From Candidatus Poseidoniaceae archaeon (GTDB lineage: Archaea > Thermoplasmatota > Poseidoniia > Poseidoniales > Poseidoniaceae), in contig CBFIIS010000004.1 in the NCBI GenBank assembly GCA_965662715.1, positions 1 to 58,511 on the forward strand: a stretch of DNA of 58,511 nt. The letters are read 5' to 3'. This document shows positions 1-58,511 of the stretch, one piece after another. Every line of letters starts with the position of its first letter. Position 1 is the stretch's first letter. The notes beneath the pieces are model-generated. The model had not been told where the DNA came from. It did no database searches and saw only the letters and a list, made by a program, of their open reading frames with translations. The position numbers were made by a program, and so were the translations under genes.

Positions 1-2
1 TG

Positions 3-500
3 ATGGTGATTCAGAAAGAATGGGTGGATGAAGAAAAGCGTTGGTTTCACCCAATCCTCACGGATTTCAAGAGAAAAACCCAGCCGATTATACGCTATCG
101 ACTCAATGACATCCTCGTAGCATCACAACACCAATGCAAATGCGGTGACGCAAGGCAATCAATCGAGGCAGTCATGGGTCGCCAAGACGATGTCTTCTAC
201 CTCCAGAAGGAAAATGAAGAGGGCTATGAGAAGATTGTCCCCGACTTCATTCGCAGAGCAGTGATGCAAATGCATCCTGACATCACTGCCTTCTGTGCCA
301 TTCAGAAATCCGCTGAAACCATCGAGGTTCAACTCCTCCCAGAGGGCTTGAAGGACTGTTCTATGCATGGCTTTGAATCATTGTGGGCGTCAAAAAAGGT
401 CAAAGCTGCGAGCATCAATTTGGTCGCCTACACACATGTTCCTTCAACCACGAAACTACGAAGGATTCAACGAACCTTCGAACCGGCAGAATCCCTTTAG
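3..500 (+). CDS. C-terminal part of an adenylate-forming (PaaK / coenzyme F390 synthetase-like) enzyme; the 5' end lies outside the window
   Basis: The ORF is open to the left window edge. The motif RYRLNDIL..C.CG....IEAVMGRQDDVF resembles the RYxxGD...GRxDD hinge and C-terminal subdomain of phenylacetate-CoA-ligase-type ANL enzymes. Confidence 0.5.
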   Translation: MVIQKEWVDEEKRWFHPILTDFKRKTQPIIRYRLNDILVASQHQCKCGDARQSIEAVMGRQDDVFYLQKENEEGYEKIVPDFIRRAVMQMHPDITAFCAIQKSAETIEVQLLPEGLKDCSMHGFESLWASKKVKAASINLVAYTHVPSTTKLRRIQRTFEPAESL

Positions 501-522
501 GGGTTCACAGTTACTTCCCGAC

Positions 523-1011
523 ATGGAAGATTGTGTCTGGCTTAGGTCGATGCTCGCTTCAGAATTGGAGGTTCGCCCACCAAGGAGCGAGCGAAAAGAA
601 AAACAGGCTCTTGCTGGTTTTTGCACGACAATTCACGACAATGGTAGCCTCATTGCCTTCGCAGAAATGAGAAAAGTTGGTTCTCATGTAGAGATTTCAA
701 CAGTTCTTGTTGACCCAGCCCATCGTGGCCGTGGCATCGGAAAAAACCTCATTCGAACTTCCGTTGAGCAGATCGAAGGTCCTCTCGTACTGTGTTGCAC
801 GAAAAACCCAGCAATGGCAAAGGTGCTCCAATCGCTTGGCTTTACAGCCGTTGGTTGGCCGGGAATTTCTACAGCGATTGGCCTTGCAATCAACACCATT
901 GGGCGTTTACTATCGATGCTCATCCGTTTTGAATTCAAGCGCATATGGATCCAAGGCAAAGGTATTCTCGCCTATGAGCGCTATGTGTTTGAAAACACTG
1001 AGAAACAGTGA
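523..1011 (+). CDS. GNAT-family N-acetyltransferase
   Basis: Acetyl-CoA binding motif VLVDPAHRGRGIGKNLI (R/QxxGxG). I prefer the ATG at 523 (MEDCVWL...) because the 367 start adds a non-protein-like extension that overlaps the upstream gene. Confidence 0.7.
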   Translation: MEDCVWLRSMLASELEVRPPRSERKEKQALAGFCTTIHDNGSLIAFAEMRKVGSHVEISTVLVDPAHRGRGIGKNLIRTSVEQIEGPLVLCCTKNPAMAKVLQSLGFTAVGWPGISTAIGLAINTIGRLLSMLIRFEFKRIWIQGKGILAYERYVFENTEKQ

Positions 1012-1079
1012 CACTTGCCGCCCTCATGCATTGCTTTCGCTCATGCATGCCAAACATGGCTGGTGTAAACTCGCCCTGC

Positions 1080-4000
1080 TTACTGCTGTGATTGTGCATA
1101 CTGGGCCGCATATTGCTGTGCATACTGAGCCGCTGTTGCTTCATCATAGCCTTGTGAAACGAATTGCTGGTAGTACTGTTGGTACACCGCGTTATCCATT
1201 GCAGGTGCCGCTGCTGCCGGCGCTGCTGCACCTGCTGCTTGCGCTGCATATTGTTGGGCATAAGTACGAGCCGTTTCCTCAGGGTATCCCTGGGCGATCA
1301 GTTGCTGAACGTATTGCTCAGTTGCATCGAGTTGTGCGGAGCCATAACCTGCGGAGCTTGCTGCGAAGTCCTTGATGGTATCATCGCCACCTGCGCCGCC
1401 CTTCCTTAGGAAGACCAAGGTCAAGATGATCACGACAAGGAGAGCAGCAATTCCGATACCGATGGTCGTGGCATCGAGACCGCTGCTTGTACCGTCGGAA
1501 TCGCCAGATTGAGCAGGTGCAGCCCATTCTCCGTTCTCGAAGGTCCAAGCGCCACTCCACTCACATTCATTGTCAGCGTTGAGGATGAATTCTCCTCCTG
1601 CTGCAAGTGCTTCGGCGTCTGCCTCAAGCCCTTGACATGCTGGTAGTTGGATCTCAATCCACTTGATGGTCACCCATCGTTCATCATCGCCTTCGTAGAT
1701 CTTGATGAAGATACGTTGACTTTGGGACTTGTTGGTGTACTTACCGTCCAACGAAAGGGTGAGGTCGAATGTTTCAGTGTCACCGATCTTTTCGGTACGG
1801 TCCCATTCACCAGCGAGTCCAAGGTTGTACTTGTCCACAGCGCTGGCTTCGAAGTCTGTCTCAACGAAAGCCGCTTCGACATAGACATCACCATTTTCTG
1901 CACCCGAAAGGACAGTTCCCGAGATGGTCACGGTATCGGTGTCAACTCGAGAAGCGTTGAGTGAAGCATCGAGTTGGACCACAGGTTCTTCGTCACCGAA
2001 GCCATCTGGTACAACAACGAAGTACATTCGATACTTCTCCGAGAATTTACCTGCCTTGTCGTAGACGATCAATTCTATTCTGATTTGGTTCTCAGTGGTG
2101 CCGCTTGGGTCAACAGTCACGTTTCGGAAGGTGTAAGCCCATGCGCCGTCACTGGCAGCGTTTTGCTCGAAGGTGTGGCCGTCGAGGCTGAAGGAGTCAT
2201 CGCCGTATGGAGCGTCAAACAAGACCTTCCATTCATAGGATTCAATTCCACTGCCTTCAAGTGCATCCAAGTCGGTTGAATTGCTGGCATCGAAGTGAAT
2301 GGTCACTTCACCATCTTCATCGAGGATGATTCGATTCACTGACCACTCGGTGTTGGAAACTGTCTTGGTTCCTACATATTCCACGAGGTCTGTGTAATCA
2401 TCACGCATGTCGATCATTGCTTCAGCGGTTGGCCGGTATTCGTCAGCATAGACATCATTGGTTTCCACAGTCACTTCGATGACACGGGAGTGGCCAGCAT
2501 CGTCGTGAAGCATGAGGGTGATGGTCCATTGTTCGCCCTGAGCACAACCTGTTGCCGAGGAAAGATCAATCTTACAGAAGTTCATGACTGGCATTGTTTC
2601 TGTGGTGTGACCGGTCATTCCAGTCGCCATGGTTGATCCGTCCCACGAAGTTGGTCCAGAAACAATCCAGTCGGTGTGGAGGGTCTCGGTTGTGGTTGTG
2701 GTGTAGGAGAACGTCAAGTCGGCGTCACTCTTCATGTAGCGCAACTCGTATCCACCTGTGCTTGGGTTGATTCCTGGAATTTGGTCGTTGATTTTCAGGT
2801 CCAATCCGTTTCCGAGTGTACCAAACCCTTCTGGGTAAGGTGTGACTTGGTAGCTGAGCATGTTTCCAAGCAATGGTAGCGTAGCACTGTCAGCACGTTC
2901 GGAGTGGGTTGAAACGTCCATTGTGGAGACGATCATACCACCAGAGTAATAGCTGCACACACCAAGGATTGTGTCTTGGATGTCATCAGCATCACGAATC
3001 AACCGCTGGAAATAGCCGCCGTCTTCCATGTATCCATTGCAGGTCACAGGGACGTTGTTTGCGCTGACTGACTTGGTGTTCAGTACCGCTTGAGCCACGG
3101 TTGAATCCGCATCAAATCCTTGGAAGGCGTTGATGTCAACATTGTCCATCAATGGGTGGTATGGGTCGGCGAAATCAGTTCCAGAGAAATCAATTCGAGA
3201 CTCTGGAGTGTTTCGGCTTTGGACATCAAGTCCGAACGGCAGTCGTCCATTGAGGCCTTGGTCTACACCGTAGATTTGGCTTCCTTGTGGCCCGAGGTGA
3301 GCCTGGATTGTACCACCTGCGGACATGAAGCCCTCAAGTGTGGTTCGGTGAGCAGTTGATCCCAACTTCTGGTAATAGCCACGTCCACCGTTCTCAATGT
3401 CCTTTGCTGCGATGTCATCTTGCCAAGGCAGAACAATCTTGTCGTAGTGAGTGAACCAGCCTGCATCGAGGTACTCATCCCAATCGTTGATGGTGTATTG
3501 AGTATAGGACATGTTCAAGATGTTCAGATCTTCCTTGATGGCGTTGGTTCGTACAGAGGTGTCTGAAAGAATAGCGACATCCACATGGTCTGCGAAGGTT
3601 GCATGGAAGTATCGAACGTTTCCAGAGGCGGCTCCACTTGAGAGTTCGGCATCAAAGCTGATGTTGTAGGTGTGGCCGTCCATCCAGCCGTTCCATGGGG
3701 TGAATGTCACCTCAATCTTCTGATGCGAATCAAGAGACTGCGATGGTCCTGCAGTCGTGGTGTGAGCCATGCTACCAGCAGTCTCGTCGTAGATGTTCAT
3801 GTTGAACACATAGTCGCCAGCAAGCACACCGTTGGTGGCTTGAAGGGCCCAGTCGTGGGTGTAAGAACTGTCAATAGGCATCACACACTCGAGAATTTGG
3901 TCATTCAAACACGAAAGCGTGTTCGGCTTGCCCAAGGTGATGTCAACGGATTCAACATTGAAGATCACACGCTCGATGTTGTTTGACGTCGAAATTTCTG

Positions 4001-7000
4001 CAACGTTGTACCAGGGCACACCTTGAGTTGTGTTGTCATAGATTGTTTCAACTTCAATCATGTAAACTCCAGCAAAGAATTCGTGGCTTGCCACCGTGTC
4101 TGTGGATGGGTCTTCAGCGTCGACGTTGGTGCGGGAAATCATGTATGCATTGTCTTCAACGAAGGTGAATTCTTGCAAGGTGATGTTGTTGAACGCCACA
4201 CCTTTGAATCCATCATTAATTCCGTTTCGTCCATCATCATCTGATTGGAATTCAAAGTTGATGTCAACAACCGAGCCAGAGAGCGACATGCACTCATAGC
4301 CCCAGTTGATTGAACTGGCATCTGAAGTGTTAAGCACATACAAGTGGGTCAGATCGATTGAGGTGGTTGCCACAAGGTCGTTCGTGTTGAAGAACACATT
4401 GTAGTTGCCACCCGTACCGTCAGTGGTTGAATCATCGCCGATGTAGGAGATTTCAGCGTTGTCGATCGGTTCTGAGGCGTTGACGATTCCATTACCGTCT
4501 TCGTCGAGTTGACAGGTACCATCTTCGTTGTAATCATTCCACTGTCCAACCAAAACGCCAGAGTAGGTGGCCCCATCTCGTAGGATATCGAGGGTCATTG
4601 CGGCGTAATCGTTGACATCAACGATGGACGTACCGTCTGAATCAATGCCGTAGAATGTATCGGCGTAGTATTCGAAGTTAAGAGAGACGAAATCTCCGCT
4701 CATCGAAGTCAAGTCAATGTCAGGGATGGTCAGCGTTTCATTTGCCCAAGCATCGCCATAGCCATTTGCTCCAGTGTCACAGGGGTGTCCAAACCAGTAT
4801 GCATTGTTGTTGAAGATCTTGTCTTGACAGGTGTTTTCATTGTAGATGACACCCTTGGGGTTGGCACTTTCAGTGTACCTGTATCCATTTGCTCCTCCTT
4901 CGAAGTCTTCCTCACATAGGGCAGTTGGCGTCCCACAGTACACATCGGATGGTGTTGCAGAGAAGACGGTCGCTTCGATATCGAAATCCATTTCGGTGTT
5001 TCCATAGTTGTTGGTTGTGACATCGATGTCGAACACACCTTCTGCATAGAGTCCTCCTGGATTGAAGTAATCGATGCCTTCCACGGTTGGATCATAAAGA
5101 TTGAACGGCGTAATGTAGCCAACCAACTCATCATTCTGCGGTTGTTCATCCCAGCTGTTTCCAGACAGGCTGGCGGAAATTCTGTATGTTGTATCGTTGA
5201 GCAAGTCTGCGGTAATCGAAGTGGTGTATTCTTGTCCAGGACCGAGGTTGTTGAGGTTGATCGTGGATTGTTGAACTTGCGGGTTTGCAAGGAAGGCAGT
5301 GTTTTGCTTCCAAATGGTGAGGTTGTCAACTGCGTATCCGTCTCGGCCAGTCCAACGGCTTTCGTTGTCATCGGAGATGGAGCCTTCGAATCCAGTACGG
5401 AAGCGGAAGCGGACATCGACTGTTTCACCAGCCCAAGGACTGAGGTCAAACGCACCTACACCCTCTTCGGTGAAGTTGTTCCATCCGTAATAGGTTCCGA
5501 AGGAATAGACGCCGTAGTAGTAGACACCCTCAGCGACACCACCGATAGCTTGCTTGTATTGACGGTCGAGGTCAAAGCCGCCCCACATCGAGGCACCTGA
5601 GGCGCATGCCCCGCTGATGTAGGCTTCTTGTGGGCAGGAAATAACGTCCCACCCAGTTTCAGCACTACCAATTTCAATCATTGCAATATCATCCCAAACA
5701 TCACCAGCAAGGTATTGGCCTGTTGTTGCATCAATGCTTCCAAGCACACCATGGCCTAGGTGCTGGAACAGCTCTACGCTCATGAATGCACGATCGGAAC
5801 CAGTAAGATCGACGTCCTCGAGGACCATAGCGTCATCCCAGTTTTTGTCATACCCACTCCAAAGACCGCCAGAAGTGTTGGTCTTGTAGTGCCCAGCCCA
5901 CATGAAGTCGGTTGGGTTTTGGTAATTCGCAGAAACATTTGGATCGTTGTTTCCATCTGAAGCACCGATGGAATGATTTGTCTCTTCGTGCCACTTTGTG
6001 GCTTGATCGATGTATTCTTCGAAAGCCCAACTGCAGCCAGTGCCACAGCCAGTCTTGTCTTCTGGTGCATCCCAGTCCATTTGGTAAACAGTGCTGTTGG
6101 TTGATGATGCCTCATCGACAACCTTGAGCTCAAGGTCAAGGGTTGCGCTTTGGCCATTCAGGATGTCCATTCCAGTGTTGGTCACAGTGACGTTGATGTC
6201 ACGTGTACCTTCTCCGACAATTCCGAAGAAATTGTCAGTTGGGTTAATTTCGAGAGAGGTCACGGCAAGATCTTTGTTGTCCATTTCGACAACGGTAATG
6301 GTGTCGTATTGCCCTTCCCATCCGAAGTTGTCCACCCAACTACCGAAGTCATAGCTGGTGTGGCCAACAACGATATCTGGTGCTGAATTGGAGGCTCCTG
6401 CGAGTTGGCCCACTTCAACCATGCTTGGTCGTCGGCCTGCCTCGTAGGAAAGAGGGGTCAGATGTGCCCCGCTTCCGTCGGAAAGGGTCACTTGAACCGT
6501 GGTTGGGAAGTTGAGGTAGAAGTTTGATGTGCTGCCACCTGCGGAGTCACTGCTGTTTTGTTGATACGCAACCGTTGGGTTAACGAAATCAGGCTCACCG
6601 TCACCGTTCAGATCACTGACCGTGACAGAATAGGAGATGTATGGTCCAAAGTAGGCCCGTGAAGGCGTCGACCAGCTTCCTGAGGAAGCAGAAGTCACAA
6701 AGCTGACATTTTCCACGTTTCCATCGTTGAGAACCATAGCGTCGATTTCTCCGTTTCCATCAATGTCTGCAATATCGAAATCATTGGCAAATTCGACATT
6801 CATGTTGACGATGCTCGTTCCGGTTTGTGGCGTAGCTGTGTTGAAGCTGTATGTTGCAGGGTAGGTGTTTGTCAAACAGGAGTACTCGACGATGGAGATG
6901 TTGTCGCTGTTTCCGGGGTTGGTGGATTGACCTGTGGAATAATCAACACCTTCTGAACGAAGCAGATAGATGTCATCATCGGTACAAGTGCCGCTGAGTC

Positions 7001-7760
7001 CACCGGTTTCAGTTTCACCCCAGTCGCCAACTTCGAGGCTACGGTATGCGTTTTGATTCGATGGTCCCAGGGTTGTAATCATGCCTTGAGTGGCTGAAGA
7101 AATCGGTCCACGGTAGGTGACGACCCGTTGCGATGAAAGATCGCTCAAGAGGTCAAGAATGTAGATGTCATCGTTTCCGTCCTGGTCTGCATCGCCCACA
7201 GCGAGGTCCCAAGCCCAGAAATGTGTGAATCGCTCTCCGATGCTCCAAGAGTCGTCATTGCACCCGGCATTTTCAATGATGGTGACGTTTCCAGGTTCTC
7301 CTGCTGGTGCGCCGTTATCATCGGTCTTGAATGGGTTGTTGCGTTGGAAGATTACGATGTCGTCTGCCCCATCGCCAGTGAAGTCACCAACTTCGATGAA
7401 TTGAACATTCGAGAATTCGTCCCAGTCTGCGTTTCGACTTTGGTTCTTTGAGACCCAAATGTCTTGACGCTCGCTGAAATCTCCATTGCCATCGTTCCAG
7501 AGGATGCTGATGGTGTGGGTACCTTCTGTTGCCACGGCCAAATCATTGAAACCGTCACAATTGAAATCGCCAATTGCGACATCCAACGGGTCACGATTTG
7601 TGGTGTACGAACGGGCAATTGAAGCGCTCGCAGTTGTTGCGAGGGCGGCGGTGGTCGACAAAACCATCAGCATGACAAGGAACATGCTCAAGGCGCGGCT
7701 GTTATTGTGGTTGTTTTTGGAGAACATCAACATCACTGCTTCGGCCAACGCCCGTTGCAC
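1080..7760 (-). CDS. Giant (about 2220 aa) secreted adhesin-like surface protein with a C-terminal membrane anchor and a Q/Y-rich cytoplasmic tail
   Basis: Single uninterrupted 6.7-kb ORF. N-terminal hydrophobic signal/anchor (MFLVMLMVLSTTAALATTASA). FG-GAP/VCBS-like DxDxDG repeats and many NxS/T sequons. One C-terminal TM (IGIGIAALLVVIILTLVFL, nt about 1407-1463), then a 108-aa tail. The track start at 7760 is GTG; ATG alternatives are at 7733 and 7727. Confidence 0.85.
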   Translation of the reverse strand: MQRALAEAVMLMFSKNNHNNSRALSMFLVMLMVLSTTAALATTASASIARSYTTNRDPLDVAIGDFNCDGFNDLAVATEGTHTISILWNDGNGDFSERQDIWVSKNQSRNADWDEFSNVQFIEVGDFTGDGADDIVIFQRNNPFKTDDNGAPAGEPGNVTIIENAGCNDDSWSIGERFTHFWAWDLAVGDADQDGNDDIYILDLLSDLSSQRVVTYRGPISSATQGMITTLGPSNQNAYRSLEVGDWGETETGGLSGTCTDDDIYLLRSEGVDYSTGQSTNPGNSDNISIVEYSCLTNTYPATYSFNTATPQTGTSIVNMNVEFANDFDIADIDGNGEIDAMVLNDGNVENVSFVTSASSGSWSTPSRAYFGPYISYSVTVSDLNGDGEPDFVNPTVAYQQNSSDSAGGSTSNFYLNFPTTVQVTLSDGSGAHLTPLSYEAGRRPSMVEVGQLAGASNSAPDIVVGHTSYDFGSWVDNFGWEGQYDTITVVEMDNKDLAVTSLEINPTDNFFGIVGEGTRDINVTVTNTGMDILNGQSATLDLELKVVDEASSTNSTVYQMDWDAPEDKTGCGTGCSWAFEEYIDQATKWHEETNHSIGASDGNNDPNVSANYQNPTDFMWAGHYKTNTSGGLWSGYDKNWDDAMVLEDVDLTGSDRAFMSVELFQHLGHGVLGSIDATTGQYLAGDVWDDIAMIEIGSAETGWDVISCPQEAYISGACASGASMWGGFDLDRQYKQAIGGVAEGVYYYGVYSFGTYYGWNNFTEEGVGAFDLSPWAGETVDVRFRFRTGFEGSISDDNESRWTGRDGYAVDNLTIWKQNTAFLANPQVQQSTINLNNLGPGQEYTTSITADLLNDTTYRISASLSGNSWDEQPQNDELVGYITPFNLYDPTVEGIDYFNPGGLYAEGVFDIDVTTNNYGNTEMDFDIEATVFSATPSDVYCGTPTALCEEDFEGGANGYRYTESANPKGVIYNENTCQDKIFNNNAYWFGHPCDTGANGYGDAWANETLTIPDIDLTSMSGDFVSLNFEYYADTFYGIDSDGTSIVDVNDYAAMTLDILRDGATYSGVLVGQWNDYNEDGTCQLDEDGNGIVNASEPIDNAEISYIGDDSTTDGTGGNYNVFFNTNDLVATTSIDLTHLYVLNTSDASSINWGYECMSLSGSVVDINFEFQSDDDGRNGINDGFKGVAFNNITLQEFTFVEDNAYMISRTNVDAEDPSTDTVASHEFFAGVYMIEVETIYDNTTQGVPWYNVAEISTSNNIERVIFNVESVDITLGKPNTLSCLNDQILECVMPIDSSYTHDWALQATNGVLAGDYVFNMNIYDETAGSMAHTTTAGPSQSLDSHQKIEVTFTPWNGWMDGHTYNISFDAELSSGAASGNVRYFHATFADHVDVAILSDTSVRTNAIKEDLNILNMSYTQYTINDWDEYLDAGWFTHYDKIVLPWQDDIAAKDIENGGRGYYQKLGSTAHRTTLEGFMSAGGTIQAHLGPQGSQIYGVDQGLNGRLPFGLDVQSRNTPESRIDFSGTDFADPYHPLMDNVDINAFQGFDADSTVAQAVLNTKSVSANNVPVTCNGYMEDGGYFQRLIRDADDIQDTILGVCSYYSGGMIVSTMDVSTHSERADSATLPLLGNMLSYQVTPYPEGFGTLGNGLDLKINDQIPGINPSTGGYELRYMKSDADLTFSYTTTTTETLHTDWIVSGPTSWDGSTMATGMTGHTTETMPVMNFCKIDLSSATGCAQGEQWTITLMLHDDAGHSRVIEVTVETNDVYADEYRPTAEAMIDMRDDYTDLVEYVGTKTVSNTEWSVNRIILDEDGEVTIHFDASNSTDLDALEGSGIESYEWKVLFDAPYGDDSFSLDGHTFEQNAASDGAWAYTFRNVTVDPSGTTENQIRIELIVYDKAGKFSEKYRMYFVVVPDGFGDEEPVVQLDASLNASRVDTDTVTISGTVLSGAENGDVYVEAAFVETDFEASAVDKYNLGLAGEWDRTEKIGDTETFDLTLSLDGKYTNKSQSQRIFIKIYEGDDERWVTIKWIEIQLPACQGLEADAEALAAGGEFILNADNECEWSGAWTFENGEWAAPAQSGDSDGTSSGLDATTIGIGIAALLVVIILTLVFLRKGGAGGDDTIKDFAASSAGYGSAQLDATEQYVQQLIAQGYPEETARTYAQQYAAQAAGAAAPAAAAPAMDNAVYQQYYQQFVSQGYDEATAAQYAQQYAAQYAQSQQ
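1101..1316 (-). repeat. Duplicated 26-aa Q/Y-rich module in the cytoplasmic tail of giant protein A
   Basis: QYVQQLIAQGYPEETARTYAQQYAAQ (nt 1239-1316) versus QYYQQFVSQGYDEATAAQYAQQYAAQ (nt 1101-1178). 18 of 26 residues are identical by hand alignment. An Ala/Pro linker separates the two copies. Confidence 0.8.
6351..7598 (-). repeat. FG-GAP / VCBS-like Ca-binding propeller repeats in giant protein A (approximate bounds)
   Basis: Recurrent motif: IGDFNCDGFNDLAV, VGDFTGDGADDIVI, VGDADQDGNDDIYI, IADIDGNGEIDAMV, VSDLNGDGEPDFV. Confidence 0.6.
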
Positions 7761-7910
7761 TTTAATTCCTTTGTTCTAAAGTTCACAATTATCCTGCCCG
7801 CTTTTCTTCGCAGTACCCCATTTAACACGAAAAAAGAAAATTCAAAATTTCGGTAGAAAATTGGCGTAAAAATAACACCGAATCGTGCTGTTTTTCACAG
7901 CCGGTAGGCG

Positions 7911-8582
7911 TCAATACTTACCTTTCAACCAACCCGGTGAAGGGCCCCAACCTGTAGCATCGCCACCGTGTACTTTGACTAATTTACCAGCACCAAACAA
8001 CGATTCAAGCCATACTTCCAAGGCAGTTCCTTCCCGATCACCGAGTTTCTTACTGGCCACCTCTTCGATCACCTCAGTTTGAAGTGCAGTAATGCCATAT
8101 TCTCTGACGATGAGGTGCATTAATTCACGCAACCATGCCTCCGCCATTGGGTCGATGCTCATTGCGCCCTGTACAGGGCGAGGCTCTTCCATTTCATCCA
8201 AGGCTTCCATCAATTCGATTGGATCTGGGCGCTCTGGCACTTGCAAACCAATGGCCTCCAATTCGACACCAAGGTCGAGTTGGCCAATAGGACGACGAAC
8301 GACTGGTATTCGACTTGGATCTGGTGTCGGGCCCATATCGAGAGGCTTGTCACCAATTGGCGCATCATCAAGTTCATCCCTCTGCGCTGTTTTTTGGGGG
8401 GCTAAACCAGAGGTGTTCGTGGCTTGAACTTCAGTTCCGATTGGCATTGACCAACCGACCCCCTGAAGCCCAAGTTCCTTGATTCGCTCCTCAATCCAAG
8501 ATGCTTCACCTTCGAGAAGAACATTGACATCATGCTCATCCGAGCGGAAACGATAACGAACATTACCACGAAGTTTCGCCAT
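7911..8582 (-). CDS. Hypothetical acidic protein (223 aa), co-directional with and upstream of giant gene A
   Basis: ATG start and clean ORF. Small N-terminal domain, a Pro/Asp-rich linker, then a helical C-terminal domain (AEAWLRELMHLIVREYGITALQTEVIEEV...). I recognise no family motif. Confidence 0.55.
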   Translation of the reverse strand: MAKLRGNVRYRFRSDEHDVNVLLEGEASWIEERIKELGLQGVGWSMPIGTEVQATNTSGLAPQKTAQRDELDDAPIGDKPLDMGPTPDPSRIPVVRRPIGQLDLGVELEAIGLQVPERPDPIELMEALDEMEEPRPVQGAMSIDPMAEAWLRELMHLIVREYGITALQTEVIEEVASKKLGDREGTALEVWLESLFGAGKLVKVHGGDATGWGPSPGWLKGKY

Positions 8583-8655
8583 CAGCCATCCCTCGGTTGA
8601 ACTGCTCTTGAATTTGCCGAATGCCTTCTCGATTCAAATTTCGCTTGAATGTGCC

Positions 8656-11325
8656 TCACTCAGATGTGGCGAGCTGTCGAAGTACAGTGTGGAGGATTCC
8701 GCCGTTTCGATAGTACTCAACTTCGACAGGTGTGTCAAGTCGGACTTGAGCAGAGAACGTCATGGTTGTGCCATCTGTGCGGGTTGCGGTCACTTCGATC
8801 ATCTGAAGCGGTTCGACATCATCGCCGATTGGGATGGTGAATGTTTCCGTCCCATCAAGGCCGAGGCTTTCATGAGATTCCCCTTCCATGAAGGTCATTG
8901 GAAGGACACCCATGCCGACAAGATTCGACCGGTGAATTCGTTCGAATGATGTGGCGATGACTGCGCCAACACCTAGCAAGTATGTGCCTTTTGCAGCCCA
9001 GTCCCGTGAAGAACCGGTTCCATATTGACTCCCTGCAAGAACGACTTTTGGTCCATCGTAACTTTGTGCTGCGTCATAGACAGAGACGATTTCTCCCGTG
9101 GTGAAATCACGAGCAAAACCACCTTCGGTTCCTGGAGCCATTTGATTTCGAATCCGCACATTAGCAAAGGTGCCCCGCATCATCACTTCGTGGTTTCCAC
9201 GGCGACTGCCAAAGGAATTGAAATCTGTTTGTTGAATGCCGCGCTCAATCAACCATGTGCCTGCTGGACCATCCGCAGGGAACGCACCCGCAGGCGAAAT
9301 GTGATCTGTCGTGATCGAATCGCCCAACTTAAGCAAGACTTTGGCATCATCAATGCTTGTGATTGGTTGAGGTTCTGCTGAGAGTCCCGAAAAGAATGTT
9401 GGAAGGCGAATATAGGTCGATTCTGGCGCCCAAGGATAGAGTGGACTTGCCTCGGACGGAATGCTGTCCCAGCGAGGTTCATTCATTGCATCAGCGTAGC
9501 GTTGACGGAACATCTCAGGTGTAATGACGGCAAGAGCTTCTGCGAGTTCCTCATCACTCGGCCAGAGTTCACTCAACATCACAGGCTTTCCTTCCGGCGT
9601 GTAGCCCACGGGTTGGGTGGAAAGATCCACTTCCAATGAACCCGCCAAAGCATAAGCAACCACCAAGGGTGGGCTTGCGAGGTAAGATGCCTTGACTTTA
9701 CCATGGACTCGACCTTCGAAGTTTCTGTTGCCTGAAATTACAGAACCGACGATGAGACCTGCTTCATCAATAGCAGCCTCGATTTGCTCAGGAATTGGCC
9801 CTGAGTTTCCAATGCATGTGGTGCATCCGTACCCAACGACGTTGAACCCGAGTGCGTTCAAGTCCTCTTGAAGCCCCGATGCCTCGTAGTACTCTGTGAC
9901 CACACGGGAGCCGGGCGCAAGGGAGGTTTTGACCCATGGCTTGACTTCAAGACCGTGCTTTCGTGCATTTCGTGCCAAGAGGCCAGCAGCCAACATGACG
10001 CCTGGATTCGAAGTGTTGGTGCAACTTGTGATGGCCGCAATGACAACATCTCCATGATTCAAATCGTATGTTTTTCCATCGCGCTCAACAATTGCACCTT
10101 TGGACAAATCCTCGGTAGCTAAACCATGGCCATGATGGCCAAGTTCGTGGGTTAATGACTCAAGGAAATGAGATTTCATATTCGATAGGTCGACCCGATC
10201 TTGTGGTCGCTTGGGACCTGCCAATGCTGGTTGCACAGAGGTCAAATCAAGTTCTAACGTAGCCGTATATGACTTCTCAGCTGCACCTGCTTCAAACCAC
10301 AAACCTTGGGCGCGAGCATAGGCTTCAACGCCGGCGATGGCGTCGTCTTCACGCCCACTTAGGCGCATGTAATCCAGTGTTCGCTCGTCGACAGGGAAGA
10401 ACCCGCATGTGGCACCGTACTCAGGGGCCATGTTGGCAATGGTTGCTCGGTCGGCAAGCGTTAATGCTGCCATGCCGCTTCCGAAGAATTCTACAAATTT
10501 CCCGACCACACCGTGCTCACGTAACATTTCGACAATTCGTAAGGTCATATCTGTTGCAGTGACGCCTGGGTTGAGGCTCCCAGTCAACCGTACGCCGACA
10601 ACATCTGGTGCAAGCATGTAAATTGGTTGTCCGAGCATGACGGCTTCTGCTTCAATGCCTCCAACACCCCAACCAAGCACGCCTAAGCCGTTGATCATGG
10701 TGGTGTGAGAATCAGTGCCCACAAGAGTATCTGCAAGCCAAACGCCTTCTTCTTGGCGAGCGACGCTCGCAAGGTATTCGAGGTTGACTTGGTGAACAAT
10801 TCCGCGAGAGGGGGGTACGGCTTGGAAATTCGCCAAGGATTGTTGACCCCACTTCAAGAAGGTGTACCGCTCCATATTTCGGTGGTATTCAATGTCGAGG
10901 TTCAGATCGAGTGCTGCGCTGTTCGAACCATCAATATCGACCTGAACGGAGTGGTCAATGACCAAATCAACGGGGACTTGTGGATTGACTTTTTCTGGGT
11001 CGCCGCCCATTTCCACCATTGCGTCTCTTAATGCTGCAAGATCAACCACGGCTGGAACGCCAGTAAAGTCTTGAAGAATCACCCGTGATGGTCGGAATGG
11101 TATTTCTCCACGCTCCCCATTTGGCGTCCAACCTGCAATATTTCGGATGTCTTTTTCGCTGACAAGAAAGCCATCATTTCCGCGCAGTGCCCCTTCGAGA
11201 AGGATTCGAATGGAATAGGGGAGGGTGGATGTATCAATGCCGTGTTCGTCAAGGCCAGCCAGCGCGTAATACTCGCCACCAACTGAAAGAGTTCTGCGTG
11301 CATTGAAAGGGTCCAAGGTCGCCAT
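8656..11325 (-). CDS. acnA: Aconitate hydratase (monomeric AcnA/IRP type)
   Basis: Full-length match to aconitase hallmarks: ILLEGALR, DSHTTMINGLGVLGWGVGGIEAEA, and the Fe-S Cys motifs ITSCTNTSNP and GCTTCIGNSG. The ATG at 11325 (MATLDPFNARR) is preferred over the TTG at 11337. Confidence 0.95.
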   Translation of the reverse strand: MATLDPFNARRTLSVGGEYYALAGLDEHGIDTSTLPYSIRILLEGALRGNDGFLVSEKDIRNIAGWTPNGERGEIPFRPSRVILQDFTGVPAVVDLAALRDAMVEMGGDPEKVNPQVPVDLVIDHSVQVDIDGSNSAALDLNLDIEYHRNMERYTFLKWGQQSLANFQAVPPSRGIVHQVNLEYLASVARQEEGVWLADTLVGTDSHTTMINGLGVLGWGVGGIEAEAVMLGQPIYMLAPDVVGVRLTGSLNPGVTATDMTLRIVEMLREHGVVGKFVEFFGSGMAALTLADRATIANMAPEYGATCGFFPVDERTLDYMRLSGREDDAIAGVEAYARAQGLWFEAGAAEKSYTATLELDLTSVQPALAGPKRPQDRVDLSNMKSHFLESLTHELGHHGHGLATEDLSKGAIVERDGKTYDLNHGDVVIAAITSCTNTSNPGVMLAAGLLARNARKHGLEVKPWVKTSLAPGSRVVTEYYEASGLQEDLNALGFNVVGYGCTTCIGNSGPIPEQIEAAIDEAGLIVGSVISGNRNFEGRVHGKVKASYLASPPLVVAYALAGSLEVDLSTQPVGYTPEGKPVMLSELWPSDEELAEALAVITPEMFRQRYADAMNEPRWDSIPSEASPLYPWAPESTYIRLPTFFSGLSAEPQPITSIDDAKVLLKLGDSITTDHISPAGAFPADGPAGTWLIERGIQQTDFNSFGSRRGNHEVMMRGTFANVRIRNQMAPGTEGGFARDFTTGEIVSVYDAAQSYDGPKVVLAGSQYGTGSSRDWAAKGTYLLGVGAVIATSFERIHRSNLVGMGVLPMTFMEGESHESLGLDGTETFTIPIGDDVEPLQMIEVTATRTDGTTMTFSAQVRLDTPVEVEYYRNGGILHTVLRQLATSE

Positions 11326-11409
11326 GGTGTAACCCAATTGGCACTAATCTATGAACAAAACCCTTGACAAGGCTCGTACGGTGGAGCATCAATTGTGAAC
11401 CAATGCAGT

Positions 11410-12480
11410 TCACCAGAACTGCCACCAAGCGTCAGAAGAACTGCCACTAAACGATGCGTCGACTAAAGTGACAGGGTTCACAGGATCGCTGCCTTGTGAG
11501 CCACCTGTTTCAACCGCATCGATCTTGTCGACGACATCTTGGCCACCAATGACCTTGCCGAACACGGTGTGAACGCCATCCAAATGGGATGGTGTCGAAT
11601 CCGGAGAGACGATGAAGAACTGTGAACCTCCAGTGTGTGCGTTGCTGGTTTTCGCCATGGAGAGCATGTAAGGTGCGTGCCTCAGACCGTTGTCCGCCTC
11701 ATCACCAATGGTCCAAGAGGTTTTGGCGCATGATGAGGATGAACTCGTAGCTTGACCGTTGCAGTACCCGTCCCAAATTGCAGCGTGACCACCTGTGCCA
11801 TCGCCGTTGGTGAAGTCGCCTCCTTGCAGCATGAAGCCTTCGATGATTCGATGGTAAATGGTGTCGTCATAGGATCCATCACGAACGAGTTCCTTGAAAT
11901 TCTCCACGTGTGTAGGTGCTTCTTCGCTGTAGAGTTCAATGGTGATTTCTCCAGTTTCAAAAGTGCCGTCAGCATTGGTCCACGACATCTCAAAGACGAC
12001 GTGTTCACCGTCAGCCTGAGGTGCGCTGAGTGCTGAAACACCAGCGAGAATCAACAGGAGTGCGGCTCCGAATGCAAACACTCCAGCAACGGTTGGGGTT
12101 CCGTCCTTGATCAACGGCGGGAATGCGGTTTCAGAAATCCCTGCATCTTGCATTGCATTTCGCAGGTTGTTGTACATGGTACCCGTTCGCTTGTCCTTTG
12201 GATTTCCTTTGAGTGAATCACGGAACAAACTTGCAGCATTACGATAATCTGATTTTGAACGAGTGTCCTTTGCTTTCGCCCATGTAGCCTCGCCCGCAAT
12301 TCTCAGGGTTGTTGGATGTTCACCTGATGGATCGATGTTTCTCAATGATTCAAGAGCGCCTTCATACTTGCCTTTAGCCAGTGATTTTTCCGCCTTGTCC
12401 CACACTGATTTGCGCTTGTCAGCTTCGGTCATTTTGCTGTCGGCCATACCTCTTCCGAGGTGCCAATCTTTTTTGAGCAT
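11410..12480 (-). CDS. Membrane-anchored cyclophilin-type peptidyl-prolyl cis-trans isomerase with an N-terminal helical (TPR-like) cytoplasmic domain
   Basis: Cyclophilin motifs HVENFKELV, YHRIIEGFMLQGGDFTNGDGTGG and MAKTSNAHTGGSQFFIV. An internal TM (VAGVFAFGAALLLILAGVSAL) separates a roughly 125-aa Lys-rich N-domain from the PPIase domain. An alternative start is the ATG at 12447. Confidence 0.85.
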   Translation of the reverse strand: MLKKDWHLGRGMADSKMTEADKRKSVWDKAEKSLAKGKYEGALESLRNIDPSGEHPTTLRIAGEATWAKAKDTRSKSDYRNAASLFRDSLKGNPKDKRTGTMYNNLRNAMQDAGISETAFPPLIKDGTPTVAGVFAFGAALLLILAGVSALSAPQADGEHVVFEMSWTNADGTFETGEITIELYSEEAPTHVENFKELVRDGSYDDTIYHRIIEGFMLQGGDFTNGDGTGGHAAIWDGYCNGQATSSSSSCAKTSWTIGDEADNGLRHAPYMLSMAKTSNAHTGGSQFFIVSPDSTPSHLDGVHTVFGKVIGGQDVVDKIDAVETGGSQGSDPVNPVTLVDASFSGSSSDAWWQFW

Positions 12481-12621
12481 CACGGCTCAACTGAACGGTC
12501 TTCATCACCTCCAAATCTGGGCAAATTTAGGGAGAGCCACATCAACATGTTCAAAGAGTGCATGCTGAACCCGAGCCTATACAGCCCTCACTGAAGTGAG
12601 TCGGCTCTGAGGGAACACACA

Positions 12622-14409
12622 ATGGAAACCATTGCCAACGATTACACCATCAACATCGCAACCGCAAACGGAACTGGCTCCCAATCCGCCAACCTCATCC
12701 TGCTTCAATCTCTTTTTGAGATGGGCGTTCCCGTCAGCGGAAAGAACCTGTTTCCTTCCAACATTTCGGGATTACCGACATGGTATATCGTTCGACTTTC
12801 AGACCATGGCTACCAAGCTCCGGGCGATCGAACCCACATTCAAGTCTTGGTCAACCCAGCCACATGGGACGAAGATCTCGCTGCGCTCGAACCTGGAACC
12901 GTTGTTATTTGGAACGAAAATTCAAAGATGGAAATGACCCGTGATGACGTGATCTCCTACCCTGTTCCAATGATGGGACTCGCTCGGAAAATCAATCCTA
13001 AAATCGCAAAGCTCGTCACCAACATCATCTATGTTGGCGTGCTTGCAGAAATGCTCGGGATTGATCAGGCAGCGTTAGAAGACGCAGTGGCAAAGCAATT
13101 CAAAGGCAAGGAGAGTGCGATTGAACTCAATATTACTGCCTTGGGACTTGGTCGTGACTACTTCAAAGACAACTTCACCAAAGAGGATCCATATGTTGTC
13201 GAAGCAAGGGAAATTGAAACACCCAAGTTCTTCATTGATGGCAACGAAGCAGCCGCTCTCGGTTCCATCTTTGGCGGCGTCCAGATGTTGGCTTGGTACC
13301 CAATTACTCCATCATCATCTCTTGCTGAAGGCATTATCAATTACATTCCACAATTACGTGTGGATGATGAAGGAAACGCCACATGCGCCGTCATTCAAGC
13401 AGAAGACGAATTGGCAGCAGCAGGTATGGTTCTCGGCGCTGGTTGGGCTGGCGGTCGAGGTATGACCGCAACCTCGGGCCCAGGTATTTCGCTGATGCAA
13501 GAATTCATTGGTTTGGGCTACTTTGCAGAAATTCCGTCTGTGTTTTGGGACGTCAACCGGGTGGGTCCATCAACAGGTCTTCCGACACGAACACAACAAT
13601 CCGATATCACGCTCCTCTACGAAGGAAGCCATGGCGATACGCAACACATCGTACTCATTCCCGGCACGGTCGAGGAATGTTTCGAATTTGGATGGAGAGC
13701 ATTTGACATCACTGAACGCTTCCAAACCCCAGTCTTTGGACTCAGTGACCTCGACCTTGGAATGAACCGGTGGGCCTGTGAAGGATTCACTTATCCAGAC
13801 AAGCCAATGGATCGAGGCAAGGTTGTCCGGGACAGGGATGTGTTCGAAGCTTTCGAAGAATTCGGTCGATACCTCGACGTTGATGGCGATGGCGTGCCTT
13901 ACCGAACCCTTCCGGGATCGGGCTTGGACCCAATCCTCTACAGAGGTACTGGCCACAATCCAAAGGGCGTTTATTCAGAAAAGCCAGAGGATTACTTCAA
14001 CCTCATGGAGCGATTGAAGAACAAGATTGACGGGGCAAGAGACCAGCTACCCGCACCAATACTACGGGAAGAAACAGAATGTGAGGTTGGTATCATTTAC
14101 CTTGGAAGTATGGAAAACACCATTCAAGAAATCGACGACATGTTGGAAACAACTGGGCTCAAGGTGAGTCAATGCCGAGTTCGTGCACTTCCGCTCCACA
14201 GTGGCGTAGAAGACTTCATTCGTCGACACGAGACCACGATTGTACTCGAGATTAATCGTGACGGCCAACTCTATGGCATTCTCCGAAAGGAATTACCAAA
14301 TGATTTGATCACCAAGGTTCATTCCGTTGCATACAGCGATGGTATGCCACCTCGGGCTCGCATCTATGCGGACCAAATCCTAGCCACCCTTGAGGAGGTG
14401 AACCAATGA
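12622..14409 (+). CDS. 2-oxoacid:ferredoxin oxidoreductase, alpha subunit (fused gamma-alpha type)
   Basis: 595 aa. The N-terminal gamma-like domain (INIATANGTGSQSAN) is fused to an alpha domain (YPITPSS, GAGWAGGRGMTATSGPGISLM). Its stop overlaps the beta-subunit start (ATGA at 14406-14409). Confidence 0.9.
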   Translation: METIANDYTINIATANGTGSQSANLILLQSLFEMGVPVSGKNLFPSNISGLPTWYIVRLSDHGYQAPGDRTHIQVLVNPATWDEDLAALEPGTVVIWNENSKMEMTRDDVISYPVPMMGLARKINPKIAKLVTNIIYVGVLAEMLGIDQAALEDAVAKQFKGKESAIELNITALGLGRDYFKDNFTKEDPYVVEAREIETPKFFIDGNEAAALGSIFGGVQMLAWYPITPSSSLAEGIINYIPQLRVDDEGNATCAVIQAEDELAAAGMVLGAGWAGGRGMTATSGPGISLMQEFIGLGYFAEIPSVFWDVNRVGPSTGLPTRTQQSDITLLYEGSHGDTQHIVLIPGTVEECFEFGWRAFDITERFQTPVFGLSDLDLGMNRWACEGFTYPDKPMDRGKVVRDRDVFEAFEEFGRYLDVDGDGVPYRTLPGSGLDPILYRGTGHNPKGVYSEKPEDYFNLMERLKNKIDGARDQLPAPILREETECEVGIIYLGSMENTIQEIDDMLETTGLKVSQCRVRALPLHSGVEDFIRRHETTIVLEINRDGQLYGILRKELPNDLITKVHSVAYSDGMPPRARIYADQILATLEEVNQ

Positions 14410-15461
14410 GCGACCGACCTGCACGACCCGCCCGAGCTGTGAAACTGAATGTCATCAATGAACCAAAGGACAGTTACACAGGAGGAAAGTCCTCGCTCTG
14501 TCCCGGTTGTGGCCACGATCAGATTTCAAACGTCATCATCGCAGCCGCATGGGAAAACGGAATCGAACCTCATCGCATCGCAAAGATGTCAGGCATCGGT
14601 TGTTCCTCAAAGACGCCAGCGTACTACCTTGGACAGTCACACGGATTCAACACGGTTCACGGACGAATGCCTTCGGTCACCACCGGTGCCTACGCCATCA
14701 ACAAAGACTTGCTCTACCTCGGTGTATCCGGTGATGGCGACTCTGCATCCATTGGAATCGGTCAACTGATTCACGCTATTCGCCGAAACATGGACATGGT
14801 CTACATTGTCGAAAACAACGGTGTCTACGGACTGACAAAGGGTCAATATTCTGCAACAGCAGATGTGGGCTCGAAGAAGAAGAAAGGAAAGGCAAACACC
14901 ACACAGCCAATTGATTTGTGCGCTCTAGCCATCAATCTCGGATGCACATTTGTCGCTCGCTCCTTCTCTGGTTCGAAAAAGCAACTGACATCCCTTCTCA
15001 AGGCAGCTATGTCGCACAAAGGCTTCGCCCTCATCGATGTCATCAGCCCGTGTGTTACCTTCAACAACAACGATGAATCCATGCGCTCCTACGGCTATGT
15101 CAAAGAGAATGAAATCACACTCCATATGGCAGATTACATCCCTCACTTCAACCCAGTTGAAGAGATTGAAGTTCCCGAAGGGCATTTCCGAGACATTGAA
15201 CTTCATGATGGCTCAACCATCCGCTTGGAAACCATCTCAGCAGAGCATGACCCTGGAAATGCAGTGGCTGCACTCACTGCCCTTCATGAGGCTGAATCAA
15301 GCCAAAAACACGTCACTGGGCTGTTGTATTTCGACAATTCAAAACCTGCATTGGCTGAAGATTTGGGTCTTGTGGATACACCGCTGATCGATATTCCAGA
15401 TGAAGAACTCCGACCAAGCAAAGCCATTCTTGATGAACTCAACGCCGCATTGCTTGGCTGA
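14406..15461 (+). CDS. 2-oxoacid:ferredoxin oxidoreductase, beta (TPP-binding) subunit
   Basis: CPGCGHD motif, TPP-binding GVSGDGDSASIG...ENNGVYGLTKGQ, and a GGAGGTG Shine-Dalgarno-like box 5 nt upstream. Translationally coupled to the alpha subunit. Confidence 0.9.
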   Translation: MSDRPARPARAVKLNVINEPKDSYTGGKSSLCPGCGHDQISNVIIAAAWENGIEPHRIAKMSGIGCSSKTPAYYLGQSHGFNTVHGRMPSVTTGAYAINKDLLYLGVSGDGDSASIGIGQLIHAIRRNMDMVYIVENNGVYGLTKGQYSATADVGSKKKKGKANTTQPIDLCALAINLGCTFVARSFSGSKKQLTSLLKAAMSHKGFALIDVISPCVTFNNNDESMRSYGYVKENEITLHMADYIPHFNPVEEIEVPEGHFRDIELHDGSTIRLETISAEHDPGNAVAALTALHEAESSQKHVTGLLYFDNSKPALAEDLGLVDTPLIDIPDEELRPSKAILDELNAALLG

Positions 15462-15513
15462 GGTTGAGGTATCGCCGAATCTCCAATAAAGGAGTGGGAG
15501 GGATGGCACCTCG

Positions 15514-16407
15514 ATGAGCACCATCGCAATCGCCTTGGTTTGCATAGCACTGCTTGGCATGTTTGTTGTTGGCATTCGTCTAAGAAAGTCCCGCCAACAC
15601 CGAGAACTTTTGGCGGCCCGTCGGGCGAAATACAATCCTCATTTCGAACAACGACGACGTCACGTACAGAATATTCGTGGACGCCAAGTAGAGGACTTGG
15701 ACGAAGACGAAATCATCGCCTACCAACAAAGAGACGTGGCTCGAAATCAAAACATCCAATTCCTGAGATTGATTGTTTCCGACCTCTTCGATGAAGAGGA
15801 ACTCGAACCCGAACAAGAAGAAGAGCAGCGTGAGGAACTGTTGGTCGAACGGCAATCATGGATTGAAGAGAACCAGGAAGGTTTGAACGAGCACGCAGCG
15901 CTTGTTGAAGAAGAGGAAATTGGCAGCGGTGTCACTGTGATTGAAACAATTACTCCTGAAGAAGACGACATCGAAGAACGGCTCGAGCGAGAAGGTGGCA
16001 AAGCCGGTGAAGTGCAACTCTCCCTTGCATGGGATGATTACAACGATCTCGACATGCACGTGTTTTGCCCATCTGGCGAACGTATTTACTTCAACAACAA
16101 GAAGAGTGAATGTGGTGGAGAATTGGACGTCGACATGAACGTGCGTCCTGTCAGCAACAATCCTGTCGAGAATGTGGTCTGGACCGGTGAAGCACCGCCC
16201 GGAAAATACAAGATTGGCGTTCACTTCTACAAGCACCATCGTAAACGACGCACAAAGAAGACCACCACCTTCAGATTGCGAGTGATGGTTCATGGAAGGT
16301 CAAGAGATTACAGCGGTACCATCACTTCTGGAAGTGCCATGCAGATGGTCACAAGTTTCACACTCAAACCCAACAGTTCAGAATCGGGTAAATCCATACC
16401 GATTTGA
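15514..16407 (+). CDS. N-terminally membrane-anchored protein with a Glu-rich coiled region and a C-terminal DUF2135/YfaP-like beta domain
   Basis: TM MSTIAIALVCIALLGMFVVGI followed by basic residues, then a long E-rich segment. The C-terminal motif string is LSLAWDD.NDLDMHVFCPSGERIYFNNK...GGELDVDMN...PVENVVW...PPGKYKIGVHFYKHH. Confidence 0.65.
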   Translation: MSTIAIALVCIALLGMFVVGIRLRKSRQHRELLAARRAKYNPHFEQRRRHVQNIRGRQVEDLDEDEIIAYQQRDVARNQNIQFLRLIVSDLFDEEELEPEQEEEQREELLVERQSWIEENQEGLNEHAALVEEEEIGSGVTVIETITPEEDDIEERLEREGGKAGEVQLSLAWDDYNDLDMHVFCPSGERIYFNNKKSECGGELDVDMNVRPVSNNPVENVVWTGEAPPGKYKIGVHFYKHHRKRRTKKTTTFRLRVMVHGRSRDYSGTITSGSAMQMVTSFTLKPNSSESGKSIPI

Positions 16408-16408
16408 C

Positions 16409-16729
16409 TTAGAATTTCTGTCCACGAATGAAGCGGGTAAAACGGAGAAAGAGCCCTATGTTTGGTTTTTCTTCAAGGCCAAGCCGCCAGTCCAGTTCAT
16501 TGGCTTGATCGTACTTCAAAAGGTCATCAAAACCACCGATCCATGTGTCATCGATGAAAATTTGAGGAACCGATTTACTCCCATTGGTTCGAATCAGAAA
16601 TTCTCGGTCCATCCGTGCTGAGGAACCGAGCTTCTTTTCCTCATAGACAACCCCCTTTCTGTCAAAAAGACGCTTAGCGCTGACGCAAGCCCCACACCCT
16701 TTGTTGGTGTAAAGTTCGACTTTCGCCAT
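16409..16729 (-). CDS. Glutaredoxin-like protein (CGAC active site)
   Basis: VELYTNKGCGACVSAKRLF...SVPQIFIDDTWIGGFDDL is the classic thioredoxin-fold Grx pattern (CxxC, cis-Pro VP, GG[FC]DD). Confidence 0.8.
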   Translation of the reverse strand: MAKVELYTNKGCGACVSAKRLFDRKGVVYEEKKLGSSARMDREFLIRTNGSKSVPQIFIDDTWIGGFDDLLKYDQANELDWRLGLEEKPNIGLFLRFTRFIRGQKF

Positions 16730-16776
16730 ACCATCCCCAACACATGTATGACTTCAACCTCACTGGAGATGAGCGG

Positions 16777-16852
16777 TGGTAGTCCCTCTCGGATTTGAAC
16801 CGAGGTCGGAGGAACCAGAATCCTCCATGATGGACCGCTACACTAAGGGACT
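16777..16852 (-). tRNA. tRNA-Gln (anticodon CUG), with CCA encoded
   Basis: Hand-folded from AGTCCCTTAGTGTAGCGGTCCATCATGGAGGATTCTGGTTCCTCCGACCTCGGTTCAAATCCGAGAGGGACTACCA. 7-bp acceptor stem (AGTCCCT/AGGGACT), anticodon stem GAGGA/TCCTC, loop TTCTGGT, T arm CTCGG-TTCAAAT-CCGAG, discriminator A. Confidence 0.9.
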
Positions 16853-16922
16853 GTTGTTTTGGCGAATCGCCTTTCCCTCTTCAATTCAGCGGTTCAATGA
16901 AGTGGTGTCAACAGTGGCCTTA

Positions 16923-17120
16923 TCATTCGATGCTGACGAAGCGAAACAAGACCTTTGATACCGCGCTGAGCATGAGAATAATCATGAAGGAACCAAGTGC
17001 CCATTTGGCCCAAGGTCGTTCTTTCTTTTCAGGTGGCCAAGGATCGATGCCGAGGCGCTCTGCCTCGCGAACGAGTTCCGCTAATTCAGCGAGTTCTTCT
17101 TCCACGGATTGCGCCGCCAT
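16923..17120 (-). CDS. Possible small (65 aa) tail-anchored protein
   Basis: ATG at 17120. The sequence MAAQSVEEELAELAELVREAERLGIDPWPPEKKERPWAKWALGSFMIILMLSAVSKVLF has an amphipathic helix plus a C-terminal TM. It is the only protein-like part of the 209-aa track ORF and fits the gap between tRNA-Gln and the NUDIX gene. Confidence 0.3.
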   Translation of the reverse strand: MAAQSVEEELAELAELVREAERLGIDPWPPEKKERPWAKWALGSFMIILMLSAVSKVLFRFVSIE

Positions 17121-17205
17121 GGATTTTCCACTGCACACCGCTACAAGACCTTCACGCTTCCGCGAGTATGCAAAGCCTTGAAGCCGGGGCGTTCGAGCCC
17201 AATTC

Positions 17206-18711
17206 ATGAGTGAGGTCCCCGACGGTGTCACGCTTGCCTCGTTGGAACGCCGACCGCCTCGTCCAACTGCAACCATGACCATGACACGAGACGGGCCTGA
17301 TGGGGTCGAAGTGCTGCTTGGCCTCCGTTCATCCACCATGCGAGCCTTTCCTTCATACTGGGCATTTCCCGGCGGCGGCGTGTCAAGGGTCGATGCTGCT
17401 GCGGTTGAACAACTCCAAGGGCTTGAAGGGCCACAATCGAAGACCATCGCCTGTATTCTGAGGGAGATGAGCGAAGAGTTGGGCCTCGCTCCATCGAGCG
17501 AGGGATTGGTTGCCATCGCACCAGAGGTTCGTGCGGAAATCATCGCTGACAAAACACGATATCTTCAGCTTGCTTTAGACGGGCATGTCCCCCATGACCG
17601 AAGCAAATTGAAGGTGCTCTGTCATCGTATTACTCCGCCATTTGGACCAGTCCAGTTTGACAATGCCTTTCTTCACATTCATGCTGGTGAAGCAAACAGC
17701 ATGCCTGAAATTGATTTGGAGCCGCAAACAGAGTTTACAGAGATCATGTGGGCTAAGCCGAGCACGATATTGGAACGCTGGTCAAGGCATGAAATCAAAG
17801 TGGCACCGCCCGTTGTGACGTTGCTCATGGAGATCGACCGTGTCCTTCAGCGCACCAATGGTCGGATGGAAGAGGCGGCGAGCGACATTGCAAGTCGCCT
17901 CCCAGGTCGACGATCAATTCTCTTTGCTCATGGCGTGGAAGTCGTTCCGGTCAAAACAGCGACATTACCTCCTGCAGACCACACCAATGCTTACCTTGTC
18001 GGCGATCCGCACGGCGATTTTATCCTCGTTGACCCTGCAGCGCATCTACGAGAAGGCATGGAAGATTTAGCGACAGCTGTCGAACGACATCATGGTAACC
18101 TCGTCGCTCTTTTGTTCACCCACTCCCACGGAGATCACATCGGTGATATGGGTCTGCTTCGAGAGGCATTTGATGTCCCTATTTGGGGGAGTGAACATAC
18201 CAACAAGAGCGTCAAATGTGATCGGATTTTGAATGATGGTGACCAACTTACGCTCGGTTCAACAACCTGGGAGGTACTGATTACACCTGGCCATCATCCG
18301 GGCCATGTCTGCCTGTTAAGCGAGGCAGGGCTGATTGCTGGAGACATGGTTGCAGGAATTGGAACAATCTTGATCCCTCCTTATTCGGGTGACATGGCAG
18401 TTTACATTGAGCAACTTGAACGATTGAAACAACGTCAACCACATTTGTTATTCCCGTCTCATGGACCAGTAATTGCACAACCAACAAAGGTGTTCAATCG
18501 ATACATCAGTCATCGCAAGGCAAGGCATCAAAGGGTGCTTGAAGCCGTAGGTAAGGCTCAATCAATTCCCGAAATTGCAGCCTTGGCCTATGCCGATACC
18601 CCCGATGCCCATCCTGGATTAGCAGAAGACCAAACGCTGTCTCACTTGCTCACTCATGAAAAAGATGGAGCAGTCCAAAAATCAAAACATGGTTGGACAT
18701 TGAATGAATGA
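17206..18711 (+). CDS. Fusion protein: N-terminal NUDIX hydrolase domain plus C-terminal metallo-beta-lactamase-fold (LACTB2-like) hydrolase
   Basis: NUDIX: WAFPGGGV...ILREMSEELGL (Nudix box with an insertion). MBL: LLFTHSHGDHIGD (HxHxDH), ITPGHHPGH, LFPSHGP, then the C-terminal YISHRKARHQRVLEAV helix typical of LACTB2-like MBL proteins. Confidence 0.8.
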   Translation: MSEVPDGVTLASLERRPPRPTATMTMTRDGPDGVEVLLGLRSSTMRAFPSYWAFPGGGVSRVDAAAVEQLQGLEGPQSKTIACILREMSEELGLAPSSEGLVAIAPEVRAEIIADKTRYLQLALDGHVPHDRSKLKVLCHRITPPFGPVQFDNAFLHIHAGEANSMPEIDLEPQTEFTEIMWAKPSTILERWSRHEIKVAPPVVTLLMEIDRVLQRTNGRMEEAASDIASRLPGRRSILFAHGVEVVPVKTATLPPADHTNAYLVGDPHGDFILVDPAAHLREGMEDLATAVERHHGNLVALLFTHSHGDHIGDMGLLREAFDVPIWGSEHTNKSVKCDRILNDGDQLTLGSTTWEVLITPGHHPGHVCLLSEAGLIAGDMVAGIGTILIPPYSGDMAVYIEQLERLKQRQPHLLFPSHGPVIAQPTKVFNRYISHRKARHQRVLEAVGKAQSIPEIAALAYADTPDAHPGLAEDQTLSHLLTHEKDGAVQKSKHGWTLNE

Positions 18712-19771
18712 TACCGCAGGGTTCATTGAACAACAGCCATTGGCCAAAAGCATGCCTCGGCGAATTGTCCTCACAAAAGCAGGGGGCCCAAGCACCCTTG
18801 CAGTCATCCCCATGAAGATGCCTGAGCCAGAGGCAGGTGAACTTCGAATTGAAGTAGCGTACGCAGGCATCAATTTTGCCGACCTCTTGATGCGATTGGG
18901 ATTGTACCAACCAAGGCCAAAATACCCATTTACACCAGGCTATGAATTGAGCGGTGTTGTCGATGCTATTGGCGAGGGCGTGACTGGTTTTTCGATCGGT
19001 CAACGGGTTGTAGCCGCTCTCCCCAATGGGGGGCAGGCAAGCCATGTCATTGTCAATTCACAACGCGCATTACCGCTTCCTGATGATGTTGGTTTGGACG
19101 TTGCTGCATCGATTCCAGTGACCTATTTGACAGCACACCATATGCTTCATCATCTCGGTCATATGGAAAAAAATGACGCTGTTTTGATTCACGGAGGAGC
19201 AGGTGGCGTTGGGACTGCAGCGTTACAAATTTGCCAATGGGCTGGCGTTTCGAAGGTCTGGGCGACCGCATCTGGTCACAAGAGTTCAACCATCGAGGCC
19301 TTTGGGGGAATTGCCATAGACCGGCACAACGAGGATTTTGTTGAAGTCATAAAAAAAGCCACCAACAATGAGGGAGTCGACCATATTCTTGATCCAATTG
19401 GAGGCGATAACCTAAGCCGTTCACTCTCGGTGCTCAAGGAAGGAGGGCGCCTCTATACCTACGGCATGTCAGCAGCCGCGCCAACATCCAAGAGAAACCT
19501 CTTCCGTTCGTACTTAGCATGGCGAAAGACTCCAAAATTCGACCCCCTTCGATTAATGACACGAAACCGTGGAGTGTTTGGGGTTCACATGGGGACTTGG
19601 AAGGATGAAAAAGTGATGCTGAAACAGTTGCAGCGCATCCTCGAAGGCATCAACAGTGGAAGGCTTGCCCCAGTCATCGATTCAGTTTTTGATGCCGAGG
19701 ATGTTGCGAAGGCACACCAATATATCCATGATGGCAAGAATATTGGAAAGGTCTTACTCCGCTTCAAGTGA
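18704..19771 (+). CDS. Zinc-independent MDR-family quinone oxidoreductase / NADPH-dependent reductase
   Basis: GELRIEVAYAGINFADLLMRLGLY...PFTPGYELSGVV and the nucleotide-binding IHGGAGGVGTAALQI. Overlaps the upstream stop by 8 nt. Confidence 0.85.
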   Translation: MNDTAGFIEQQPLAKSMPRRIVLTKAGGPSTLAVIPMKMPEPEAGELRIEVAYAGINFADLLMRLGLYQPRPKYPFTPGYELSGVVDAIGEGVTGFSIGQRVVAALPNGGQASHVIVNSQRALPLPDDVGLDVAASIPVTYLTAHHMLHHLGHMEKNDAVLIHGGAGGVGTAALQICQWAGVSKVWATASGHKSSTIEAFGGIAIDRHNEDFVEVIKKATNNEGVDHILDPIGGDNLSRSLSVLKEGGRLYTYGMSAAAPTSKRNLFRSYLAWRKTPKFDPLRLMTRNRGVFGVHMGTWKDEKVMLKQLQRILEGINSGRLAPVIDSVFDAEDVAKAHQYIHDGKNIGKVLLRFK

Positions 19772-19814
19772 GCATTCAAGAAGCGTGAACATAACACAGT
19801 GGTGAGGGGAGCAG

Positions 19815-21986
19815 ATGAAAGCAACAATGTCCGGTTTCGATCTTCGCGCAGTGGCGCAAGAGCTGGACGAATTTGCTGGTGCGTACGTGAAAAAAGCGTA
19901 CATGCCTCATTATGAACAGATTGTGCTTCGAATTAATCCAAAAGAAAGTGATCAGTTTGACTTGGTGCTTGTGCGAGGTTCGAGAATTTACACATCTCAA
20001 CGGGACCGTCCGATGCCAATGACGCCCCCGCCCTTCGCTATGGTGCTTCGCAAGCATTTGAAGAATGCAAGAATGACTGCAGTCAGGCAGTTAGGGTTTG
20101 ATCGAGTGTTAGGCTTTGATTTTGACACAAAGCATGGCACATACCATTTGTACGTCGAAGTATTCAGAGATGGAAACATCATCCTCACAGATCAAGACGG
20201 TGTCATCATCCAACCTTTGACCCATGCCTCATACGCTGGCCGCACACTGAAAAAAGGGGTTGTGTACCAACCTCCTCCAGCAGCAATGGATCCTCATCAA
20301 CTTGACAAAGCAACACTTTCTGAATTATTTTCAACATCTGACAGAGACCTCGTTTCAACCCTTGGCGGGAAAGCCAATCTTGGCGGCACTCATGCGAATG
20401 CTGTCTGTGATTTAGCAGGTCTTGAACCAAACATGGCCACACAAGATGCGCCTGTTGAAGACGTGCATGTCGCGTTGCAAACACTGCTGAGCAATTTAGC
20501 CGAAACACGTCAAGGGATCCTCTTGATGAAACCCACTGAAGAAAAAGACGTCCTAAACCTAGAACGTGAGGCAGGGGAAATGGAAGCAAATGGATTGCGT
20601 GATCGTTTCTTTGAGCTACACGCCTCAGAGGCAACGCCAACATTGCTTCCCTCGCATGAAGGCATGGCCCAAGCAATGTTCCCAACACTTTGTGAGGCTG
20701 TTGACGCTTGGAAGGGCGCTCATGATGCTGGAGCACTCGCTCGCAGGGAGGCTGAGAAATTGGATATTGCCGCTCCTGGAAGAGGTCACTCCACTGATGT
20801 GGAGCGGCTCGAGCGAAGAAAAGTCCAACAAGAAAAGGCGCTTGAGGGCTTTTCGAAAAAGATTGAGAAACAGCAAATGCTTGGCCATATCATTCAAAAT
20901 AATTGGACGCATGTGGAAAGCCTGCTCAAACAGGTCACAGAAGCGATTGAAACGATGGGGTGGAAGGAAGTCAAGTCCATGGCAAAGGCCATTCCTTGGA
21001 TTGTGTCACTCAATCCAGCAGAGCGAAGTTTCCTCAGCGTCCTCCCCGATGAAGATGGAGAACCAAAAGGGCCTCAAGCCACACTTTCTATCGACGAGAC
21101 CGTCCATCAAAACGCCCAACGGTACTTCGAATCTGCTCGAAAGCAGAAGGACAAAACAAAGGGTGCTGTCGATGCTTTAGAGGACACAATGCTTCAGCTT
21201 CAGCGTGCTCAAAAGAAAGAGGCAAAGCAACAAGCCAGCGGCAAATTGAACAAAATAAAACGCAGCAAGCGACTCTGGTTTGAGCATCACCGTTGGAGCA
21301 TGGTCACTGGAGGGCACTTGCTCGTTGGAGGAAAGGACGCCAAAGGAAATGATTCGATTGTCAAGAAGCACTTGTCCGGTGAAGACCGATACCTGCACGC
21401 AGATTTGCATGGTGCACCAAGTTGTAGCTTGAGGGCAACCCAGGGCTTTGTTGTTGATCAACACAAACCTGCCCATATCCCCGAAGATGTTCCAGCGTTC
21501 AGGATCGTCGACAAGCTTGGAGACGAGCGAATCACCGATGAAAAGTTGCTCGAAGCTGCTTCGATGGCGTTGTGTTGGAGCCGAGCATGGGCTGGGGGCG
21601 GGGCACACGGAACCGTCTATTCGGTCAAACCTGCTCAGGTTTCTAAAACGGCGCAAACCGGTGAGTTTGTTGGCAAGGGTTCGTTTATTGTTCGTGGCCA
21701 ACGCCAGTGGTTCAAAGACCTCGATGTTCAAATTGGCATTGGGATTGTGGCTGTAAACGGAGTGCCGCTCTTGATGGGGGGGCGTCCAGAAACCATCGCT
21801 AGGACGTGTCAAAGGTATGCAATCCTTCGACCAGGACTGACCAAAAAGGAACAATTGGCCAATCGCATCTACAAGAACACCGGCCTTGTCACAGACGATG
21901 TGTTACCGGTCTTACCGGGTGCATCCGATATTTTGGAAGATCATGGGATTTTTTCGCCTCCAGCATCACTCGCTGAAGAGGAATAA
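19815..21986 (+). CDS. NFACT-family protein (Rqc2/FbpA homologue; ribosome-associated quality control)
   Basis: 723 aa. NFACT-N start (MSGFDLRAVAQELDE...), a long coiled middle, and an NFACT-R/DUF814 block (WFEHHRW..VTGGHLLVGGKDAKGND..VKKHL...RYLHADLHGAPSCSLRA). GGTGAGGGGA box upstream. Confidence 0.85.
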   Translation: MKATMSGFDLRAVAQELDEFAGAYVKKAYMPHYEQIVLRINPKESDQFDLVLVRGSRIYTSQRDRPMPMTPPPFAMVLRKHLKNARMTAVRQLGFDRVLGFDFDTKHGTYHLYVEVFRDGNIILTDQDGVIIQPLTHASYAGRTLKKGVVYQPPPAAMDPHQLDKATLSELFSTSDRDLVSTLGGKANLGGTHANAVCDLAGLEPNMATQDAPVEDVHVALQTLLSNLAETRQGILLMKPTEEKDVLNLEREAGEMEANGLRDRFFELHASEATPTLLPSHEGMAQAMFPTLCEAVDAWKGAHDAGALARREAEKLDIAAPGRGHSTDVERLERRKVQQEKALEGFSKKIEKQQMLGHIIQNNWTHVESLLKQVTEAIETMGWKEVKSMAKAIPWIVSLNPAERSFLSVLPDEDGEPKGPQATLSIDETVHQNAQRYFESARKQKDKTKGAVDALEDTMLQLQRAQKKEAKQQASGKLNKIKRSKRLWFEHHRWSMVTGGHLLVGGKDAKGNDSIVKKHLSGEDRYLHADLHGAPSCSLRATQGFVVDQHKPAHIPEDVPAFRIVDKLGDERITDEKLLEAASMALCWSRAWAGGGAHGTVYSVKPAQVSKTAQTGEFVGKGSFIVRGQRQWFKDLDVQIGIGIVAVNGVPLLMGGRPETIARTCQRYAILRPGLTKKEQLANRIYKNTGLVTDDVLPVLPGASDILEDHGIFSPPASLAEEE

Positions 21987-21996
21987 AACCGCCCGA

Positions 21997-23658
21997 TTAT
22001 TTGCCTCTGCCAGAACGCTTGAATCCGCCCTTTGAAGGCCTGTTATTCCTGTTTGCTTGGCTCTTGCCATAGCCTTTCTTCGAATTCTTGGAGGGTTTGT
22101 ATGTCTGTCCTCGGGCTTCGCCTCTGTAGCCCTTTGAAGATCCACTTGATCCTCGATCATTTGACCTCGAATCATTGCCGCCGTTTCGACCACCACGGTA
22201 GCCTCCGCCACCACTGCGTCCACCGCCGCTGTCATTGTTACGACCGCCGCCACGGTAGCCTCCGCCACCACTGCGTCCACCGCCGCCGCTTCGACCTCCG
22301 CCACGGTAGCCTCCGCCACCGCCGCTGCGTCCGCCGCCTCGGTATCCACCGCCGCCTCGACCACCGCCACGGTAACCGCCGCCGCCTCTGCCGCCACCAC
22401 GGTAGCCTCCGCCACCGCTACTGCGTCCACCGCCACCGTAGCCACCACGGCCACCGCCGCTTCGACCACCGCCGCCATAGCCACCTCTGTTTTGCTCACG
22501 TGAACGGCGATCAGCCGCAATGTAAACAACTTCAAATTCTGGAAGCACTGAAAATTCAGGAGGCATAAATTCAACGTTGATGCCTACATTTTTTTGGATA
22601 CGAACATAGGAGCGTTTCTGAGGTCGTTGAACAAGTGAAACCACGACACCTGAGGCGCCACCTCGGGCTGTTCGTCCGCTTCGGTGCTTGTACGCTTTAC
22701 CGTTTTCAGGAGGATCGTAATGAATCACACAATTCACGCCAGCGACGTCGATACCACGTGCTGCGACATCTGTAGCGACCAACGCCATGCATTCGCCGTG
22801 CTGGAAACGTTCCATGGCTCTGTCACGACCGCGTTGGGTCAATCCACCATGGAGAGTTTGTACCGCTAGGCCGTCATAGGTAAGATCGTCACCAACTCGA
22901 TCGACACCTGCTCGAGTTCGACAAAAGACAATCGTTCGACCACACTTTCGTATAAGTTCCGATGTGATGTCTGGTTTCTTGGAGTTTGGCATCAACCAAA
23001 AGTGGTGAGTCATGCTCTCCATACTCACTTCTTTTGGTCCGACTTCGATGGTGACTGGATCGGTTTGGTAATCACGGACCAGATCAGCAACCTCATCATC
23101 AAGTGTGGCGCTAAAGAGAATTGTTTGTCGGTCCTTTTGACACGCATCAAGGATTTGACAAACCGGTTCCATGAACCCCATATCAGCCATTCGATCTGCT
23201 TCATCAAGCACAACAACCGAAACATCGTCAAGAGTCAACGAGCCTCGCTCCATCAAATCGATCAAGCGACCCGGGCATGCCACAAGCACATCGACACCAC
23301 GGTCGAGTGCACGGAATTGCTTCTGGTAGGAAACACCGCCATACATCGCTTCAACATACAATTTCAGATCGTATGCTAGCGGATCGAGAACTTTGTAAAT
23401 TTGCTCTGCCAATTCCCGTGTCGGTGTGAGAATGAGCGAGGTGGGTCGACGGGGTTCTGCTTCCGTGGTTCGAGAAAGGAGTGGCAGACCAAATGCGAGG
23501 GTCTTACCCGAGCCAGTTGGGGCTCTGCAACATACATCTCTTCCAAGCATGGCATCAGGAATTGACTCACGCTGAACCTCAAATGGCTCGAGGATGCCTT
23601 GTGTCTTTAGAGCATTCACCAAAATTGGCTCAATACCCAAATCACTGAACGACACCAT
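21997..23658 (-). CDS. DEAD-box ATP-dependent RNA helicase with a roughly 170-aa C-terminal RGG/GYR low-complexity tail
   Basis: Q-motif region FSDLGIEPILVNAL...PFEVQ, APTGSGKT, VLDEADRM, SAT, HRSGRTARGG. The ATG at 23658 (MVSFSDLGI...) is preferred over the upstream 23724 start. Confidence 0.9.
   Translation of the reverse strand: MVSFSDLGIEPILVNALKTQGILEPFEVQRESIPDAMLGRDVCCRAPTGSGKTLAFGLPLLSRTTEAEPRRPTSLILTPTRELAEQIYKVLDPLAYDLKLYVEAMYGGVSYQKQFRALDRGVDVLVACPGRLIDLMERGSLTLDDVSVVVLDEADRMADMGFMEPVCQILDACQKDRQTILFSATLDDEVADLVRDYQTDPVTIEVGPKEVSMESMTHHFWLMPNSKKPDITSELIRKCGRTIVFCRTRAGVDRVGDDLTYDGLAVQTLHGGLTQRGRDRAMERFQHGECMALVATDVAARGIDVAGVNCVIHYDPPENGKAYKHRSGRTARGGASGVVVSLVQRPQKRSYVRIQKNVGINVEFMPPEFSVLPEFEVVYIAADRRSREQNRGGYGGGGRSGGGRGGYGGGGRSSGGGGYRGGGRGGGGYRGGGRGGGGYRGGGRSGGGGGYRGGGRSGGGGRSGGGGYRGGGRNNDSGGGRSGGGGYRGGRNGGNDSRSNDRGSSGSSKGYRGEARGQTYKPSKNSKKGYGKSQANRNNRPSKGGFKRSGRGK
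22177..22488 (-). repeat. In-frame GC-rich tandem repeats encoding (G)nYRGGGR / GGRSGGGG units
   Basis: GGYGGGGRSGGGRGGYGGGGRSSGGGGYRGGGRGGGGYRGGGRGGGGYRGGGRSGGGGGYRGGGRSGGGGRSGGGGYRGGGR... The DNA shows reiterated ccgccacggtagcctccgccacc units. Confidence 0.9.
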
Positions 23659-23744
23659 ACACGCACCCCATTCGGACCCGCCGTCCGACCCTATTTGAAA
23701 CCCCCAGTTGGAATAATCGACCATATTGGCGGCTCAATCAATAT

Positions 23745-24938
23745 TCAAGCGCGCCGAACAAGCATTGCAACTGCATTACCTCCGCCGAGACAAAGTGTTA
23801 CGATTCCACTTGTTGCTTCAACCCGACGCATGACACCAAGCATGGTGATGAGGCAACGTGTGCCGCTTGCTCCCAGAGGGTGACCCAAACTTACTGCTCC
23901 TCCATGGAGATTGAAGCGATCATCTGGGATGTTCAGTTCCTGTGCGACCGCACAAGAGGCTGAAGCGAAGGCTTCGTTGTGTTCGTAGACATCGACATCG
24001 AGCACATCCAAGTTGTTGCGTTCAAGCAGCATGTCCACTGCTGTAATCGGTGCGCTCATCACACGGGCGGGTTCGACCCCGCTCGTGCAGTAGTCTTCGA
24101 CATAACCCAGAATATCCCATCCTTGTTGTCGAGCGTAATCTGCCTCAGCAAGAAGGACTGCACTTGCACCATCATTGAGGGTGCTTGCATTTCCTGCGGT
24201 CACTTGGCCTCCCTTTTTGAAGACTGGACGAAGGCCTGCAAGTGAGGCTGCAGTGGTTGATGAACGAACGCCTTCATCAGAATTGAACAAGACTGGATCA
24301 CCTCTGCGTTGTGGAATTTCAACTGTGAACATTTCCCAATCAAACCACCCATTTGCTTGTGCTGTCGATGCTCGCTGTTGGCTTCTTGCAGCATAAGCAT
24401 CCGAGGCTTCTCGGGTGATGTTGCATTCTTCTGCAATTGTTTCTCCAGTTGTGCCCATGTGCACATCATTGTAGCCATCCCACAATCCATCATGAATCAT
24501 TGAATCGATCAGCGTTGAATCCCCCATCTTTGAGCCCTTACGGTGATTTTTCAACAGGTGTGGTGCATTTGACATGCTCTCCATGCCACCTGCAACGATC
24601 GCTTTGTATTCCCCAGCCCGAATGCTGTTGGCTGCCAACATTGCCGCTTTCAGCGAACTTCCACAGACCTTGTTGATGGTGACCGAAGGAGTGGAGTATG
24701 GCAGGTGTGCTCCAAGGGCGACTTGTCTGGCAGGGTTTTGGCCAGCACCAGCTTGGAGGACTTGGCCAAAAATCACTTCATCAATGATTCCAGATGCGGG
24801 ATCAATCCCTGCACGTTGACATAGTTCCTTGACCGTGAGAATTCCTAATTCCACAGCGGTAAAGCCTGAAAGCGAGCCCATGAATTTACCAATAGGGGTT
24901 CGAGCAACGGCACAAATGGCGACCTTGGGCTGTGGCAT
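23745..24938 (-). CDS. Acetyl-CoA C-acetyltransferase (thiolase II)
   Basis: NKVCGSSLKA (active Cys), NEAFASA, GGAVSLGHPLGASG, CLGGGNAVAM. 397 aa, full length. Confidence 0.95.
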   Translation of the reverse strand: MPQPKVAICAVARTPIGKFMGSLSGFTAVELGILTVKELCQRAGIDPASGIIDEVIFGQVLQAGAGQNPARQVALGAHLPYSTPSVTINKVCGSSLKAAMLAANSIRAGEYKAIVAGGMESMSNAPHLLKNHRKGSKMGDSTLIDSMIHDGLWDGYNDVHMGTTGETIAEECNITREASDAYAARSQQRASTAQANGWFDWEMFTVEIPQRRGDPVLFNSDEGVRSSTTAASLAGLRPVFKKGGQVTAGNASTLNDGASAVLLAEADYARQQGWDILGYVEDYCTSGVEPARVMSAPITAVDMLLERNNLDVLDVDVYEHNEAFASASCAVAQELNIPDDRFNLHGGAVSLGHPLGASGTRCLITMLGVMRRVEATSGIVTLCLGGGNAVAMLVRRA

Positions 24939-25035
24939 GGCCGACCTAATGGTGCACTATTCTTGAATGTGCGCGCCCCTTTTTTTACGCTAAAATGAGG
25001 AGAAGCCTTGATGAAGAGAAGGTGCTGGCCAATGC

Positions 25036-25860
25036 ATGGCGAAATTCAAGACTGGATTCACAACAGACCGAGAAGCGAACGAAATGCGACATATCGAAGT
25101 CGAGATTGACTTCACACCAAACGCACTTGCTTCAATCCTTTATCGGCAAGGTGACACCGTTATCCTCGCATGCTGCACCAAAGAAGCACGTTTACCAGGT
25201 TGGTTCCCCCGTGACTCAACAAAAGGCTGGGTTCACGCTGAATACTCACTCTTACCAGGTTCTACTGATTCGAGGTTCCGACGAGAACGGCGCGGTGCAA
25301 AAGGACGCACACAAGAAATTGAACGTCTCATTGCACGTTCCCTACGAGCTGCGGTTGATCTTGAAGCACTCGGACCGGTCGCACTCAATGTTGATTGTGA
25401 TGTTCTGAATGCAGATGGCGGCACTCGATGTGCATCGATCACTGCAGCAAACATCGCCCTTCGGCTTGCTGTTCGTCGCCTCATTGCACGAGGTGATTGC
25501 CTGCCGATGGACATGCGCCCAACCGAAGATGACCGAAGAAATGGATGGACTGCTCCATCACTGTCTGAAGCTGAACGAAGCAACCACGAAAAGGCTGTGA
25601 TTCCACACGACTTGGCAGCCATCTCAGTTGGATTGATCGATGGTGAAGTCTACCTCGACCTGGACTATGTCCTTGATTCAAATGCTGATGTCGACATGAA
25701 TGTCGTCAAAACCGCAGACGGAAAATATGTTGAAATCCAAGGCACTGGTGAAGAATCGACCTTTTCCGGTGATGAACTCGTTGCTCTTCTGGCACGAGCA
25801 GATGGAGGACTTGAGGCACTCTTTGATGCGCAAGTCGCCATCCTCGATGGCATCGAGTGA
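25036..25860 (+). CDS. rph: Ribonuclease PH
   Basis: ASILYRQGDTVILACC, WVHAEYSLLPGST..R..RE...GR.QEIERLIARSLRA, CDVLNADGGTRCASITAANIAL. Confidence 0.9.
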   Translation: MAKFKTGFTTDREANEMRHIEVEIDFTPNALASILYRQGDTVILACCTKEARLPGWFPRDSTKGWVHAEYSLLPGSTDSRFRRERRGAKGRTQEIERLIARSLRAAVDLEALGPVALNVDCDVLNADGGTRCASITAANIALRLAVRRLIARGDCLPMDMRPTEDDRRNGWTAPSLSEAERSNHEKAVIPHDLAAISVGLIDGEVYLDLDYVLDSNADVDMNVVKTADGKYVEIQGTGEESTFSGDELVALLARADGGLEALFDAQVAILDGIE

Positions 25861-25883
25861 GGCATAGCGTTCGGGCGGAAGCC

Positions 25884-25890
25884 TTGATAT
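25884..25890 (+). promoter_or_regulatory. TATA-like box upstream of tRNA-Phe
   Basis: TTGATAT is centred about 29 nt upstream of the mature tRNA 5' end, consistent with archaeal TATA spacing. Confidence 0.25.
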
Positions 25891-25915
25891 GGCAGGGGTC
25901 ATCGCCAAGTTGCAC

Positions 25916-25988
25916 GGGTCAGTAGCTTAGTTGGGAGAGCGCGGCACTGAAGATGCCGAGGTCGCTGGTTCAAGTCCGGCCTGACCCA
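25916..25988 (+). tRNA. tRNA-Phe (anticodon GAA), CCA not fully encoded
   Basis: Hand-folded from GGGTCAGTAGCTTAGTTGGGAGAGCGCGGCACTGAAGATGCCGAGGTCGCTGGTTCAAGTCCGGCCTGACCCA. Acceptor GGGTCAG/CTGACCC, anticodon stem CGGCA/TGCCG, loop CTGAAGA (G at position 37), T-loop TTCAAGT. Confidence 0.9.
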
Positions 25989-26063
25989 CCTCGACGCCAT
26001 ATCAGCGAAAGCTGTAACAAAACATTTACCTCGAATTTTGCCTTGAAAACCAACATTGTCCGA

Positions 26064-28220
26064 ATGAACAATCGTTGGGTTCATTTGCATGAACCTCCTC
26101 TCAAGGGTATGGGCGGCAAGGACGTTGAGAATCCTGCGTCGCACGAGGGGCTCGAACACGAAGCCCGAAAAGACAAACTCAGCAAAGAACTGGAAGTCAT
26201 CCGGACTCGAAGAAACGGTGGTTCTGGACGTAGTTTCTTGGCAAAAAAGGAGAATTTTGTGCTCTTTGGTGGCATCGTCTATGGAGGCGTTTACGCATTG
26301 ATGATTTTCGCTATGTCGTCAGGCATGCTTGGTGAATCAACAGCACTCGACCACGCTGCTTCCAAGACCTTCCTCGACATTGGTGGGGAATGCGAAGAAA
26401 TCACCGATGAGCCTTGGGTTCACATGTTCCCGAATGAAGACCTCCATGTCTTTTCACTCGCTGGCCATAATCTTCCTGGCGGTTTTGCCAATTTGACGTA
26501 TGAGATCACATCGACTGATGAGGGGCGAGAAGCATGGTCTGAGTCAAATTCAACCGTGTCCAACGTCATTTTCAAGGGTGGATCCAATACTGGGCGTTCG
26601 AACTATCAAGCAGCCTATGATGGACTCGAAGAAGGCCATTATGCCATCACATTCGACATCAGAGTGTACAATCAATCCAATATGACTGGTGCCAGCATTG
26701 TCGAAGGCGGGGAAAAGATCAGCAAAACGATCGAATTCGAAATCTCAGAATCAGGCCAGCCACTTTCATTCCTACCATTTATTGATGATGAAACAAAACA
26801 AGAAATCCGAGTGACAGACACCGGTGCACGGTCTTGCTGGAGCGTTCAGGCACTCGGTGATTGGGGTTACATTCTGATTGGTGCTGAACTGGGTGGCGGC
26901 CGGGAAACGGCTATGCTTTCGGGTGGCTCTGCTGGCATTCCTGCTTGGTGGATGGCATTTACCTCACTCTCGCTGTCTGCAATTACACTCCTCGTCATTT
27001 ACCCTTTGATGTACAAAATTTACCACCAAGAAAGCGACGACATTCTCTCTCGTGCCCACATTAGCAGACTGGTCGAAGAAATCTTGACCAAAACTGCAAC
27101 CAGGCTTTCCATCGATGTGGATTGGGAATTGTACAAGTTTGAACCAAGAGAGTTGTCAATTGACATTATGGTCCCCTACAAAAATACGGAATCAACTCTT
27201 TCTGACAGCAAGGATATTCGGGCCGAAGTTCTTCGAGAGATCTTGGACGAATTTGCCCTCTTCCGTGTGTTCAAACCAGTGCAGTTGACGGTTCGCACCA
27301 TTGGTGTAAATTCAGGGATTGACTTTGATTCAGGTGTTGGAATTGGCACTTCTGCTGATGAAGATACAGAAGAAACACAAAACTACTCTTCATTCTTTTC
27401 CGAACTACATACCCTCTCAAGGGTTGAGGATGAAGTCAGAGAGAGTTTGGAATTGTTCTTCGCTCGAAGAAACGACCTCTCAATGGAAGGTGCCGTGGTC
27501 ACCAGCGATGACCGGGTCATCTTTGTCTCAGTAATCTATCGTCCAACACAACGATTTGCGTTCTTTAGATTCAAGAAAACAAGAGATGAAGTGCAGACCG
27601 ACTTGCATCATTTCATTGCAAAACGAAATGCCGACCTGCTTGGATCTCAAGATTTAATCGTCAAGGGTCGAAACCAAGTCTCGACCCTTGCCGACCGATC
27701 TGGTGCAGGAAGGGTCGAGCGTGCATCAAAGAGTGACGAGCGCATTGTTGCCGTCGCACGACAAGATGGTTTAGGAGGTAAGATGCTGCAAACCAAGCTC
27801 CTTGGTGACACCCTTTCGACCGTGGAATACATGGCGAATGAAAAGCGTGAAATGATTAACAAATGGGGCTTCTGGGGCCTCATAGTATTCGTTTGGATTC
27901 CATTCATGGCTTCTGGAGTTCTTGTTGGTGCCATGCTTGGATTGCTGTCAAGGATGAATTTCATGCGCGTTCTTTCAGCGACGTTCATCGGAGGTGCCAT
28001 CGCATCTGTCACATGGGCCTATACCGCTGAAGGTATCGTGAAATTCATGCACCAATACAAACTTGAAGCCGTGATTCCGTTGATCATCATCGTCTTCATT
28101 GGAGCGGCTTTCTTACACATACGGTCCACGAAAATGCGTCGCCAAACCGAGCTGTTTGAAGATACACTTCTTGATAACTTCCACGCCAACATCCAAGCCA
28201 AATACGGCGAACAAGGATGA
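26064..28220 (+). CDS. Multi-domain polytopic membrane protein of unknown function
   Basis: Long ORF. The track start (25953) lies inside tRNA-Phe, so the real start is probably the ATG at 26064 or 26109. Layout: TM (FVLFGGIVYGGVYALMIFAM), roughly 200-aa exoplasmic segment, TM pair, roughly 270-aa soluble segment, then a C-terminal TM bundle (WGFWGLIVFVWIPFMASGVLVGAMLGLL...). From memory, that bundle resembles small multidrug-export / COG2426-type modules. Confidence 0.6.
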   Translation: MNNRWVHLHEPPLKGMGGKDVENPASHEGLEHEARKDKLSKELEVIRTRRNGGSGRSFLAKKENFVLFGGIVYGGVYALMIFAMSSGMLGESTALDHAASKTFLDIGGECEEITDEPWVHMFPNEDLHVFSLAGHNLPGGFANLTYEITSTDEGREAWSESNSTVSNVIFKGGSNTGRSNYQAAYDGLEEGHYAITFDIRVYNQSNMTGASIVEGGEKISKTIEFEISESGQPLSFLPFIDDETKQEIRVTDTGARSCWSVQALGDWGYILIGAELGGGRETAMLSGGSAGIPAWWMAFTSLSLSAITLLVIYPLMYKIYHQESDDILSRAHISRLVEEILTKTATRLSIDVDWELYKFEPRELSIDIMVPYKNTESTLSDSKDIRAEVLREILDEFALFRVFKPVQLTVRTIGVNSGIDFDSGVGIGTSADEDTEETQNYSSFFSELHTLSRVEDEVRESLELFFARRNDLSMEGAVVTSDDRVIFVSVIYRPTQRFAFFRFKKTRDEVQTDLHHFIAKRNADLLGSQDLIVKGRNQVSTLADRSGAGRVERASKSDERIVAVARQDGLGGKMLQTKLLGDTLSTVEYMANEKREMINKWGFWGLIVFVWIPFMASGVLVGAMLGLLSRMNFMRVLSATFIGGAIASVTWAYTAEGIVKFMHQYKLEAVIPLIIIVFIGAAFLHIRSTKMRRQTELFEDTLLDNFHANIQAKYGEQG

Positions 28221-28223
28221 GGG

Positions 28224-28820
28224 ATGACGATGGATGCACTCACTGTGACAGCAGGCCACTCCGGTCATGTAGGTGAGATGGCGACGATTGGCATCGTCAC
28301 AGTGAGCGACCGAGCGAGCGATGGCAGATACACCGATGAAGGCGGTCCGGCAATCCTCGCGTTTATTTCAGAGGCTATTGCGAGTCCATGCACGGTGCAC
28401 TATCGATGTGTCCCTGACGAACAAGATACCATCGAATCGACCCTAATCGAACTTGTCGATCAGGTTGGTTGTGATGTTGTTGTCACCACAGGAGGGACAG
28501 GTCCAACCGAACGCGACGTCACTCCAGAAGCAACAGAGAGTGTCCTTGACCGAACCTTACCTGGTTTTGGTGAGCAGATGCGAGCCATCTCACTCAAGTA
28601 TGTACCAACAGCAATTCTCTCAAGGCAACTGGGAGGGACTCGCGGCACGTGCGTGATTTTCAATCTGCCTGGGCGTCCAAAATCAATTCGAGAAACCATC
28701 GACGAGATTTGGCAAGCCGTTCCTTATTGTGTGGACTTGCTTGGAGGCCCTTACATCGACACCGTCGATGAAGTGTGCAAAGCCTTTCGCCCTGCCTCTG
28801 CAAGGCGTAGAGTGCAATAG
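28224..28820 (+). CDS. mogA: Molybdopterin adenylyltransferase MogA
   Basis: Near end-to-end resemblance to enterobacterial MogA: IGIVTVSDRASDG.Y.D.GGPA, VVTTGGTGPTERDVTPEAT, LPGFGEQMRAISL.YVPTAILSRQ, NLPGRPKSIRETI, VPYCVDLLGGPYI. An alternative start is the ATG at 28278 (MATIGIV...). Confidence 0.85.
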   Translation: MTMDALTVTAGHSGHVGEMATIGIVTVSDRASDGRYTDEGGPAILAFISEAIASPCTVHYRCVPDEQDTIESTLIELVDQVGCDVVVTTGGTGPTERDVTPEATESVLDRTLPGFGEQMRAISLKYVPTAILSRQLGGTRGTCVIFNLPGRPKSIRETIDEIWQAVPYCVDLLGGPYIDTVDEVCKAFRPASARRRVQ

Positions 28821-28866
28821 AATTCAAAGGGAGGGTTCATTGAGTAGTTCCATTGAACTCACCAAC

Positions 28867-30285
28867 ATGGAACCGAAAAACAACGGAGACTTACTTAATC
28901 TCAACGCCACAATGGTCCTGCCTGACCAGACTGTTCTTGGCGATCTACGCGTAGAAAATGGAACCATTGCCAAAATTGCAATCAATGGGGGAATAGAACC
29001 TAAGGAAAATGAACGAATCATCGATGCAAGCGGTTTGCACTTGCTCCCTGGGATCATTGACCCGCAAGTGCATTTCAGAGAACCAGGCCAACCTGAAAAG
29101 GAAGACCTTGGAAGCGGTTCAGCAGCGGCAGTGAGTGGTGGAGTCACTTCATTTTTGGACATGCCAAACAACAAGCCTTCGATTGTCGATATGGAAGGCA
29201 TGCAAATGAAATTGGACAGCGCTGCTGCTACATGCGTCAGCAATTACGGATTCTTTATTGGAGCAACACCTCACAATCTTGAACAATTGCAGGAAGTTGT
29301 TGGAACGCGTTCAGCCCCAAAAGCAATTCCTGGAATTTGTGGGACAAAAATATTCATGGGCTCGTCAACGGGTACGCTTTTGGTCAATGAGCATGAATCG
29401 CTTGATACCATTTTTTCAGGGATTGGTGGATTGATTGCCGTCCACGCGGAAGATGAAGCACGATTGAACGAGCGTTATCCTTCCTTCAAAGATCGTACCG
29501 ACATTGCAGCTCATGCCGAATGGCGTGACGATGTGACGGCTCTTTTGGCTACAAAATTAGCCGTGGGCCTTGCAGAAAAACACAACCACAGGCTCCACGT
29601 GTTGCACCTTACCTCTGGCTTGGAAGCCGATTGGTTGGAAGGTCGAACAACCCTGCCAAGTCAAGCGAATGGCCAGACAATCATCACCACAGAAGTCTTA
29701 CCTCAACATTTGACATTCAATGAGCATGATGTGGATCAGGAGGGGGTGCGATTGAAGATGAATCCACCAATCAGGTATCAAGAGGATATGGATATTCTCT
29801 GGCGACGCATTCACGATGGGACAGTCCAGTGCATCGCAACCGACCATGCGCCTCACACACTTGAGGCAAAAGCTGAGGGATTCCCTGCAGCTCCAAGCGG
29901 TATGCCAGGGGTCGAAACCTCACTGCCAGCGATGTTAACCCATGTGAAGGATGGAAAATGTACACTTGAGGATGTTGTCAAGTGGATGTCAACCAACGTC
30001 GCGGATTGCTACAACATGGTCAACAAAGGTTCTCTCTTGGAGGGTTATGATGGTGATCTTGTCCTTGTCGACATGGAAAAAGAAGCCGTGGTCCTCGATG
30101 AGAATTCATGGAGCCGTGTTGGATGGAATCCGTACAGAGGCCGAACGCTGACTGGATGGCCAGTTATCACGGTTGTTGGTGGGGTTCCAGTCTTCGAGAG
30201 AACGCCCGAAACAGGTCAAAAAGGACATTTATTGGTGAAACCGGGTGAAACCGGAACCGCCATCAAAATGGCACCGTGGATTTAA
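28867..30285 (+). CDS. pyrC: Dihydroorotase-type cyclic amidohydrolase (first His of the HxH motif replaced by Gln)
   Basis: LLPGIIDPQVHFREPG, FLDMPNN, TKIFMGSSTG, IAVHAEDE, HVLHLTS, IATDHAPH. The ATG at 28867 is preferred because the 28729 start would overlap mogA by 92 nt. Confidence 0.8.
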   Translation: MEPKNNGDLLNLNATMVLPDQTVLGDLRVENGTIAKIAINGGIEPKENERIIDASGLHLLPGIIDPQVHFREPGQPEKEDLGSGSAAAVSGGVTSFLDMPNNKPSIVDMEGMQMKLDSAAATCVSNYGFFIGATPHNLEQLQEVVGTRSAPKAIPGICGTKIFMGSSTGTLLVNEHESLDTIFSGIGGLIAVHAEDEARLNERYPSFKDRTDIAAHAEWRDDVTALLATKLAVGLAEKHNHRLHVLHLTSGLEADWLEGRTTLPSQANGQTIITTEVLPQHLTFNEHDVDQEGVRLKMNPPIRYQEDMDILWRRIHDGTVQCIATDHAPHTLEAKAEGFPAAPSGMPGVETSLPAMLTHVKDGKCTLEDVVKWMSTNVADCYNMVNKGSLLEGYDGDLVLVDMEKEAVVLDENSWSRVGWNPYRGRTLTGWPVITVVGGVPVFERTPETGQKGHLLVKPGETGTAIKMAPWI

Positions 30286-30307
30286 TCATAAACCACGGAT
30301 TAAATCC
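30278..30307 (+). terminator. 10-bp stem hairpin spanning the pyrC stop codon
   Basis: GGATTTAATC (30278-30287, contains the TAA stop), a 10-nt loop, then GATTAAATCC (30298-30307). The complementarity is perfect. Confidence 0.3.
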
Positions 30308-30324
30308 ATAACTTACCGGATAAC

Positions 30325-30331
30325 ATTATAT
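30325..30331 (+). promoter_or_regulatory. TATA-like box upstream of the small membrane-protein gene
   Basis: ATTATAT lies about 39 nt upstream of the ATG at 30367, with a GAGGA box between them. Confidence 0.25.
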
Positions 30332-30366
30332 GCAAGGATTTAAGATTCCGGAATGAGGAAGTCTAC

Positions 30367-30651
30367 ATGGGTTGGCTAGAAGAAAATATTGGAGAAGGAT
30401 ATCAACAGGTAATTGTCGGCGTTGTGCTGTTTATCATTGGTGCGACGTTGGGATGGTTAGAATCAGTTGATGGTGCGATGACGGCTGCAGATGTCTATGT
30501 TCCTTCATTGTTGATGCTTTCCGGCGCAATGGTTACGCTGCTTGGCATCTCCTTCGGCACCGGTCACGAGGATGATCGGACCAACGATTTGATGGACGCC
30601 ATCAACGAACTCACTGCACGAATGAATGCGATGCTTGGCGAAGAAGAGTGA
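30367..30651 (+). CDS. Small (94 aa) two-TM membrane protein with an acidic helical tail
   Basis: ATG preceded by GAGGA. Two hydrophobic spans (VIVGVVLFIIGATLGWL and SLLMLSGAMVTLLGISFG). No recognisable family. Confidence 0.5.
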   Translation: MGWLEENIGEGYQQVIVGVVLFIIGATLGWLESVDGAMTAADVYVPSLLMLSGAMVTLLGISFGTGHEDDRTNDLMDAINELTARMNAMLGEEE

Positions 30652-30656
30652 CCACT

Positions 30657-32153
30657 TCAAAGGCCGTAAATCCGGCTGTACTTGTCTTCGACATACCGCA
30701 AAAACGGGTCTGGACTTGGTGCTGAACCAGTTGCCTTTTCGATCAATTCTGAAGGTGACATTTTGCTCCCCTCTGCATGAATTCTTGGCCTTAACCATGC
30801 CAAAAGGGGCGACCAATCACCTGTTTCCACGAGTGCATCAATATCGCCGAGGTCTTCTGCCATCGATTCCAATAATTGAGCAGCATAGAGATTCCCAAGG
30901 GTGTAGGTTGGGAAGTACCCAAACGCACCCATCGACCAGTGAATATCTTGCAGGCATCCGAGCCGATCGTTTGGTACTTCAACGCCAAACCATTCCATGA
31001 ACATCGTATTCCAAGCGTTTGGTAAGTCTTTGACTGCGAGGTCACCATTGAACAATTGCTTTTCGATTTCATACCTAAGCATGACATGTAAATTGTAGGT
31101 CACTTCATCGGCCTCAACACGAACATACCCTGTGGAAACCTTGTTCGCAATACGGTTGAGTGTCGCCGGATCCCACTCTGGTGCATCAGGAAAGTGCTCT
31201 TTGTACCAAGGTAATACAACCTTCCAGAAGGCGGGAGTCCGACCGATTTGGTTTTCCCAGAAACGGCTTTGTGATTCATGGACTCCGAGTGAAACTGCTG
31301 CACCGCGAGGGGTGTAGGAGTGGTTCGAATCAAGACCTTGCTCATAGAGTGCATGGCCGGTTTCGTGCATCACGCCATAGAGGCAGGAAAAAGGTTCACT
31401 CAAATCATACCGAGTGGTAAAACGTGTGTCGCCAGGCCATAAACCTGCAGAAAAGGGATGTGTCGATGCGTCCATTCGACCTGCCTTGAAGTCAAAGCCC
31501 ATCGCTTCAGAAACCTTAGTGCAGAACGCTGTCTGTTCCTCAATTGGAAAATGTAGCCCCTCGGGCCAGGGAGGATCGGGCGTCGTGGCTTTGGCCGCCA
31601 TGATTTGATCAAGAAGTGGCACAAGCCTCTCTCGTAGACCTGCAAAGAGTGGGTCATAATCTGAGACCTTCATGCCCACTTCGAATTCATCCAATAGTGC
31701 GTCGTATGGGGTTCCTTCAACCTCGAGGTAGGATATTTTCTCTTTTGTCATTGAAATGAGTTGGCTCAAATGAGGTTCAAAGGCCGAGAAATCCGAAGCC
31801 GCTCGTGCCTCCTGCCAAGCCATCATCGCCTCAGATTTTGCTCGCGCATAGTCAGCGACAAACTGTTCTGGTAATTTGACGGCTTTGTCATGTGAACGTC
31901 TCATCTCACGAACATTCGCTTGCTGGTCCTCGTCCAAGTCATCAGAACCTTCGAGTTCAGAAATCATCCGACCAAGGTCTGAACTCACAAGCCGTCCATG
32001 AGCTTCTTTGGCCAGCCATGAAAGCATGTCAGCCCGAGATGACGCCCCTTTTTCAGGCATGATTGTTTCACGGTCCCAGCCGAGATGGCCTTGCAAAGCT
32101 TGCAGTCGATGGATGTCTTTTACGGCAATAATGAACTCGTCGTAGGTGCTCAT
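30657..32153 (-). CDS. Carboxypeptidase Taq-type metallopeptidase (family M32)
   Basis: HETGHALYEQG (HExxH), HESQSRFWEN, IRVEADEVTYNLH, GYFPTYTLGNLYAAQ. Confidence 0.9.
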   Translation of the reverse strand: MSTYDEFIIAVKDIHRLQALQGHLGWDRETIMPEKGASSRADMLSWLAKEAHGRLVSSDLGRMISELEGSDDLDEDQQANVREMRRSHDKAVKLPEQFVADYARAKSEAMMAWQEARAASDFSAFEPHLSQLISMTKEKISYLEVEGTPYDALLDEFEVGMKVSDYDPLFAGLRERLVPLLDQIMAAKATTPDPPWPEGLHFPIEEQTAFCTKVSEAMGFDFKAGRMDASTHPFSAGLWPGDTRFTTRYDLSEPFSCLYGVMHETGHALYEQGLDSNHSYTPRGAAVSLGVHESQSRFWENQIGRTPAFWKVVLPWYKEHFPDAPEWDPATLNRIANKVSTGYVRVEADEVTYNLHVMLRYEIEKQLFNGDLAVKDLPNAWNTMFMEWFGVEVPNDRLGCLQDIHWSMGAFGYFPTYTLGNLYAAQLLESMAEDLGDIDALVETGDWSPLLAWLRPRIHAEGSKMSPSELIEKATGSAPSPDPFLRYVEDKYSRIYGL

Positions 32154-32272
32154 GGGACGACCAAGTCTTCATTGCACAAGAACGCTCGTATGGCTAAATT
32201 TCTCCATCCCGGCCCTTTGACGAAAGCACAATCCGGCCACACCTTCAAGATGCAAGACGCTCTGCCTTACGC

Positions 32273-33445
32273 ATGGCCAAAACACCCGAGGAGGACGACA
32301 CCTCGATGGCCACTAAAGGAGACCACGAAATCGAGTTGGCTGTGGCAGAACTCGAAGGAATCCCACTTGCTACCGAAGACCAAACCGATGTAAAACCAAT
32401 CTCTGCTATCGAGCCGGGAGATGAGACGCCGTTCGAGGACCTCTCGATCCAGGAGGTCACAGAGCATTTGAAACGAAGTGCAAAGATGGTTGTTGACACT
32501 TGCATGGATATCCGACGAGGTGAAAATGTCCTCATTGTTTGTGATCCGACCACAGGAGACATCGGTCAAGCACTGCATGAAGCGGCAAACGAGCGCTCTG
32601 ATCGGGTGTTGCTTATTGTGATGCCAAAAGCGAGGCATCACGGAGAAGAACCTCCTTCTCCAGTCGCCAACCTCATGCGTCAACAACAAGTCGTGATCGC
32701 ACCGACAAGGTATTCACTTACCCACACAAAGGCAATACGACAGGCCCTCAAAGATGGTGCAAGGGTTGCAACCATGCCGGGCATGACCAACGAAATGTTC
32801 AGCCGTGGAGGTATGTCTGCGAATTTTACCGAAGTGAAACGAAGGATTGGAGCACTTCAACCTCACCTGCGACGGCGAAGAATTCTCAACGTCAAATCTG
32901 AACAAGGTACGGATGTCACCTTTGAAGTCAATTGGAGGGAGTGGAAACTCGATGACAATGGCATATGCAACCGACCACGTATGTTGACCAATCTCCCCGC
33001 TGGAAAGGCATTCATCATGCCGCGCGAAGGGACCATGAATGGCAAAGTCGTCATCGATGGTTCCTGGGAATCAAATCTAGTGGATGAACCGATCACGCTG
33101 ACCATTGAATCTGGTATGGTGGTCGATGTAACCGGAGGAACAATAGCGGCTTCTATTCGCCAAGAATTTGGTGAAGCTGCAGGAAGGCTTCGAGCAAAAG
33201 ACCGAGAAAATGTGTGGACGGTTGCAGAATTCGGCTTCGGTATGAACCCACATGCTCGCTTGTTCGGCAATGTCCTCGAAGACGAGAAGCGACTTGGCAC
33301 ATGCTATTTTGCAGTTGGTGACAACACAGCGTTGGGTGGCACTTCGTCTGTTGGCATCCACATCCCTGGTGTTCTCAAAGAAGCAAGCCTGTGGTTTGAT
33401 GATGCCCATGTCCTCGACAAAGGTCAATTCTTGCTTGAATTGTAA
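32273..33445 (+). CDS. Aminopeptidase, M29/AmpS-like (COG2309 type) with an acidic N-terminal extension
   Basis: The core begins AKMVVDTCMDIRRGENVLIVCD and ends GIHIPGVLKEASLWFDDAHVLDKGQF, as in thermophilic-metalloprotease-type aminopeptidases. This assignment is from memory of family patterns. Confidence 0.6.
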   Translation: MAKTPEEDDTSMATKGDHEIELAVAELEGIPLATEDQTDVKPISAIEPGDETPFEDLSIQEVTEHLKRSAKMVVDTCMDIRRGENVLIVCDPTTGDIGQALHEAANERSDRVLLIVMPKARHHGEEPPSPVANLMRQQQVVIAPTRYSLTHTKAIRQALKDGARVATMPGMTNEMFSRGGMSANFTEVKRRIGALQPHLRRRRILNVKSEQGTDVTFEVNWREWKLDDNGICNRPRMLTNLPAGKAFIMPREGTMNGKVVIDGSWESNLVDEPITLTIESGMVVDVTGGTIAASIRQEFGEAAGRLRAKDRENVWTVAEFGFGMNPHARLFGNVLEDEKRLGTCYFAVGDNTALGGTSSVGIHIPGVLKEASLWFDDAHVLDKGQFLLEL

Positions 33446-35080
33446 TCATTGGACTACGTTTTGGGTTCCACAAATTGGACAGAAACGCCAATATGGATCT
33501 AATCCAATACCACAGCCACGGCACATAACCCCTGAGCGAATCGTTGGTTGAACCGATGGCATAGTTGGGTGTGGTTGGTTCCATTGATGCGTTGGTTGCT
33601 GATTCCAACCTTGCTGTTGATTCCAGCCCTGCTGTTGTTGAGGTTGCTGTTGATTCCAGCCTTGTTGGGGTTGTTGTTGATTCCAGCCTTGCTGTTGTTG
33701 AGGTTGTTGGGGTTGTTGAGGTGGTTGCTGTTGTTGCGCTGGTTGACTCAATGGCTTACGAATTGGCGCTACTGGACGTGGAAGAGATGCTGCTTTTTCA
33801 GCTGCAGGAGACGCCATAAATTCGGACAAAGAAACACTACCATCTCCGTCTGTATCCGCCTCCGCATGAAGAGTTGTGGCTTCTTCGATGCTAGTGCCTG
33901 TAGCAACTGCTAATTCTTCAACAGAAAGTTGCTCACTTCCATCCGTGTCCGCTGCAATGAAATGTTCAGCTGCACTGGTGAATAATTCCTCTTCTGTGAC
34001 TGGCATTTCCAAAGGGGATGCTTTTGGCTCAGGCGAGGATTCTGCGATTGGTTCGGGTTCAGGCTGGGTTGGTAACGGCTCTGGTTCCGGTTCAGGAACA
34101 ATTTCTGGTTCCGGCTCAGGCTCGGGAACAATTTCTGGCTCCTCGATTTGGACAGGTTCAGATACCTTGACTTCTTCTTGAAGTCCAAGATCAAAGGCAC
34201 CTGCAAAGGCGTCTTGAGTGGCCTTCGCGACTTGCTTTTCGTTGGTTGTATCGAGAACATCCTCGACCACTGGTTCATTCACCACTGGTGGAAGTTCGAC
34301 TTTATCCGGGACTGATTCATTCACCACTGGTGGAAGTTCGACATGATCAGCGACTGGTTCTGCTGTTGCCCCCGGAAGCGGCACGGACTTTTCCGGCGTT
34401 GTTGTGCGTGGAATACTTGCTTCTGGGGTCGAAGGAGTTGGTGCAGGGGTTGGAGCAGATGGCTTTGGTACAGCTTGAACACTTGCTGAGGCTGCAGTTT
34501 GGCTTGCAAGGGTTGGAATTGGCAAGGCATGGCCTGCGACATCCAGCGCTGCCTCGAGTTCGTCTGCGACAGCCAAAAGCGATGAGGTGTTCGCATCAGG
34601 GTCTGCAATGAATGATTCGATGCCGTTGAGGTATCGTGAAACTTCGCCTTGCCCACCAGTGGCATGAGCAATGGCTAACAATTTGAGGATCTTCATAGGG
34701 TCAGCAAGGTTCGAAAGTTTGGTCATCTCGTCTGCACTGATCGAAGGAGCATTTCCAGAGGATTCCCCAGAGGAATCTGGGAGGCCAAGATAATTCAGCA
34801 ACGGATCAGGCATAGTCATGATGCCCAAATGGCCTGCAACAAGGTAGTAGATTTCTCCACCCTCACATTGTATTCGTTCGCTTGCGGCATTAAAATCAAA
34901 TTCACCCGGCAAAAGCACAATATCAGAAAGCACTTCGAAAAATTTCTCCATGGCTTCCAGGCGTTCCATTGCCATGAGTGTATGAACCATGTCCGATGAT
35001 TCTGTGATGCCAAAGTAGGCTGCGGCTGCGTCAACTTCAATGCCATCGGGCATTGATTCTCCAGGCAATTCATCGACCAT
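33446..35080 (-). CDS. Low-complexity protein: folded N-domain, Pro/Glu repeats, EF-hand pair, Q/N-rich GWNQQ repeats and a C-terminal zinc ribbon
   Basis: DHVELPPVVNESVPDKVELPPVVNEPV; EPEIVPEPEPEPEIVPEPEPEP; EF-hand loops DTDGSEQLSVEEL and DTDGDGSVSLSEF; QQGWNQQQPQQGWNQQQPQQQQGWNQQQGWNQQ; CRGCG...x11...CPICG. Confidence 0.7.
   Translation of the reverse strand: MVDELPGESMPDGIEVDAAAAYFGITESSDMVHTLMAMERLEAMEKFFEVLSDIVLLPGEFDFNAASERIQCEGGEIYYLVAGHLGIMTMPDPLLNYLGLPDSSGESSGNAPSISADEMTKLSNLADPMKILKLLAIAHATGGQGEVSRYLNGIESFIADPDANTSSLLAVADELEAALDVAGHALPIPTLASQTAASASVQAVPKPSAPTPAPTPSTPEASIPRTTTPEKSVPLPGATAEPVADHVELPPVVNESVPDKVELPPVVNEPVVEDVLDTTNEKQVAKATQDAFAGAFDLGLQEEVKVSEPVQIEEPEIVPEPEPEPEIVPEPEPEPLPTQPEPEPIAESSPEPKASPLEMPVTEEELFTSAAEHFIAADTDGSEQLSVEELAVATGTSIEEATTLHAEADTDGDGSVSLSEFMASPAAEKAASLPRPVAPIRKPLSQPAQQQQPPQQPQQPQQQQGWNQQQPQQGWNQQQPQQQQGWNQQQGWNQQPTHQWNQPHPTMPSVQPTIRSGVMCRGCGIGLDPYWRFCPICGTQNVVQ
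33566..33748 (-). repeat. In-frame imperfect tandem repeats encoding the Q-rich (GWNQQQPQQ)n tract
   Basis: On the plus strand the unit ttgattccagcc(c/t)tg(c/t)tg... recurs at least three times. Translation on the minus strand gives GWNQQ repeats. Confidence 0.85.
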
Positions 35081-35161
35081 GATTCAACCGCCTACGCCCT
35101 GCCCACCTGTGTTTGGTTCTTGAGGATAATCCCCTCGTTTAGTCGAGAAATCATCATTCAA

Positions 35162-38100
35162 TCATCGACTCCTACCGAGGTCGTAAATCGCACGAGATTG
35201 CGGTGCTGACCAACCTGTCTCTTGTAATTGCATCATAATGGTTCGTTCTTTATCTCCGTCATCAATAGCGGTTCGTACCCAATCTGCAGCAGACTCTCGA
35301 TCATCGGCTTGCCAGTCTTCAAAGATACTCAAGTCTACCTTGATTTTTGCCTTTCGAACCTTCGCAGAGCCTTCATCTTCTGCGCTCTCTTCTGTGCTAA
35401 CTTTGCTTGCAACTACCTTTGCAGCCGGCACCTTACTTGGTACAGAGCGGCCTCGAGCAGGCCCAGAAGGAGGCTTTGATTGAGGTGGACCAGCGCGTGG
35501 CCCTCGACCTGGTGGGCCCCCACTGGGTTTGTTTGGCGCAGCACCAGTCGGTCCTCGTGATTTCGAACGTGGAGATGGTGTCGGATTTTGCCTTGATGTG
35601 TTGGTTGTGGTGGTTGAACGAGAGGTATTGAATGACGAAGTAAACGAACCATAGTCGTCGTCATCATCCCAATCGTCGTCATCATCATCATCGTAGTCAA
35701 ATTCATCACTTCGGAACAAACGAACAATCACTGCAAAGAGAACAAGAATACCGATCAAACCGCCAATCCCTGCCAGAATGGCGACACCGGTGCTCATACC
35801 AAACAAGCCTTCCGAAGAATCATCGTCTGTTGACACAGCGATTGGACAACCGTCACCATACCCTCCATCAGCACCTGCTGGTTCATCAGGACAGTTGTCA
35901 TCGTAGTCGGCAACCCCGTCACCATCACCATCGCTTTGTGTTGGGTCGCATCCATCTGAATCTACGTATGTTTTGTACGCCGGTATTGTATCTGGACAAA
36001 GATCAGGGTTGGTACCCGATGCATTGTCACCATAACCATCCCTGTCTCTGTCTTCCCACTGGGTTGGGTTGCCTGCAAGTCCAACAGGTTCAAACAAATC
36101 TCGGTAGCCATCACCATCATCGATGCATCCGAGGAAGTCGATGTACGAAGTGCCGTTTTCAATTGGACAATCGTCGGCATCGTTGCCTTCGATATTATCG
36201 CCATAACCATCGCCGTCTTGGTCGAACCATTGAGTTGGGTCGGTGGGGAAGGCGTCACCTGCTTGGTTTTCATGAAGCCCAGATGTTGAATTGATTGTGT
36301 AAGTGTAGGCTCCTTTGTAGCCATCGCCATCAAGATCTTGGTCAAGTGCAGTTTCATCTGTGCACCCTGTTGAATCAACTGGGAAACCTGTTGGAGTGCT
36401 CGGGCATTGGTCATCAGCATCGCTTACACCATCGTCATCCGTGTCAAGTTGAGCAGTGGAACAACCATTTGCATCGACTTCGGTTTCAAGCGTCAAAGGA
36501 CACAAGTCATCTGGATCGAACACGCCATCACCATCAGAGTCTGTTTCCCGTTGAGCTGCACTGCACCCATTGGCATCGACTTCATCTTGGTATTCGGTCT
36601 GTGGACACTGATCCATGTCATTCATAACACCATCTTGGTCTTCATCGAGTTGATTTTCAGCGCATCCTGCTTGGTTGACCGTGAGCCCTTCGTCGGTGTT
36701 TGGGCACGTGTCCTGTTCATTGGAAACAAAATCTCCATCGTCATCAGTGTCATCAATGAATCGACAACCAATACCGGTTTCGCCATTCGTTGGAACAGTG
36801 CCTTCGAGAACCCCAGCAACTGTGGGGCATTCATCTGCTTGGAAGCCATCTGGGTTGTCGCCGAACCCATCACTATCGAAATCGAGCCATTGGGTTGGTT
36901 CAAGTGGGAAAGCATCGGAGGAATCTTCCCACCCATCGCCATCCAAATCTGGGCAACCGAACACAGGATTGGTTGAGTTCCCCCATACGCCAGGGCAACC
37001 ATCGAGTTCCAACCCCGCCCCGTTATTGGTCAAGTCTTCATCTGAAAGGTCGTAGAATGAAGTCCATCGATCAGGGTAGCCATCGCTATCGTTGTCAACC
37101 GCTGCTGCGATGTTATCTGGGAACATATCTGGATCTGTAGCGCCAAGTGAGTTGTTGTCACCATAACCATCACCATCTGAATCCGTCCACTGTGTCGGGT
37201 CAAGCGGCCACATATCAGCACCCATTGACTCGTTCCATTCAAGGAACGTACCAATGCCAGACGGGTCGGATGAGCCATCATTATCGGTATCTAAGCAACC
37301 ATTACGGTCTCGCCATGAGGCACCCCAATTCCAAGGACATGCGTCGCCAGTCACGGTGTCTGATTCGTTATCGCCCCAGCCATCACCATCGTAATCAGCG
37401 TATTGTGAAGGATTGAATGGGAACAAATCGCCATCGTTACTGTTTGGATCAAGTGGCGTAGCACAACAATCTGGCCCAGAATTGTCGCCATAGCCATCAC
37501 CATCAGAATCTTTGGCTTGCTTCCAATTCAGAATGAACTCATCGCCGTCATAGTAGGAGACGTCGTTGTCCGACCAACCGTCTTGATCGTCATCTCGACA
37601 ACCGAGTCGCCCCAGCCAAGAACTGCCTGAAGCGTCTGTACATCCATCATCAGTGTCAGCATAACCATCGTAATCGTAGTCAGGGCACCCGAAGGTGTAG
37701 AAGGAAGAGGTCGCTGCAACAGAGGTACAACTGTCAGCCATTGGCCCATCAGGGTTGTCACCGTAATTGTCACCGTCACTGTCACTCCATTGATTACCAA
37801 GCGATGGCAAGTCATCAACGAGGTCAAAGACAAGGTCTCTGTCTGTATCTTGGTAGATCCGCAGGACACTCACGTCATCGAGGTCATCGTCCCAAAGTCC
37901 GAGATGGATTGTACCATTGCTGTCAACTTGAGCGTTGGTTTGGCTGCCTACGGTTTTGTAACCAAAAGCCAGCGTTGACCAGGCCGTGCTGTTGTGCATT
38001 GCCGATTCTTTCGCAATTGCATTCCAAGTCAAATCCTTTCCAGAACCAGTGCTTGTCAAGAGGAGGTAGTGATCATCCATCACCACAAGGTCCCAAGCAC

Positions 38101-41100
38101 CATCCAAAGCCGATGTTGGTTGTGTGGCGAACGCCGTCCATTCACTGATGTTTGTGCGGGTGTAGAGCGAGGGCGTGGACATGTCACTTCGAACCGCAAG
38201 GGTTGGTTCACTTCCCCCGACAAGGTCGAGGTTGTACTGGCCAAGGCTCCCTAAGGGTTGATGAAGCGTTGCGCTTGTCCAATTGCTATCAGTGATGTTT
38301 CGTTCGTAAACCGAAAGAGAACCCGTCGAGGTGAGAACTGCAGCGAGGATGGTGCCATCATCTGCAACAGCAAGACGTATGTCAGAGGACAGGTCGGTAA
38401 GACCAGTAATGTTGTGAATTTCGGTGGAGGTTGAATTGATCACCCACAAGGCGAGGTTGGCATCAACGCCGTCATCGTTGATGGCAAGCACCCCTAGGGA
38501 ACCATCGTGCAAGTATGCAGCAGATTGCTGTTGTGAAACCACCGACATGAACTCGCCAGAAGCAAGCGCTGAAGGGTATTCATAGGTCCATGTCGATTCA
38601 CCGTCTGCCTGACGAGCGAGCTGAAGAGAGTCATTTGTTGCATCTCTGTAGACAAGGACTGTTTCATGATTTGTTGATTCGAGGCCTCGAGCCATCACAG
38701 ACACTGGACCATCGAGCACGAGTTGCGAGCGAACGAGCGAAGTGGTCCATCCGGTTGTTGATTCGATGGATGTGAAGAGTTGGTTTGAACCGATGGAGGC
38801 AAAGGCAAGACGTTGTTGTCCAGATGCATCCAATGTCATGCCCAGATGCTCACCAAATTGACCTGTGCTGACAATTGATTGTTCGACGGCTGTATGGCCA
38901 ACCGCTGTTCGAACCGTCAAGCCGTTTTCCCCATCAACTTGGTAGATGACAGGACGGCCAGAGGCTGTGGTGGTGAAGGCATACTTGTTGGATTGATTGC
39001 TGCTTTCAATCACCATGGTGTCGCTCCAAACGCCTGCTGGTGTGGCATCATCGACATGTTCAATGAAATGTGAAGCATTGTTGGCAAACGTCACAAACAT
39101 GCTTGTTTCTCCACGGGCCGAAGTGCTGAGATCAAGTTGTGTGAGGCTGGAGGTGTAAGCGAAGGAGGAAGATTCCCAATCCCTTTCAGAGTGGACCTGG
39201 TAAACGATGGTTGGCGAGGTTGTCGTTGTGTCTCGACAACTGAGGACAATCTCACTTAGACCATCGCCGTCCAAGTCTCCAAGTGTGGCAGCAATAAGGC
39301 CAATGTTGTCGCCAGTTTGACCTGTTGCGAGCAATTCCCAATCTGAGCGAAGTCCGATTGAAGAGCCGAGAATGAGTTCGACTTGACCGCTCTTTCCGGG
39401 GTTGGCTTGCATGATCAGCACGTCATCATAGCCGTCTTCATTGACATCGCCGGCTGGTTCAAAAGTTCGACCAAGCACGGCATTTGCAACACCTGACTCG
39501 AGTGCATAATCGGGCTCTGCTGAAGTGATCCCTCCCGCTGTGCCATAATACGCCCAAATCTTGCCGCTGCGGTATCCGCTCCCGTTGAAGGGTTCTCCAA
39601 ACATGAAATCATCATAGCCATCGGCGTTGACGTCACCAAGGTAATTCAGCGACCAGCCAAGCAGTTTTCCTTGGAGGTTTGACTGAATGATTTGGTCACT
39701 TGTGCCGTTGTAACCCGTGGACTGACCAAAGAAAATTTCAATCGCTGAGTAGCCAAGTGGATTGTCGAAACTGCCCGTATTGGCGACCAGTAAGTCACTC
39801 ATGCCATCCCCATTGAGGTCACCGTTCGCTGCAATGGTTTGACCAAAGCGTGGCCCATCGGTGGACTGAGTGATGTTTCGGACAAAGTCAAGTCCTGATG
39901 CGTTGCCACTGTAAATGATGACTTTTCCTTTGTGTTGAATGGCATTTGTGACCTGTTGAGTATGCCGATATGCCACAGCGACCAAATCGGCCATTGAATC
40001 CCCATTCATGGTTTGTGACGCAGTAAGTGCCCAGCCAAGCGATGTGTTATCCTCGCCAGTCGCATTCCACCACGATATGTTCTCCAAACCTGATGCACTC
40101 CCTAGGTGAACCACAACTTGGCCAGGAGCTCCTGTGAAGTTGCCTTCTGTATCATTCCATCCAGGCGAACCAATGGCAACATCTGCGTAACCATCACCGT
40201 TGAAATCAGCCACAGAAAGTCCATGGCCAAACAAAGCGTCATCCGTTTCACCAGCAAGGGTGACATCAGCAGCCAGTGCAGGGCCGCTTGCTGAACCATA
40301 GTGAATAAGAACACGGCCTCTTTGCAAACCGTCACCATCGTACTCAGGTTCTGCAATCACAAGATCGTCAAATCCATCCCCGTTCAAATCACCCATGTTC
40401 ATCGAACCTTCTTCGATACCCTGAGCACCAATGATGGTTGTCGAGGGTGCAGGATTGATTCGGCCTGTCTCTTGACCTGACAAACTGCGAAGCAACTGCA
40501 GTGTGATGTTGTTGTCCTGGCCGACTGTGGTCACAATTTGTTCCAAATTATTTCCGTCGAGCCCCATCCCGATGTGGGGAACAACATTTGAGTCACGTAG
40601 TAACACTCTGTGGTCATATGTTGTCCCGTCGACGCGAATTAGACGTATCTCTCCTTCATCTGGTACGGCGTAAGCGATATGGACGACTTCATCTGTATCA
40701 ACTGCGAGTTCAATATCTCTGCTCACAGGTCCTGAATCAAGCAATGCATGTGACCAACGTGTGCCACTGAATGTAATCTCCCACAATGAGCCATTGGTGT
40801 CCCTGAACACACCCCATTCGAGATCGTTTTGTCGCAGGCCAAGTCGGAAATCTGTAGGGTTGACGTCTTCCACGATTGTCCGTGTCAACCACGTAGTTTC
40901 GAAGTACACTTGACCAGCATAGGCCACCCTTGCCACCTTGATATCAGGTCCATCAGCATACATCATGTACGGACGAGCATTTTCACCGATCGCCAAGGAG
41001 CAATCGACAAGGTGTGTTTCTGGGGTTGGCGCAACGGTGTCAACAAGGGCATCATTCCAACTTCCATTGGAAGATTGCGTTGCGTAGTGCACTTCTCCTT

Positions 41101-41455
41101 CTGCGGTGGTCCAGCAAAGATTGACATTTTCTCTGCGAGCAAGCACAAGGTCTGGTGTACCCGGTGTTGAGTTTTCAAACAAGGAATCAGATGATTCAAT
41201 CCAAGTGTTGAGGCCAGATTCTTCCCGAACCACACCTTGAACCAAACCATCAAAATCGATTTGAGTTCCAGAGAAATCGTGTCCATATCCACTTGAAAAA
41301 GGCACATGCGCACTTGTTTGCAAAACATCTTGCTGCTCATTTAGTGTCGTTGTGGACCAATCATGAGTTGCCATTGGACTCATTGACTGAATCAAAAATA
41401 GGACCAAAATTGTCAGCGCAATTGTAGGAAATGAGACACTGCGCTTTGCGGCCAT
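35162..41455 (-). CDS. Giant (2097 aa) integrin-like surface protein
   Basis: Single 6.3-kb ORF with an ATG start. Signal (FPTIALTILVLFLIQSMSPMA), beta-rich W-containing repeats, FG-GAP propeller repeats, about 670 aa of TSP3-like repeats, TM GVAILAGIGGLIGILVLFAVIV (nt about 35723-35788), then a 186-aa tail (DEFDYDDDDDDDWDDDDDYG, a Pro/Arg/Lys-rich stretch, and a helical end). Confidence 0.85.
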   Translation of the reverse strand: MAAKRSVSFPTIALTILVLFLIQSMSPMATHDWSTTTLNEQQDVLQTSAHVPFSSGYGHDFSGTQIDFDGLVQGVVREESGLNTWIESSDSLFENSTPGTPDLVLARRENVNLCWTTAEGEVHYATQSSNGSWNDALVDTVAPTPETHLVDCSLAIGENARPYMMYADGPDIKVARVAYAGQVYFETTWLTRTIVEDVNPTDFRLGLRQNDLEWGVFRDTNGSLWEITFSGTRWSHALLDSGPVSRDIELAVDTDEVVHIAYAVPDEGEIRLIRVDGTTYDHRVLLRDSNVVPHIGMGLDGNNLEQIVTTVGQDNNITLQLLRSLSGQETGRINPAPSTTIIGAQGIEEGSMNMGDLNGDGFDDLVIAEPEYDGDGLQRGRVLIHYGSASGPALAADVTLAGETDDALFGHGLSVADFNGDGYADVAIGSPGWNDTEGNFTGAPGQVVVHLGSASGLENISWWNATGEDNTSLGWALTASQTMNGDSMADLVAVAYRHTQQVTNAIQHKGKVIIYSGNASGLDFVRNITQSTDGPRFGQTIAANGDLNGDGMSDLLVANTGSFDNPLGYSAIEIFFGQSTGYNGTSDQIIQSNLQGKLLGWSLNYLGDVNADGYDDFMFGEPFNGSGYRSGKIWAYYGTAGGITSAEPDYALESGVANAVLGRTFEPAGDVNEDGYDDVLIMQANPGKSGQVELILGSSIGLRSDWELLATGQTGDNIGLIAATLGDLDGDGLSEIVLSCRDTTTTSPTIVYQVHSERDWESSSFAYTSSLTQLDLSTSARGETSMFVTFANNASHFIEHVDDATPAGVWSDTMVIESSNQSNKYAFTTTASGRPVIYQVDGENGLTVRTAVGHTAVEQSIVSTGQFGEHLGMTLDASGQQRLAFASIGSNQLFTSIESTTGWTTSLVRSQLVLDGPVSVMARGLESTNHETVLVYRDATNDSLQLARQADGESTWTYEYPSALASGEFMSVVSQQQSAAYLHDGSLGVLAINDDGVDANLALWVINSTSTEIHNITGLTDLSSDIRLAVADDGTILAAVLTSTGSLSVYERNITDSNWTSATLHQPLGSLGQYNLDLVGGSEPTLAVRSDMSTPSLYTRTNISEWTAFATQPTSALDGAWDLVVMDDHYLLLTSTGSGKDLTWNAIAKESAMHNSTAWSTLAFGYKTVGSQTNAQVDSNGTIHLGLWDDDLDDVSVLRIYQDTDRDLVFDLVDDLPSLGNQWSDSDGDNYGDNPDGPMADSCTSVAATSSFYTFGCPDYDYDGYADTDDGCTDASGSSWLGRLGCRDDDQDGWSDNDVSYYDGDEFILNWKQAKDSDGDGYGDNSGPDCCATPLDPNSNDGDLFPFNPSQYADYDGDGWGDNESDTVTGDACPWNWGASWRDRNGCLDTDNDGSSDPSGIGTFLEWNESMGADMWPLDPTQWTDSDGDGYGDNNSLGATDPDMFPDNIAAAVDNDSDGYPDRWTSFYDLSDEDLTNNGAGLELDGCPGVWGNSTNPVFGCPDLDGDGWEDSSDAFPLEPTQWLDFDSDGFGDNPDGFQADECPTVAGVLEGTVPTNGETGIGCRFIDDTDDDGDFVSNEQDTCPNTDEGLTVNQAGCAENQLDEDQDGVMNDMDQCPQTEYQDEVDANGCSAAQRETDSDGDGVFDPDDLCPLTLETEVDANGCSTAQLDTDDDGVSDADDQCPSTPTGFPVDSTGCTDETALDQDLDGDGYKGAYTYTINSTSGLHENQAGDAFPTDPTQWFDQDGDGYGDNIEGNDADDCPIENGTSYIDFLGCIDDGDGYRDLFEPVGLAGNPTQWEDRDRDGYGDNASGTNPDLCPDTIPAYKTYVDSDGCDPTQSDGDGDGVADYDDNCPDEPAGADGGYGDGCPIAVSTDDDSSEGLFGMSTGVAILAGIGGLIGILVLFAVIVRLFRSDEFDYDDDDDDDWDDDDDYGSFTSSFNTSRSTTTTNTSRQNPTPSPRSKSRGPTGAAPNKPSGGPPGRGPRAGPPQSKPPSGPARGRSVPSKVPAAKVVASKVSTEESAEDEGSAKVRKAKIKVDLSIFEDWQADDRESAADWVRTAIDDGDKERTIMMQLQETGWSAPQSRAIYDLGRSR
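35846..37849 (-). repeat. Thrombospondin type-3-like Ca-binding repeat array (approximate bounds)
   Basis: Dozens of Dx[DN]xDGxxDxxD units: QWSDSDGDNYGDN, DSDGDGYGDN, DYDGDGWGDN, DTDNDGSSD, DLDGDGWEDSSD, DFDSDGFGDN, DEDQDGVMNDMDQCP, DSDGDGVFDPDDLCP, DTDDDGVSDADDQCP, DQDGDGYGDN, DGDGDGVADYDDNCP. Confidence 0.8.
39221..40423 (-). repeat. FG-GAP (integrin alpha-type) repeats, at least 6 units (approximate bounds)
   Basis: MGDLNGDGFDDLVIAEP, VADFNGDGYADVAIGSPG, NGDSMADLVAVA, NGDLNGDGMSDLLVAN, LGDVNADGYDDFMFGEP, AGDVNEDGYDDVLI, LGDLDGDGLSEIVLS. Each is spaced by G.V.....G stretches. Confidence 0.75.
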
Positions 41456-41456
41456 A

Positions 41457-41526
41457 GCGTCATGACGCCCCCCCTCCTTGAAAACGCTTGTCGAAAAAAG
41501 TTCATCATGACCCCCGTAGGGGGTCA
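41457..41526. promoter_or_regulatory. Two perfect palindromes sharing a TCATGAC core in the divergent intergenic region between giant gene B and the thiamine pyrophosphokinase gene
   Basis: GCGTCATGACGC (41457-41468, a 12-nt perfect palindrome starting 2 nt from the giant gene ATG) and TGACCCCCGTAGGGGGTCA (41508-41526, 8-bp arms with a 3-nt centre). The TCATGAC cores are 45 bp apart. Confidence 0.35.
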
Positions 41527-41589
41527 GCCTCGCTCTGCGGAAGAACCTTTTTTCAAGACAGAGAAGTTGACAAAAGAGAACCTTGTGCT

Positions 41590-42228
41590 ATGGCCATGAA
41601 CGGGGGCCATTGGCTTATTTGCGCTGATGGAAGGTGGCCAATTCCAAGCGTGCGAAAGCCACTTTTTGAACGGGCTGACGTTGTTGTAGCCTGTGATGGA
41701 GCTTACGATCAATGCCTTGAGCACGGTATCGTGGCACATGTGGTTCTTGGTGACATGGATAGCGTCGAAAACACGGAGGAAACTTCTGGAACACTTTGGG
41801 TGCACAAAACCAGTCAAGAGAAAAGTGATCTGTCAAAGGCGTTTGAATACGCTCAAGAGCATGATGCAGAAATGATTGATGTCATCGGGGTAGAAGGAGG
41901 GGCGCTCGGCCACAAAATCGCTCCTCTTTTCGCCCTCTATGATGCTCCATCGAACACCACACTTCATCTTGACCAAGGACGGGTTCTTTGTGTGAGAAAT
42001 TCATCAACAGCAATTGATTCTATAGAAATTGGAAGTTGCGTTTCACTGTTTGCATTAGGTCCTGCACATGGCGTTTTTTTGAGGGGTTGTCAATGGAGCC
42101 TCAATGGGGAAACGTTACAGCCGGGAACACATGGACTCAACAACAAAGCAACACAATCAACCATTGAATTGACAGTCGAAGAAGGCGCTGTTCTTCTTTG
42201 TATTGAGCCAATCAAAGTGGACCCTTAG
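41590..42228 (+). CDS. Thiamine pyrophosphokinase
   Basis: WLICADG, VVACDGAYD, VLGDMDSV, EKSDLSKAFEYA, DVIGVEGGALGH. The ATG at 41590 is preferred; the track start at 41488 is a TTG lying over intergenic palindromes. The 3' end overlaps the convergent DUF4105 gene by 17 nt. Confidence 0.75.
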   Translation: MAMNGGHWLICADGRWPIPSVRKPLFERADVVVACDGAYDQCLEHGIVAHVVLGDMDSVENTEETSGTLWVHKTSQEKSDLSKAFEYAQEHDAEMIDVIGVEGGALGHKIAPLFALYDAPSNTTLHLDQGRVLCVRNSSTAIDSIEIGSCVSLFALGPAHGVFLRGCQWSLNGETLQPGTHGLNNKATQSTIELTVEEGAVLLCIEPIKVDP

Positions 42229-43078
42229 GCAGGTAGTCCCGAAGCATTGTGGAATAGTCACCTTCGCCATCCCAGCCCAGTGTATGTTCGTCAACTCGTG
42301 CTCGCTCCAATGTTTGTTCAAAACCACCCCAATCTTCGATCAAACCAAGGTTGTAAGCCGCACGCGGCGTGTAACCGGGAAAGAAATTGCGCCAAGTGAA
42401 TGGGACTCGCCCAGGCGTAATCTTGTTCACCATACCAACGATTGAAGTGTTGCAGGTGGTCAAGAACGAATGGTACCACTCGCCTTTGAGCGACAAGGCA
42501 TTTGCTTTGTTGGTCAATGCGTGAAGAAGTGCTTTCTCCTTGCCAGGTGGCGTGATTCCACGGAACATGTAATCCTTGTTCCCTCTCGCATTTGTTCTCA
42601 GGCCCAAAAGATCCCGTTCATAGCCGACGAGGAGATACAATTCGTAATGGCGCCAAAAACCCGGCCACGGGTGGTATCGCTGCCCCTTACGTCGTCGCGC
42701 TTCAAAGGAAAACGACAGGCAGGTCCCATCATTGAATTCGAAGGTCAAGAACGTGTGGGCCATACCGTGAACCTTGTGAAAGTGATCAACAACGAACCAT
42801 ACGTCTTTGATTTCGTCTGCCCTTACATCGAGCGTATCATCCCATGATTCATCTCGGTCACGGGTCGTTCTCCAGAAAAAATCTCTCACATTTTTGAACC
42901 GAATCGCATCACCATCGATCTCAGCTGACGTTGTTCGTTCGCAATCAGAGTTCCAATCGTCTTCCAATTGAGGTACTCGAGGGCGGACGCGTACCATCCA
43001 AATGAGGATTGAAAGGCCTAGAAAAGCGATAATGGTCGTTGCGGCATATCCTAAAACAGTCAACCAACTGAGCGCCAT
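42212..43078 (-). CDS. DUF4105-family membrane protein (N-terminal TM plus exoplasmic domain)
   Basis: The ATG at 43078 sits 4 nt after the upstream stop. TM LTVLGYAATTIIAFLGLSILIW. Family-like motifs: GMAHTFLTFEF (compare GHTFLRF), YERDLLGL, WYHSFLTTCNTSIV (compare YYFFxxNC[ST]). Confidence 0.7.
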   Translation of the reverse strand: MALSWLTVLGYAATTIIAFLGLSILIWMVRVRPRVPQLEDDWNSDCERTTSAEIDGDAIRFKNVRDFFWRTTRDRDESWDDTLDVRADEIKDVWFVVDHFHKVHGMAHTFLTFEFNDGTCLSFSFEARRRKGQRYHPWPGFWRHYELYLLVGYERDLLGLRTNARGNKDYMFRGITPPGKEKALLHALTNKANALSLKGEWYHSFLTTCNTSIVGMVNKITPGRVPFTWRNFFPGYTPRAAYNLGLIEDWGGFEQTLERARVDEHTLGWDGEGDYSTMLRDYLPKGPL

Positions 43079-43082
43079 CGTT

Positions 43083-44402
43083 TCACCACTTATGCCAAAT
43101 GCGTAGGTCTTGGTCCCACCAATCCATTGAACCGTCAGGTTGTTGTCGCCAGAGGGTTCCACTGTCATCTGTTGTTGTTGGCATCCCTTCTGGATCTGGA
43201 GAACCGTCTGGGAGAATTGTTGGGGTTGGACCTAATGACCTAATGCCAGTCATCTCCTCTTCATCTTTGACCCGTACAAGCATGAAAAACACAATGATGG
43301 CAACGATGAAGCCCAAAGCGCCAATCGAGTACCACCCTACGGACTCAGTTTCCGTATCTTCACCAAAGGAACGGCTTGGAAGGGTTTCTGCTTCCTCTTT
43401 GGTTAAATCTTCTCCGGGTTGCCTGATCAAATTAAGACCGTGAACGGTTCGAATCTGCTCATTGTTAATCACTTCAAGACTGATGAGGTGGACTCCTGCT
43501 GGAAGAACTGAACAATCGTAAGAATTGCTGTCAGTGCCGTCCAATTGTTGGCCTTGAACCGACCAGATTTTGTCAAAGGTTGAGAAATCCACACCCGCCA
43601 TATTTGGAACCATAGTGACCATACAAGGCGTATCTGTCGTGTTTCCGTCACCACGTACAGTCAGAGAGAATGCAGGGGCAGGCCTGTTGTGAATCGTGAT
43701 GTTAAGCCAAGATTCGGTGGTTTGGCCCAAATCGTTTCGATACGCTTCCTTCAGCACGTATTCACCAGCGGGCCAATGTGAACAATTGAGTGAAGTTTGA
43801 TTGTCAAGCACGGTAAAAGGTGCTCCGGAGAAGGTTCGAACCCCTGCAGCGGCATAGCGAGGTCCTGTTTCATCCGCAAAGATTCGGTCTATGGTGCAGG
43901 CATCTCCAGTCTCAATCCATGCAGGGGCTTCAAGGTCCAGAATAATTTGAGGCGTCTTCAATGCAGGCCGAAGAACATAGGTTGGCAATTGAATCGTCGT
44001 GATGGTTTCGCCATCTTGATTGACAATCTCGAGTCGAAGAGCGTGTTCACCTTGGGCCCATGCATCATAGATGATGCTGGCGTTTGATTGACCACTAAAT
44101 GACATTGTGCGGCTGTCATGAACTTCTCTGTCTTTGTGAACACCATACAAACGCAGTTCGATGTTGGTGTATTCATTGGTCGTGTTCATGATCACTACGA
44201 CACGAATGGCATCAGCATCACCGTCTTGGTTGAGGTCGAGGGTGTCGTTTCGTAGAGCAATCAAAGCCAATCCTTCAGCTTCGAGTGCTTCATCAGATGA
44301 GCTCGGTTCCGCCGATGCAGGTCCAGTCATGCCGATGGGTGCCATCATGGCCAAGCAAAGAATGCTCAGCATGAGAAGGCTGTTTCGATGTGCTTCAATC
44401 AT
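43083..44402 (-). CDS. Secreted Ig-like-fold surface protein (439 aa) with a C-terminal TM anchor and a Trp-rich cytoplasmic tail
   Basis: Signal peptide LLMLSILCLAMMAPIGMTGPASA, a beta-rich body with NxS/T sequons, TM WYSIGALGFIVAIIVFFMLV, and tail ...PDGSMDWWDQDLRIWHKW. Its start overlaps the upstream stop (ATGATTGA). Confidence 0.7.
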   Translation of the reverse strand: MIEAHRNSLLMLSILCLAMMAPIGMTGPASAEPSSSDEALEAEGLALIALRNDTLDLNQDGDADAIRVVVIMNTTNEYTNIELRLYGVHKDREVHDSRTMSFSGQSNASIIYDAWAQGEHALRLEIVNQDGETITTIQLPTYVLRPALKTPQIILDLEAPAWIETGDACTIDRIFADETGPRYAAAGVRTFSGAPFTVLDNQTSLNCSHWPAGEYVLKEAYRNDLGQTTESWLNITIHNRPAPAFSLTVRGDGNTTDTPCMVTMVPNMAGVDFSTFDKIWSVQGQQLDGTDSNSYDCSVLPAGVHLISLEVINNEQIRTVHGLNLIRQPGEDLTKEEAETLPSRSFGEDTETESVGWYSIGALGFIVAIIVFFMLVRVKDEEEMTGIRSLGPTPTILPDGSPDPEGMPTTTDDSGTLWRQQPDGSMDWWDQDLRIWHKW

Positions 44403-46938
44403 CTGCCTTCACCTCAGTAGGTTGTGGTGGGGGCATTGGGAGAGGAGGTAAATTCTCGAGTGGTATCATACCGGGTTGAGGTTGACCCATTTCTTCGAGG
44501 GTGCGGGATTGTTTTTCTTCGAAAAGAGCCTCTTCAAGGTCGTGGTCATCACGGCCCGATTTGACAATGAGGGCTGCGCTTGCACCCAATATGAAGCCTA
44601 AACCGATGACAAGGTAAGTGAGCCAAGATGCTTCAGGGTTTTCGCCAAGGATCGCAACGGCGGCGGCAAACTCTCCGTAGTCATCTGACCATCCATCATT
44701 GTTCGAATCAACACAACCCTGAACGTCTCGCTTCGAGGTGCCGGCTTGTTCAGGGCAATCGTCTCTGAATGCACCAAGCGGGACATCCCCATAGCCATCG
44801 CCATCAAGGTCGCGCCACTGGAGAGCTTCTGTTGGGAACGCATCGGCTGCTCCGGCAGGGTGAGCTTCCCACGAAGCGGTTGGGTCTGACCAACCGTCAC
44901 CGTCTGTGTCGCGGCATCCAAGTCGATCAAGCATGGACGTACCACGTACTTCAGGACAAGCATCGCCTTGGTTACCATCTTCACGGTCACCGTAGCCATC
45001 ACCATCTGAATCGCGCCATTGTGTGGGCTCATGAATGAAAGCATCGCCGAGGTCTGACCAACCATCACCATCGGTGTCAGCACAACCCCATCGGTCGCCA
45101 CCGGCAGAGGGGCCAACTGAGGTGCCTGCCTGATCTGGACACACATCGGCGGTTGTACCGCGAGGGTTATCCCCACGACCATCACCATCGATGTCATGCC
45201 ATTGAGTTGGATCCATCGGCCAAGCATCGCCACGACCGCCAGGGCTTGCAAGCCACGCGCTTGTTGGGTCAGACCAGCCATCTTGGTCACTGTCTGGACA
45301 ACCCCAGCGATCGAATGTCGAGGAGCCTTCTGTCGTTTTACAGCCATCTCCACGGTAAGCATCCCTCTGAGTTTGACCATCGAAGTATACCATATTGTCA
45401 CCATAGCCATCGTCGTCGGTGTCGTACCATTGGCTTTGGTCGTCTGGGAAAGCATCAGCAAAGCCTGCTGGATGAGCAATCCAATCGTTTGTTGGGTTGG
45501 AAAAACCATCCTTGTCAGTGTCTCGGCAACCTAAGCGGTCAACGTATGAAATCCAACCAGACTCCACTTCCTCTGGTGAGGAAAAGACACAAACATCGCC
45601 TTCGTAACCATCTAAATTATCGCCATAACCATCACCATCTGTGTCGCGATATTGCGAGGGAATGAATGGGAAATCATCGACTTGGGAAGCGCCATAGGTT
45701 TGGTTGTCGCCCCAACCATCTTCGTCAGTATCGAGCCATTGGGTCGGGTTGTCTGGGAAATCATCGACAAGGTTTGCCCCTTCGCTTTGGTTGTCGCCCC
45801 AACCATCAAAGTCACGGTCACGCCATTGGGATTCTTCAAACGGGAAAGCGTCAGAGCCGTTGACAACCGTCCAGTTGACGTCACCGTCAGAAAACGAATC
45901 GCCATCACTATCGGTGCAACCGTAGCGATCTCCGAATGAATTTCCTGTAATGAAGGGACAAGCATCAGGTGTTGTCGCATTGAAGATGTAGGACCCAATA
46001 CCCCATCCAAGTCGGGAGGTGTTCCAACTCTCATCGGCCCAATTATCCCCATAGCCGTCTGCATCTGTATCGTTCCATTGCGATGCATCGATTGGGAATG
46101 CATCACCCATTCCAACCGGATGAGCGTACCAAGGGGTTACGCCGTCAAGGCCACCAGGGTCGTCGTCTGAATAGCCATCACCATCTGAATCAAGGCAGCC
46201 AAATCGGTCGAGGGAGGAATAACCACGGCGGAATGGGCAGTGATCACCTTGGTAGCCATCGAGGTTGTCGCCATAATTGTCATTGTCACTGTCAAGCCAT
46301 TGTGTTGGCTCTTCAAAGAAAGCATCTGCACCGTTTTGTGCCAACCATCCAGCCTCAGGATCAGACCAGCCATCACCGTCGGTATCCGGGCATCCCTTTC
46401 GATCGTTCGAAGAGGTGCCAACAACATCGTCACAATCATCATCAATGTCGACAAATCCATCTTCATCGCTGTCTCGGTTGGTCTTGTCAATGGATGGCGT
46501 GATCGTGTAATCAAACCCATCATTGCACCAAGAATCGTCGGCTTTGACCTTGAAATAAACGAAACTTTGGGCGCCGACAGTCGTCGAGAGTGTTTTTGAT
46601 GCTGCGTTGTCATCAACATAAGAATCGACAATGGTGCTGCCTTGGGCGTTAAGCAACGAAACTCGCCCTTGCCAGCCATCACCCGGGCACCACCATGCAG
46701 GTCCATTCATGGTACCAGAAAATGAAATTTGAACGATGTCGCCTTTCTTTGCCTCAATCTTCCAAAAATCGGTTTGATCTCGGCCGGCATCGCAATCTGG
46801 ATCGCAGACGTAACCGCTTGACGTGACGCCGTCTGTCAAAGGCGATGCGCTTTGAATATCATTGTCTGCAACAACGTGTGGAACAAAACTGAGCATCAGC
46901 GCGGCGAGCGACAAGGCCAGCACACGCTTCGCGAGCAT
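44395..46938 (-). CDS. TSP3-repeat Ca-binding surface protein (847 aa) with an N-terminal jelly-roll-like domain and a C-terminal TM anchor
   Basis: Signal MLAKRVLALSLAALMLSFVPHVVA from the ATG at 46938. N-domain (DFWKIEAKKGDIVQISF) resembles pre-peptidase C-terminal / collagenase-type domains. Roughly 600 aa of DxDxDG repeats follow. TM at nt about 44563-44628, then a Pro-rich 55-aa tail. Confidence 0.8.
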   Translation of the reverse strand: MLAKRVLALSLAALMLSFVPHVVADNDIQSASPLTDGVTSSGYVCDPDCDAGRDQTDFWKIEAKKGDIVQISFSGTMNGPAWWCPGDGWQGRVSLLNAQGSTIVDSYVDDNAASKTLSTTVGAQSFVYFKVKADDSWCNDGFDYTITPSIDKTNRDSDEDGFVDIDDDCDDVVGTSSNDRKGCPDTDGDGWSDPEAGWLAQNGADAFFEEPTQWLDSDNDNYGDNLDGYQGDHCPFRRGYSSLDRFGCLDSDGDGYSDDDPGGLDGVTPWYAHPVGMGDAFPIDASQWNDTDADGYGDNWADESWNTSRLGWGIGSYIFNATTPDACPFITGNSFGDRYGCTDSDGDSFSDGDVNWTVVNGSDAFPFEESQWRDRDFDGWGDNQSEGANLVDDFPDNPTQWLDTDEDGWGDNQTYGASQVDDFPFIPSQYRDTDGDGYGDNLDGYEGDVCVFSSPEEVESGWISYVDRLGCRDTDKDGFSNPTNDWIAHPAGFADAFPDDQSQWYDTDDDGYGDNMVYFDGQTQRDAYRGDGCKTTEGSSTFDRWGCPDSDQDGWSDPTSAWLASPGGRGDAWPMDPTQWHDIDGDGRGDNPRGTTADVCPDQAGTSVGPSAGGDRWGCADTDGDGWSDLGDAFIHEPTQWRDSDGDGYGDREDGNQGDACPEVRGTSMLDRLGCRDTDGDGWSDPTASWEAHPAGAADAFPTEALQWRDLDGDGYGDVPLGAFRDDCPEQAGTSKRDVQGCVDSNNDGWSDDYGEFAAAVAILGENPEASWLTYLVIGLGFILGASAALIVKSGRDDHDLEEALFEEKQSRTLEEMGQPQPGMIPLENLPPLPMPPPQPTEVKADD
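44686..46482 (-). repeat. Thrombospondin type-3-like bipartite repeat array (approximate bounds)
   Basis: Alternating units: DAFP.(D/E)xxQWxDxDGDGYGDN ... D.CP...G.S...R.GC.DxDGDGWSD. Examples: DTDGDGWSDPEAGW, DSDNDNYGDN, DSDGDGYSDDD, DTDADGYGDN, DSDGDSFSDGD, DRDFDGWGDN, DTDEDGWGDN, DTDGDGYGDN, DTDKDGFSNP. Confidence 0.8.
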
Positions 46939-47037
46939 GGTTGCCCAAGAGGCGGTGTGCCTATGAACACTACCCGAGTGACATGACACCCTACGGGTGT
47001 CGTTCAAAGAAATCAAACATCTGAATCAATGAGGGAT

Positions 47038-48303
47038 TCACCGAGGCTTCAACGAAGTATAAATCGCCTCATAGGCCTCTGCATTGTGCTCATAGGTGTA
47101 GGTTGAAAGAACCCGAGCTCTACCTCGTTGTGCCTGCTCGGTTCGTGCCTCAGGATCGGAAAGGGAGCGGCACACTGCTTTTGCTAAATCGCTCGAATCA
47201 CCAGTCGTGAACAATTCGCCAACGGTTTCGTCGATCATCTCGGTGAGTGGGGCTTGATTGACAGTCACGACAGGCGTGCCGCTCGCAAGCGCTTCGAGCG
47301 GAATCAAACCTTGCCCTTCGTAGTAGGATGGATAGACCACCAAATCTGCGGAACGGAAGTGCTGTGCGAGTTCCTCAAACGGCATACCCGGTTGAATAAA
47401 CACGGCATGATCAACACCGAGTTTCTTGGCTTGTTTTCGCAATGTTTTGGCCATATGGCCACGACCAACAATGCACAGACGGGCCCCCGGATGTTGCTCA
47501 AGAATTTCCGGCATCGCCCGCAAAAGAGTTCGATGACCTTTCCGGGCGACGAGTCGGCCAACAGCGAGGAGAAGAGGCGTGGTTTTGGAAGGTCGGCCAC
47601 ATAAGGCATCTTCATCCGCAGCATCGTATTTTTTCCTCAATGCTTCATGGGCAAGTTGTTCCTCTTCGTCGTCAGTATTGCTCGGTCGGAAGACGAGGTG
47701 GTCGACACCGTAGAGAATGGTTTCACAGCGCCAATCTTCAGGAGGCTTGTACCACCGTTGAAACTCTTGTTTTGTTGATTCGCTGATGGCGACACTCACA
47801 GAGGATGCTTCGACACCAGCTTGCTCGTATCTCGCATACCAGCCACCGGTCGTAAGAATGGCCAAATCGTTAGGGTTCTTCCACGTCGCAGCTTCCCGGT
47901 GTTTAGCAGCTAACTTCATGCCATTTCGCTCACCGATCCAACTTCCATTCAATGCCGATACTACTGGTGCGATGTTTGCTTCAACCCATTGGAATTCTTT
48001 GCGTTTCCAACTGACAAGGGGAAGAAGGGTGTGAACCACATCCACGGGGACACTCGCATGCAACTGCTTGAGCGCCCGTAGAGCATGTTTTCCGTATGAC
48101 CTCGTGAAGGCCATAGGTGCTTTCAGCCAAGGCACTTCGATGACGGAGACACCTTGTTGGGGTGGCGCTCGTCCTTTGTGCGCTCTTGTGATGATGGTGA
48201 TGCTGTGGCCACGTGCTGCCAAATGCCCAGCCAAGTGGAACACCACCGAGCCAATCCCTCCCCATCGAGGAGGGTATTCACCAGACACCATGGCGATGTG
48301 CAT
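47038..48303 (-). CDS. Glycosyltransferase family 4 (GT-B, retaining)
   Basis: MHIAMVSGEYPPRWGGIGSVVFHLAGHLAARGH (N-terminal Gly-rich loop) and the EX7E region PSYYEGQGLIPLEALASGTPVV. The ATG at 48303 is preferred. Confidence 0.85.
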   Translation of the reverse strand: MHIAMVSGEYPPRWGGIGSVVFHLAGHLAARGHSITIITRAHKGRAPPQQGVSVIEVPWLKAPMAFTRSYGKHALRALKQLHASVPVDVVHTLLPLVSWKRKEFQWVEANIAPVVSALNGSWIGERNGMKLAAKHREAATWKNPNDLAILTTGGWYARYEQAGVEASSVSVAISESTKQEFQRWYKPPEDWRCETILYGVDHLVFRPSNTDDEEEQLAHEALRKKYDAADEDALCGRPSKTTPLLLAVGRLVARKGHRTLLRAMPEILEQHPGARLCIVGRGHMAKTLRKQAKKLGVDHAVFIQPGMPFEELAQHFRSADLVVYPSYYEGQGLIPLEALASGTPVVTVNQAPLTEMIDETVGELFTTGDSSDLAKAVCRSLSDPEARTEQAQRGRARVLSTYTYEHNAEAYEAIYTSLKPR

Positions 48304-48408
48304 AACGGACCGAGAACGCTCTTTCGTTTCAATGTCACCGAATTCATGGGCGTAGGATTCAAGTTCTCGCTCCAATGCTTTGAAGGGGGTTGTCTTTGTC
48401 GGGGATTC

Positions 48409-49182
48409 ATGGGCGAAAAACTCCCTGTCACTGTGACGGTGATTCTTCCAACTCGAAATGAAGAGGAAGCATTGGGTCCAACCATCGATGCAATACCTCG
48501 TGGTTGGTGTAAAAAACTCGAGATCATGATCGTCGATGGCAATTCAAGCGACCGCACCCGTGAAATCGCTCTGAAGAAGAAAATCAGAGTTCACCTTGAA
48601 GATCGAAAGGGCTACGGTCGAGCCTATCGAACTGGTTTTGATGTGGCGTCAAACGACATCATCGTCACCATGGATGCAGACTGCACCTACCCTGCGGAAC
48701 TTGTTCCAACATTGGTGAAGCGGTTGTTGGATGATGATCTTGATTTCATCACATGCGATCGACTTTCACTTGCAGAAGAGGGCTCAATGCCAGGGATTCA
48801 CGGCTTTGGAAACTGGGCACTCTCGTTCACAGCTCGACTTTTGTTCGGCTATGGGATCAAAGATTCACAATCGGGCATGTGGGTGTTCAGAAAATCTATT
48901 TTTGACAATGAAGAAATGCGCCCAACGAACGACGGAATGCCTCTTTCTGAAGAGATGAAAATTCTTGCACGCCGAGTGCTTGGAAAGAAGAAAGCGGTTG
49001 AGATCTCAGTACCTTACCGACCTCGTGTTGGTGAGGCAGAAATCCACACATGGGGCGATGGTTGGAAGAATTTCAAATTTCTTTTTGCCCGTCGTGTTGG
49101 CCTCCACCGAACCCGAACCCCGTGGGGTGCAAGACCATCGAACCCAGATTCAACCAACGGCGATTTACCAGAACAAGCCTGA
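48409..49182 (+). CDS. Glycosyltransferase family 2 (dolichyl/polyprenyl-phosphate glycosyltransferase-like)
   Basis: VTVILPTRNEEEAL, IMIVDGNSSDRT, GYGRAYRTGF, VTMDADCTYP (DxD). The ATG at 48409 is preferred because the upstream extension overlaps the divergent GT4 gene. Confidence 0.85.
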   Translation: MGEKLPVTVTVILPTRNEEEALGPTIDAIPRGWCKKLEIMIVDGNSSDRTREIALKKKIRVHLEDRKGYGRAYRTGFDVASNDIIVTMDADCTYPAELVPTLVKRLLDDDLDFITCDRLSLAEEGSMPGIHGFGNWALSFTARLLFGYGIKDSQSGMWVFRKSIFDNEEMRPTNDGMPLSEEMKILARRVLGKKKAVEISVPYRPRVGEAEIHTWGDGWKNFKFLFARRVGLHRTRTPWGARPSNPDSTNGDLPEQA

Positions 49183-49191
49183 GTTGATTCA

Positions 49192-49827
49192 ATGGAATTC
49201 TGGCACCAGCGCTGGTTCAACAATCAAATTGGCTTCCACCGTCTTGTTGCAAACGACTTGCTGATCAAGCACTGGCCATCGCTTGAGTGTCAACCGGGAG
49301 CCAATGTCTTGGTGCCGTTGTGTGGAAAAACTCTGGACATGCACTGGCTCAATGAACAAGGTCACAAGGTAACTGGTATCGAACTCGTGGAAAAAGCCGT
49401 TCGTTCTTTTTTTGATGATGCACAACTAACGCCGCATGTCGAGTCTCAAGGCGAGCACACCGTCTTCACCACTGAGCACATCACCATTGTTCAAGGGGAT
49501 GTATTCACCCTACCTGAAACAATGGCCAATTGCCAAGCTTGGTATGACCGAGCAGCGATGGTGGCGTTGCCATCGGAGGTAAGGGCGACATATGTCGATC
49601 AAATCTATTCACTCTGCTCACCGGGTGCTGTCGGCTTGATGATTACCTTCGCTTACCCACAAGAACAAATGCAGGGGCCACCATTTTCTTTGCCTGATGA
49701 AGAGGTGTTCGAAGTCTTTTCCGAACGATTCGAGGTTGAACTCTTGGAAAGCATCAACCTCGAGGATGAAAAGGACCGGGGCCTCTCTCAAATCACATCA
49801 TCGATCTTCAAAATCAAGCGAACCTGA
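49192..49827 (+). CDS. Thiopurine S-methyltransferase-family SAM methyltransferase
   Basis: FWHQRWFNNQIGFH, VLVPLCGKTLDMHWLNEQGHKVTGIELVEKAV, WYDRAAMVALP. These are hallmark TPMT/Tmt motifs. Confidence 0.85.
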   Translation: MEFWHQRWFNNQIGFHRLVANDLLIKHWPSLECQPGANVLVPLCGKTLDMHWLNEQGHKVTGIELVEKAVRSFFDDAQLTPHVESQGEHTVFTTEHITIVQGDVFTLPETMANCQAWYDRAAMVALPSEVRATYVDQIYSLCSPGAVGLMITFAYPQEQMQGPPFSLPDEEVFEVFSERFEVELLESINLEDEKDRGLSQITSSIFKIKRT

Positions 49828-49828
49828 T

Positions 49829-52800
49829 TCAGACGTTGTCCCAATCAAGGTCAACACCAGTCAGTGGTTTTGCTTCCTCAGGTTCACCTTTGATCTCGGC
49901 TTCGACTTCTGTCGCTGCTTCAGTGACGCCTCCTTCCAATGAAATTGGGGTTGCCGAATCCAATGGTTCAACAGGTTTCACTGACCTGAATGCATCCCAT
50001 GATTCAATCATATCCAATTCTGCAAACCGTGCTCTGCGACGCGATGCAATCATGGCAACAGCAACAAGTAACACCACGAAAGCGCCAATAGCGCCGACAA
50101 GCACCATGGTTCGACCATCGCTTGGAGGATCGGAAATGTCAAGGGTTATACTGATAACATCAATGTTGGCATTTTCACCTTCCCCATCGGTAGCGATGAC
50201 CTTCATGTTTGGCCGGCCTGCACCATCAGGCAGCAATTCCAAATTGCCTTCCCACACACCATCACCGTCTGCGTCTGTGAGGTTCAATTGCCACTCCTGC
50301 TGGTCATACTTCACAGTCACACGGACGTCTTTTGTCGTTCCATCGGCGTCTGTCATAGTAACCGAGACCGCCAATGTGTTCAATTCGCCTGCAATCAAGG
50401 TCGTTGGAGTATAGACAAGGTTTGACAATCGGGGGAGGCTGGATTGAACAGTGACGTTCGCAAACACCTCATCTTCGCCCCCTCGGCTGTCTCGAATATA
50501 AAGCGAAATCATGTGTTCGCCGGGCATAAGACTGACCTCATCCATGCTGCGCGTTGACAAGATGGAATAGGTACCATTCATTGCCCAATGGCGCCATTCA
50601 CGGGCGACCATATCATCATCAGCATCTGTCGAATCTTCACTGAGCATAAGTACACCACCTGCTTCAATCGAATCTCGATTCGACGGCGTGATCATGGTTG
50701 CAATTGGATCTGATTGACCCACAGTAATAGTGAGGAATGTGCTCGAAGACAAACCTGTTTCATCTACCAAGGTCACCTCCATCGTGTGGGTTCCTGCCGG
50801 AAGATAACTGATGTGAGTCTCACCAGGATTGACGGCATCAAGGAGGGGCTCGCTCAACAAATCACTGCGCACAGTGAGTGTGAAGTTGTCGTCATCGTAA
50901 TCTACAGATTGGACAGCATTCCAGAAGATAGGGTCTGAGGAACGGAAAATCTCCTCGTCCAACGGGGAGACCAAATCGAGGACGGGAGGTGATGTAGTCA
51001 CTTCAACGGTTCGAGAAACAAGAACTGGTTCATGGATACCATCATCCAAACTCAACGTGATGGTGTGGGTCCCTGCCGACAGTCTTCCATCAAAAATCAG
51101 GTAATCCTCGCCCTCTGGTGTGAGTCTGCCATCAAGGTCGCTTGACCATACCACAACGAGGTATTCTGAGCCCGCAAAGGGCTGGGACTCTGCACAATGC
51201 CACGAGCCGTTGACTGGGAATGTGAAACACGCAGCATCATAGTCGCCTGAGCCGTTTGCGGAGAACCATATTGTTTCTGACGAGGTGTAGACTTGGGTAT
51301 CAAGAGGTGTCTCAATGATGCTCTTTGGCATTGAATTATCAACTGAGATCAGCGTCGAGTTCACCTTTGTGGAATTGATATGCTCAGGACGATCATCAAC
51401 GACACGCATCTCAATGCTGTGAACACCACGTGAAAGATGACCGGTCCACATCGTGGCACCCGATTCGTTTGACCAAGCAAGTTGTCCATCGAGGCTGGAC
51501 CACCATTCAATTTCGAGAACATCACCTTCAGGATCGACGGTTGCCGAGCCGTCAAAGGTCACTTCGTCTTCACTCGCATTGCCGCTTCTCAGAACCTCAA
51601 ACACTGGCTCTGGTACTTCATTGAACAGTTCAACGGGAATCGCAAATGAAGAGGGTGAATTGAGGCCATCGGATGCATAGATCGTCAAATCAAACACCGA
51701 TGGAACAGGTTCAGCCATTGTCAAATTCATCCAAAGTTCACTGGGGCACGAGGTTGCTGGGTCACTCGGTCCAAGGTAGGAACGTTCCAACCAGCACGTC
51801 ATTGGGTCACCCTCGGGATCAAAGGTTTGCGACAGATCAATTCGAACACTTTCTGTTCGAGCAATGATGAGTTCAGACCAAGGAGAGAGAGCAGGTTGGA
51901 CATCGATCACCAAAACGGGGGCTTGATTGACCAATTCGATGGTGCGTTGGAGCGAAGTGCAATGATCATCATCGCAGACCTCAAGGGTGATGATGTGTAT
52001 TCCATCGGAGAGCGAACACGACCATGTATCATTGGTGTTGACAGTGAAAGGAACCCCACCACTTGGTCCGTTTGGTTCTTGCCAAGTACCGGTGCACGAG
52101 TCGACAAGATCGCCATCAAGAGAACTGGACCAAGTCCACAAAAGCGGGTCGTTATCAAGGTCCCAAGAATCACTCGCATTGAAGAAGATTGCACCCTGTG
52201 AAGGGAAGACGTCGCCATCAAATGGCGTATCCCAGATAGCAAACGGTGGTTGGTTTTGCAGCGGCAAGACACAATTGATGAAACGATCTTGGTCCAAGGT
52301 GATGCTTGTGCTGTTTGAGACGCTGTCATAGCCACATGACACATCGATAATGTTGTGGCTTGATGCGCCTGTACTTGTCCATTGTTGGCCAATAAAATTA
52401 GGCAATTCGAGATAGCCAAGGTCATTTGTCAAAGATTCAAGTGAGGGCTCAAAAGCATCGAAACTTGCGTTGACATAGGCGTTTGGAATGCCGTTGTTGA
52501 CGGTGTTGACCACCCATACCGTGATGTCCCAAGCGACATCAATTGTAGCACCGGAAGCAATGGTTGCTTTGGTTAAATCAACACCGCTTGGGCGGTGGAG
52601 ATGGAGGGATGATGTGCTGTCCAATTGAAGGGCTTGTGCACCGGTGGCATCGGTCAATGAGGACCAATTCACATGGCTGTTCTGGAACACAATGGAACCT
52701 GTACAATCTGCAGTGATGGTGTTGCCGTACCCTGTCAAAGCGGTGTGATCAGTCAATTCAAGGCACGACGTGTCACCTGAAATCTGGGTTCTGCTCAAGC

Positions 52801-54643
52801 TTGATGGGAAGTTACCGTTGTTGTCAGCATTCCACTGAATTCCACTGTGGTTTCCATTCATGGTGATGAGATCCAGTTCTGCAGCAGCATGGTCCAATGA
52901 GATCGCTGGAACGCCGGGTGAATCCATATCGATGGTTGCACCAAGAATTTGGACGCGCCCACCTTGTTGGCCAAGCGTCAATCCCTGATTATCAACAACC
53001 AAAGGTGAACGGGTGTGGTTGTTCTCTTCAAGGAGCAAATCATACAACCACAAATCAACAGAATTCAAGGCATAGAGGCCGGAACCTGAAGAACCTGTGA
53101 CGGTGCAATGGCGACAAGTCACGTCGCCTGATGAGGATTCAATATCGTTGGATTTTTCATAAAATAGACCTGCTTGGTCACCAAGAGAGGACGAGGCAGG
53201 ATCTGCACCATTGTCATGTGCGCTGAGGTTCTCGAAGGTTACATATCTGGCGTCATAGACATGAGCACCTGATTCACCGTTGGAAGAGAGATTGAGCCCG
53301 TCGACAATCACAGTGGCTTTATCGATGTACAACCCGTCCTTGGTGTTGTTGTGAAGGTTCCAATCTGAACCTTGCATTGCGCCTCCGGAAGTCGAGGTAA
53401 CCCCCGCTCCAACCGAGCCAGAGACCGTGAGGCCGTCGAAATGGGGTGCAAAGAAGGAGGAGCGAATGGCAACGCCAGATTCGTGAGGCCCTTGCCCGGG
53501 ATCACCTGAATCAACAACAGTGAGGTTCCTGAAGGTCGTCGAACTATCGACAAAATACAATCGAACGCCAACGGTGGTTGAATCTTGGACAAGGGTGTTT
53601 TCAAACCATGCTCCGGTAGCGTTGACATCGATGGCAGCATAGCCAATATTGGCTGTTGTTGCGCCGGAACCGCCAGTTCCGAGAACCGTGAGATTGGTGA
53701 AATCAGCCGTTTCATAATTGGTGTAATTTGTATGATTCAATTTGTCGACATAGACACCTCTGTACATCGAATTGGTCACGGTAGCATCCTTGACCACAGC
53801 CCTTGTGTAGCCACCATCAGCGACATGACGAATCACAATACCATTATCTGATTTATCGATGGTGATGTTGGTGAGCAGCGGTTGGCTGTCCTCAACCCAT
53901 ATCCCTGCGACCATGGCCCATGAAGAACCACTGATGTTGTCCATCACAATGTTGCGAAGCAATCCACCAGAACCGCCCCAGATGTTGATCGCTCTTGTCA
54001 GGTGGTCTGTGAAATAAGCACCATCAACAATCGGCGTACTTCCAGCTCCAATCGATAGACCAAGTCCATATCGCCAATCATTTTGGAAGGGGACCAAGCG
54101 TCCTGCTTGGTCGATGTAGAGATCTCGAATTGTTGGGGATGAACTGCTGAAAAGGTCCAGGCCGACTCGGTCCGGGTTGATGATGGTTAGATTGGCAAAG
54201 AATGGATTGCTTCCGTACATGGTTACCCCGTAAATCGAATCCTCAATAGTAAGGTTATCAATGACTGAACCACGGCCGTTGGAACTGCTGTTGAATTGCA
54301 GACCTTCATGGTCTGAGCTCGCAAATGAATACATGACCACTGGGCAGCTTCTGGTGCCCTCAACCGTCAACCGACCTTCGATGTAGATGCGCGCTCCCGC
54401 ACCAAGCTCGATTTGAGTACAAGCACTGACGATGAGTTCATCAAAAACAGCGACGGTATAACTCGTGGTGACGGTCACTGTTCCCGACCATGTTGTTTGG
54501 GCCTTTGGTGAAACTTCGTTTGAATTCAACTCGCCTTCAGCTAATAGGTCCTCGGCAGGAGAAAGGACACCGCCATACGGCATACTCACCAGCAAGCCCA
54601 CTAAGACCAGCGCCAGCCAGTGACGCTGCACATTGGTGTCCAT
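49829..54643 (-). CDS. Giant (about 1604 aa) surface protein: parallel beta-helix region, PKD/Ig-like domains, C-terminal TM anchor and an acidic tail
   Basis: Signal/anchor HWLALVLVGLLVSMPYGG. PbH1-like turns (NLTIEDS.YGV, ANLTIINPD..GL). PKD-like units with a recurring D(P/L)(E/D)GD...W(W/S)SSLDG.L motif. TM MVLVGAIGAFVVLLVAVAMIA (nt about 50045-50107), then a 71-aa tail. The ATG at 54643 is preferred over the GTG at 54667. Confidence 0.85.
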   Translation of the reverse strand: MDTNVQRHWLALVLVGLLVSMPYGGVLSPAEDLLAEGELNSNEVSPKAQTTWSGTVTVTTSYTVAVFDELIVSACTQIELGAGARIYIEGRLTVEGTRSCPVVMYSFASSDHEGLQFNSSSNGRGSVIDNLTIEDSIYGVTMYGSNPFFANLTIINPDRVGLDLFSSSSPTIRDLYIDQAGRLVPFQNDWRYGLGLSIGAGSTPIVDGAYFTDHLTRAINIWGGSGGLLRNIVMDNISGSSWAMVAGIWVEDSQPLLTNITIDKSDNGIVIRHVADGGYTRAVVKDATVTNSMYRGVYVDKLNHTNYTNYETADFTNLTVLGTGGSGATTANIGYAAIDVNATGAWFENTLVQDSTTVGVRLYFVDSSTTFRNLTVVDSGDPGQGPHESGVAIRSSFFAPHFDGLTVSGSVGAGVTSTSGGAMQGSDWNLHNNTKDGLYIDKATVIVDGLNLSSNGESGAHVYDARYVTFENLSAHDNGADPASSSLGDQAGLFYEKSNDIESSSGDVTCRHCTVTGSSGSGLYALNSVDLWLYDLLLEENNHTRSPLVVDNQGLTLGQQGGRVQILGATIDMDSPGVPAISLDHAAAELDLITMNGNHSGIQWNADNNGNFPSSLSRTQISGDTSCLELTDHTALTGYGNTITADCTGSIVFQNSHVNWSSLTDATGAQALQLDSTSSLHLHRPSGVDLTKATIASGATIDVAWDITVWVVNTVNNGIPNAYVNASFDAFEPSLESLTNDLGYLELPNFIGQQWTSTGASSHNIIDVSCGYDSVSNSTSITLDQDRFINCVLPLQNQPPFAIWDTPFDGDVFPSQGAIFFNASDSWDLDNDPLLWTWSSSLDGDLVDSCTGTWQEPNGPSGGVPFTVNTNDTWSCSLSDGIHIITLEVCDDDHCTSLQRTIELVNQAPVLVIDVQPALSPWSELIIARTESVRIDLSQTFDPEGDPMTCWLERSYLGPSDPATSCPSELWMNLTMAEPVPSVFDLTIYASDGLNSPSSFAIPVELFNEVPEPVFEVLRSGNASEDEVTFDGSATVDPEGDVLEIEWWSSLDGQLAWSNESGATMWTGHLSRGVHSIEMRVVDDRPEHINSTKVNSTLISVDNSMPKSIIETPLDTQVYTSSETIWFSANGSGDYDAACFTFPVNGSWHCAESQPFAGSEYLVVVWSSDLDGRLTPEGEDYLIFDGRLSAGTHTITLSLDDGIHEPVLVSRTVEVTTSPPVLDLVSPLDEEIFRSSDPIFWNAVQSVDYDDDNFTLTVRSDLLSEPLLDAVNPGETHISYLPAGTHTMEVTLVDETGLSSSTFLTITVGQSDPIATMITPSNRDSIEAGGVLMLSEDSTDADDDMVAREWRHWAMNGTYSILSTRSMDEVSLMPGEHMISLYIRDSRGGEDEVFANVTVQSSLPRLSNLVYTPTTLIAGELNTLAVSVTMTDADGTTKDVRVTVKYDQQEWQLNLTDADGDGVWEGNLELLPDGAGRPNMKVIATDGEGENANIDVISITLDISDPPSDGRTMVLVGAIGAFVVLLVAVAMIASRRRARFAELDMIESWDAFRSVKPVEPLDSATPISLEGGVTEAATEVEAEIKGEPEEAKPLTGVDLDWDNV
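52673..54415 (-). repeat. Right-handed parallel beta-helix (PbH1-type) repeat region (approximate bounds)
   Basis: Periodic roughly 22-25-aa units with an N(L/I/F)T(I/V)xD/N...G(V/I/L) pattern: NLTIEDSIYGVTMYGS, ANLTIINPDRVGLDLFSS, RNIVMDNISGSSWAMVAG, TNITIDKSDNGIVIRH, TNLTVLGTGG, RNLTVVDSGDP, FENLSAHDNG. Confidence 0.65.
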
Positions 54644-54717
54644 ACCTTGAGGCGCTCGCGAACGCACTTCAAGGGTTCGGCTTGATGCATGCCATGAGCA
54701 TCAGGAGAATCCATGTC

Positions 54718-54730
54718 ATTGCTTAGCAAT
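54718..54730. promoter_or_regulatory. 13-bp palindrome ATTGCTTAGCAAT upstream of the first RAM-domain gene
   Basis: 6-bp arms around one central base, about 30 bp upstream of the ATG at 54761. It lies in the divergent region shared with giant gene D. Confidence 0.25.
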
Positions 54731-54760
54731 CAATAAGACCGGAGTTTCGCTGGCAGGGCT

Positions 54761-54994
54761 ATGCCTGAGGCGTTTGTGTTGTTCAAAACCCTGCCCTCAC
54801 ATGAGCGAGACGTCTACCTTGCACTTTCTGAACATGAGGCCATTGCCGAGGTGCACGCCCTGTATGGGGAATTCGATCTCTTGGTGAGGGTCAGTTCAGA
54901 CAACGCAGGAGATTTAACGTCCATGCTGATGACGGAGTTCAGACGGATTTCTGGTGTAAAAGAAACACAGACCTTAATCGCGGTCGAATACTGA
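54761..54994 (+). CDS. Stand-alone RAM (Lrp/AsnC ligand-binding) domain protein, 77 aa
   Basis: MPEAFVLFKT...EVHALYGEFDLLVRVSSDN...ISGVKETQTLIAVE has the beta-alpha-beta-beta-alpha-beta AsnC_trans_reg pattern and no HTH. Confidence 0.75.
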   Translation: MPEAFVLFKTLPSHERDVYLALSEHEAIAEVHALYGEFDLLVRVSSDNAGDLTSMLMTEFRRISGVKETQTLIAVEY

Positions 54995-55004
54995 GGTGTG
55001 ATGC

Positions 55005-55238
55005 ATGGCTATTGGATTCGTTTTGATCACCACTCAACCTGGTAAAGAGCATGCCGTTCGTACTACCCTTGACGGTATTCAATTTGTCACCGACCGATGG
55101 ATGTTATTTGGAGAATACGATCTCATTGCTCGTGTTCAGGCAGAGGACGAATACACCTTGACTCGTTGCATCGTCGAGGAGATTCGCATCATAGAAGGCA
55201 TTGCTGACACGAAGACATTGATCGGTGCAGAACTCTAA
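55005..55238 (+). CDS. Stand-alone RAM (Lrp/AsnC ligand-binding) domain protein, 77 aa (paralogue)
   Basis: MAIGFVLITT...RWMLFGEYDLIARVQAED...IEGIADTKTLIGAE. 27 of 77 residues are identical to the upstream copy by hand alignment. GAGGTG box upstream. Confidence 0.75.
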   Translation: MAIGFVLITTQPGKEHAVRTTLDGIQFVTDRWMLFGEYDLIARVQAEDEYTLTRCIVEEIRIIEGIADTKTLIGAEL

Positions 55239-57509
55239 TCACAACAGCGAATGCAGTTGAGCTTCAAGCGTTTTTGCTGCCCGTGGACATCCTGCAGCCC
55301 GGTGCTGTGTGATCGCTTCTCGTAAAGCAATGCGACGCATGTTTGGTTGCAATCTGGCTTTACAGGTCCACCAGCGAGCATGAAGGCGATGGAGGGTGGC
55401 GCTGTTGGCAGTATGAGGTGGGTCTGGAATCATGGAGAACATGTGCTTCGCCTTTGGTTGATCGATCACAATGAATCGCTCGACCAAGGATAGACGCAAC
55501 GCATCGGCACGAATTGAGTTGGTTTGTGCTTCAACAGCAGTTTGAATTTCATTGATTGCTATCGCTCGTTGTTCCTCTGACTGGGCTGCGATGAGGTTAG
55601 CTTTCGCTTCCAGACCTTGCAAAAGTGGTTGGGAAAATCCACCAATCGCAGCAAGCGAAGAGCGTAGCCGTTTCGCTTTCTCAAATTCTTTTTCCCAAAG
55701 TGCGAGGGCGTGCTGAATCATTGAAAGGGCGATAAGGGTCACTGAACGTTCATCGGAGCTTTGTTCGGGAATCTTCACCTTTTGCAGGTAGGCCTTCACT
55801 TCTTTTGCTAACGATGAATCTGGTTGATCAAAAACACGATCATCGAGTCGCCTTGATGCGGCGGCGAGTGCCATTCGGTTCTTTTCAGATTGATCACCTT
55901 CTGCAAGACCTTGTTCAATGATCTCGTCTGCGTCCTGAATGCGACCTTCGAGCATGGCCAAGCCAAGTGAGAGATGGCGAGATTCTGCCGATTCGCTCAA
56001 AGCCTCAAGGTGGCGCCGCGCATGATCTGGCTCACACCTTTCAATGGCCACTTTTCCAGCCATATAATGGAGTTGTGAAGGCATCGTTGAGACGTTGATG
56101 GCCTGTTCCAGTAGAACAGAAAAAGCACCCGAATGTGTTTCCAGTAAGCGTTCCATCTCTGCATCAAGTTGTGCATCTATGCCCTCTTCGAGGCTAGCAA
56201 TTCGATGGTAAAGAAGGATGATTTGTTCCTCCGTGGTCTCAGCAATCCCTTCCCAATGCTTGACTGCTGCTCTGTGCAATCCCTGCTTTGTCTCATCATC
56301 GAGGGCAGAACGCCGGACGTTTCTAACGAGGTGTTGAATTTCCATCTTCTTGAGATTTGAGCTCCATCGCAAGAATGCATAATCATCAAGGGTGCCAACC
56401 ACATCACCGTCGAACGCTTTACCCGCTTCGATGGGCATAGGGACCATCACAATGTGATCAAGCCCGTCTCTGGTGGAATGATCAAGCGTTGAAAGAACAA
56501 CATTCTCGACATAGGATTGTACATCTGCACCTGCTTCGGGGAGAGGCGAGCCCTCTTCATGAAGCAAAATGGCCAGCGGGTGGCCTCCAAGGCTTTCTGC
56601 AATATGCATTCGTTCAGACTCCGCGATAGTCTCACCAAGAAGCAGAGCTGCATCTGATACTTGCAAGGATGGCACTGCAATTCGTGGCAGTGTCTGGGGA
56701 AATGAAAGTGGTTCTCGACCAATCAAAAGCATGTGAGCCGATTGAGTCTTCTCAAGTTCCTTGCAGAACGACCGTATGGAATCAATGTGGCGCTCCGGAA
56801 TCATATGCGCATCATCAATGACAAGGACATCTCCTTTACATTTGAGCGCAGCATATTCTGCAAGCGCTTGATTATTTTTGGGGAACGGACCACGGAATCC
56901 CCATTGCCCACACAACCCATGGAGATCTGAAAATTCGTCGATTTGAGCCCATCGAACGGTGGTTCCAGAGTCCAATAAATGTTCACTGACAAGACCGCCA
57001 ACTGTGGTTTTCCCGATCCCGGGAAGGCCACTTAACACCATACAAGTGGCTTGTAACACCTGTTCGCTGACTTCCGCTGCGAGGGTATCACGACCATGCA
57101 CTTCGCCAAGAATAGGCACCTCCCCGAAGGATTTTCCACGAGATGATTTTTTTGATACGCTTTGTGTTCCGAGAGATTCAAACAATGTCCGTCCTTTTTC
57201 AGTAAGGTGATAGACCTGCCTTCTGCGAGAACCACCTCCAATCACGTGAGCTTTGCGTTTGAAGACCAGATCGAGTTTCTCAAGATCGCTGAGCGGTGCA
57301 TTGAGCGCACTCCGTACAACGCCAAGTGCCTCGCTGATACCAGGTAAGGAGAGATGTCGCGTGACGTCCCATGCTTTTTCCATGGCTGGGGAAAACCCAC
57401 CAAGCCAGCGCAAAATACGCTCTTGGGGGACGGAAAGTTCTCCAACCATAATCGACGCAGGCACAGGTTCCTTTCTAACCACCGCTTTTATTGCATCATC
57501 TTGTTTCAT
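55239..57509 (-). CDS. STAND-class P-loop NTPase with an N-terminal winged-helix domain and a C-terminal helical (TPR-like) repeat region
   Basis: wHTH: LPGISEALGVVRSALNAPLSDLEKLDLVFKRKAHVIGGGSRRRQVYHLTEKG. Walker A GLPGIGKT. Walker B DVLVIDDAH. NB-ARC-like GxP motif LGGHPLAILL. About 400 aa of all-helical repeats follow. Confidence 0.75.
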   Translation of the reverse strand: MKQDDAIKAVVRKEPVPASIMVGELSVPQERILRWLGGFSPAMEKAWDVTRHLSLPGISEALGVVRSALNAPLSDLEKLDLVFKRKAHVIGGGSRRRQVYHLTEKGRTLFESLGTQSVSKKSSRGKSFGEVPILGEVHGRDTLAAEVSEQVLQATCMVLSGLPGIGKTTVGGLVSEHLLDSGTTVRWAQIDEFSDLHGLCGQWGFRGPFPKNNQALAEYAALKCKGDVLVIDDAHMIPERHIDSIRSFCKELEKTQSAHMLLIGREPLSFPQTLPRIAVPSLQVSDAALLLGETIAESERMHIAESLGGHPLAILLHEEGSPLPEAGADVQSYVENVVLSTLDHSTRDGLDHIVMVPMPIEAGKAFDGDVVGTLDDYAFLRWSSNLKKMEIQHLVRNVRRSALDDETKQGLHRAAVKHWEGIAETTEEQIILLYHRIASLEEGIDAQLDAEMERLLETHSGAFSVLLEQAINVSTMPSQLHYMAGKVAIERCEPDHARRHLEALSESAESRHLSLGLAMLEGRIQDADEIIEQGLAEGDQSEKNRMALAAASRRLDDRVFDQPDSSLAKEVKAYLQKVKIPEQSSDERSVTLIALSMIQHALALWEKEFEKAKRLRSSLAAIGGFSQPLLQGLEAKANLIAAQSEEQRAIAINEIQTAVEAQTNSIRADALRLSLVERFIVIDQPKAKHMFSMIPDPPHTANSATLHRLHARWWTCKARLQPNMRRIALREAITQHRAAGCPRAAKTLEAQLHSLL

Positions 57510-57550
57510 CTAAGGGTTTCCTTTTTTGGGGGCGGCGGTAAGGAAAGGGC

Positions 57551-58511
57551 ATGCCTGTCACCCTCGCTTCGGTGGATTTCCCCAAGCGGCCAGGGGTGTA
57601 TTTGTTCAAAACCAACCAAGGACGAGTCTTGTACGTCGGTAAAGCAACAAAATTGAATGAGCGGATTCGCTCTTATTTTGCACAGACGCCAGACCGGCAA
57701 ATGATCCCTGAACTCGTGAAAAGGTCAGACGACATCGAATGCATTGTCACGAATTCTCCAGAAGAAGCCCTGATCCTTGAACGGCAATTGATTCGCCAGC
57801 ACAAACCAAGATACAATTCAATGCTAAAGGATGACAAATCCTATCCGTATTTGGTATTGACAAAGGAAGAAATCCCTCGAATCATGTACACGCGGCATCC
57901 ACCAAAATCAAGCCTGAGGTGGGGACCGTTTCCTAACGCAGGTGCAGCTAAACAAGTGATGCAACTTCTTCGGAGGCAATTTGGCATCCGAGATTGCAAA
58001 GAACTTCTTCCACAAGGTTGTTTGTCGATGCACATAGGCCTGTGTGCAGGACCATGCATTGATGCGACGGGCTACAGTGAGAACGTCAATACTGCTCGCA
58101 GGGTGCTTAACGGAGACGCTGCTGCTTTGCTCGAAGAACTCGCCAAAGAAATGGACGCCGCCTCTGAAACGATGAATTTTGAGCAAGCGGCTGCAAAGCG
58201 GGACACCATTCGTGCAGTGCGAGCCACAACTGGTCAGCACGTTGTCTCCAGTAAGGTCTATCGCGACTGCGATGCAATCGGTATTGTAGCCCGAGGGGAA
58301 ATGGCGGCTGTAGTGGTGATCCATGCCGACCAAGGTGTGGTCAAGGGACAGGAAGTCTGGCCGATGGTTCATCGTGGCGACATTGGTGAAACCGTGGCCA
58401 ATTTCGTTTCTGAGCACTATGTAAATCGACGACCTCCACGTCTCTTGCTGACGCCTACGCCATTGCTCGATGGTGTTGAAGAGTGGTTGTGCAGCCGTCG
58501 CGAAGCCAAGG
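57551..58511 (+). CDS. uvrC: Excinuclease ABC subunit C (N-terminal about 320 aa; the 3' end lies outside the window)
   Basis: Not in the ORF track because there is no stop before the window end. I hand-translated it from the ATG at 57551. GIY-YIG domain: PGVYLFKTNQGRVLYVGKATKLNERIRSYF...EEALILERQLIRQHKPRYN. Cys-rich region CLSMHIGLCAGPC. UVR domain MNFEQAAKRDTIRAV. Confidence 0.9.
   Translation, partial: MPVTLASVDFPKRPGVYLFKTNQGRVLYVGKATKLNERIRSYFAQTPDRQMIPELVKRSDDIECIVTNSPEEALILERQLIRQHKPRYNSMLKDDKSYPYLVLTKEEIPRIMYTRHPPKSSLRWGPFPNAGAAKQVMQLLRRQFGIRDCKELLPQGCLSMHIGLCAGPCIDATGYSENVNTARRVLNGDAAALLEELAKEMDAASETMNFEQAAAKRDTIRAVRATTGQHVVSSKVYRDCDAIGIVARGEMAAVVVIHADQGVVKGQEVWPMVHRGDIGETVANFVSEHYVNRRPPRLLLTPTPLLDGVEEWLCSRREAK

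Follow-up and report, generated by a model that had tools for sequence, protein, structure and literature searches.

The protein reported here shares an FG-GAP propeller in its head with the integrin alpha chains. In integrin alphaIIb, CIB1 serves as a calcium-dependent adaptor of the cytoplasmic tail, and offers an analogy for one possible role of a neighbouring gene described below. The host organisms, the Poseidoniales (Marine Group II), are abundant marine archaea that are uncultured; one study links them to phytoplankton-derived matter (PMC8821943), and the titles and abstract openings of the papers listed for Poseidoniales and S-layers describe no envelope protein of the group.

Within the window, the whole 58,511-nucleotide stretch that was analysed, an open reading frame whose boundaries are exact by ORF list and translation encodes a real and conserved surface protein of 2,097 residues. 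This Poseidoniales 'giant' protein is a candidate type I membrane glycoprotein. The gene and its extracellular portion are laid out as follows:

35162..41455 (-): whole gene, 2,097 aa, type I membrane protein; from ORF list, translation and orthologue lengths
41369..41455 (-): signal-peptide-like N-terminus, residues 1–29 (KR, hydrophobic core, SPMA); from sequence, orthologue starts and AF2
40466..41278 (-): propeller A, first part (~5 blades), residues ~60–330; AF2 blades at pLDDT 75–92, no Pfam family
39173..40465 (-): seven-blade FG-GAP (integrin-alpha-type) propeller, residues 331–761; Pfam, structure and PDB profile matches
38891..39172 (-): two further blades apparently closing propeller A, residues 762–855; AF2 strands 760–854, alignment ranges
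37856..38890 (-): propeller B (~7 blades), residues 856–1200; AF2 blades, structure match 5mum_A, no Pfam family
35816..37855 (-): calcium-binding repeat stalk, residues 1201–1880; motif and Cys counts, partial Pfam, PDB and NCBIfam matches

The N-terminus, MAAKRSVSFPTIALTILVLFLIQSMSPMA, reads from its sequence as signal-peptide-like, combining a basic n-region with a hydrophobic core. Orthologues start with the same pattern, and AF2 places a helix at residues 11–25 at low pLDDT. All 29 cysteines lie N-terminal to the transmembrane (TM) helix, with none in the tail. N-x-S/T sequons number 31 in the ectodomain, where shuffled sequences give 16.8 ± 3.5, and only 2 lie C-terminal to the helix. 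We count both distributions in favour of an ectodomain on the outside.

AF2 models residues 1–1200 as all-beta, with four-strand blades and a mean pLDDT of 83.7. Pfam FG-GAP matches six stretches of residues 346–770 (E 5e-36), and Dx[DN]x[DN]G loops occur at 356, 417, 546, 608, 670 and 727. The loops at 417 and 546 are 129 residues apart, which points to a further blade without the motif; the FG-GAP propeller thus has seven blades, six of them with DxNxDG loops predicted to bind calcium, whose residues are invariant in 42 orthologues. By structure search, residues 331–761 match integrin alpha chains at Z 32.5–35.6 (rmsd 3.0–3.5 Å, 368–389 aligned residues), and a PDB sequence-profile search returned integrins alphaV, alpha5 and alphaIIb at E 7e-18 to 1e-15. 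This propeller and the heads of integrin alpha chains are homologous. Residues ~60–330 and 856–1200 have no Pfam match. Two structure matches, 7esk_A (range 80..855, 332 aligned, Z 27.1) and 5uam_A (range 87..852, 315 aligned, Z 25.2), bypass the FG-GAP part, which suggests that the FG-GAP propeller is inserted between the blades of a second seven-blade propeller, A. Residues 762–855 appear from the alignment ranges to close it. This reading is drawn from the predicted model and the ranges of 2 among the best 50 matches. Propeller B matches 5mum_A (range 856..1200, 325 aligned, Z 26.0, rmsd 3.2 Å) and has a weak BNR_4 lead, the sole Atlas result. As modelled, then, the head comprises three seven-blade beta-propellers, one of them of the integrin-alpha FG-GAP type.

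The stalk is the best conserved long region (0.53–0.73 identity to the query). It contains 17 Dx[DN]x[DN]G motifs, 21% Asp and 26 cysteines, mostly paired at 13–16-residue spacing; about four canonical TSP3-type repeats fall in residues 1560–1700. Residues 1603–1700 match the OmpA-family chain 5wtl_A in the PDB (E 2.4e-7), which we take to carry TSP3-like repeats. NCBIfam families with such repeats gave sub-threshold partial matches, and the records of 4 among the 120 listed orthologues carry PF02412. The sequence-only reading had proposed about 670 residues of TSP3-type calcium-binding repeats. A DxDxDG block of ~680 residues is indeed present, but profiles lend the TSP3 label only partial support: Pfam TSP_3 scores 16.1 bits, short of its cut-off of 25 (E 0.009, five stretches). 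The remainder of that reading's layout, from signal peptide through beta blocks, FG-GAP and calcium repeats to TM helix and tail, is borne out by the ORF, profiles and AF2: its signal peptide is plausible, its two beta-repeat blocks are bladed, and its count of at least six FG-GAP repeats agrees with the Pfam stretches, to which spacing adds a seventh blade.

Beyond the stalk, the polypeptide continues with:

35723..35809 (-): single TM helix, residues 1883–1911, then RLFR; hydrophobic run, with no Cys and 2 sequons behind it
35645..35722 (-): juxtamembrane acidic/aromatic block, residues 1912–1937; net charge -13 here, orthologue alignment
35333..35644 (-): Ser/Thr-rich then Pro/Gly/Arg-rich linker, residues 1938–2041, ending KVRKAKIK; net charge +13 here
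35165..35332 (-): C-terminal three-helix domain, residues 2042–2097 (helices 2047–2065, 2070–2080 and 2084–2096); alignment and AF2, no known family

The single TM helix and 186-residue tail had been called correctly, and the sequences quoted for three tail parts are there letter for letter; to these we add a fourth, the basic patch KVRKAKIK (2032–2039) immediately N-terminal to the helical end. A simple pattern recovered the TM run in 50 of 52 non-redundant orthologues, and all 50 follow the same tail plan. Across 114 orthologues the acidic block averages 29.5 residues, net charge -14.4 ± 1.9 and about four aromatics, and the linker 103 residues, net +13.8 ± 3.8 and 32% Pro+Gly. The linker sequence is variable (0.33–0.42 identity), with GPSRGPPG-type repeats in distant orthologues. 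The two charges covary weakly (Spearman -0.31, p 0.03, in the 50 analysed sequences of a subset below 80% identity; -0.13, p 0.15, in all sequences; both uncorrected for relatedness). A switch formed by these two blocks, as the sequence-only reading proposed, is conceivable on this evidence. Over the last 47 residues, identity to the query is 0.67 and entropy is 0.89, lower than in any other 50-residue segment. A search with the tail alone returned 143 proteins at E ≤ 1e-3, more than expected by chance; 116 of the best 120 are 2,048–2,186 residues long with FG-GAP repeats, and those with source names trace to Poseidoniales. A missing or unconserved tail in orthologues had been named as grounds for abandoning the sequence-only reading; since the tail is conserved, this test leaves it standing.

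Few parts of the protein are as well conserved as its 56-residue C-terminal domain. Eighteen columns, including surface-type Q, S, R and D, are invariant across 30 sequences that are 44–83% identical to the query over 75 aligned residues. AF2 predicts three helices confidently (pLDDT 94–97 in the core). With a net charge of -5.4 ± 1.8 the domain is acidic; it has no match in Pfam, NCBIfam, PDB sequences or PDB folds, and drew only 67 matches among 1.84 billion representatives. Because the structure search gave no informative neighbour (best Z 5.4, noise level for helical bundles), we infer from conservation and position only that the domain probably docks the giant protein to something intracellular; so small an acidic domain could just as well self-associate. 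In genus g17 the same domain ends two other proteins: a 1,464-residue Peptidase_S8/CARDB/NEW3 protein, 12 residues past its TM helix, and an 846-residue alpha/beta hydrolase, after ~33 basic residues. Both versions are without the acidic block and basic tract. The domain therefore looks like a portable cytoplasmic tag rather than an adhesion-specific signal.

Of the order's 301 genomes, 182 match a profile of the domain, including 138 of 149 in the family to which the window belongs, mostly once per genome; the giant gene is nearly single-copy in Poseidoniales. Its own genome yields a single match, and the domain is absent from that genome's other giant proteins by the same search. Two further giant TM-anchored proteins are encoded within the window, and their TM helices and tails are of different kinds. 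RNA-library contigs from four studies span parts of the gene, although such contigs are not proof of transcription. Downstream of it lie:

35081..35161 (-): 81-nt spacer between giant gene and neighbour, with conserved block GCATCATCCTCAAGAAC; alignment of 15 spacers
33446..35080 (-): downstream neighbour, 544 aa; conserved N-domain of no family, Pro/Glu linker, EF-hand pair, Gln/Trp repeats and C-terminal zinc ribbon

No T-run terminator is visible in the spacer. Pfam EF-hand_7 matches the neighbour at E 3.5e-6, and zinc-ribbon matches are weak. In all 38 full loci the neighbour lies on the same strand, 60–100 nt downstream, and it adjoins the giant gene in two genomes of a second family as well. 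M29, M32, TPK and Lnb-like genes are likewise present in 38/38 loci; the whole neighbourhood being syntenic, adjacency alone says little. In 22 of 26 genera, presence or absence of the two genes is concordant. In the second family six genera gave matches for both and six others (98 genomes) for neither, and the latter six may be one clade, hence a single loss. Genera g9, g11 and g13 keep the neighbour, but their 7 genomes gave no tail-domain match; at the four loci that were read, no giant gene stands in that position. In these genera and in the second family, the neighbour has no EF-hand region. Since g17 lacks the neighbour but has the tail domain, the two are not obligatorily paired, and we regard this EF-hand/zinc-ribbon protein as a candidate partner in most lineages.

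How might these parts work together? An integrin-like two-way receptor, in which a ligand at the propeller would act through the TM helix on the tail, the charge blocks would open and close and the neighbour would be a calcium-dependent tail adaptor, agrees with the homologous propeller, the conserved tail with its balanced opposite charges, the EF-hand-bearing gene next downstream and the matching genus patterns. The giant protein, however, is not an integrin: in AF2 and structure search its propeller is followed by more blades and calcium repeats instead of thigh and calf, no GFFKR motif follows its TM helix, and Integrin_beta has no match in its own genome (85% complete; search control uninformative). 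The neighbour also occurs without the giant gene or its own EF-hand region, and charge covariation is weak. Because one genus attaches this domain to a protease anchored in the membrane and to a hydrolase, without charge blocks or neighbour, which speaks against an adhesion-specific signalling role, we do not see an integrin-like signalling device here and consider such a receptor unlikely. Of the earlier interpretation, then, the integrin-alpha-type propeller (Z up to 35.6; E 7e-18) and the conserved tail hold, but 'eukaryotic adhesion-receptor logic' does not extend beyond analogy. At the other extreme, the tail might have no partner. Its charge blocks would then be topogenic or serve as spacers, and the helices at its end would stabilise very large C-terminally anchored proteins or help to insert them into the membrane. 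The failure to find a partner, the variability of the linker and the distinct TM helices and tails of the window's other giants would suit this idea; it is nevertheless the least probable one we weighed, as 18 invariant positions in 56 residues exceed a spacer's needs, the domain was retained on moving to two unrelated enzymes, and other giants of the same genome do without it.

Two further alternatives concern the ectodomain. It could be the main surface glycoprotein in place of an S-layer or glycocalyx, spacing and protecting the membrane, with the tail domain anchoring the coat. A gene nearly universal and nearly single-copy in its family, remarkably constant in length, with enriched sequons and a long, rigid-looking stalk, would fit, as would the silence of the titles and abstract openings on any envelope protein of the group. 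Yet the tail domain was not found in the 98 genomes of six genera, several of them >90% complete, which is odd for an essential wall, nor in g9, g11 and g13; the window holds two other giant anchored proteins, and RNA-library contig depth cannot rank expression. We rank this narrowly ahead of the other alternatives while still judging it unlikely. Alternatively, propellers A and B may bind or cleave glycans, akin to seven-blade lyases and glycosidases acting on algal rhamnose/uronic-acid polymers, with the FG-GAP propeller and stalk only presenting them. Their best listed matches are enzymes, the PL42 rhamnose-glucuronate lyase 7esk_A and PL25 ulvan lyase 5uam_A for A and the glycoside hydrolase BACINT_00347 (5mum_A) for B, and the reported phytoplankton link is in keeping. 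But Z scores of 25–27 are typical between any seven-blade propellers, WD40 proteins doing equally well on the FG-GAP part, and with sequence identity of only 8–12% and no Pfam match for A or B, we find this improbable.

The explanation that we favour overall, and hold to be reasonably probable, is a propeller head on a stalk with the tail domain as a docking tag. The ~680-residue DxDxDG stalk, stiffened by calcium and disulfides, would hold the head off the membrane, where its ligand would probably be carried by particles, algal polymers or other cells. Inside, the tail would present the three-helix domain on a ~130-residue flexible tether with opposite charge blocks. What is new here is that in one genus short linkers join this domain to an S8 protease anchored in the membrane and to an alpha/beta hydrolase. 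The domain would tie surface proteins to a conserved partner inside the cell or at the membrane face, and such docking would serve their positioning, clustering or retention.

The giant gene (35162..41455, minus strand) is an uninterrupted open reading frame of 2,097 codons, as judged from both the ORF listing and the translation. The parts that the sequence-only reading had listed for its product, from signal peptide to three-part tail, were all recovered by translation, Pfam searches and motif counts. Two segments read from the sequence frame the ectodomain:

residues 1–29: N-terminus, basic, then hydrophobic; signal-peptide-like
residues 1883–1911: single transmembrane (TM) helix

A tail of 186 residues, which includes the strings quoted in that reading, follows the helix. 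The ectodomain contains 31 sequons, compared with 16.8 ± 3.5 in shuffled sequences, and all 29 cysteine residues lie N-terminal to the TM helix, with none in the tail. This sequon excess and the placement of cysteines fit an ectodomain that would be the outside, glycosylated and disulfide-bonded part of the protein. An archaeosortase-type C-terminal anchor, in which a signature motif and TM helix are followed by a few terminal basic residues, was rejected, as 186 residues follow the helix here; no NCBIfam model of this type (PGF-CTERM and kin) was among the matches of the giant protein at E ≤ 0.01.

The head of the protein is built from β-propellers. Pfam assigned FG-GAP repeats with an E-value of 6e-15 on the whole protein and of 5e-36, in six stretches, on residues 346–770; the whole-protein scores for FG-GAP (PF01839, 55.1 bits) and FG-GAP_3 (PF13517, 40.6 bits) were above cut-off. 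The protein carries repeats above cut-off in a secreted or anchored chain, as prokaryotic FG-GAP/VCBS surface proteins do, and one of its orthologues is named 'VCBS repeat-containing protein' by its source database. On either side of the FG-GAP part, the flanking blocks matched no Pfam family. An AF2 model of residues 1–1200, built from an alignment of 42 orthologues, is all-β with a mean pLDDT of 83.7. In this model, residues 331–761 superpose on integrin alpha headpieces (Z 32.5–35.6, rmsd 3.0–3.5 Å, 368–389 residues aligned, 15–20% identity), and non-integrin seven-blade propellers reached Z 30 at most, all below integrin alpha. Searched against the PDB, the family sequence profile found integrins alphaV, alpha5 and alphaIIb as its best relatives (E 7e-18 to 1e-15). 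A calcium loop occurs in six of the seven FG-GAP blades, with loop residues invariant across the 42 orthologues. The FG-GAP propeller of the giant protein belongs to the FG-GAP/integrin-alpha propeller family.

The flanking blocks appear to form two more propellers. Among the matches listed from a wide structure search, the PL42 lyase 7esk_A covered model residues 80..855 with only 332 residues aligned (Z 27.1), and the PL25 ulvan lyase 5uam_A covered 87..852 with only 315 aligned (Z 25.2). Both alignments skip the FG-GAP part, which, within the limits of a predicted model, suggests that the N-terminal block and residues 762–855 make up one seven-blade propeller (propeller A), with the integrin-type propeller inserted into it. 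A further seven-blade propeller (propeller B) is indicated by 5mum_A, which aligned over 325 residues within 856..1200 (Z 26.0). We treat the enzyme identities of these three chains as leads only for propellers A and B, because Z-scores of 25–27 are usual between any two seven-blade propellers. In the ESM Atlas, the only lead for propeller B was one cluster with a BNR_4 share of 24%.

Like the integrin alpha headpiece (alphaM, alphaIIb, alpha5 and alphaV; PDB 7usl, 9e8a, 4wk2 and 9ind), the giant protein has a seven-blade FG-GAP propeller with DxDxDG calcium loops, and both are type I proteins with one TM helix and a cytoplasmic tail. However, the calcium motif occupies six blades here, as opposed to the three or four given for integrins in the account of Chouhan et al. 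2011 (PMC3192720); the propeller is predicted to sit inside another, unlike in integrin alpha; and the tail is 186 residues long with a folded end domain, where that of integrin alpha is short. No Pfam domain corresponding to the Ig-like legs (thigh, calf-1 and calf-2) was found in the giant protein. Past residue 761 the model continues with more four-strand blades, followed by DxDxDG repeats, and the few integrin alignments that extend beyond this point reach only residue 806. A GFFKR-type motif is absent from the giant protein, where RLFRSDEFDYDD follows the TM helix, and from 50 of 50 orthologue tails. With neither the legs nor a GFFKR motif, the giant protein does not qualify as an integrin alpha subunit. 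Its own genome, 85% complete, contained no match to Integrin_beta (PF00362), and control genomes gave none either. Bacterial integrin-type seven-blade propellers have been described with the calcium motif in every or nearly every blade and, as presented there, without a TM helix (Chouhan et al. 2011, PMC3192720), and the FG-GAP/VCBS supercluster is reported to span bacteria, archaea and eukaryotes (Pereira and Lupas 2021, PMC8023676). On these accounts of prokaryotic FG-GAP propellers, the fold is not a eukaryotic invention. The giant-protein family goes beyond the bacterial examples in its signal peptide, its two additional propellers, its calcium stalk and TM helix, and its conserved cytoplasmic domain.

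The stalk, residues 1201–1880, is Asp-rich, with 17 relaxed Dx[DN]x[DN]G motifs (8 strict) and 26 cysteine residues, mostly paired at a spacing of 13–16 residues. It had been called TSP3-type in the sequence-only reading, a label that holds for the general character of the repeats but not at the level of the Pfam family. In its favour are contiguous DxDxDGxxDxxD motifs and paired cysteines, as in prokaryotic TSP3-repeat surface proteins, and a match of residues 1603–1700 to the solved chain of the OmpA-family protein 5wtl_A (E 2.4e-7). Against it, Pfam TSP_3 (PF02412) scored 16.1 bits over five stretches (E 0.009), short of the gathering threshold of 25, and was recorded for 4 of 120 orthologues among the matches listed. 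A PxQWxDxDGDGxGDN variant, which falls below this cut-off, makes up most of the 17 repeats. NCBIfam families with TSP3-like repeats (MtsC, TraB and the PA1041 anchor) gave partial matches. According to Rinke et al. 2019 (PMC6461757), 'thrombospondin genes' are widespread among Poseidoniales and can be taken to indicate adhesion; the main text of that paper does not mention FG-GAP, integrin, propellers, the tail or the giant gene, which its supplements may list.

To follow conservation along the chain, we aligned 117 proteins of 2,000–2,200 residues and thinned them to 52 at <80% identity, with a median identity to the query of 47%. Mean identity to the query differed by region:

three propellers: 0.22–0.51
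calcium stalk: 0.53–0.73
TM helix, acidic block and linker: 0.33–0.42
last 47 residues: 0.67, with an entropy of 0.89, the lowest among all windows of the alignment

A simple pattern for the TM helix succeeded in 50 of these 52 sequences, and the two that it missed were excluded from the listing of tail plans. All 50 tails share one plan, in which the TM helix is followed by Arg/Lys, a poly-Asp/Glu block with Trp, Phe or Tyr, a Ser/Thr-rich segment, a Pro/Gly/Arg-rich segment bearing GPSRGPPG-type repeats and, just ahead of the terminal domain, a basic patch. Across 114 orthologues (3 of 117 were excluded, the pattern having missed the helix), the acidic block averages 29.5 residues with a net charge of −14.4 ± 1.9 and about four aromatics, the linker 103 residues with a net charge of +13.8 ± 3.8 and 32% Pro plus Gly, and the terminal domain has a net charge of −5.4 ± 1.8. 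The charges of the acidic and basic blocks covary weakly in the <80%-identity subset (Spearman −0.31, p 0.03, n=50) and, over all sequences, give Spearman −0.13 (p 0.15), both values being uncorrected for relatedness.

The tail domain proper comprises the last 56 residues (2042–2097), for which AF2 predicts three helices, 2047–2065, 2070–2080 and 2084–2096, with pLDDT 94–97. An alignment of 30 diverse ends has 18 invariant columns, including D-R, W, Q-L-Q, G-W and Q-S-R-A-I. Searches of Pfam and NCBIfam with these 30 members returned at most one member per family, at E > 0.03; TIGR03504, for example, matched 1 of 30 (E 0.087). A profile search against PDB sequences gave no match, and Foldseek against the PDB gave none at E ≤ 0.001 (best E 1.8). 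The VIA wide search peaked at Z 5.4 with spidroin C-terminal domains, a cullin piece and designed bundles, which is the level of helical noise, and RecX, a homeodomain and Pex14 scored Z 3.6–4.7. The ESM Atlas returned unnamed clusters only, with scores ≤0.89. DNA binding through the HTH-like LQETGWSAPQSRAI stretch was considered and set aside as unlikely, because the domain is acidic (net −5.4) and none of its HTH matches reached significance. The tail domain represents a small protein family without a known counterpart. Against 1.84 billion representatives, its profile returned 67 proteins. The five full-length hits scanned with Pfam (P0172, P0148, P0153, P0186 and P0166) all carry FG-GAP, and short ones, including P0155, P0156, P0162 and P0167, have the tail plan of the giant protein. 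The weak hits P0173, P0175, P0176 and P0178 are unrelated repeat proteins. Two of these, P0176 and P0178, carry tandem 'W..l..G.s.ee....L...GY' modules; they scored E ~2e-5 in the profile search but 13.6% probability in hhalign, and are a lead only as possible wider relatives.

A search with the tail alone (residues 1880–2097) retained 143 proteins at E ≤ 1e-3 from 1,356 candidates. Among the matches listed, 116 of 120 are 2,048–2,186 residues long, and the source names, where given, are Poseidoniales, Poseidoniaceae or 'Euryarchaeota archaeon'. In a set with each species represented by one genome, the peptide patterns hit 234 stretches, of which 185 encoded a relative; the 80 loci kept are all titled as Poseidoniales-type metagenome-assembled genomes (MAGs), among them the first MG-II chromosome, CM001443. 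When the last 75 residues were used as a profile, the tail domain was found in 182 of the 301 genomes of the order, counts in which 'not found' differs from 'absent', the genomes being incomplete MAGs, and in which kin are not independent. By family the matches were as follows:

family f1, the window's own: 138 of 149 genomes
family f2: 0 of 2 genomes
family f3, which we infer to be the MGIIb family: 43 of 149 genomes

Most genomes with the domain have a single copy, in a frame of about 2,100 codons, and the window's own genome likewise has one. Contigs of four RNA libraries from four studies cover the giant gene in part. One run contributed four near-identical pieces of 151–215 nt, and another contributed pieces of 1,046 and 1,661 nt that come from a relative at about 93% identity. 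These contigs are compatible with transcription without proving it, and are silent on its level and on co-transcription.

Genus g17 of family f3 shows the tail domain in other company. In four of its eight genomes we found two matches per genome, each ending a protein other than the giant:

locus L097, 3429–7820, minus strand: S8 subtilase of 1,464 codons, with Peptidase_S8, CARDB and NEW3; membrane-anchored
locus L098, 813–3350, plus strand: protein of 846 codons with alpha/beta-hydrolase matches

In the protease the tail domain begins 12 residues past the TM helix, and in the hydrolase it is preceded by about 33 basic residues; both proteins are without the acidic block and the Pro-rich tract. 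The tail domain, shared with this protease and hydrolase, is therefore portable, a cytoplasmic end-piece for surface proteins with a C-terminal membrane anchor.

The next gene downstream of the giant gene, 81 nt away on the same strand (33446..35080, minus strand), encodes a neighbour of 544 residues. It consists of a conserved N-domain of about 195 residues that matches no known family, a Pro/Glu linker, an EF-hand pair, Gln/Trp repeats of the QQQGWNQQ type and a C-terminal CxxC...CxxC zinc ribbon, and it bears a conserved LPRPVAPVRKPL motif. A homologue lies directly downstream of the giant gene in 38 of 38 loci with full flanks. The M29, M32, TPK and Lnb-like genes are likewise present in all 38, so the whole region is syntenic. 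Across the order, the neighbour's N-domain occurs in 184 of 301 genomes. By genus, neighbour and giant-gene tail domain were concordant in 22 of 26, with both found in 16 and neither in 6 (98 genomes); the six genera without both genes may be one clade. The two genes are also adjacent in family f3, in genomes G263 (locus L099) and G299. In genera g9, g11 and g13 (seven genomes) the neighbour is kept and the tail domain has no match, and g17 shows the reverse, with the tail domain found and the neighbour not found. The giant gene and its neighbour are thus linked, but the pairing is not obligatory. At four loci from g9, g11 and g13 (L093–L096), the neighbour stands beside the TPK gene with no giant gene between them and synteny otherwise intact, a state that could be a natural deletion or could precede an insertion, and that could date the origin of the giant gene. 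The neighbour's EF-hand region is missing in f3 and in g9, g11 and g13. Complex predictions for the whole neighbour with the tail domain scored 0.00 in two runs and are evidence neither way. None of the RNA contig pieces listed bridges the 81-nt spacer, and such contigs are unable to show co-transcription. Within the spacer (35081–35161), 12 of 15 aligned relatives conserve a block, GCATCATCCTCAAGAAC, which lies about 45 nt ahead of the start of the neighbour and could be a promoter or regulatory element.

The window encodes further large surface proteins. A second giant of 2,226 residues (1080–7760, minus strand) has FG-GAP_3 at its N-terminal end and a C-terminal TM helix, and its tail contains two 'Q..[IV].QGY[PD]E.TA..YAQQYAAQ' repeats; by hhalign this tail is unrelated to the tail domain. 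A third TM-anchored giant of 1,612 residues (49829–54667, minus strand) has right-handed β-helix repeats and an acidic cytoplasmic tail. A 439-residue TM protein encoded upstream of the TPK gene ends in a Trp-rich cytoplasmic motif, LWRQ.PDG..DWWD (43083–43400, minus strand), which is conserved and recurs in relatives from three families (L093–L096 and L099). It is a further surface protein with a conserved tail of its own.

A comparable layout is known from bacterial polar landmark proteins of the FimV/HubP type, in which one TM helix joins an outside domain to a long, very acidic cytoplasmic region, and a small conserved helical motif at the C-terminus docks partners. The likeness would be one of functional analogy, not membership, and the systems differ in domain of life, ectodomain and orientation of evidence. 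FimV TPR3 (4mal) was among the top Foldseek matches of the tail domain at a non-significant E of 2.3. The head of the giant protein would bind an external ligand, the stalk would act as a calcium-stiffened spacer, and the tail domain would dock to a conserved internal partner or to itself, at the end of a long tether whose oppositely charged blocks may compact or extend it. Since the same tail domain is also found on a protease and on a hydrolase, we prefer a role in the positioning or retention of surface proteins to one in signalling of the integrin kind.

A more specific form of positioning would make the tail domain a portable docking tag, an inside-cell counterpart of dockerin that gathers surface proteins on one scaffold, within the cell or at the membrane face. 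The cargo would be the giant triple-propeller binder in most genera and the S8 protease and alpha/beta hydrolase in one, and the outcome would be organised patches that capture and digest particles. The neighbour would be part of the scaffold in most lineages, making docking calcium-dependent. We consider this full scheme, neighbour included, improbable as a whole.

Our literature search on surface proteins of Marine Group II/Poseidoniales and on archaeal FG-GAP propellers found no description of the giant protein or its tail. Poseidoniales are reported to be the most abundant archaea in the plankton of the surface ocean (PMC6461757). They are uncultured, and their hold on particles and algal matter has been argued from gene lists only. 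Among their surface proteins, the product of the giant gene is one of the largest and best conserved, and so offers a concrete handle on particle attachment. For integrin evolution, it supplies an archaeal case of an integrin-type propeller carried by a type I membrane protein whose cytoplasmic end is conserved and folded, and this combination of propeller, membrane anchor and folded end is missing from the bacterial examples described in 2011. The tail domain can be expressed and tested without culturing the host, and the fact that a protease and a hydrolase share it suggests that surface proteins are organised from within the cell by a general mechanism.

Follow-up and report, generated by a model that had tools for sequence, protein, structure and literature searches.

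The 58,511-nt stretch of Poseidoniaceae DNA analysed here (the window) carries LnbN, a gene for a membrane-anchored protein of the DUF4105/Lnb_N family, directly downstream of two genes for adhesin-like surface proteins, Drich847 and p439. The reading that we favor, and to which we give about an even chance, is that LnbN is ancestral and works as an acyl-transfer enzyme of the envelope, and that the two-protein adhesin module was inserted upstream of it, the three genes now probably being co-transcribed.

LnbN (42212-43078, minus strand) encodes 288 residues, with one N-terminal TM helix followed by a DUF4105/Lnb_N domain, putatively of the permuted NlpC/P60 type. It matches Pfam PF13387 (Lnb_N) with E=3.5e-19 and 69.5 bits (gathering threshold 22.2) over profile positions 3-173 of 175, and its AF2 model (pLDDT 96.3) shows a helix at residues 2-31 and then an alpha/beta domain, with no further TM helix. 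Both results bear out the sequence-only reading, which had called this gene DUF4105-like behind an N-terminal TM segment. No NCBIfam model matched, even at E<=10. An upstream in-frame ATG at 43168 was rejected as the start codon, as most homologues have a called length of 285-300 aa, with the TM helix at their very start.

All 35 sequences of an alignment that reaches down to 25% identity keep H108, E126 and C209. These residues are separated by 18 and 101 residues, compared with 17 and 99 for His49, Asn66 and Cys148 of Lnb, and we regard His108-Glu126-Cys209 as the putative catalytic triad. Lnb (BT_4364 / BF9343_0945) is a Bacteroides lipoprotein N-acyltransferase in which Cys148 is essential (Armbruster et al. 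2024, PMC11573676), so the connection between DUF4105 and lipoprotein N-acylation made in the sequence-only reading is correct. LnbN resembles Lnb in its membrane anchoring, with the same domain behind an N-terminal TM helix, and in the order and spacing of His, Asn/Glu and Cys. The two differ in the third triad residue, which is Glu in LnbN but Asn in Lnb, and in their hosts: LnbN belongs to an archaeon without an outer membrane, whose DNA in this window yielded no ORF with a lipobox. A sequon, N210-T-S, adjoins the putative catalytic Cys209.

Foldseek comparison of the LnbN model with the PDB returned no match at E<=1e-3. The best structurally plausible match, CLN5 (6r99), is weak (probability 0.44, TM-score 0.34); together with Aichivirus 2A, likewise weak (probability about 0.3), it heads the non-GFP matches, and we take both to be lipid-acting permuted NlpC/P60 proteins. 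TseH was absent from the top 50 PDB matches, and the LnbN-family alignment, used as a profile against PDB sequences, found nothing relevant. Because neither search gave a significant match, the basis for assigning an NlpC/P60 fold to LnbN is its Pfam match, together with the literature. LRAT/PLAAT (HRASLS) and CLN5 are Cys-His enzymes of the permuted NlpC/P60 type, which move acyl chains by way of a thioester; unlike LnbN they are eukaryotic, and they have no detectable sequence similarity to it. Phospholipase activity is described for Tox-Act1 and TseH, and acyltransferase activity for LRAT/PLAAT (summarised in PMC12994826). Toxins of the Tox-Act1/TseH type fall in DUF4105 sister clades in a published tree (PMC12994826), and have the conserved His and Cys; their substrates are the ester-linked acyl chains of PG and PE on the periplasmic side. 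However, they are secreted toxins found with immunity proteins in conflict loci, whereas LnbN resides in the membrane and is encoded within a housekeeping synteny block.

In the mechanism that we propose, LnbN, as a member of the DUF4105/Lnb_N family of permuted NlpC/P60 type, would be an enzyme that spans the membrane once. Cys209, acting with His108 and Glu126, would remove an acyl chain from its ester linkage in a membrane lipid by forming a thioester intermediate, and the chain would then be passed to an acceptor or released. The site of action is most likely the outer face of the cytoplasmic membrane. The orientation is nevertheless ambiguous: in the alignment, archaeal LnbN N-termini lack Lys and Arg and a VRVRPR segment is conserved after the TM helix, and a strict positive-inside rule would place the domain in the cytoplasm. 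The host clade, Poseidoniaceae, is MGIIa of marine Group II. For MGII genomes, a published study reports the absence of G1P dehydrogenase and the presence of PlsC-like and fatty-acid synthesis genes (PMC6962369), which make acyl donors for LnbN plausible.

Homology searches found 380 relatives of LnbN, of which the best 120 are all 60-86% identical to it and carry source names pointing to Poseidoniales. At least 172 species-representative genomes were confirmed to carry close relatives; the scan for LnbN loci used a close alignment and recovered relatives at >=60% identity only. Among 80 listed genomes with LnbN relatives, all are Poseidoniales or unclassified euryarchaeal MAGs except for one contig, probably mis-binned. 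The wider family of short, single-TM DUF4105 proteins has more than 4,000 members, thousands of them bacterial homologues of the same architecture, and Rhodothermales, Thermoanaerobaculia and CPR bacteria are among the few that carry names. LnbN is only about 30-37% identical to the nearest non-Poseidoniales members of this subfamily. The recently named Lnb family extends to a large subfamily of short, single-pass proteins in archaea, CPR and other bacteria. A full-text literature search for DUF4105 showed no archaeal study among the titles listed, in agreement with the earlier remark that no described archaeal system is known to couple such a protein to Ca-binding adhesins.

The two genes upstream of LnbN encode type I membrane proteins with the common topology recognized in the sequence-only reading: an N-terminal signal-like segment, a single C-terminal TM helix and a cytoplasmic tail of about 62 aa (p439) or 55 aa (Drich847). 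In p439 (43083-44402, minus strand, 439 aa), the signal peptide is followed by three Ig-like beta-sandwiches, which the AF2 model places at residues 45-144, 152-238 and 245-328, and by a TM helix at 357-377. Foldseek found 314 PDB matches to this model at E<=1e-3, with the Sap S-layer protein, SiiE and FnIII arrays at the top and the MpIBP adhesin also matched; these four have E values of about 1e-8 to 1e-6. The predicted structure therefore agrees with the earlier description of an Ig-like, membrane-anchored protein. Pfam assigned no family to p439, and the few named sources among its 317 homologues are Poseidoniaceae or euryarchaeal MAGs. Its tail is Trp-rich, with many positions invariant in a 30-sequence alignment, and the juxtamembrane linker PSRSFG.DT.T.SVGW is highly conserved although predicted to be disordered.

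Drich847 (44395-46938, minus strand, 847 aa) carries 14 calcium-type DxDxDGxxD motifs at residues 156-718, between its signal peptide and its TM helix. The earlier TSP3 label holds in part. The repeats match TSP3-like repeats of the OmpA-family protein 5wtl (E=7e-4), with DxDxDGxxD-C-P units in common, but Pfam gave no family, TSP_3 (PF02412) included, at E<=10 for the whole protein or for a 151-aa repeat segment. The N-terminal domain has a weak PPC match (E=0.023, below the cut-off), and the tail contains an LPP(L/I/V)P motif conserved across loci. Neither protein of the pair has a significant Pfam BIg, PKD or TSP_3 match, a conserved lipobox cysteine or a PGF motif. We considered whether a WW-like p439 tail binds PPLP in the Drich847 tail; this idea is without sequence support because Pfam found nothing in either tail. 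Loci in which the Drich847 tail lacks LPPLP while the p439 tail is unchanged weaken it further.

The pair differs from these bacterial structural and repeat matches in membrane attachment. SiiE and MpIBP, giant calcium-binding adhesins whose BIg-type domains match the p439 array, and 5wtl are T1SS substrates or outer-membrane proteins, whereas p439 and Drich847 span the membrane as type I proteins and have conserved tails in the cytoplasm. A C-terminal TM segment is also a feature of the archaeal surface proteins of the ArtA/PGF-CTERM system. However, PGF-CTERM consists of a PGF-type motif, a TM helix and a few basic residues that end the protein, in contrast to the conserved 55-62-aa tails seen here, and the cluster contains no archaeosortase gene. 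The Poseidoniales lineage is known for giant surface proteins. With its conserved tails, the adhesin pair is a candidate for outside-in linkage.

The ORF list and the sequence confirm the earlier placement of the four minus-strand genes and of both junctions between Drich847, p439 and LnbN. The Drich847 stop and the p439 start overlap by 8 nt (ATGATTGA at 44395-44402), an overlap shared by 43 loci. The p439 stop, TGA at 43085-43083, is followed by aacg and then by the LnbN ATG at 43078; in loci with a placeable ATG start, this junction measures -7 to +22 nt in all but one. The tight coupling noted earlier is real as spacing but not unusual, since 7 of 19 same-strand neighbor pairs in the window, which is about 92% coding, lie <=10 nt apart. 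The GT2 glycosyltransferase and thiopurine methyltransferase genes, for example, are 9 nt apart despite unrelated annotations.

A TATA-like element, TTCATAGG (46960-46967, minus strand), precedes the Drich847 ATG by 22-29 nt. Its core, TT[CG]ATA[GA], is the sole block conserved across all lineages in alignments of the Drich847 upstream region. Because locus L013 carries an in-frame TAG at this block, the block is non-coding. A stop codon of L013 within the putative extension also led us to reject an upstream in-frame TTG at 47016 as the Drich847 start. We infer that the element is an archaeal promoter at the Drich847 start, from which the pair and LnbN are probably now transcribed together as a leaderless or near-leaderless message.

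Comparison of related loci suggests an order of evolutionary events. Of 87 related Poseidoniaceae loci, 86, spanning p439 identities of 47-98%, keep the arrangement Drich847-p439-LnbN, and its junctions overlap or nearly abut; the gene-neighborhood conservation proposed earlier as a check is thus present within Poseidoniaceae. In one Poseidoniaceae locus (L080), LnbN is in place and both adhesin genes are missing. A more distant lineage (L090, 43% identity) has an epimerase/DUF1731 gene, an MMPL transporter and two tandem LnbN genes, followed by thiamine pyrophosphokinase (TPK) and FG-GAP genes; the TPK/FG-GAP/M29 synteny is shared, the adhesin pair is absent, and both LnbN paralogues match PF13387 and keep the His, Glu and Cys triad. 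TPK (41590-42228, plus strand; NCBIfam TIGR01378, 102 bits, cut-off 76.4) is convergent with LnbN, the two 3' ends sharing 17 nt, and is its downstream neighbor in every Poseidoniales locus examined. The position of LnbN just upstream of TPK in both lineages with this synteny suggests that LnbN is ancestral at this chromosomal site, and we therefore read its role as a general envelope or lipid function. Drich847 and p439 would then be a Poseidoniaceae-specific surface module, made up of one protein with calcium-binding repeats and one with three Ig domains, inserted directly upstream of it.

The same data bear on the earlier proposal of a dedicated maturation or anchoring module for adhesins, in which LnbN would acylate, process or anchor Drich847, p439 or both at their conserved juxtamembrane segments as one Poseidoniaceae system. 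The near-universal trio order with its overlapping junctions, the single promoter-like element serving three genes, the membrane anchoring of all three products and the conservation of the disordered p439 linker all speak for such a system. We nonetheless consider it unlikely, although retention of the trio in 86 of 87 loci means that LnbN and the adhesins may be functionally linked in this lineage. LnbN occurs without the pair in L080 and in the tandem-LnbN lineage, its family has bacterial homologues with no adhesin genes nearby in the two contexts examined (L093 and L094), and neither adhesin has a conserved Cys or lipobox. Tight spacing is common in this genome, and conserved gene order alone is weak evidence for an adhesin link because the conserved block also takes in unrelated housekeeping genes (TPK and the M29 and M32 peptidases). 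L093 and L094 offered no consistent functional clue.

LnbN might alternatively N-acylate lipobox lipoproteins of Poseidoniales, much as Lnb does in Bacteroides. The Pfam family and the triad spacing are those of Lnb, and archaeal lipoproteins exist whose biogenesis enzymes, AliA and AliB, were found only recently (PMC12462473). We find this very unlikely: LnbN has 288 aa and one TM helix where Lnb has 398 aa and five, no ORF of >=150 aa in the window (58.5 kb, only about 30 genes) fits the G+LPP lipobox pattern, NCBIfam has no matching model, members of the LnbN subfamily are found in CPR bacteria too and have varied gene contexts, and Lnb is reported to be phylogenetically confined to Bacteroides species (PMC11573676). 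LnbN could also be a protease or amidase of papain fold whose targets are surface proteins, to be shed or trimmed, and not lipids; such a role would suit the Cys-His pair and the many peptidases in the papain-like NlpC/P60 superfamily (PMC10318531). DUF4105 belongs, however, to the circularly permuted branch, whose characterized members (Lnb, Tox-Act1, TseH and LRAT) act on acyl chains, and Pfam detected no peptidase family in LnbN, which leaves this explanation with very little credence indeed.

The uncultured MGII/Poseidoniales rank among the most abundant archaea of the surface ocean. The characterized relatives of the LnbN family all act on ester-linked acyl chains; an acyl-ester-dependent enzyme family conserved across Poseidoniales bears on the question of their membrane lipids, and LnbN, in the ancestral acyl-transfer role that we favor, provides a concrete gene for asking whether MGII membranes carry acyl esters. 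A more specific version, in which a surface Lnb_N acyltransferase moves ester-linked fatty acyls onto surface proteins (possibly the adhesin pair) or between lipids, strikes us as improbable. If true, it would mean that MGII membranes contain acyl-ester lipids and that a route of protein or lipid acylation exists that is unlike AliA/AliB.

Upstream of Drich847, the sequence-only reading had included a GT4 glycosyltransferase in the cluster. The gene (47038-48303, minus strand; Pfam Glycos_transf_1, E=4.6e-37) does end 99 nt from the Drich847 ATG at 46938, close to the distance of about 100 bp given earlier, and GT2 (48409-49182, plus strand; Pfam Glycos_transf_2, E=3.1e-25) is divergent from it as described. 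GT4 is probably a separate transcription unit outside the Drich847-p439-LnbN unit, however, because Drich847 has its own conserved TATA-like box and GT4 was not found upstream of Drich847 in 16 Poseidonia-group loci; in Poseidonia-genus loci, a 514-aa gene and an epimerase/DUF1731 gene stand in place of GT2/GT4. GT2 itself scores 100 bits against NCBIfam AglJ (TIGR04182), below the cut-off of 325, and is AglJ-like or dolichyl-phosphate-hexose-transferase-like. An Rfam search over 41400-49300 gave only a chance-level sR14 match (E=0.5). A perfect palindrome, gACACCC-GTA-GGGTGTc (46985-47001, minus strand), is located in the interval that separates the TATA-like box from the GT4 stop. Although its flanks diverge, its arms are retained in L009, L013, L018, L001 (with loop TAC there) and L022, and it may serve as a terminator hairpin for GT4 or be bound by a regulator.

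LnbN, the 288-aa product of the minus-strand gene at 42212-43078, matches the Pfam family PF13387, "Lnb N-terminal periplasmic domain" (formerly DUF4105), with E=3.5e-19 and a score of 69.5 bits (cut-off 22.2). The match spans almost the entire profile, in agreement with the DUF4105 call of the sequence-only reading. This domain assignment is itself already known, because public MAG annotations label LnbN relatives "DUF4105 domain-containing protein", and our literature search found no paper on archaeal DUF4105. What is new is that the Lnb catalytic triad is linked to proteins across a whole archaeal order, that a short DUF4105 architecture is set apart from Lnb, that the gene has a putatively co-operonic adhesin pair specific to Poseidoniaceae, and that these observations bear on the MGII lipid question.

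Lnb of Bacteroides has 398 aa and five transmembrane (TM) helices; its periplasmic DUF4105 domain is NlpC/P60-like, with His49, Asn66 and Cys148 as the putative triad and Cys148 essential (PMC11573676). When LnbN was aligned with 34 representatives (25-57% identity), H108, E126 and C209 were invariant across the 35 sequences, as were W42, R65, R128, D156, R161 and Y202. The Glu lies 18 and the Cys 101 residues after the His; the corresponding distances in Lnb are 17 and 99. Unlike Lnb, LnbN is short and has one N-terminal TM helix. Its very confident AlphaFold2 (AF2) model (pLDDT 96.3) shows one long helix at the N-terminus leading into a compact alpha/beta domain. Searching this model against the PDB with Foldseek gave no significant match; the only structurally sensible ones, both non-significant, were CLN5 (probability 0.44) and the Aichivirus 2A protein, which we take to be permuted NlpC/P60-type lipid enzymes. 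Published work assigns DUF4105 to the permuted branch of lipid-acting enzymes, in which it is a sister clade to Tox-Act1, a phospholipase toxin (PMC12994826).

The short architecture (~270-300 aa, one N-terminal TM helix) defines a very large subfamily that includes LnbN, with 1,949 representatives at 50% clustering and >4,000 proteins by profile search, and no NCBIfam model matches it. Its few named members come from Rhodothermales, Thermoanaerobaculia and CPR bacteria, the last including proteins of Paceibacterota and Peribacteraceae (P0445, P0491, P0496). Because CPR bacteria, to our knowledge, lack de novo lipid synthesis, the same architecture in these organisms hints at a possible role in lipid scavenging or remodelling.

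Upstream of LnbN on the same strand lie p439 (43083-44402), the Asp-rich repeat protein Drich847 (847 aa; 44395-46938) and a GT4 glycosyltransferase gene (47038-48303; Pfam E=4.6e-37), from which a GT2 gene (48409-49182; Pfam E=3.1e-25) diverges. ORF calls place the four minus-strand genes exactly where the sequence-only reading had them, and Pfam backs its GT4, GT2 and DUF4105 identities. Its junctions were equally accurate: the Drich847 stop overlaps the p439 start in ATGATTGA (44395-44402), p439 and LnbN are joined by TGA-aacg-ATG (43085-43078), and 99 nt, estimated earlier at about 100 bp, separate the GT4 stop from the Drich847 ATG. At its other end, LnbN overlaps the convergent thiamine pyrophosphokinase gene (TPK) by 17 nt (42212-42228), an arrangement that recurs in relatives (24 nt in the related locus L001).

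No Pfam family was found for p439 or Drich847. The 439-aa p439 had been described as Ig-like and anchored, and its AF2 model bears this out: three beta-sandwich domains (residues 45-144, 152-238 and 245-328) precede a TM helix (357-377) and a small C-terminal beta-meander, with Ig-like fold matches to the Sap S-layer protein, SiiE, MpIBP and FnIII arrays (E about 1e-8 to 1e-6). The TSP3-repeat label of Drich847 stands in part. The protein contains 14 DxDxDGxxD motifs, and its sole PDB sequence match is to the TSP3-like repeats of the OmpA-family protein 5wtl (E=7e-4), but Pfam TSP_3 gives no match even at E<=10. Its N-domain is weakly PPC-like (E=0.023). The cytoplasmic tail of p439 (43083-43270), ...GVLWRQHPDGxxDWWDxxLRIWHKW, has many invariant positions, as does the ectodomain; its last stretch is an invariant Trp-rich segment, modelled by AF2 as the small beta-meander (pLDDT 80-88). 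In the Drich847 tail (44395-44560) the motif MIPLxxLPP(L/I/V)P is conserved. The two tails are possible binding partners; in some relatives LPPLP is absent from the Drich847 tail and the p439 tail is unchanged, and Pfam matches no WW domain on the tails. The TM helices of both proteins share a small-residue motif (IG(A)LGFI-like), and no conserved lipobox cysteine and no PGF-CTERM signal occurs in either. All p439 homologues were found at high identity, the few named ones being Poseidoniaceae or euryarchaeal MAGs.

Alignments upstream of Drich847 contain a sole conserved block, a TATA-like TT[CG]ATA[GA] found 22-29 nt before the ATG in all lineages; in the window it reads TTCATAGG (46960-46967, minus strand) and lies in the GT4-Drich847 spacer. 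The ~45 nt preceding the ATG are near-identical among relatives with diverged flanks, and the block is non-coding, since the related locus L013 has an in-frame stop within it. One such block at this position suggests a leaderless Drich847-p439-LnbN transcript to which GT4 would not belong. Upstream of it in the same spacer is a perfect palindrome, gACACCC-GTA-GGGTGTc (46985-47001, minus strand); L001 keeps the arms with a different loop (TAC).

In a genome scan, at least 172 species-representative genomes encode a close LnbN relative. The labels of the best 80 are nearly all Poseidoniales, Poseidoniaceae or unclassified euryarchaeal MAGs, and among them is the original MG-II assembly CM001443.1 (85% identity). 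A 1.7-kb contig of an "uncultured Flavobacteriales bacterium" MAG (CAWVYB010000296.1) encodes p439 and LnbN with 83-86% identity to the window and is probably a mis-binned archaeal contig.

The sequence-only reading proposed that the cluster may be a functional unit, a dedicated module for maturing, anchoring or modifying surface adhesins. The single TATA-like element favors this idea, as does the conserved gene order: of 87 Poseidoniaceae loci, 86 have p439 immediately before LnbN, preceded in turn by Drich847 wherever the contig reaches that far. The 8-nt Drich847/p439 overlap is identical in 43 loci, and the p439/LnbN gap is -7 to +22 nt with one exception among loci with a placeable ATG start. 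However, gaps of <=10 nt are ordinary (7 of 19 same-strand pairs in the window), and the order is partly plain synteny because the conserved block continues through TPK, a 2,100-aa FG-GAP protein, an EF-hand protein and an M29-like peptidase. The upstream place of GT2/GT4 is taken in 16 loci of the Poseidonia group by a 514-aa gene of no known identity and an SRPBCC-epimerase-DUF1731 gene. The Poseidoniaceae locus L080 (5723-9870) has this upstream pair followed directly by LnbN, at a distance of roughly 300-340 nt given an uncertain start codon, with Drich847 and p439 absent; it serves as a natural test of LnbN independence. A more distant lineage (L090-L092; LnbN 43% identity) has the same TPK, FG-GAP and M29-like neighbors and is therefore probably another Poseidoniales family. 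Its order is unknown-493, epimerase/DUF1731, MMPL transporter and then two LnbN paralogues in tandem, again lacking the adhesin pair. These paralogues (10001-11789 in L090, also in L091 and L092) are 42% identical to each other, both retain the putative triad, and they sit directly downstream of the 955-aa MMPL/RND transporter and SRPBCC-epimerase-DUF1731 genes, which suggests a lipid-export context. The two bacterial LnbN relatives whose contexts we examined have unrelated neighbors. The simplest history would have LnbN ancestral at the locus, with Drich847-p439 inserted upstream in Poseidoniaceae, and we consider a dedicated module unlikely.

Instead, we favor LnbN as a membrane-anchored Cys-His acyl-transfer enzyme whose substrates at the membrane surface would be ester-linked acyl chains. 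It would not have arisen to serve the adhesins; in Poseidoniaceae it would be expressed together with them. The chemistry of every characterised relative fits acyl transfer, as does the report of MGII genomes without G1P dehydrogenase that do contain PlsC-like and fatty-acid synthesis genes (PMC6962369), which gives LnbN a bearing on the MGII lipid question. A role as a true Lnb analogue serving archaeal lipoproteins is quite improbable: LnbN does not have the Lnb architecture, and no lipobox ORF was found among those of 150 aa or more in the window. That LnbN is a peptidase we regard as more doubtful still.

The orientation of LnbN in the membrane is inferred from homology. N-termini are Lys/Arg-rich in the bacterial homologues but not in archaeal LnbN proteins, in which VRVRPR follows the TM helix. 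An N-glycosylation sequon, N210-T-S, directly follows the putative catalytic Cys209 (window 42449-42457, LnbN residues 208-210) and also appears in a 6-sequence Poseidoniaceae consensus. If the domain is extracellular, N210 would need to remain unglycosylated; this sequon and the Lys/Arg-poor N-terminus make the topology ambiguous.

The window is otherwise compact, ordinary chromosome (~92% coding), with housekeeping genes (aconitase, DEAD helicase, M32 and M29 peptidases, thiamine pyrophosphokinase) beside several genes for giant surface proteins. Three of these, all on the minus strand, are FG-GAP proteins of 2,226 aa (1080-7760) and 2,097 aa (35162-41455) and a 1,612-aa beta-helix protein (49829-54667). 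The latter two end in a TM helix and cytoplasmic tail, and the 2,097-aa protein also has Drich847-like Asp repeats, a poly-Asp run and a long Pro-rich tail. A thiopurine S-methyltransferase gene (49192-49827, plus strand) starts 9 nt after GT2. Among related loci it was detected in closer relatives only and is missing in the rest, a variable insertion within an otherwise syntenic block; L001 has a PPK2 gene in its place upstream of GT2.
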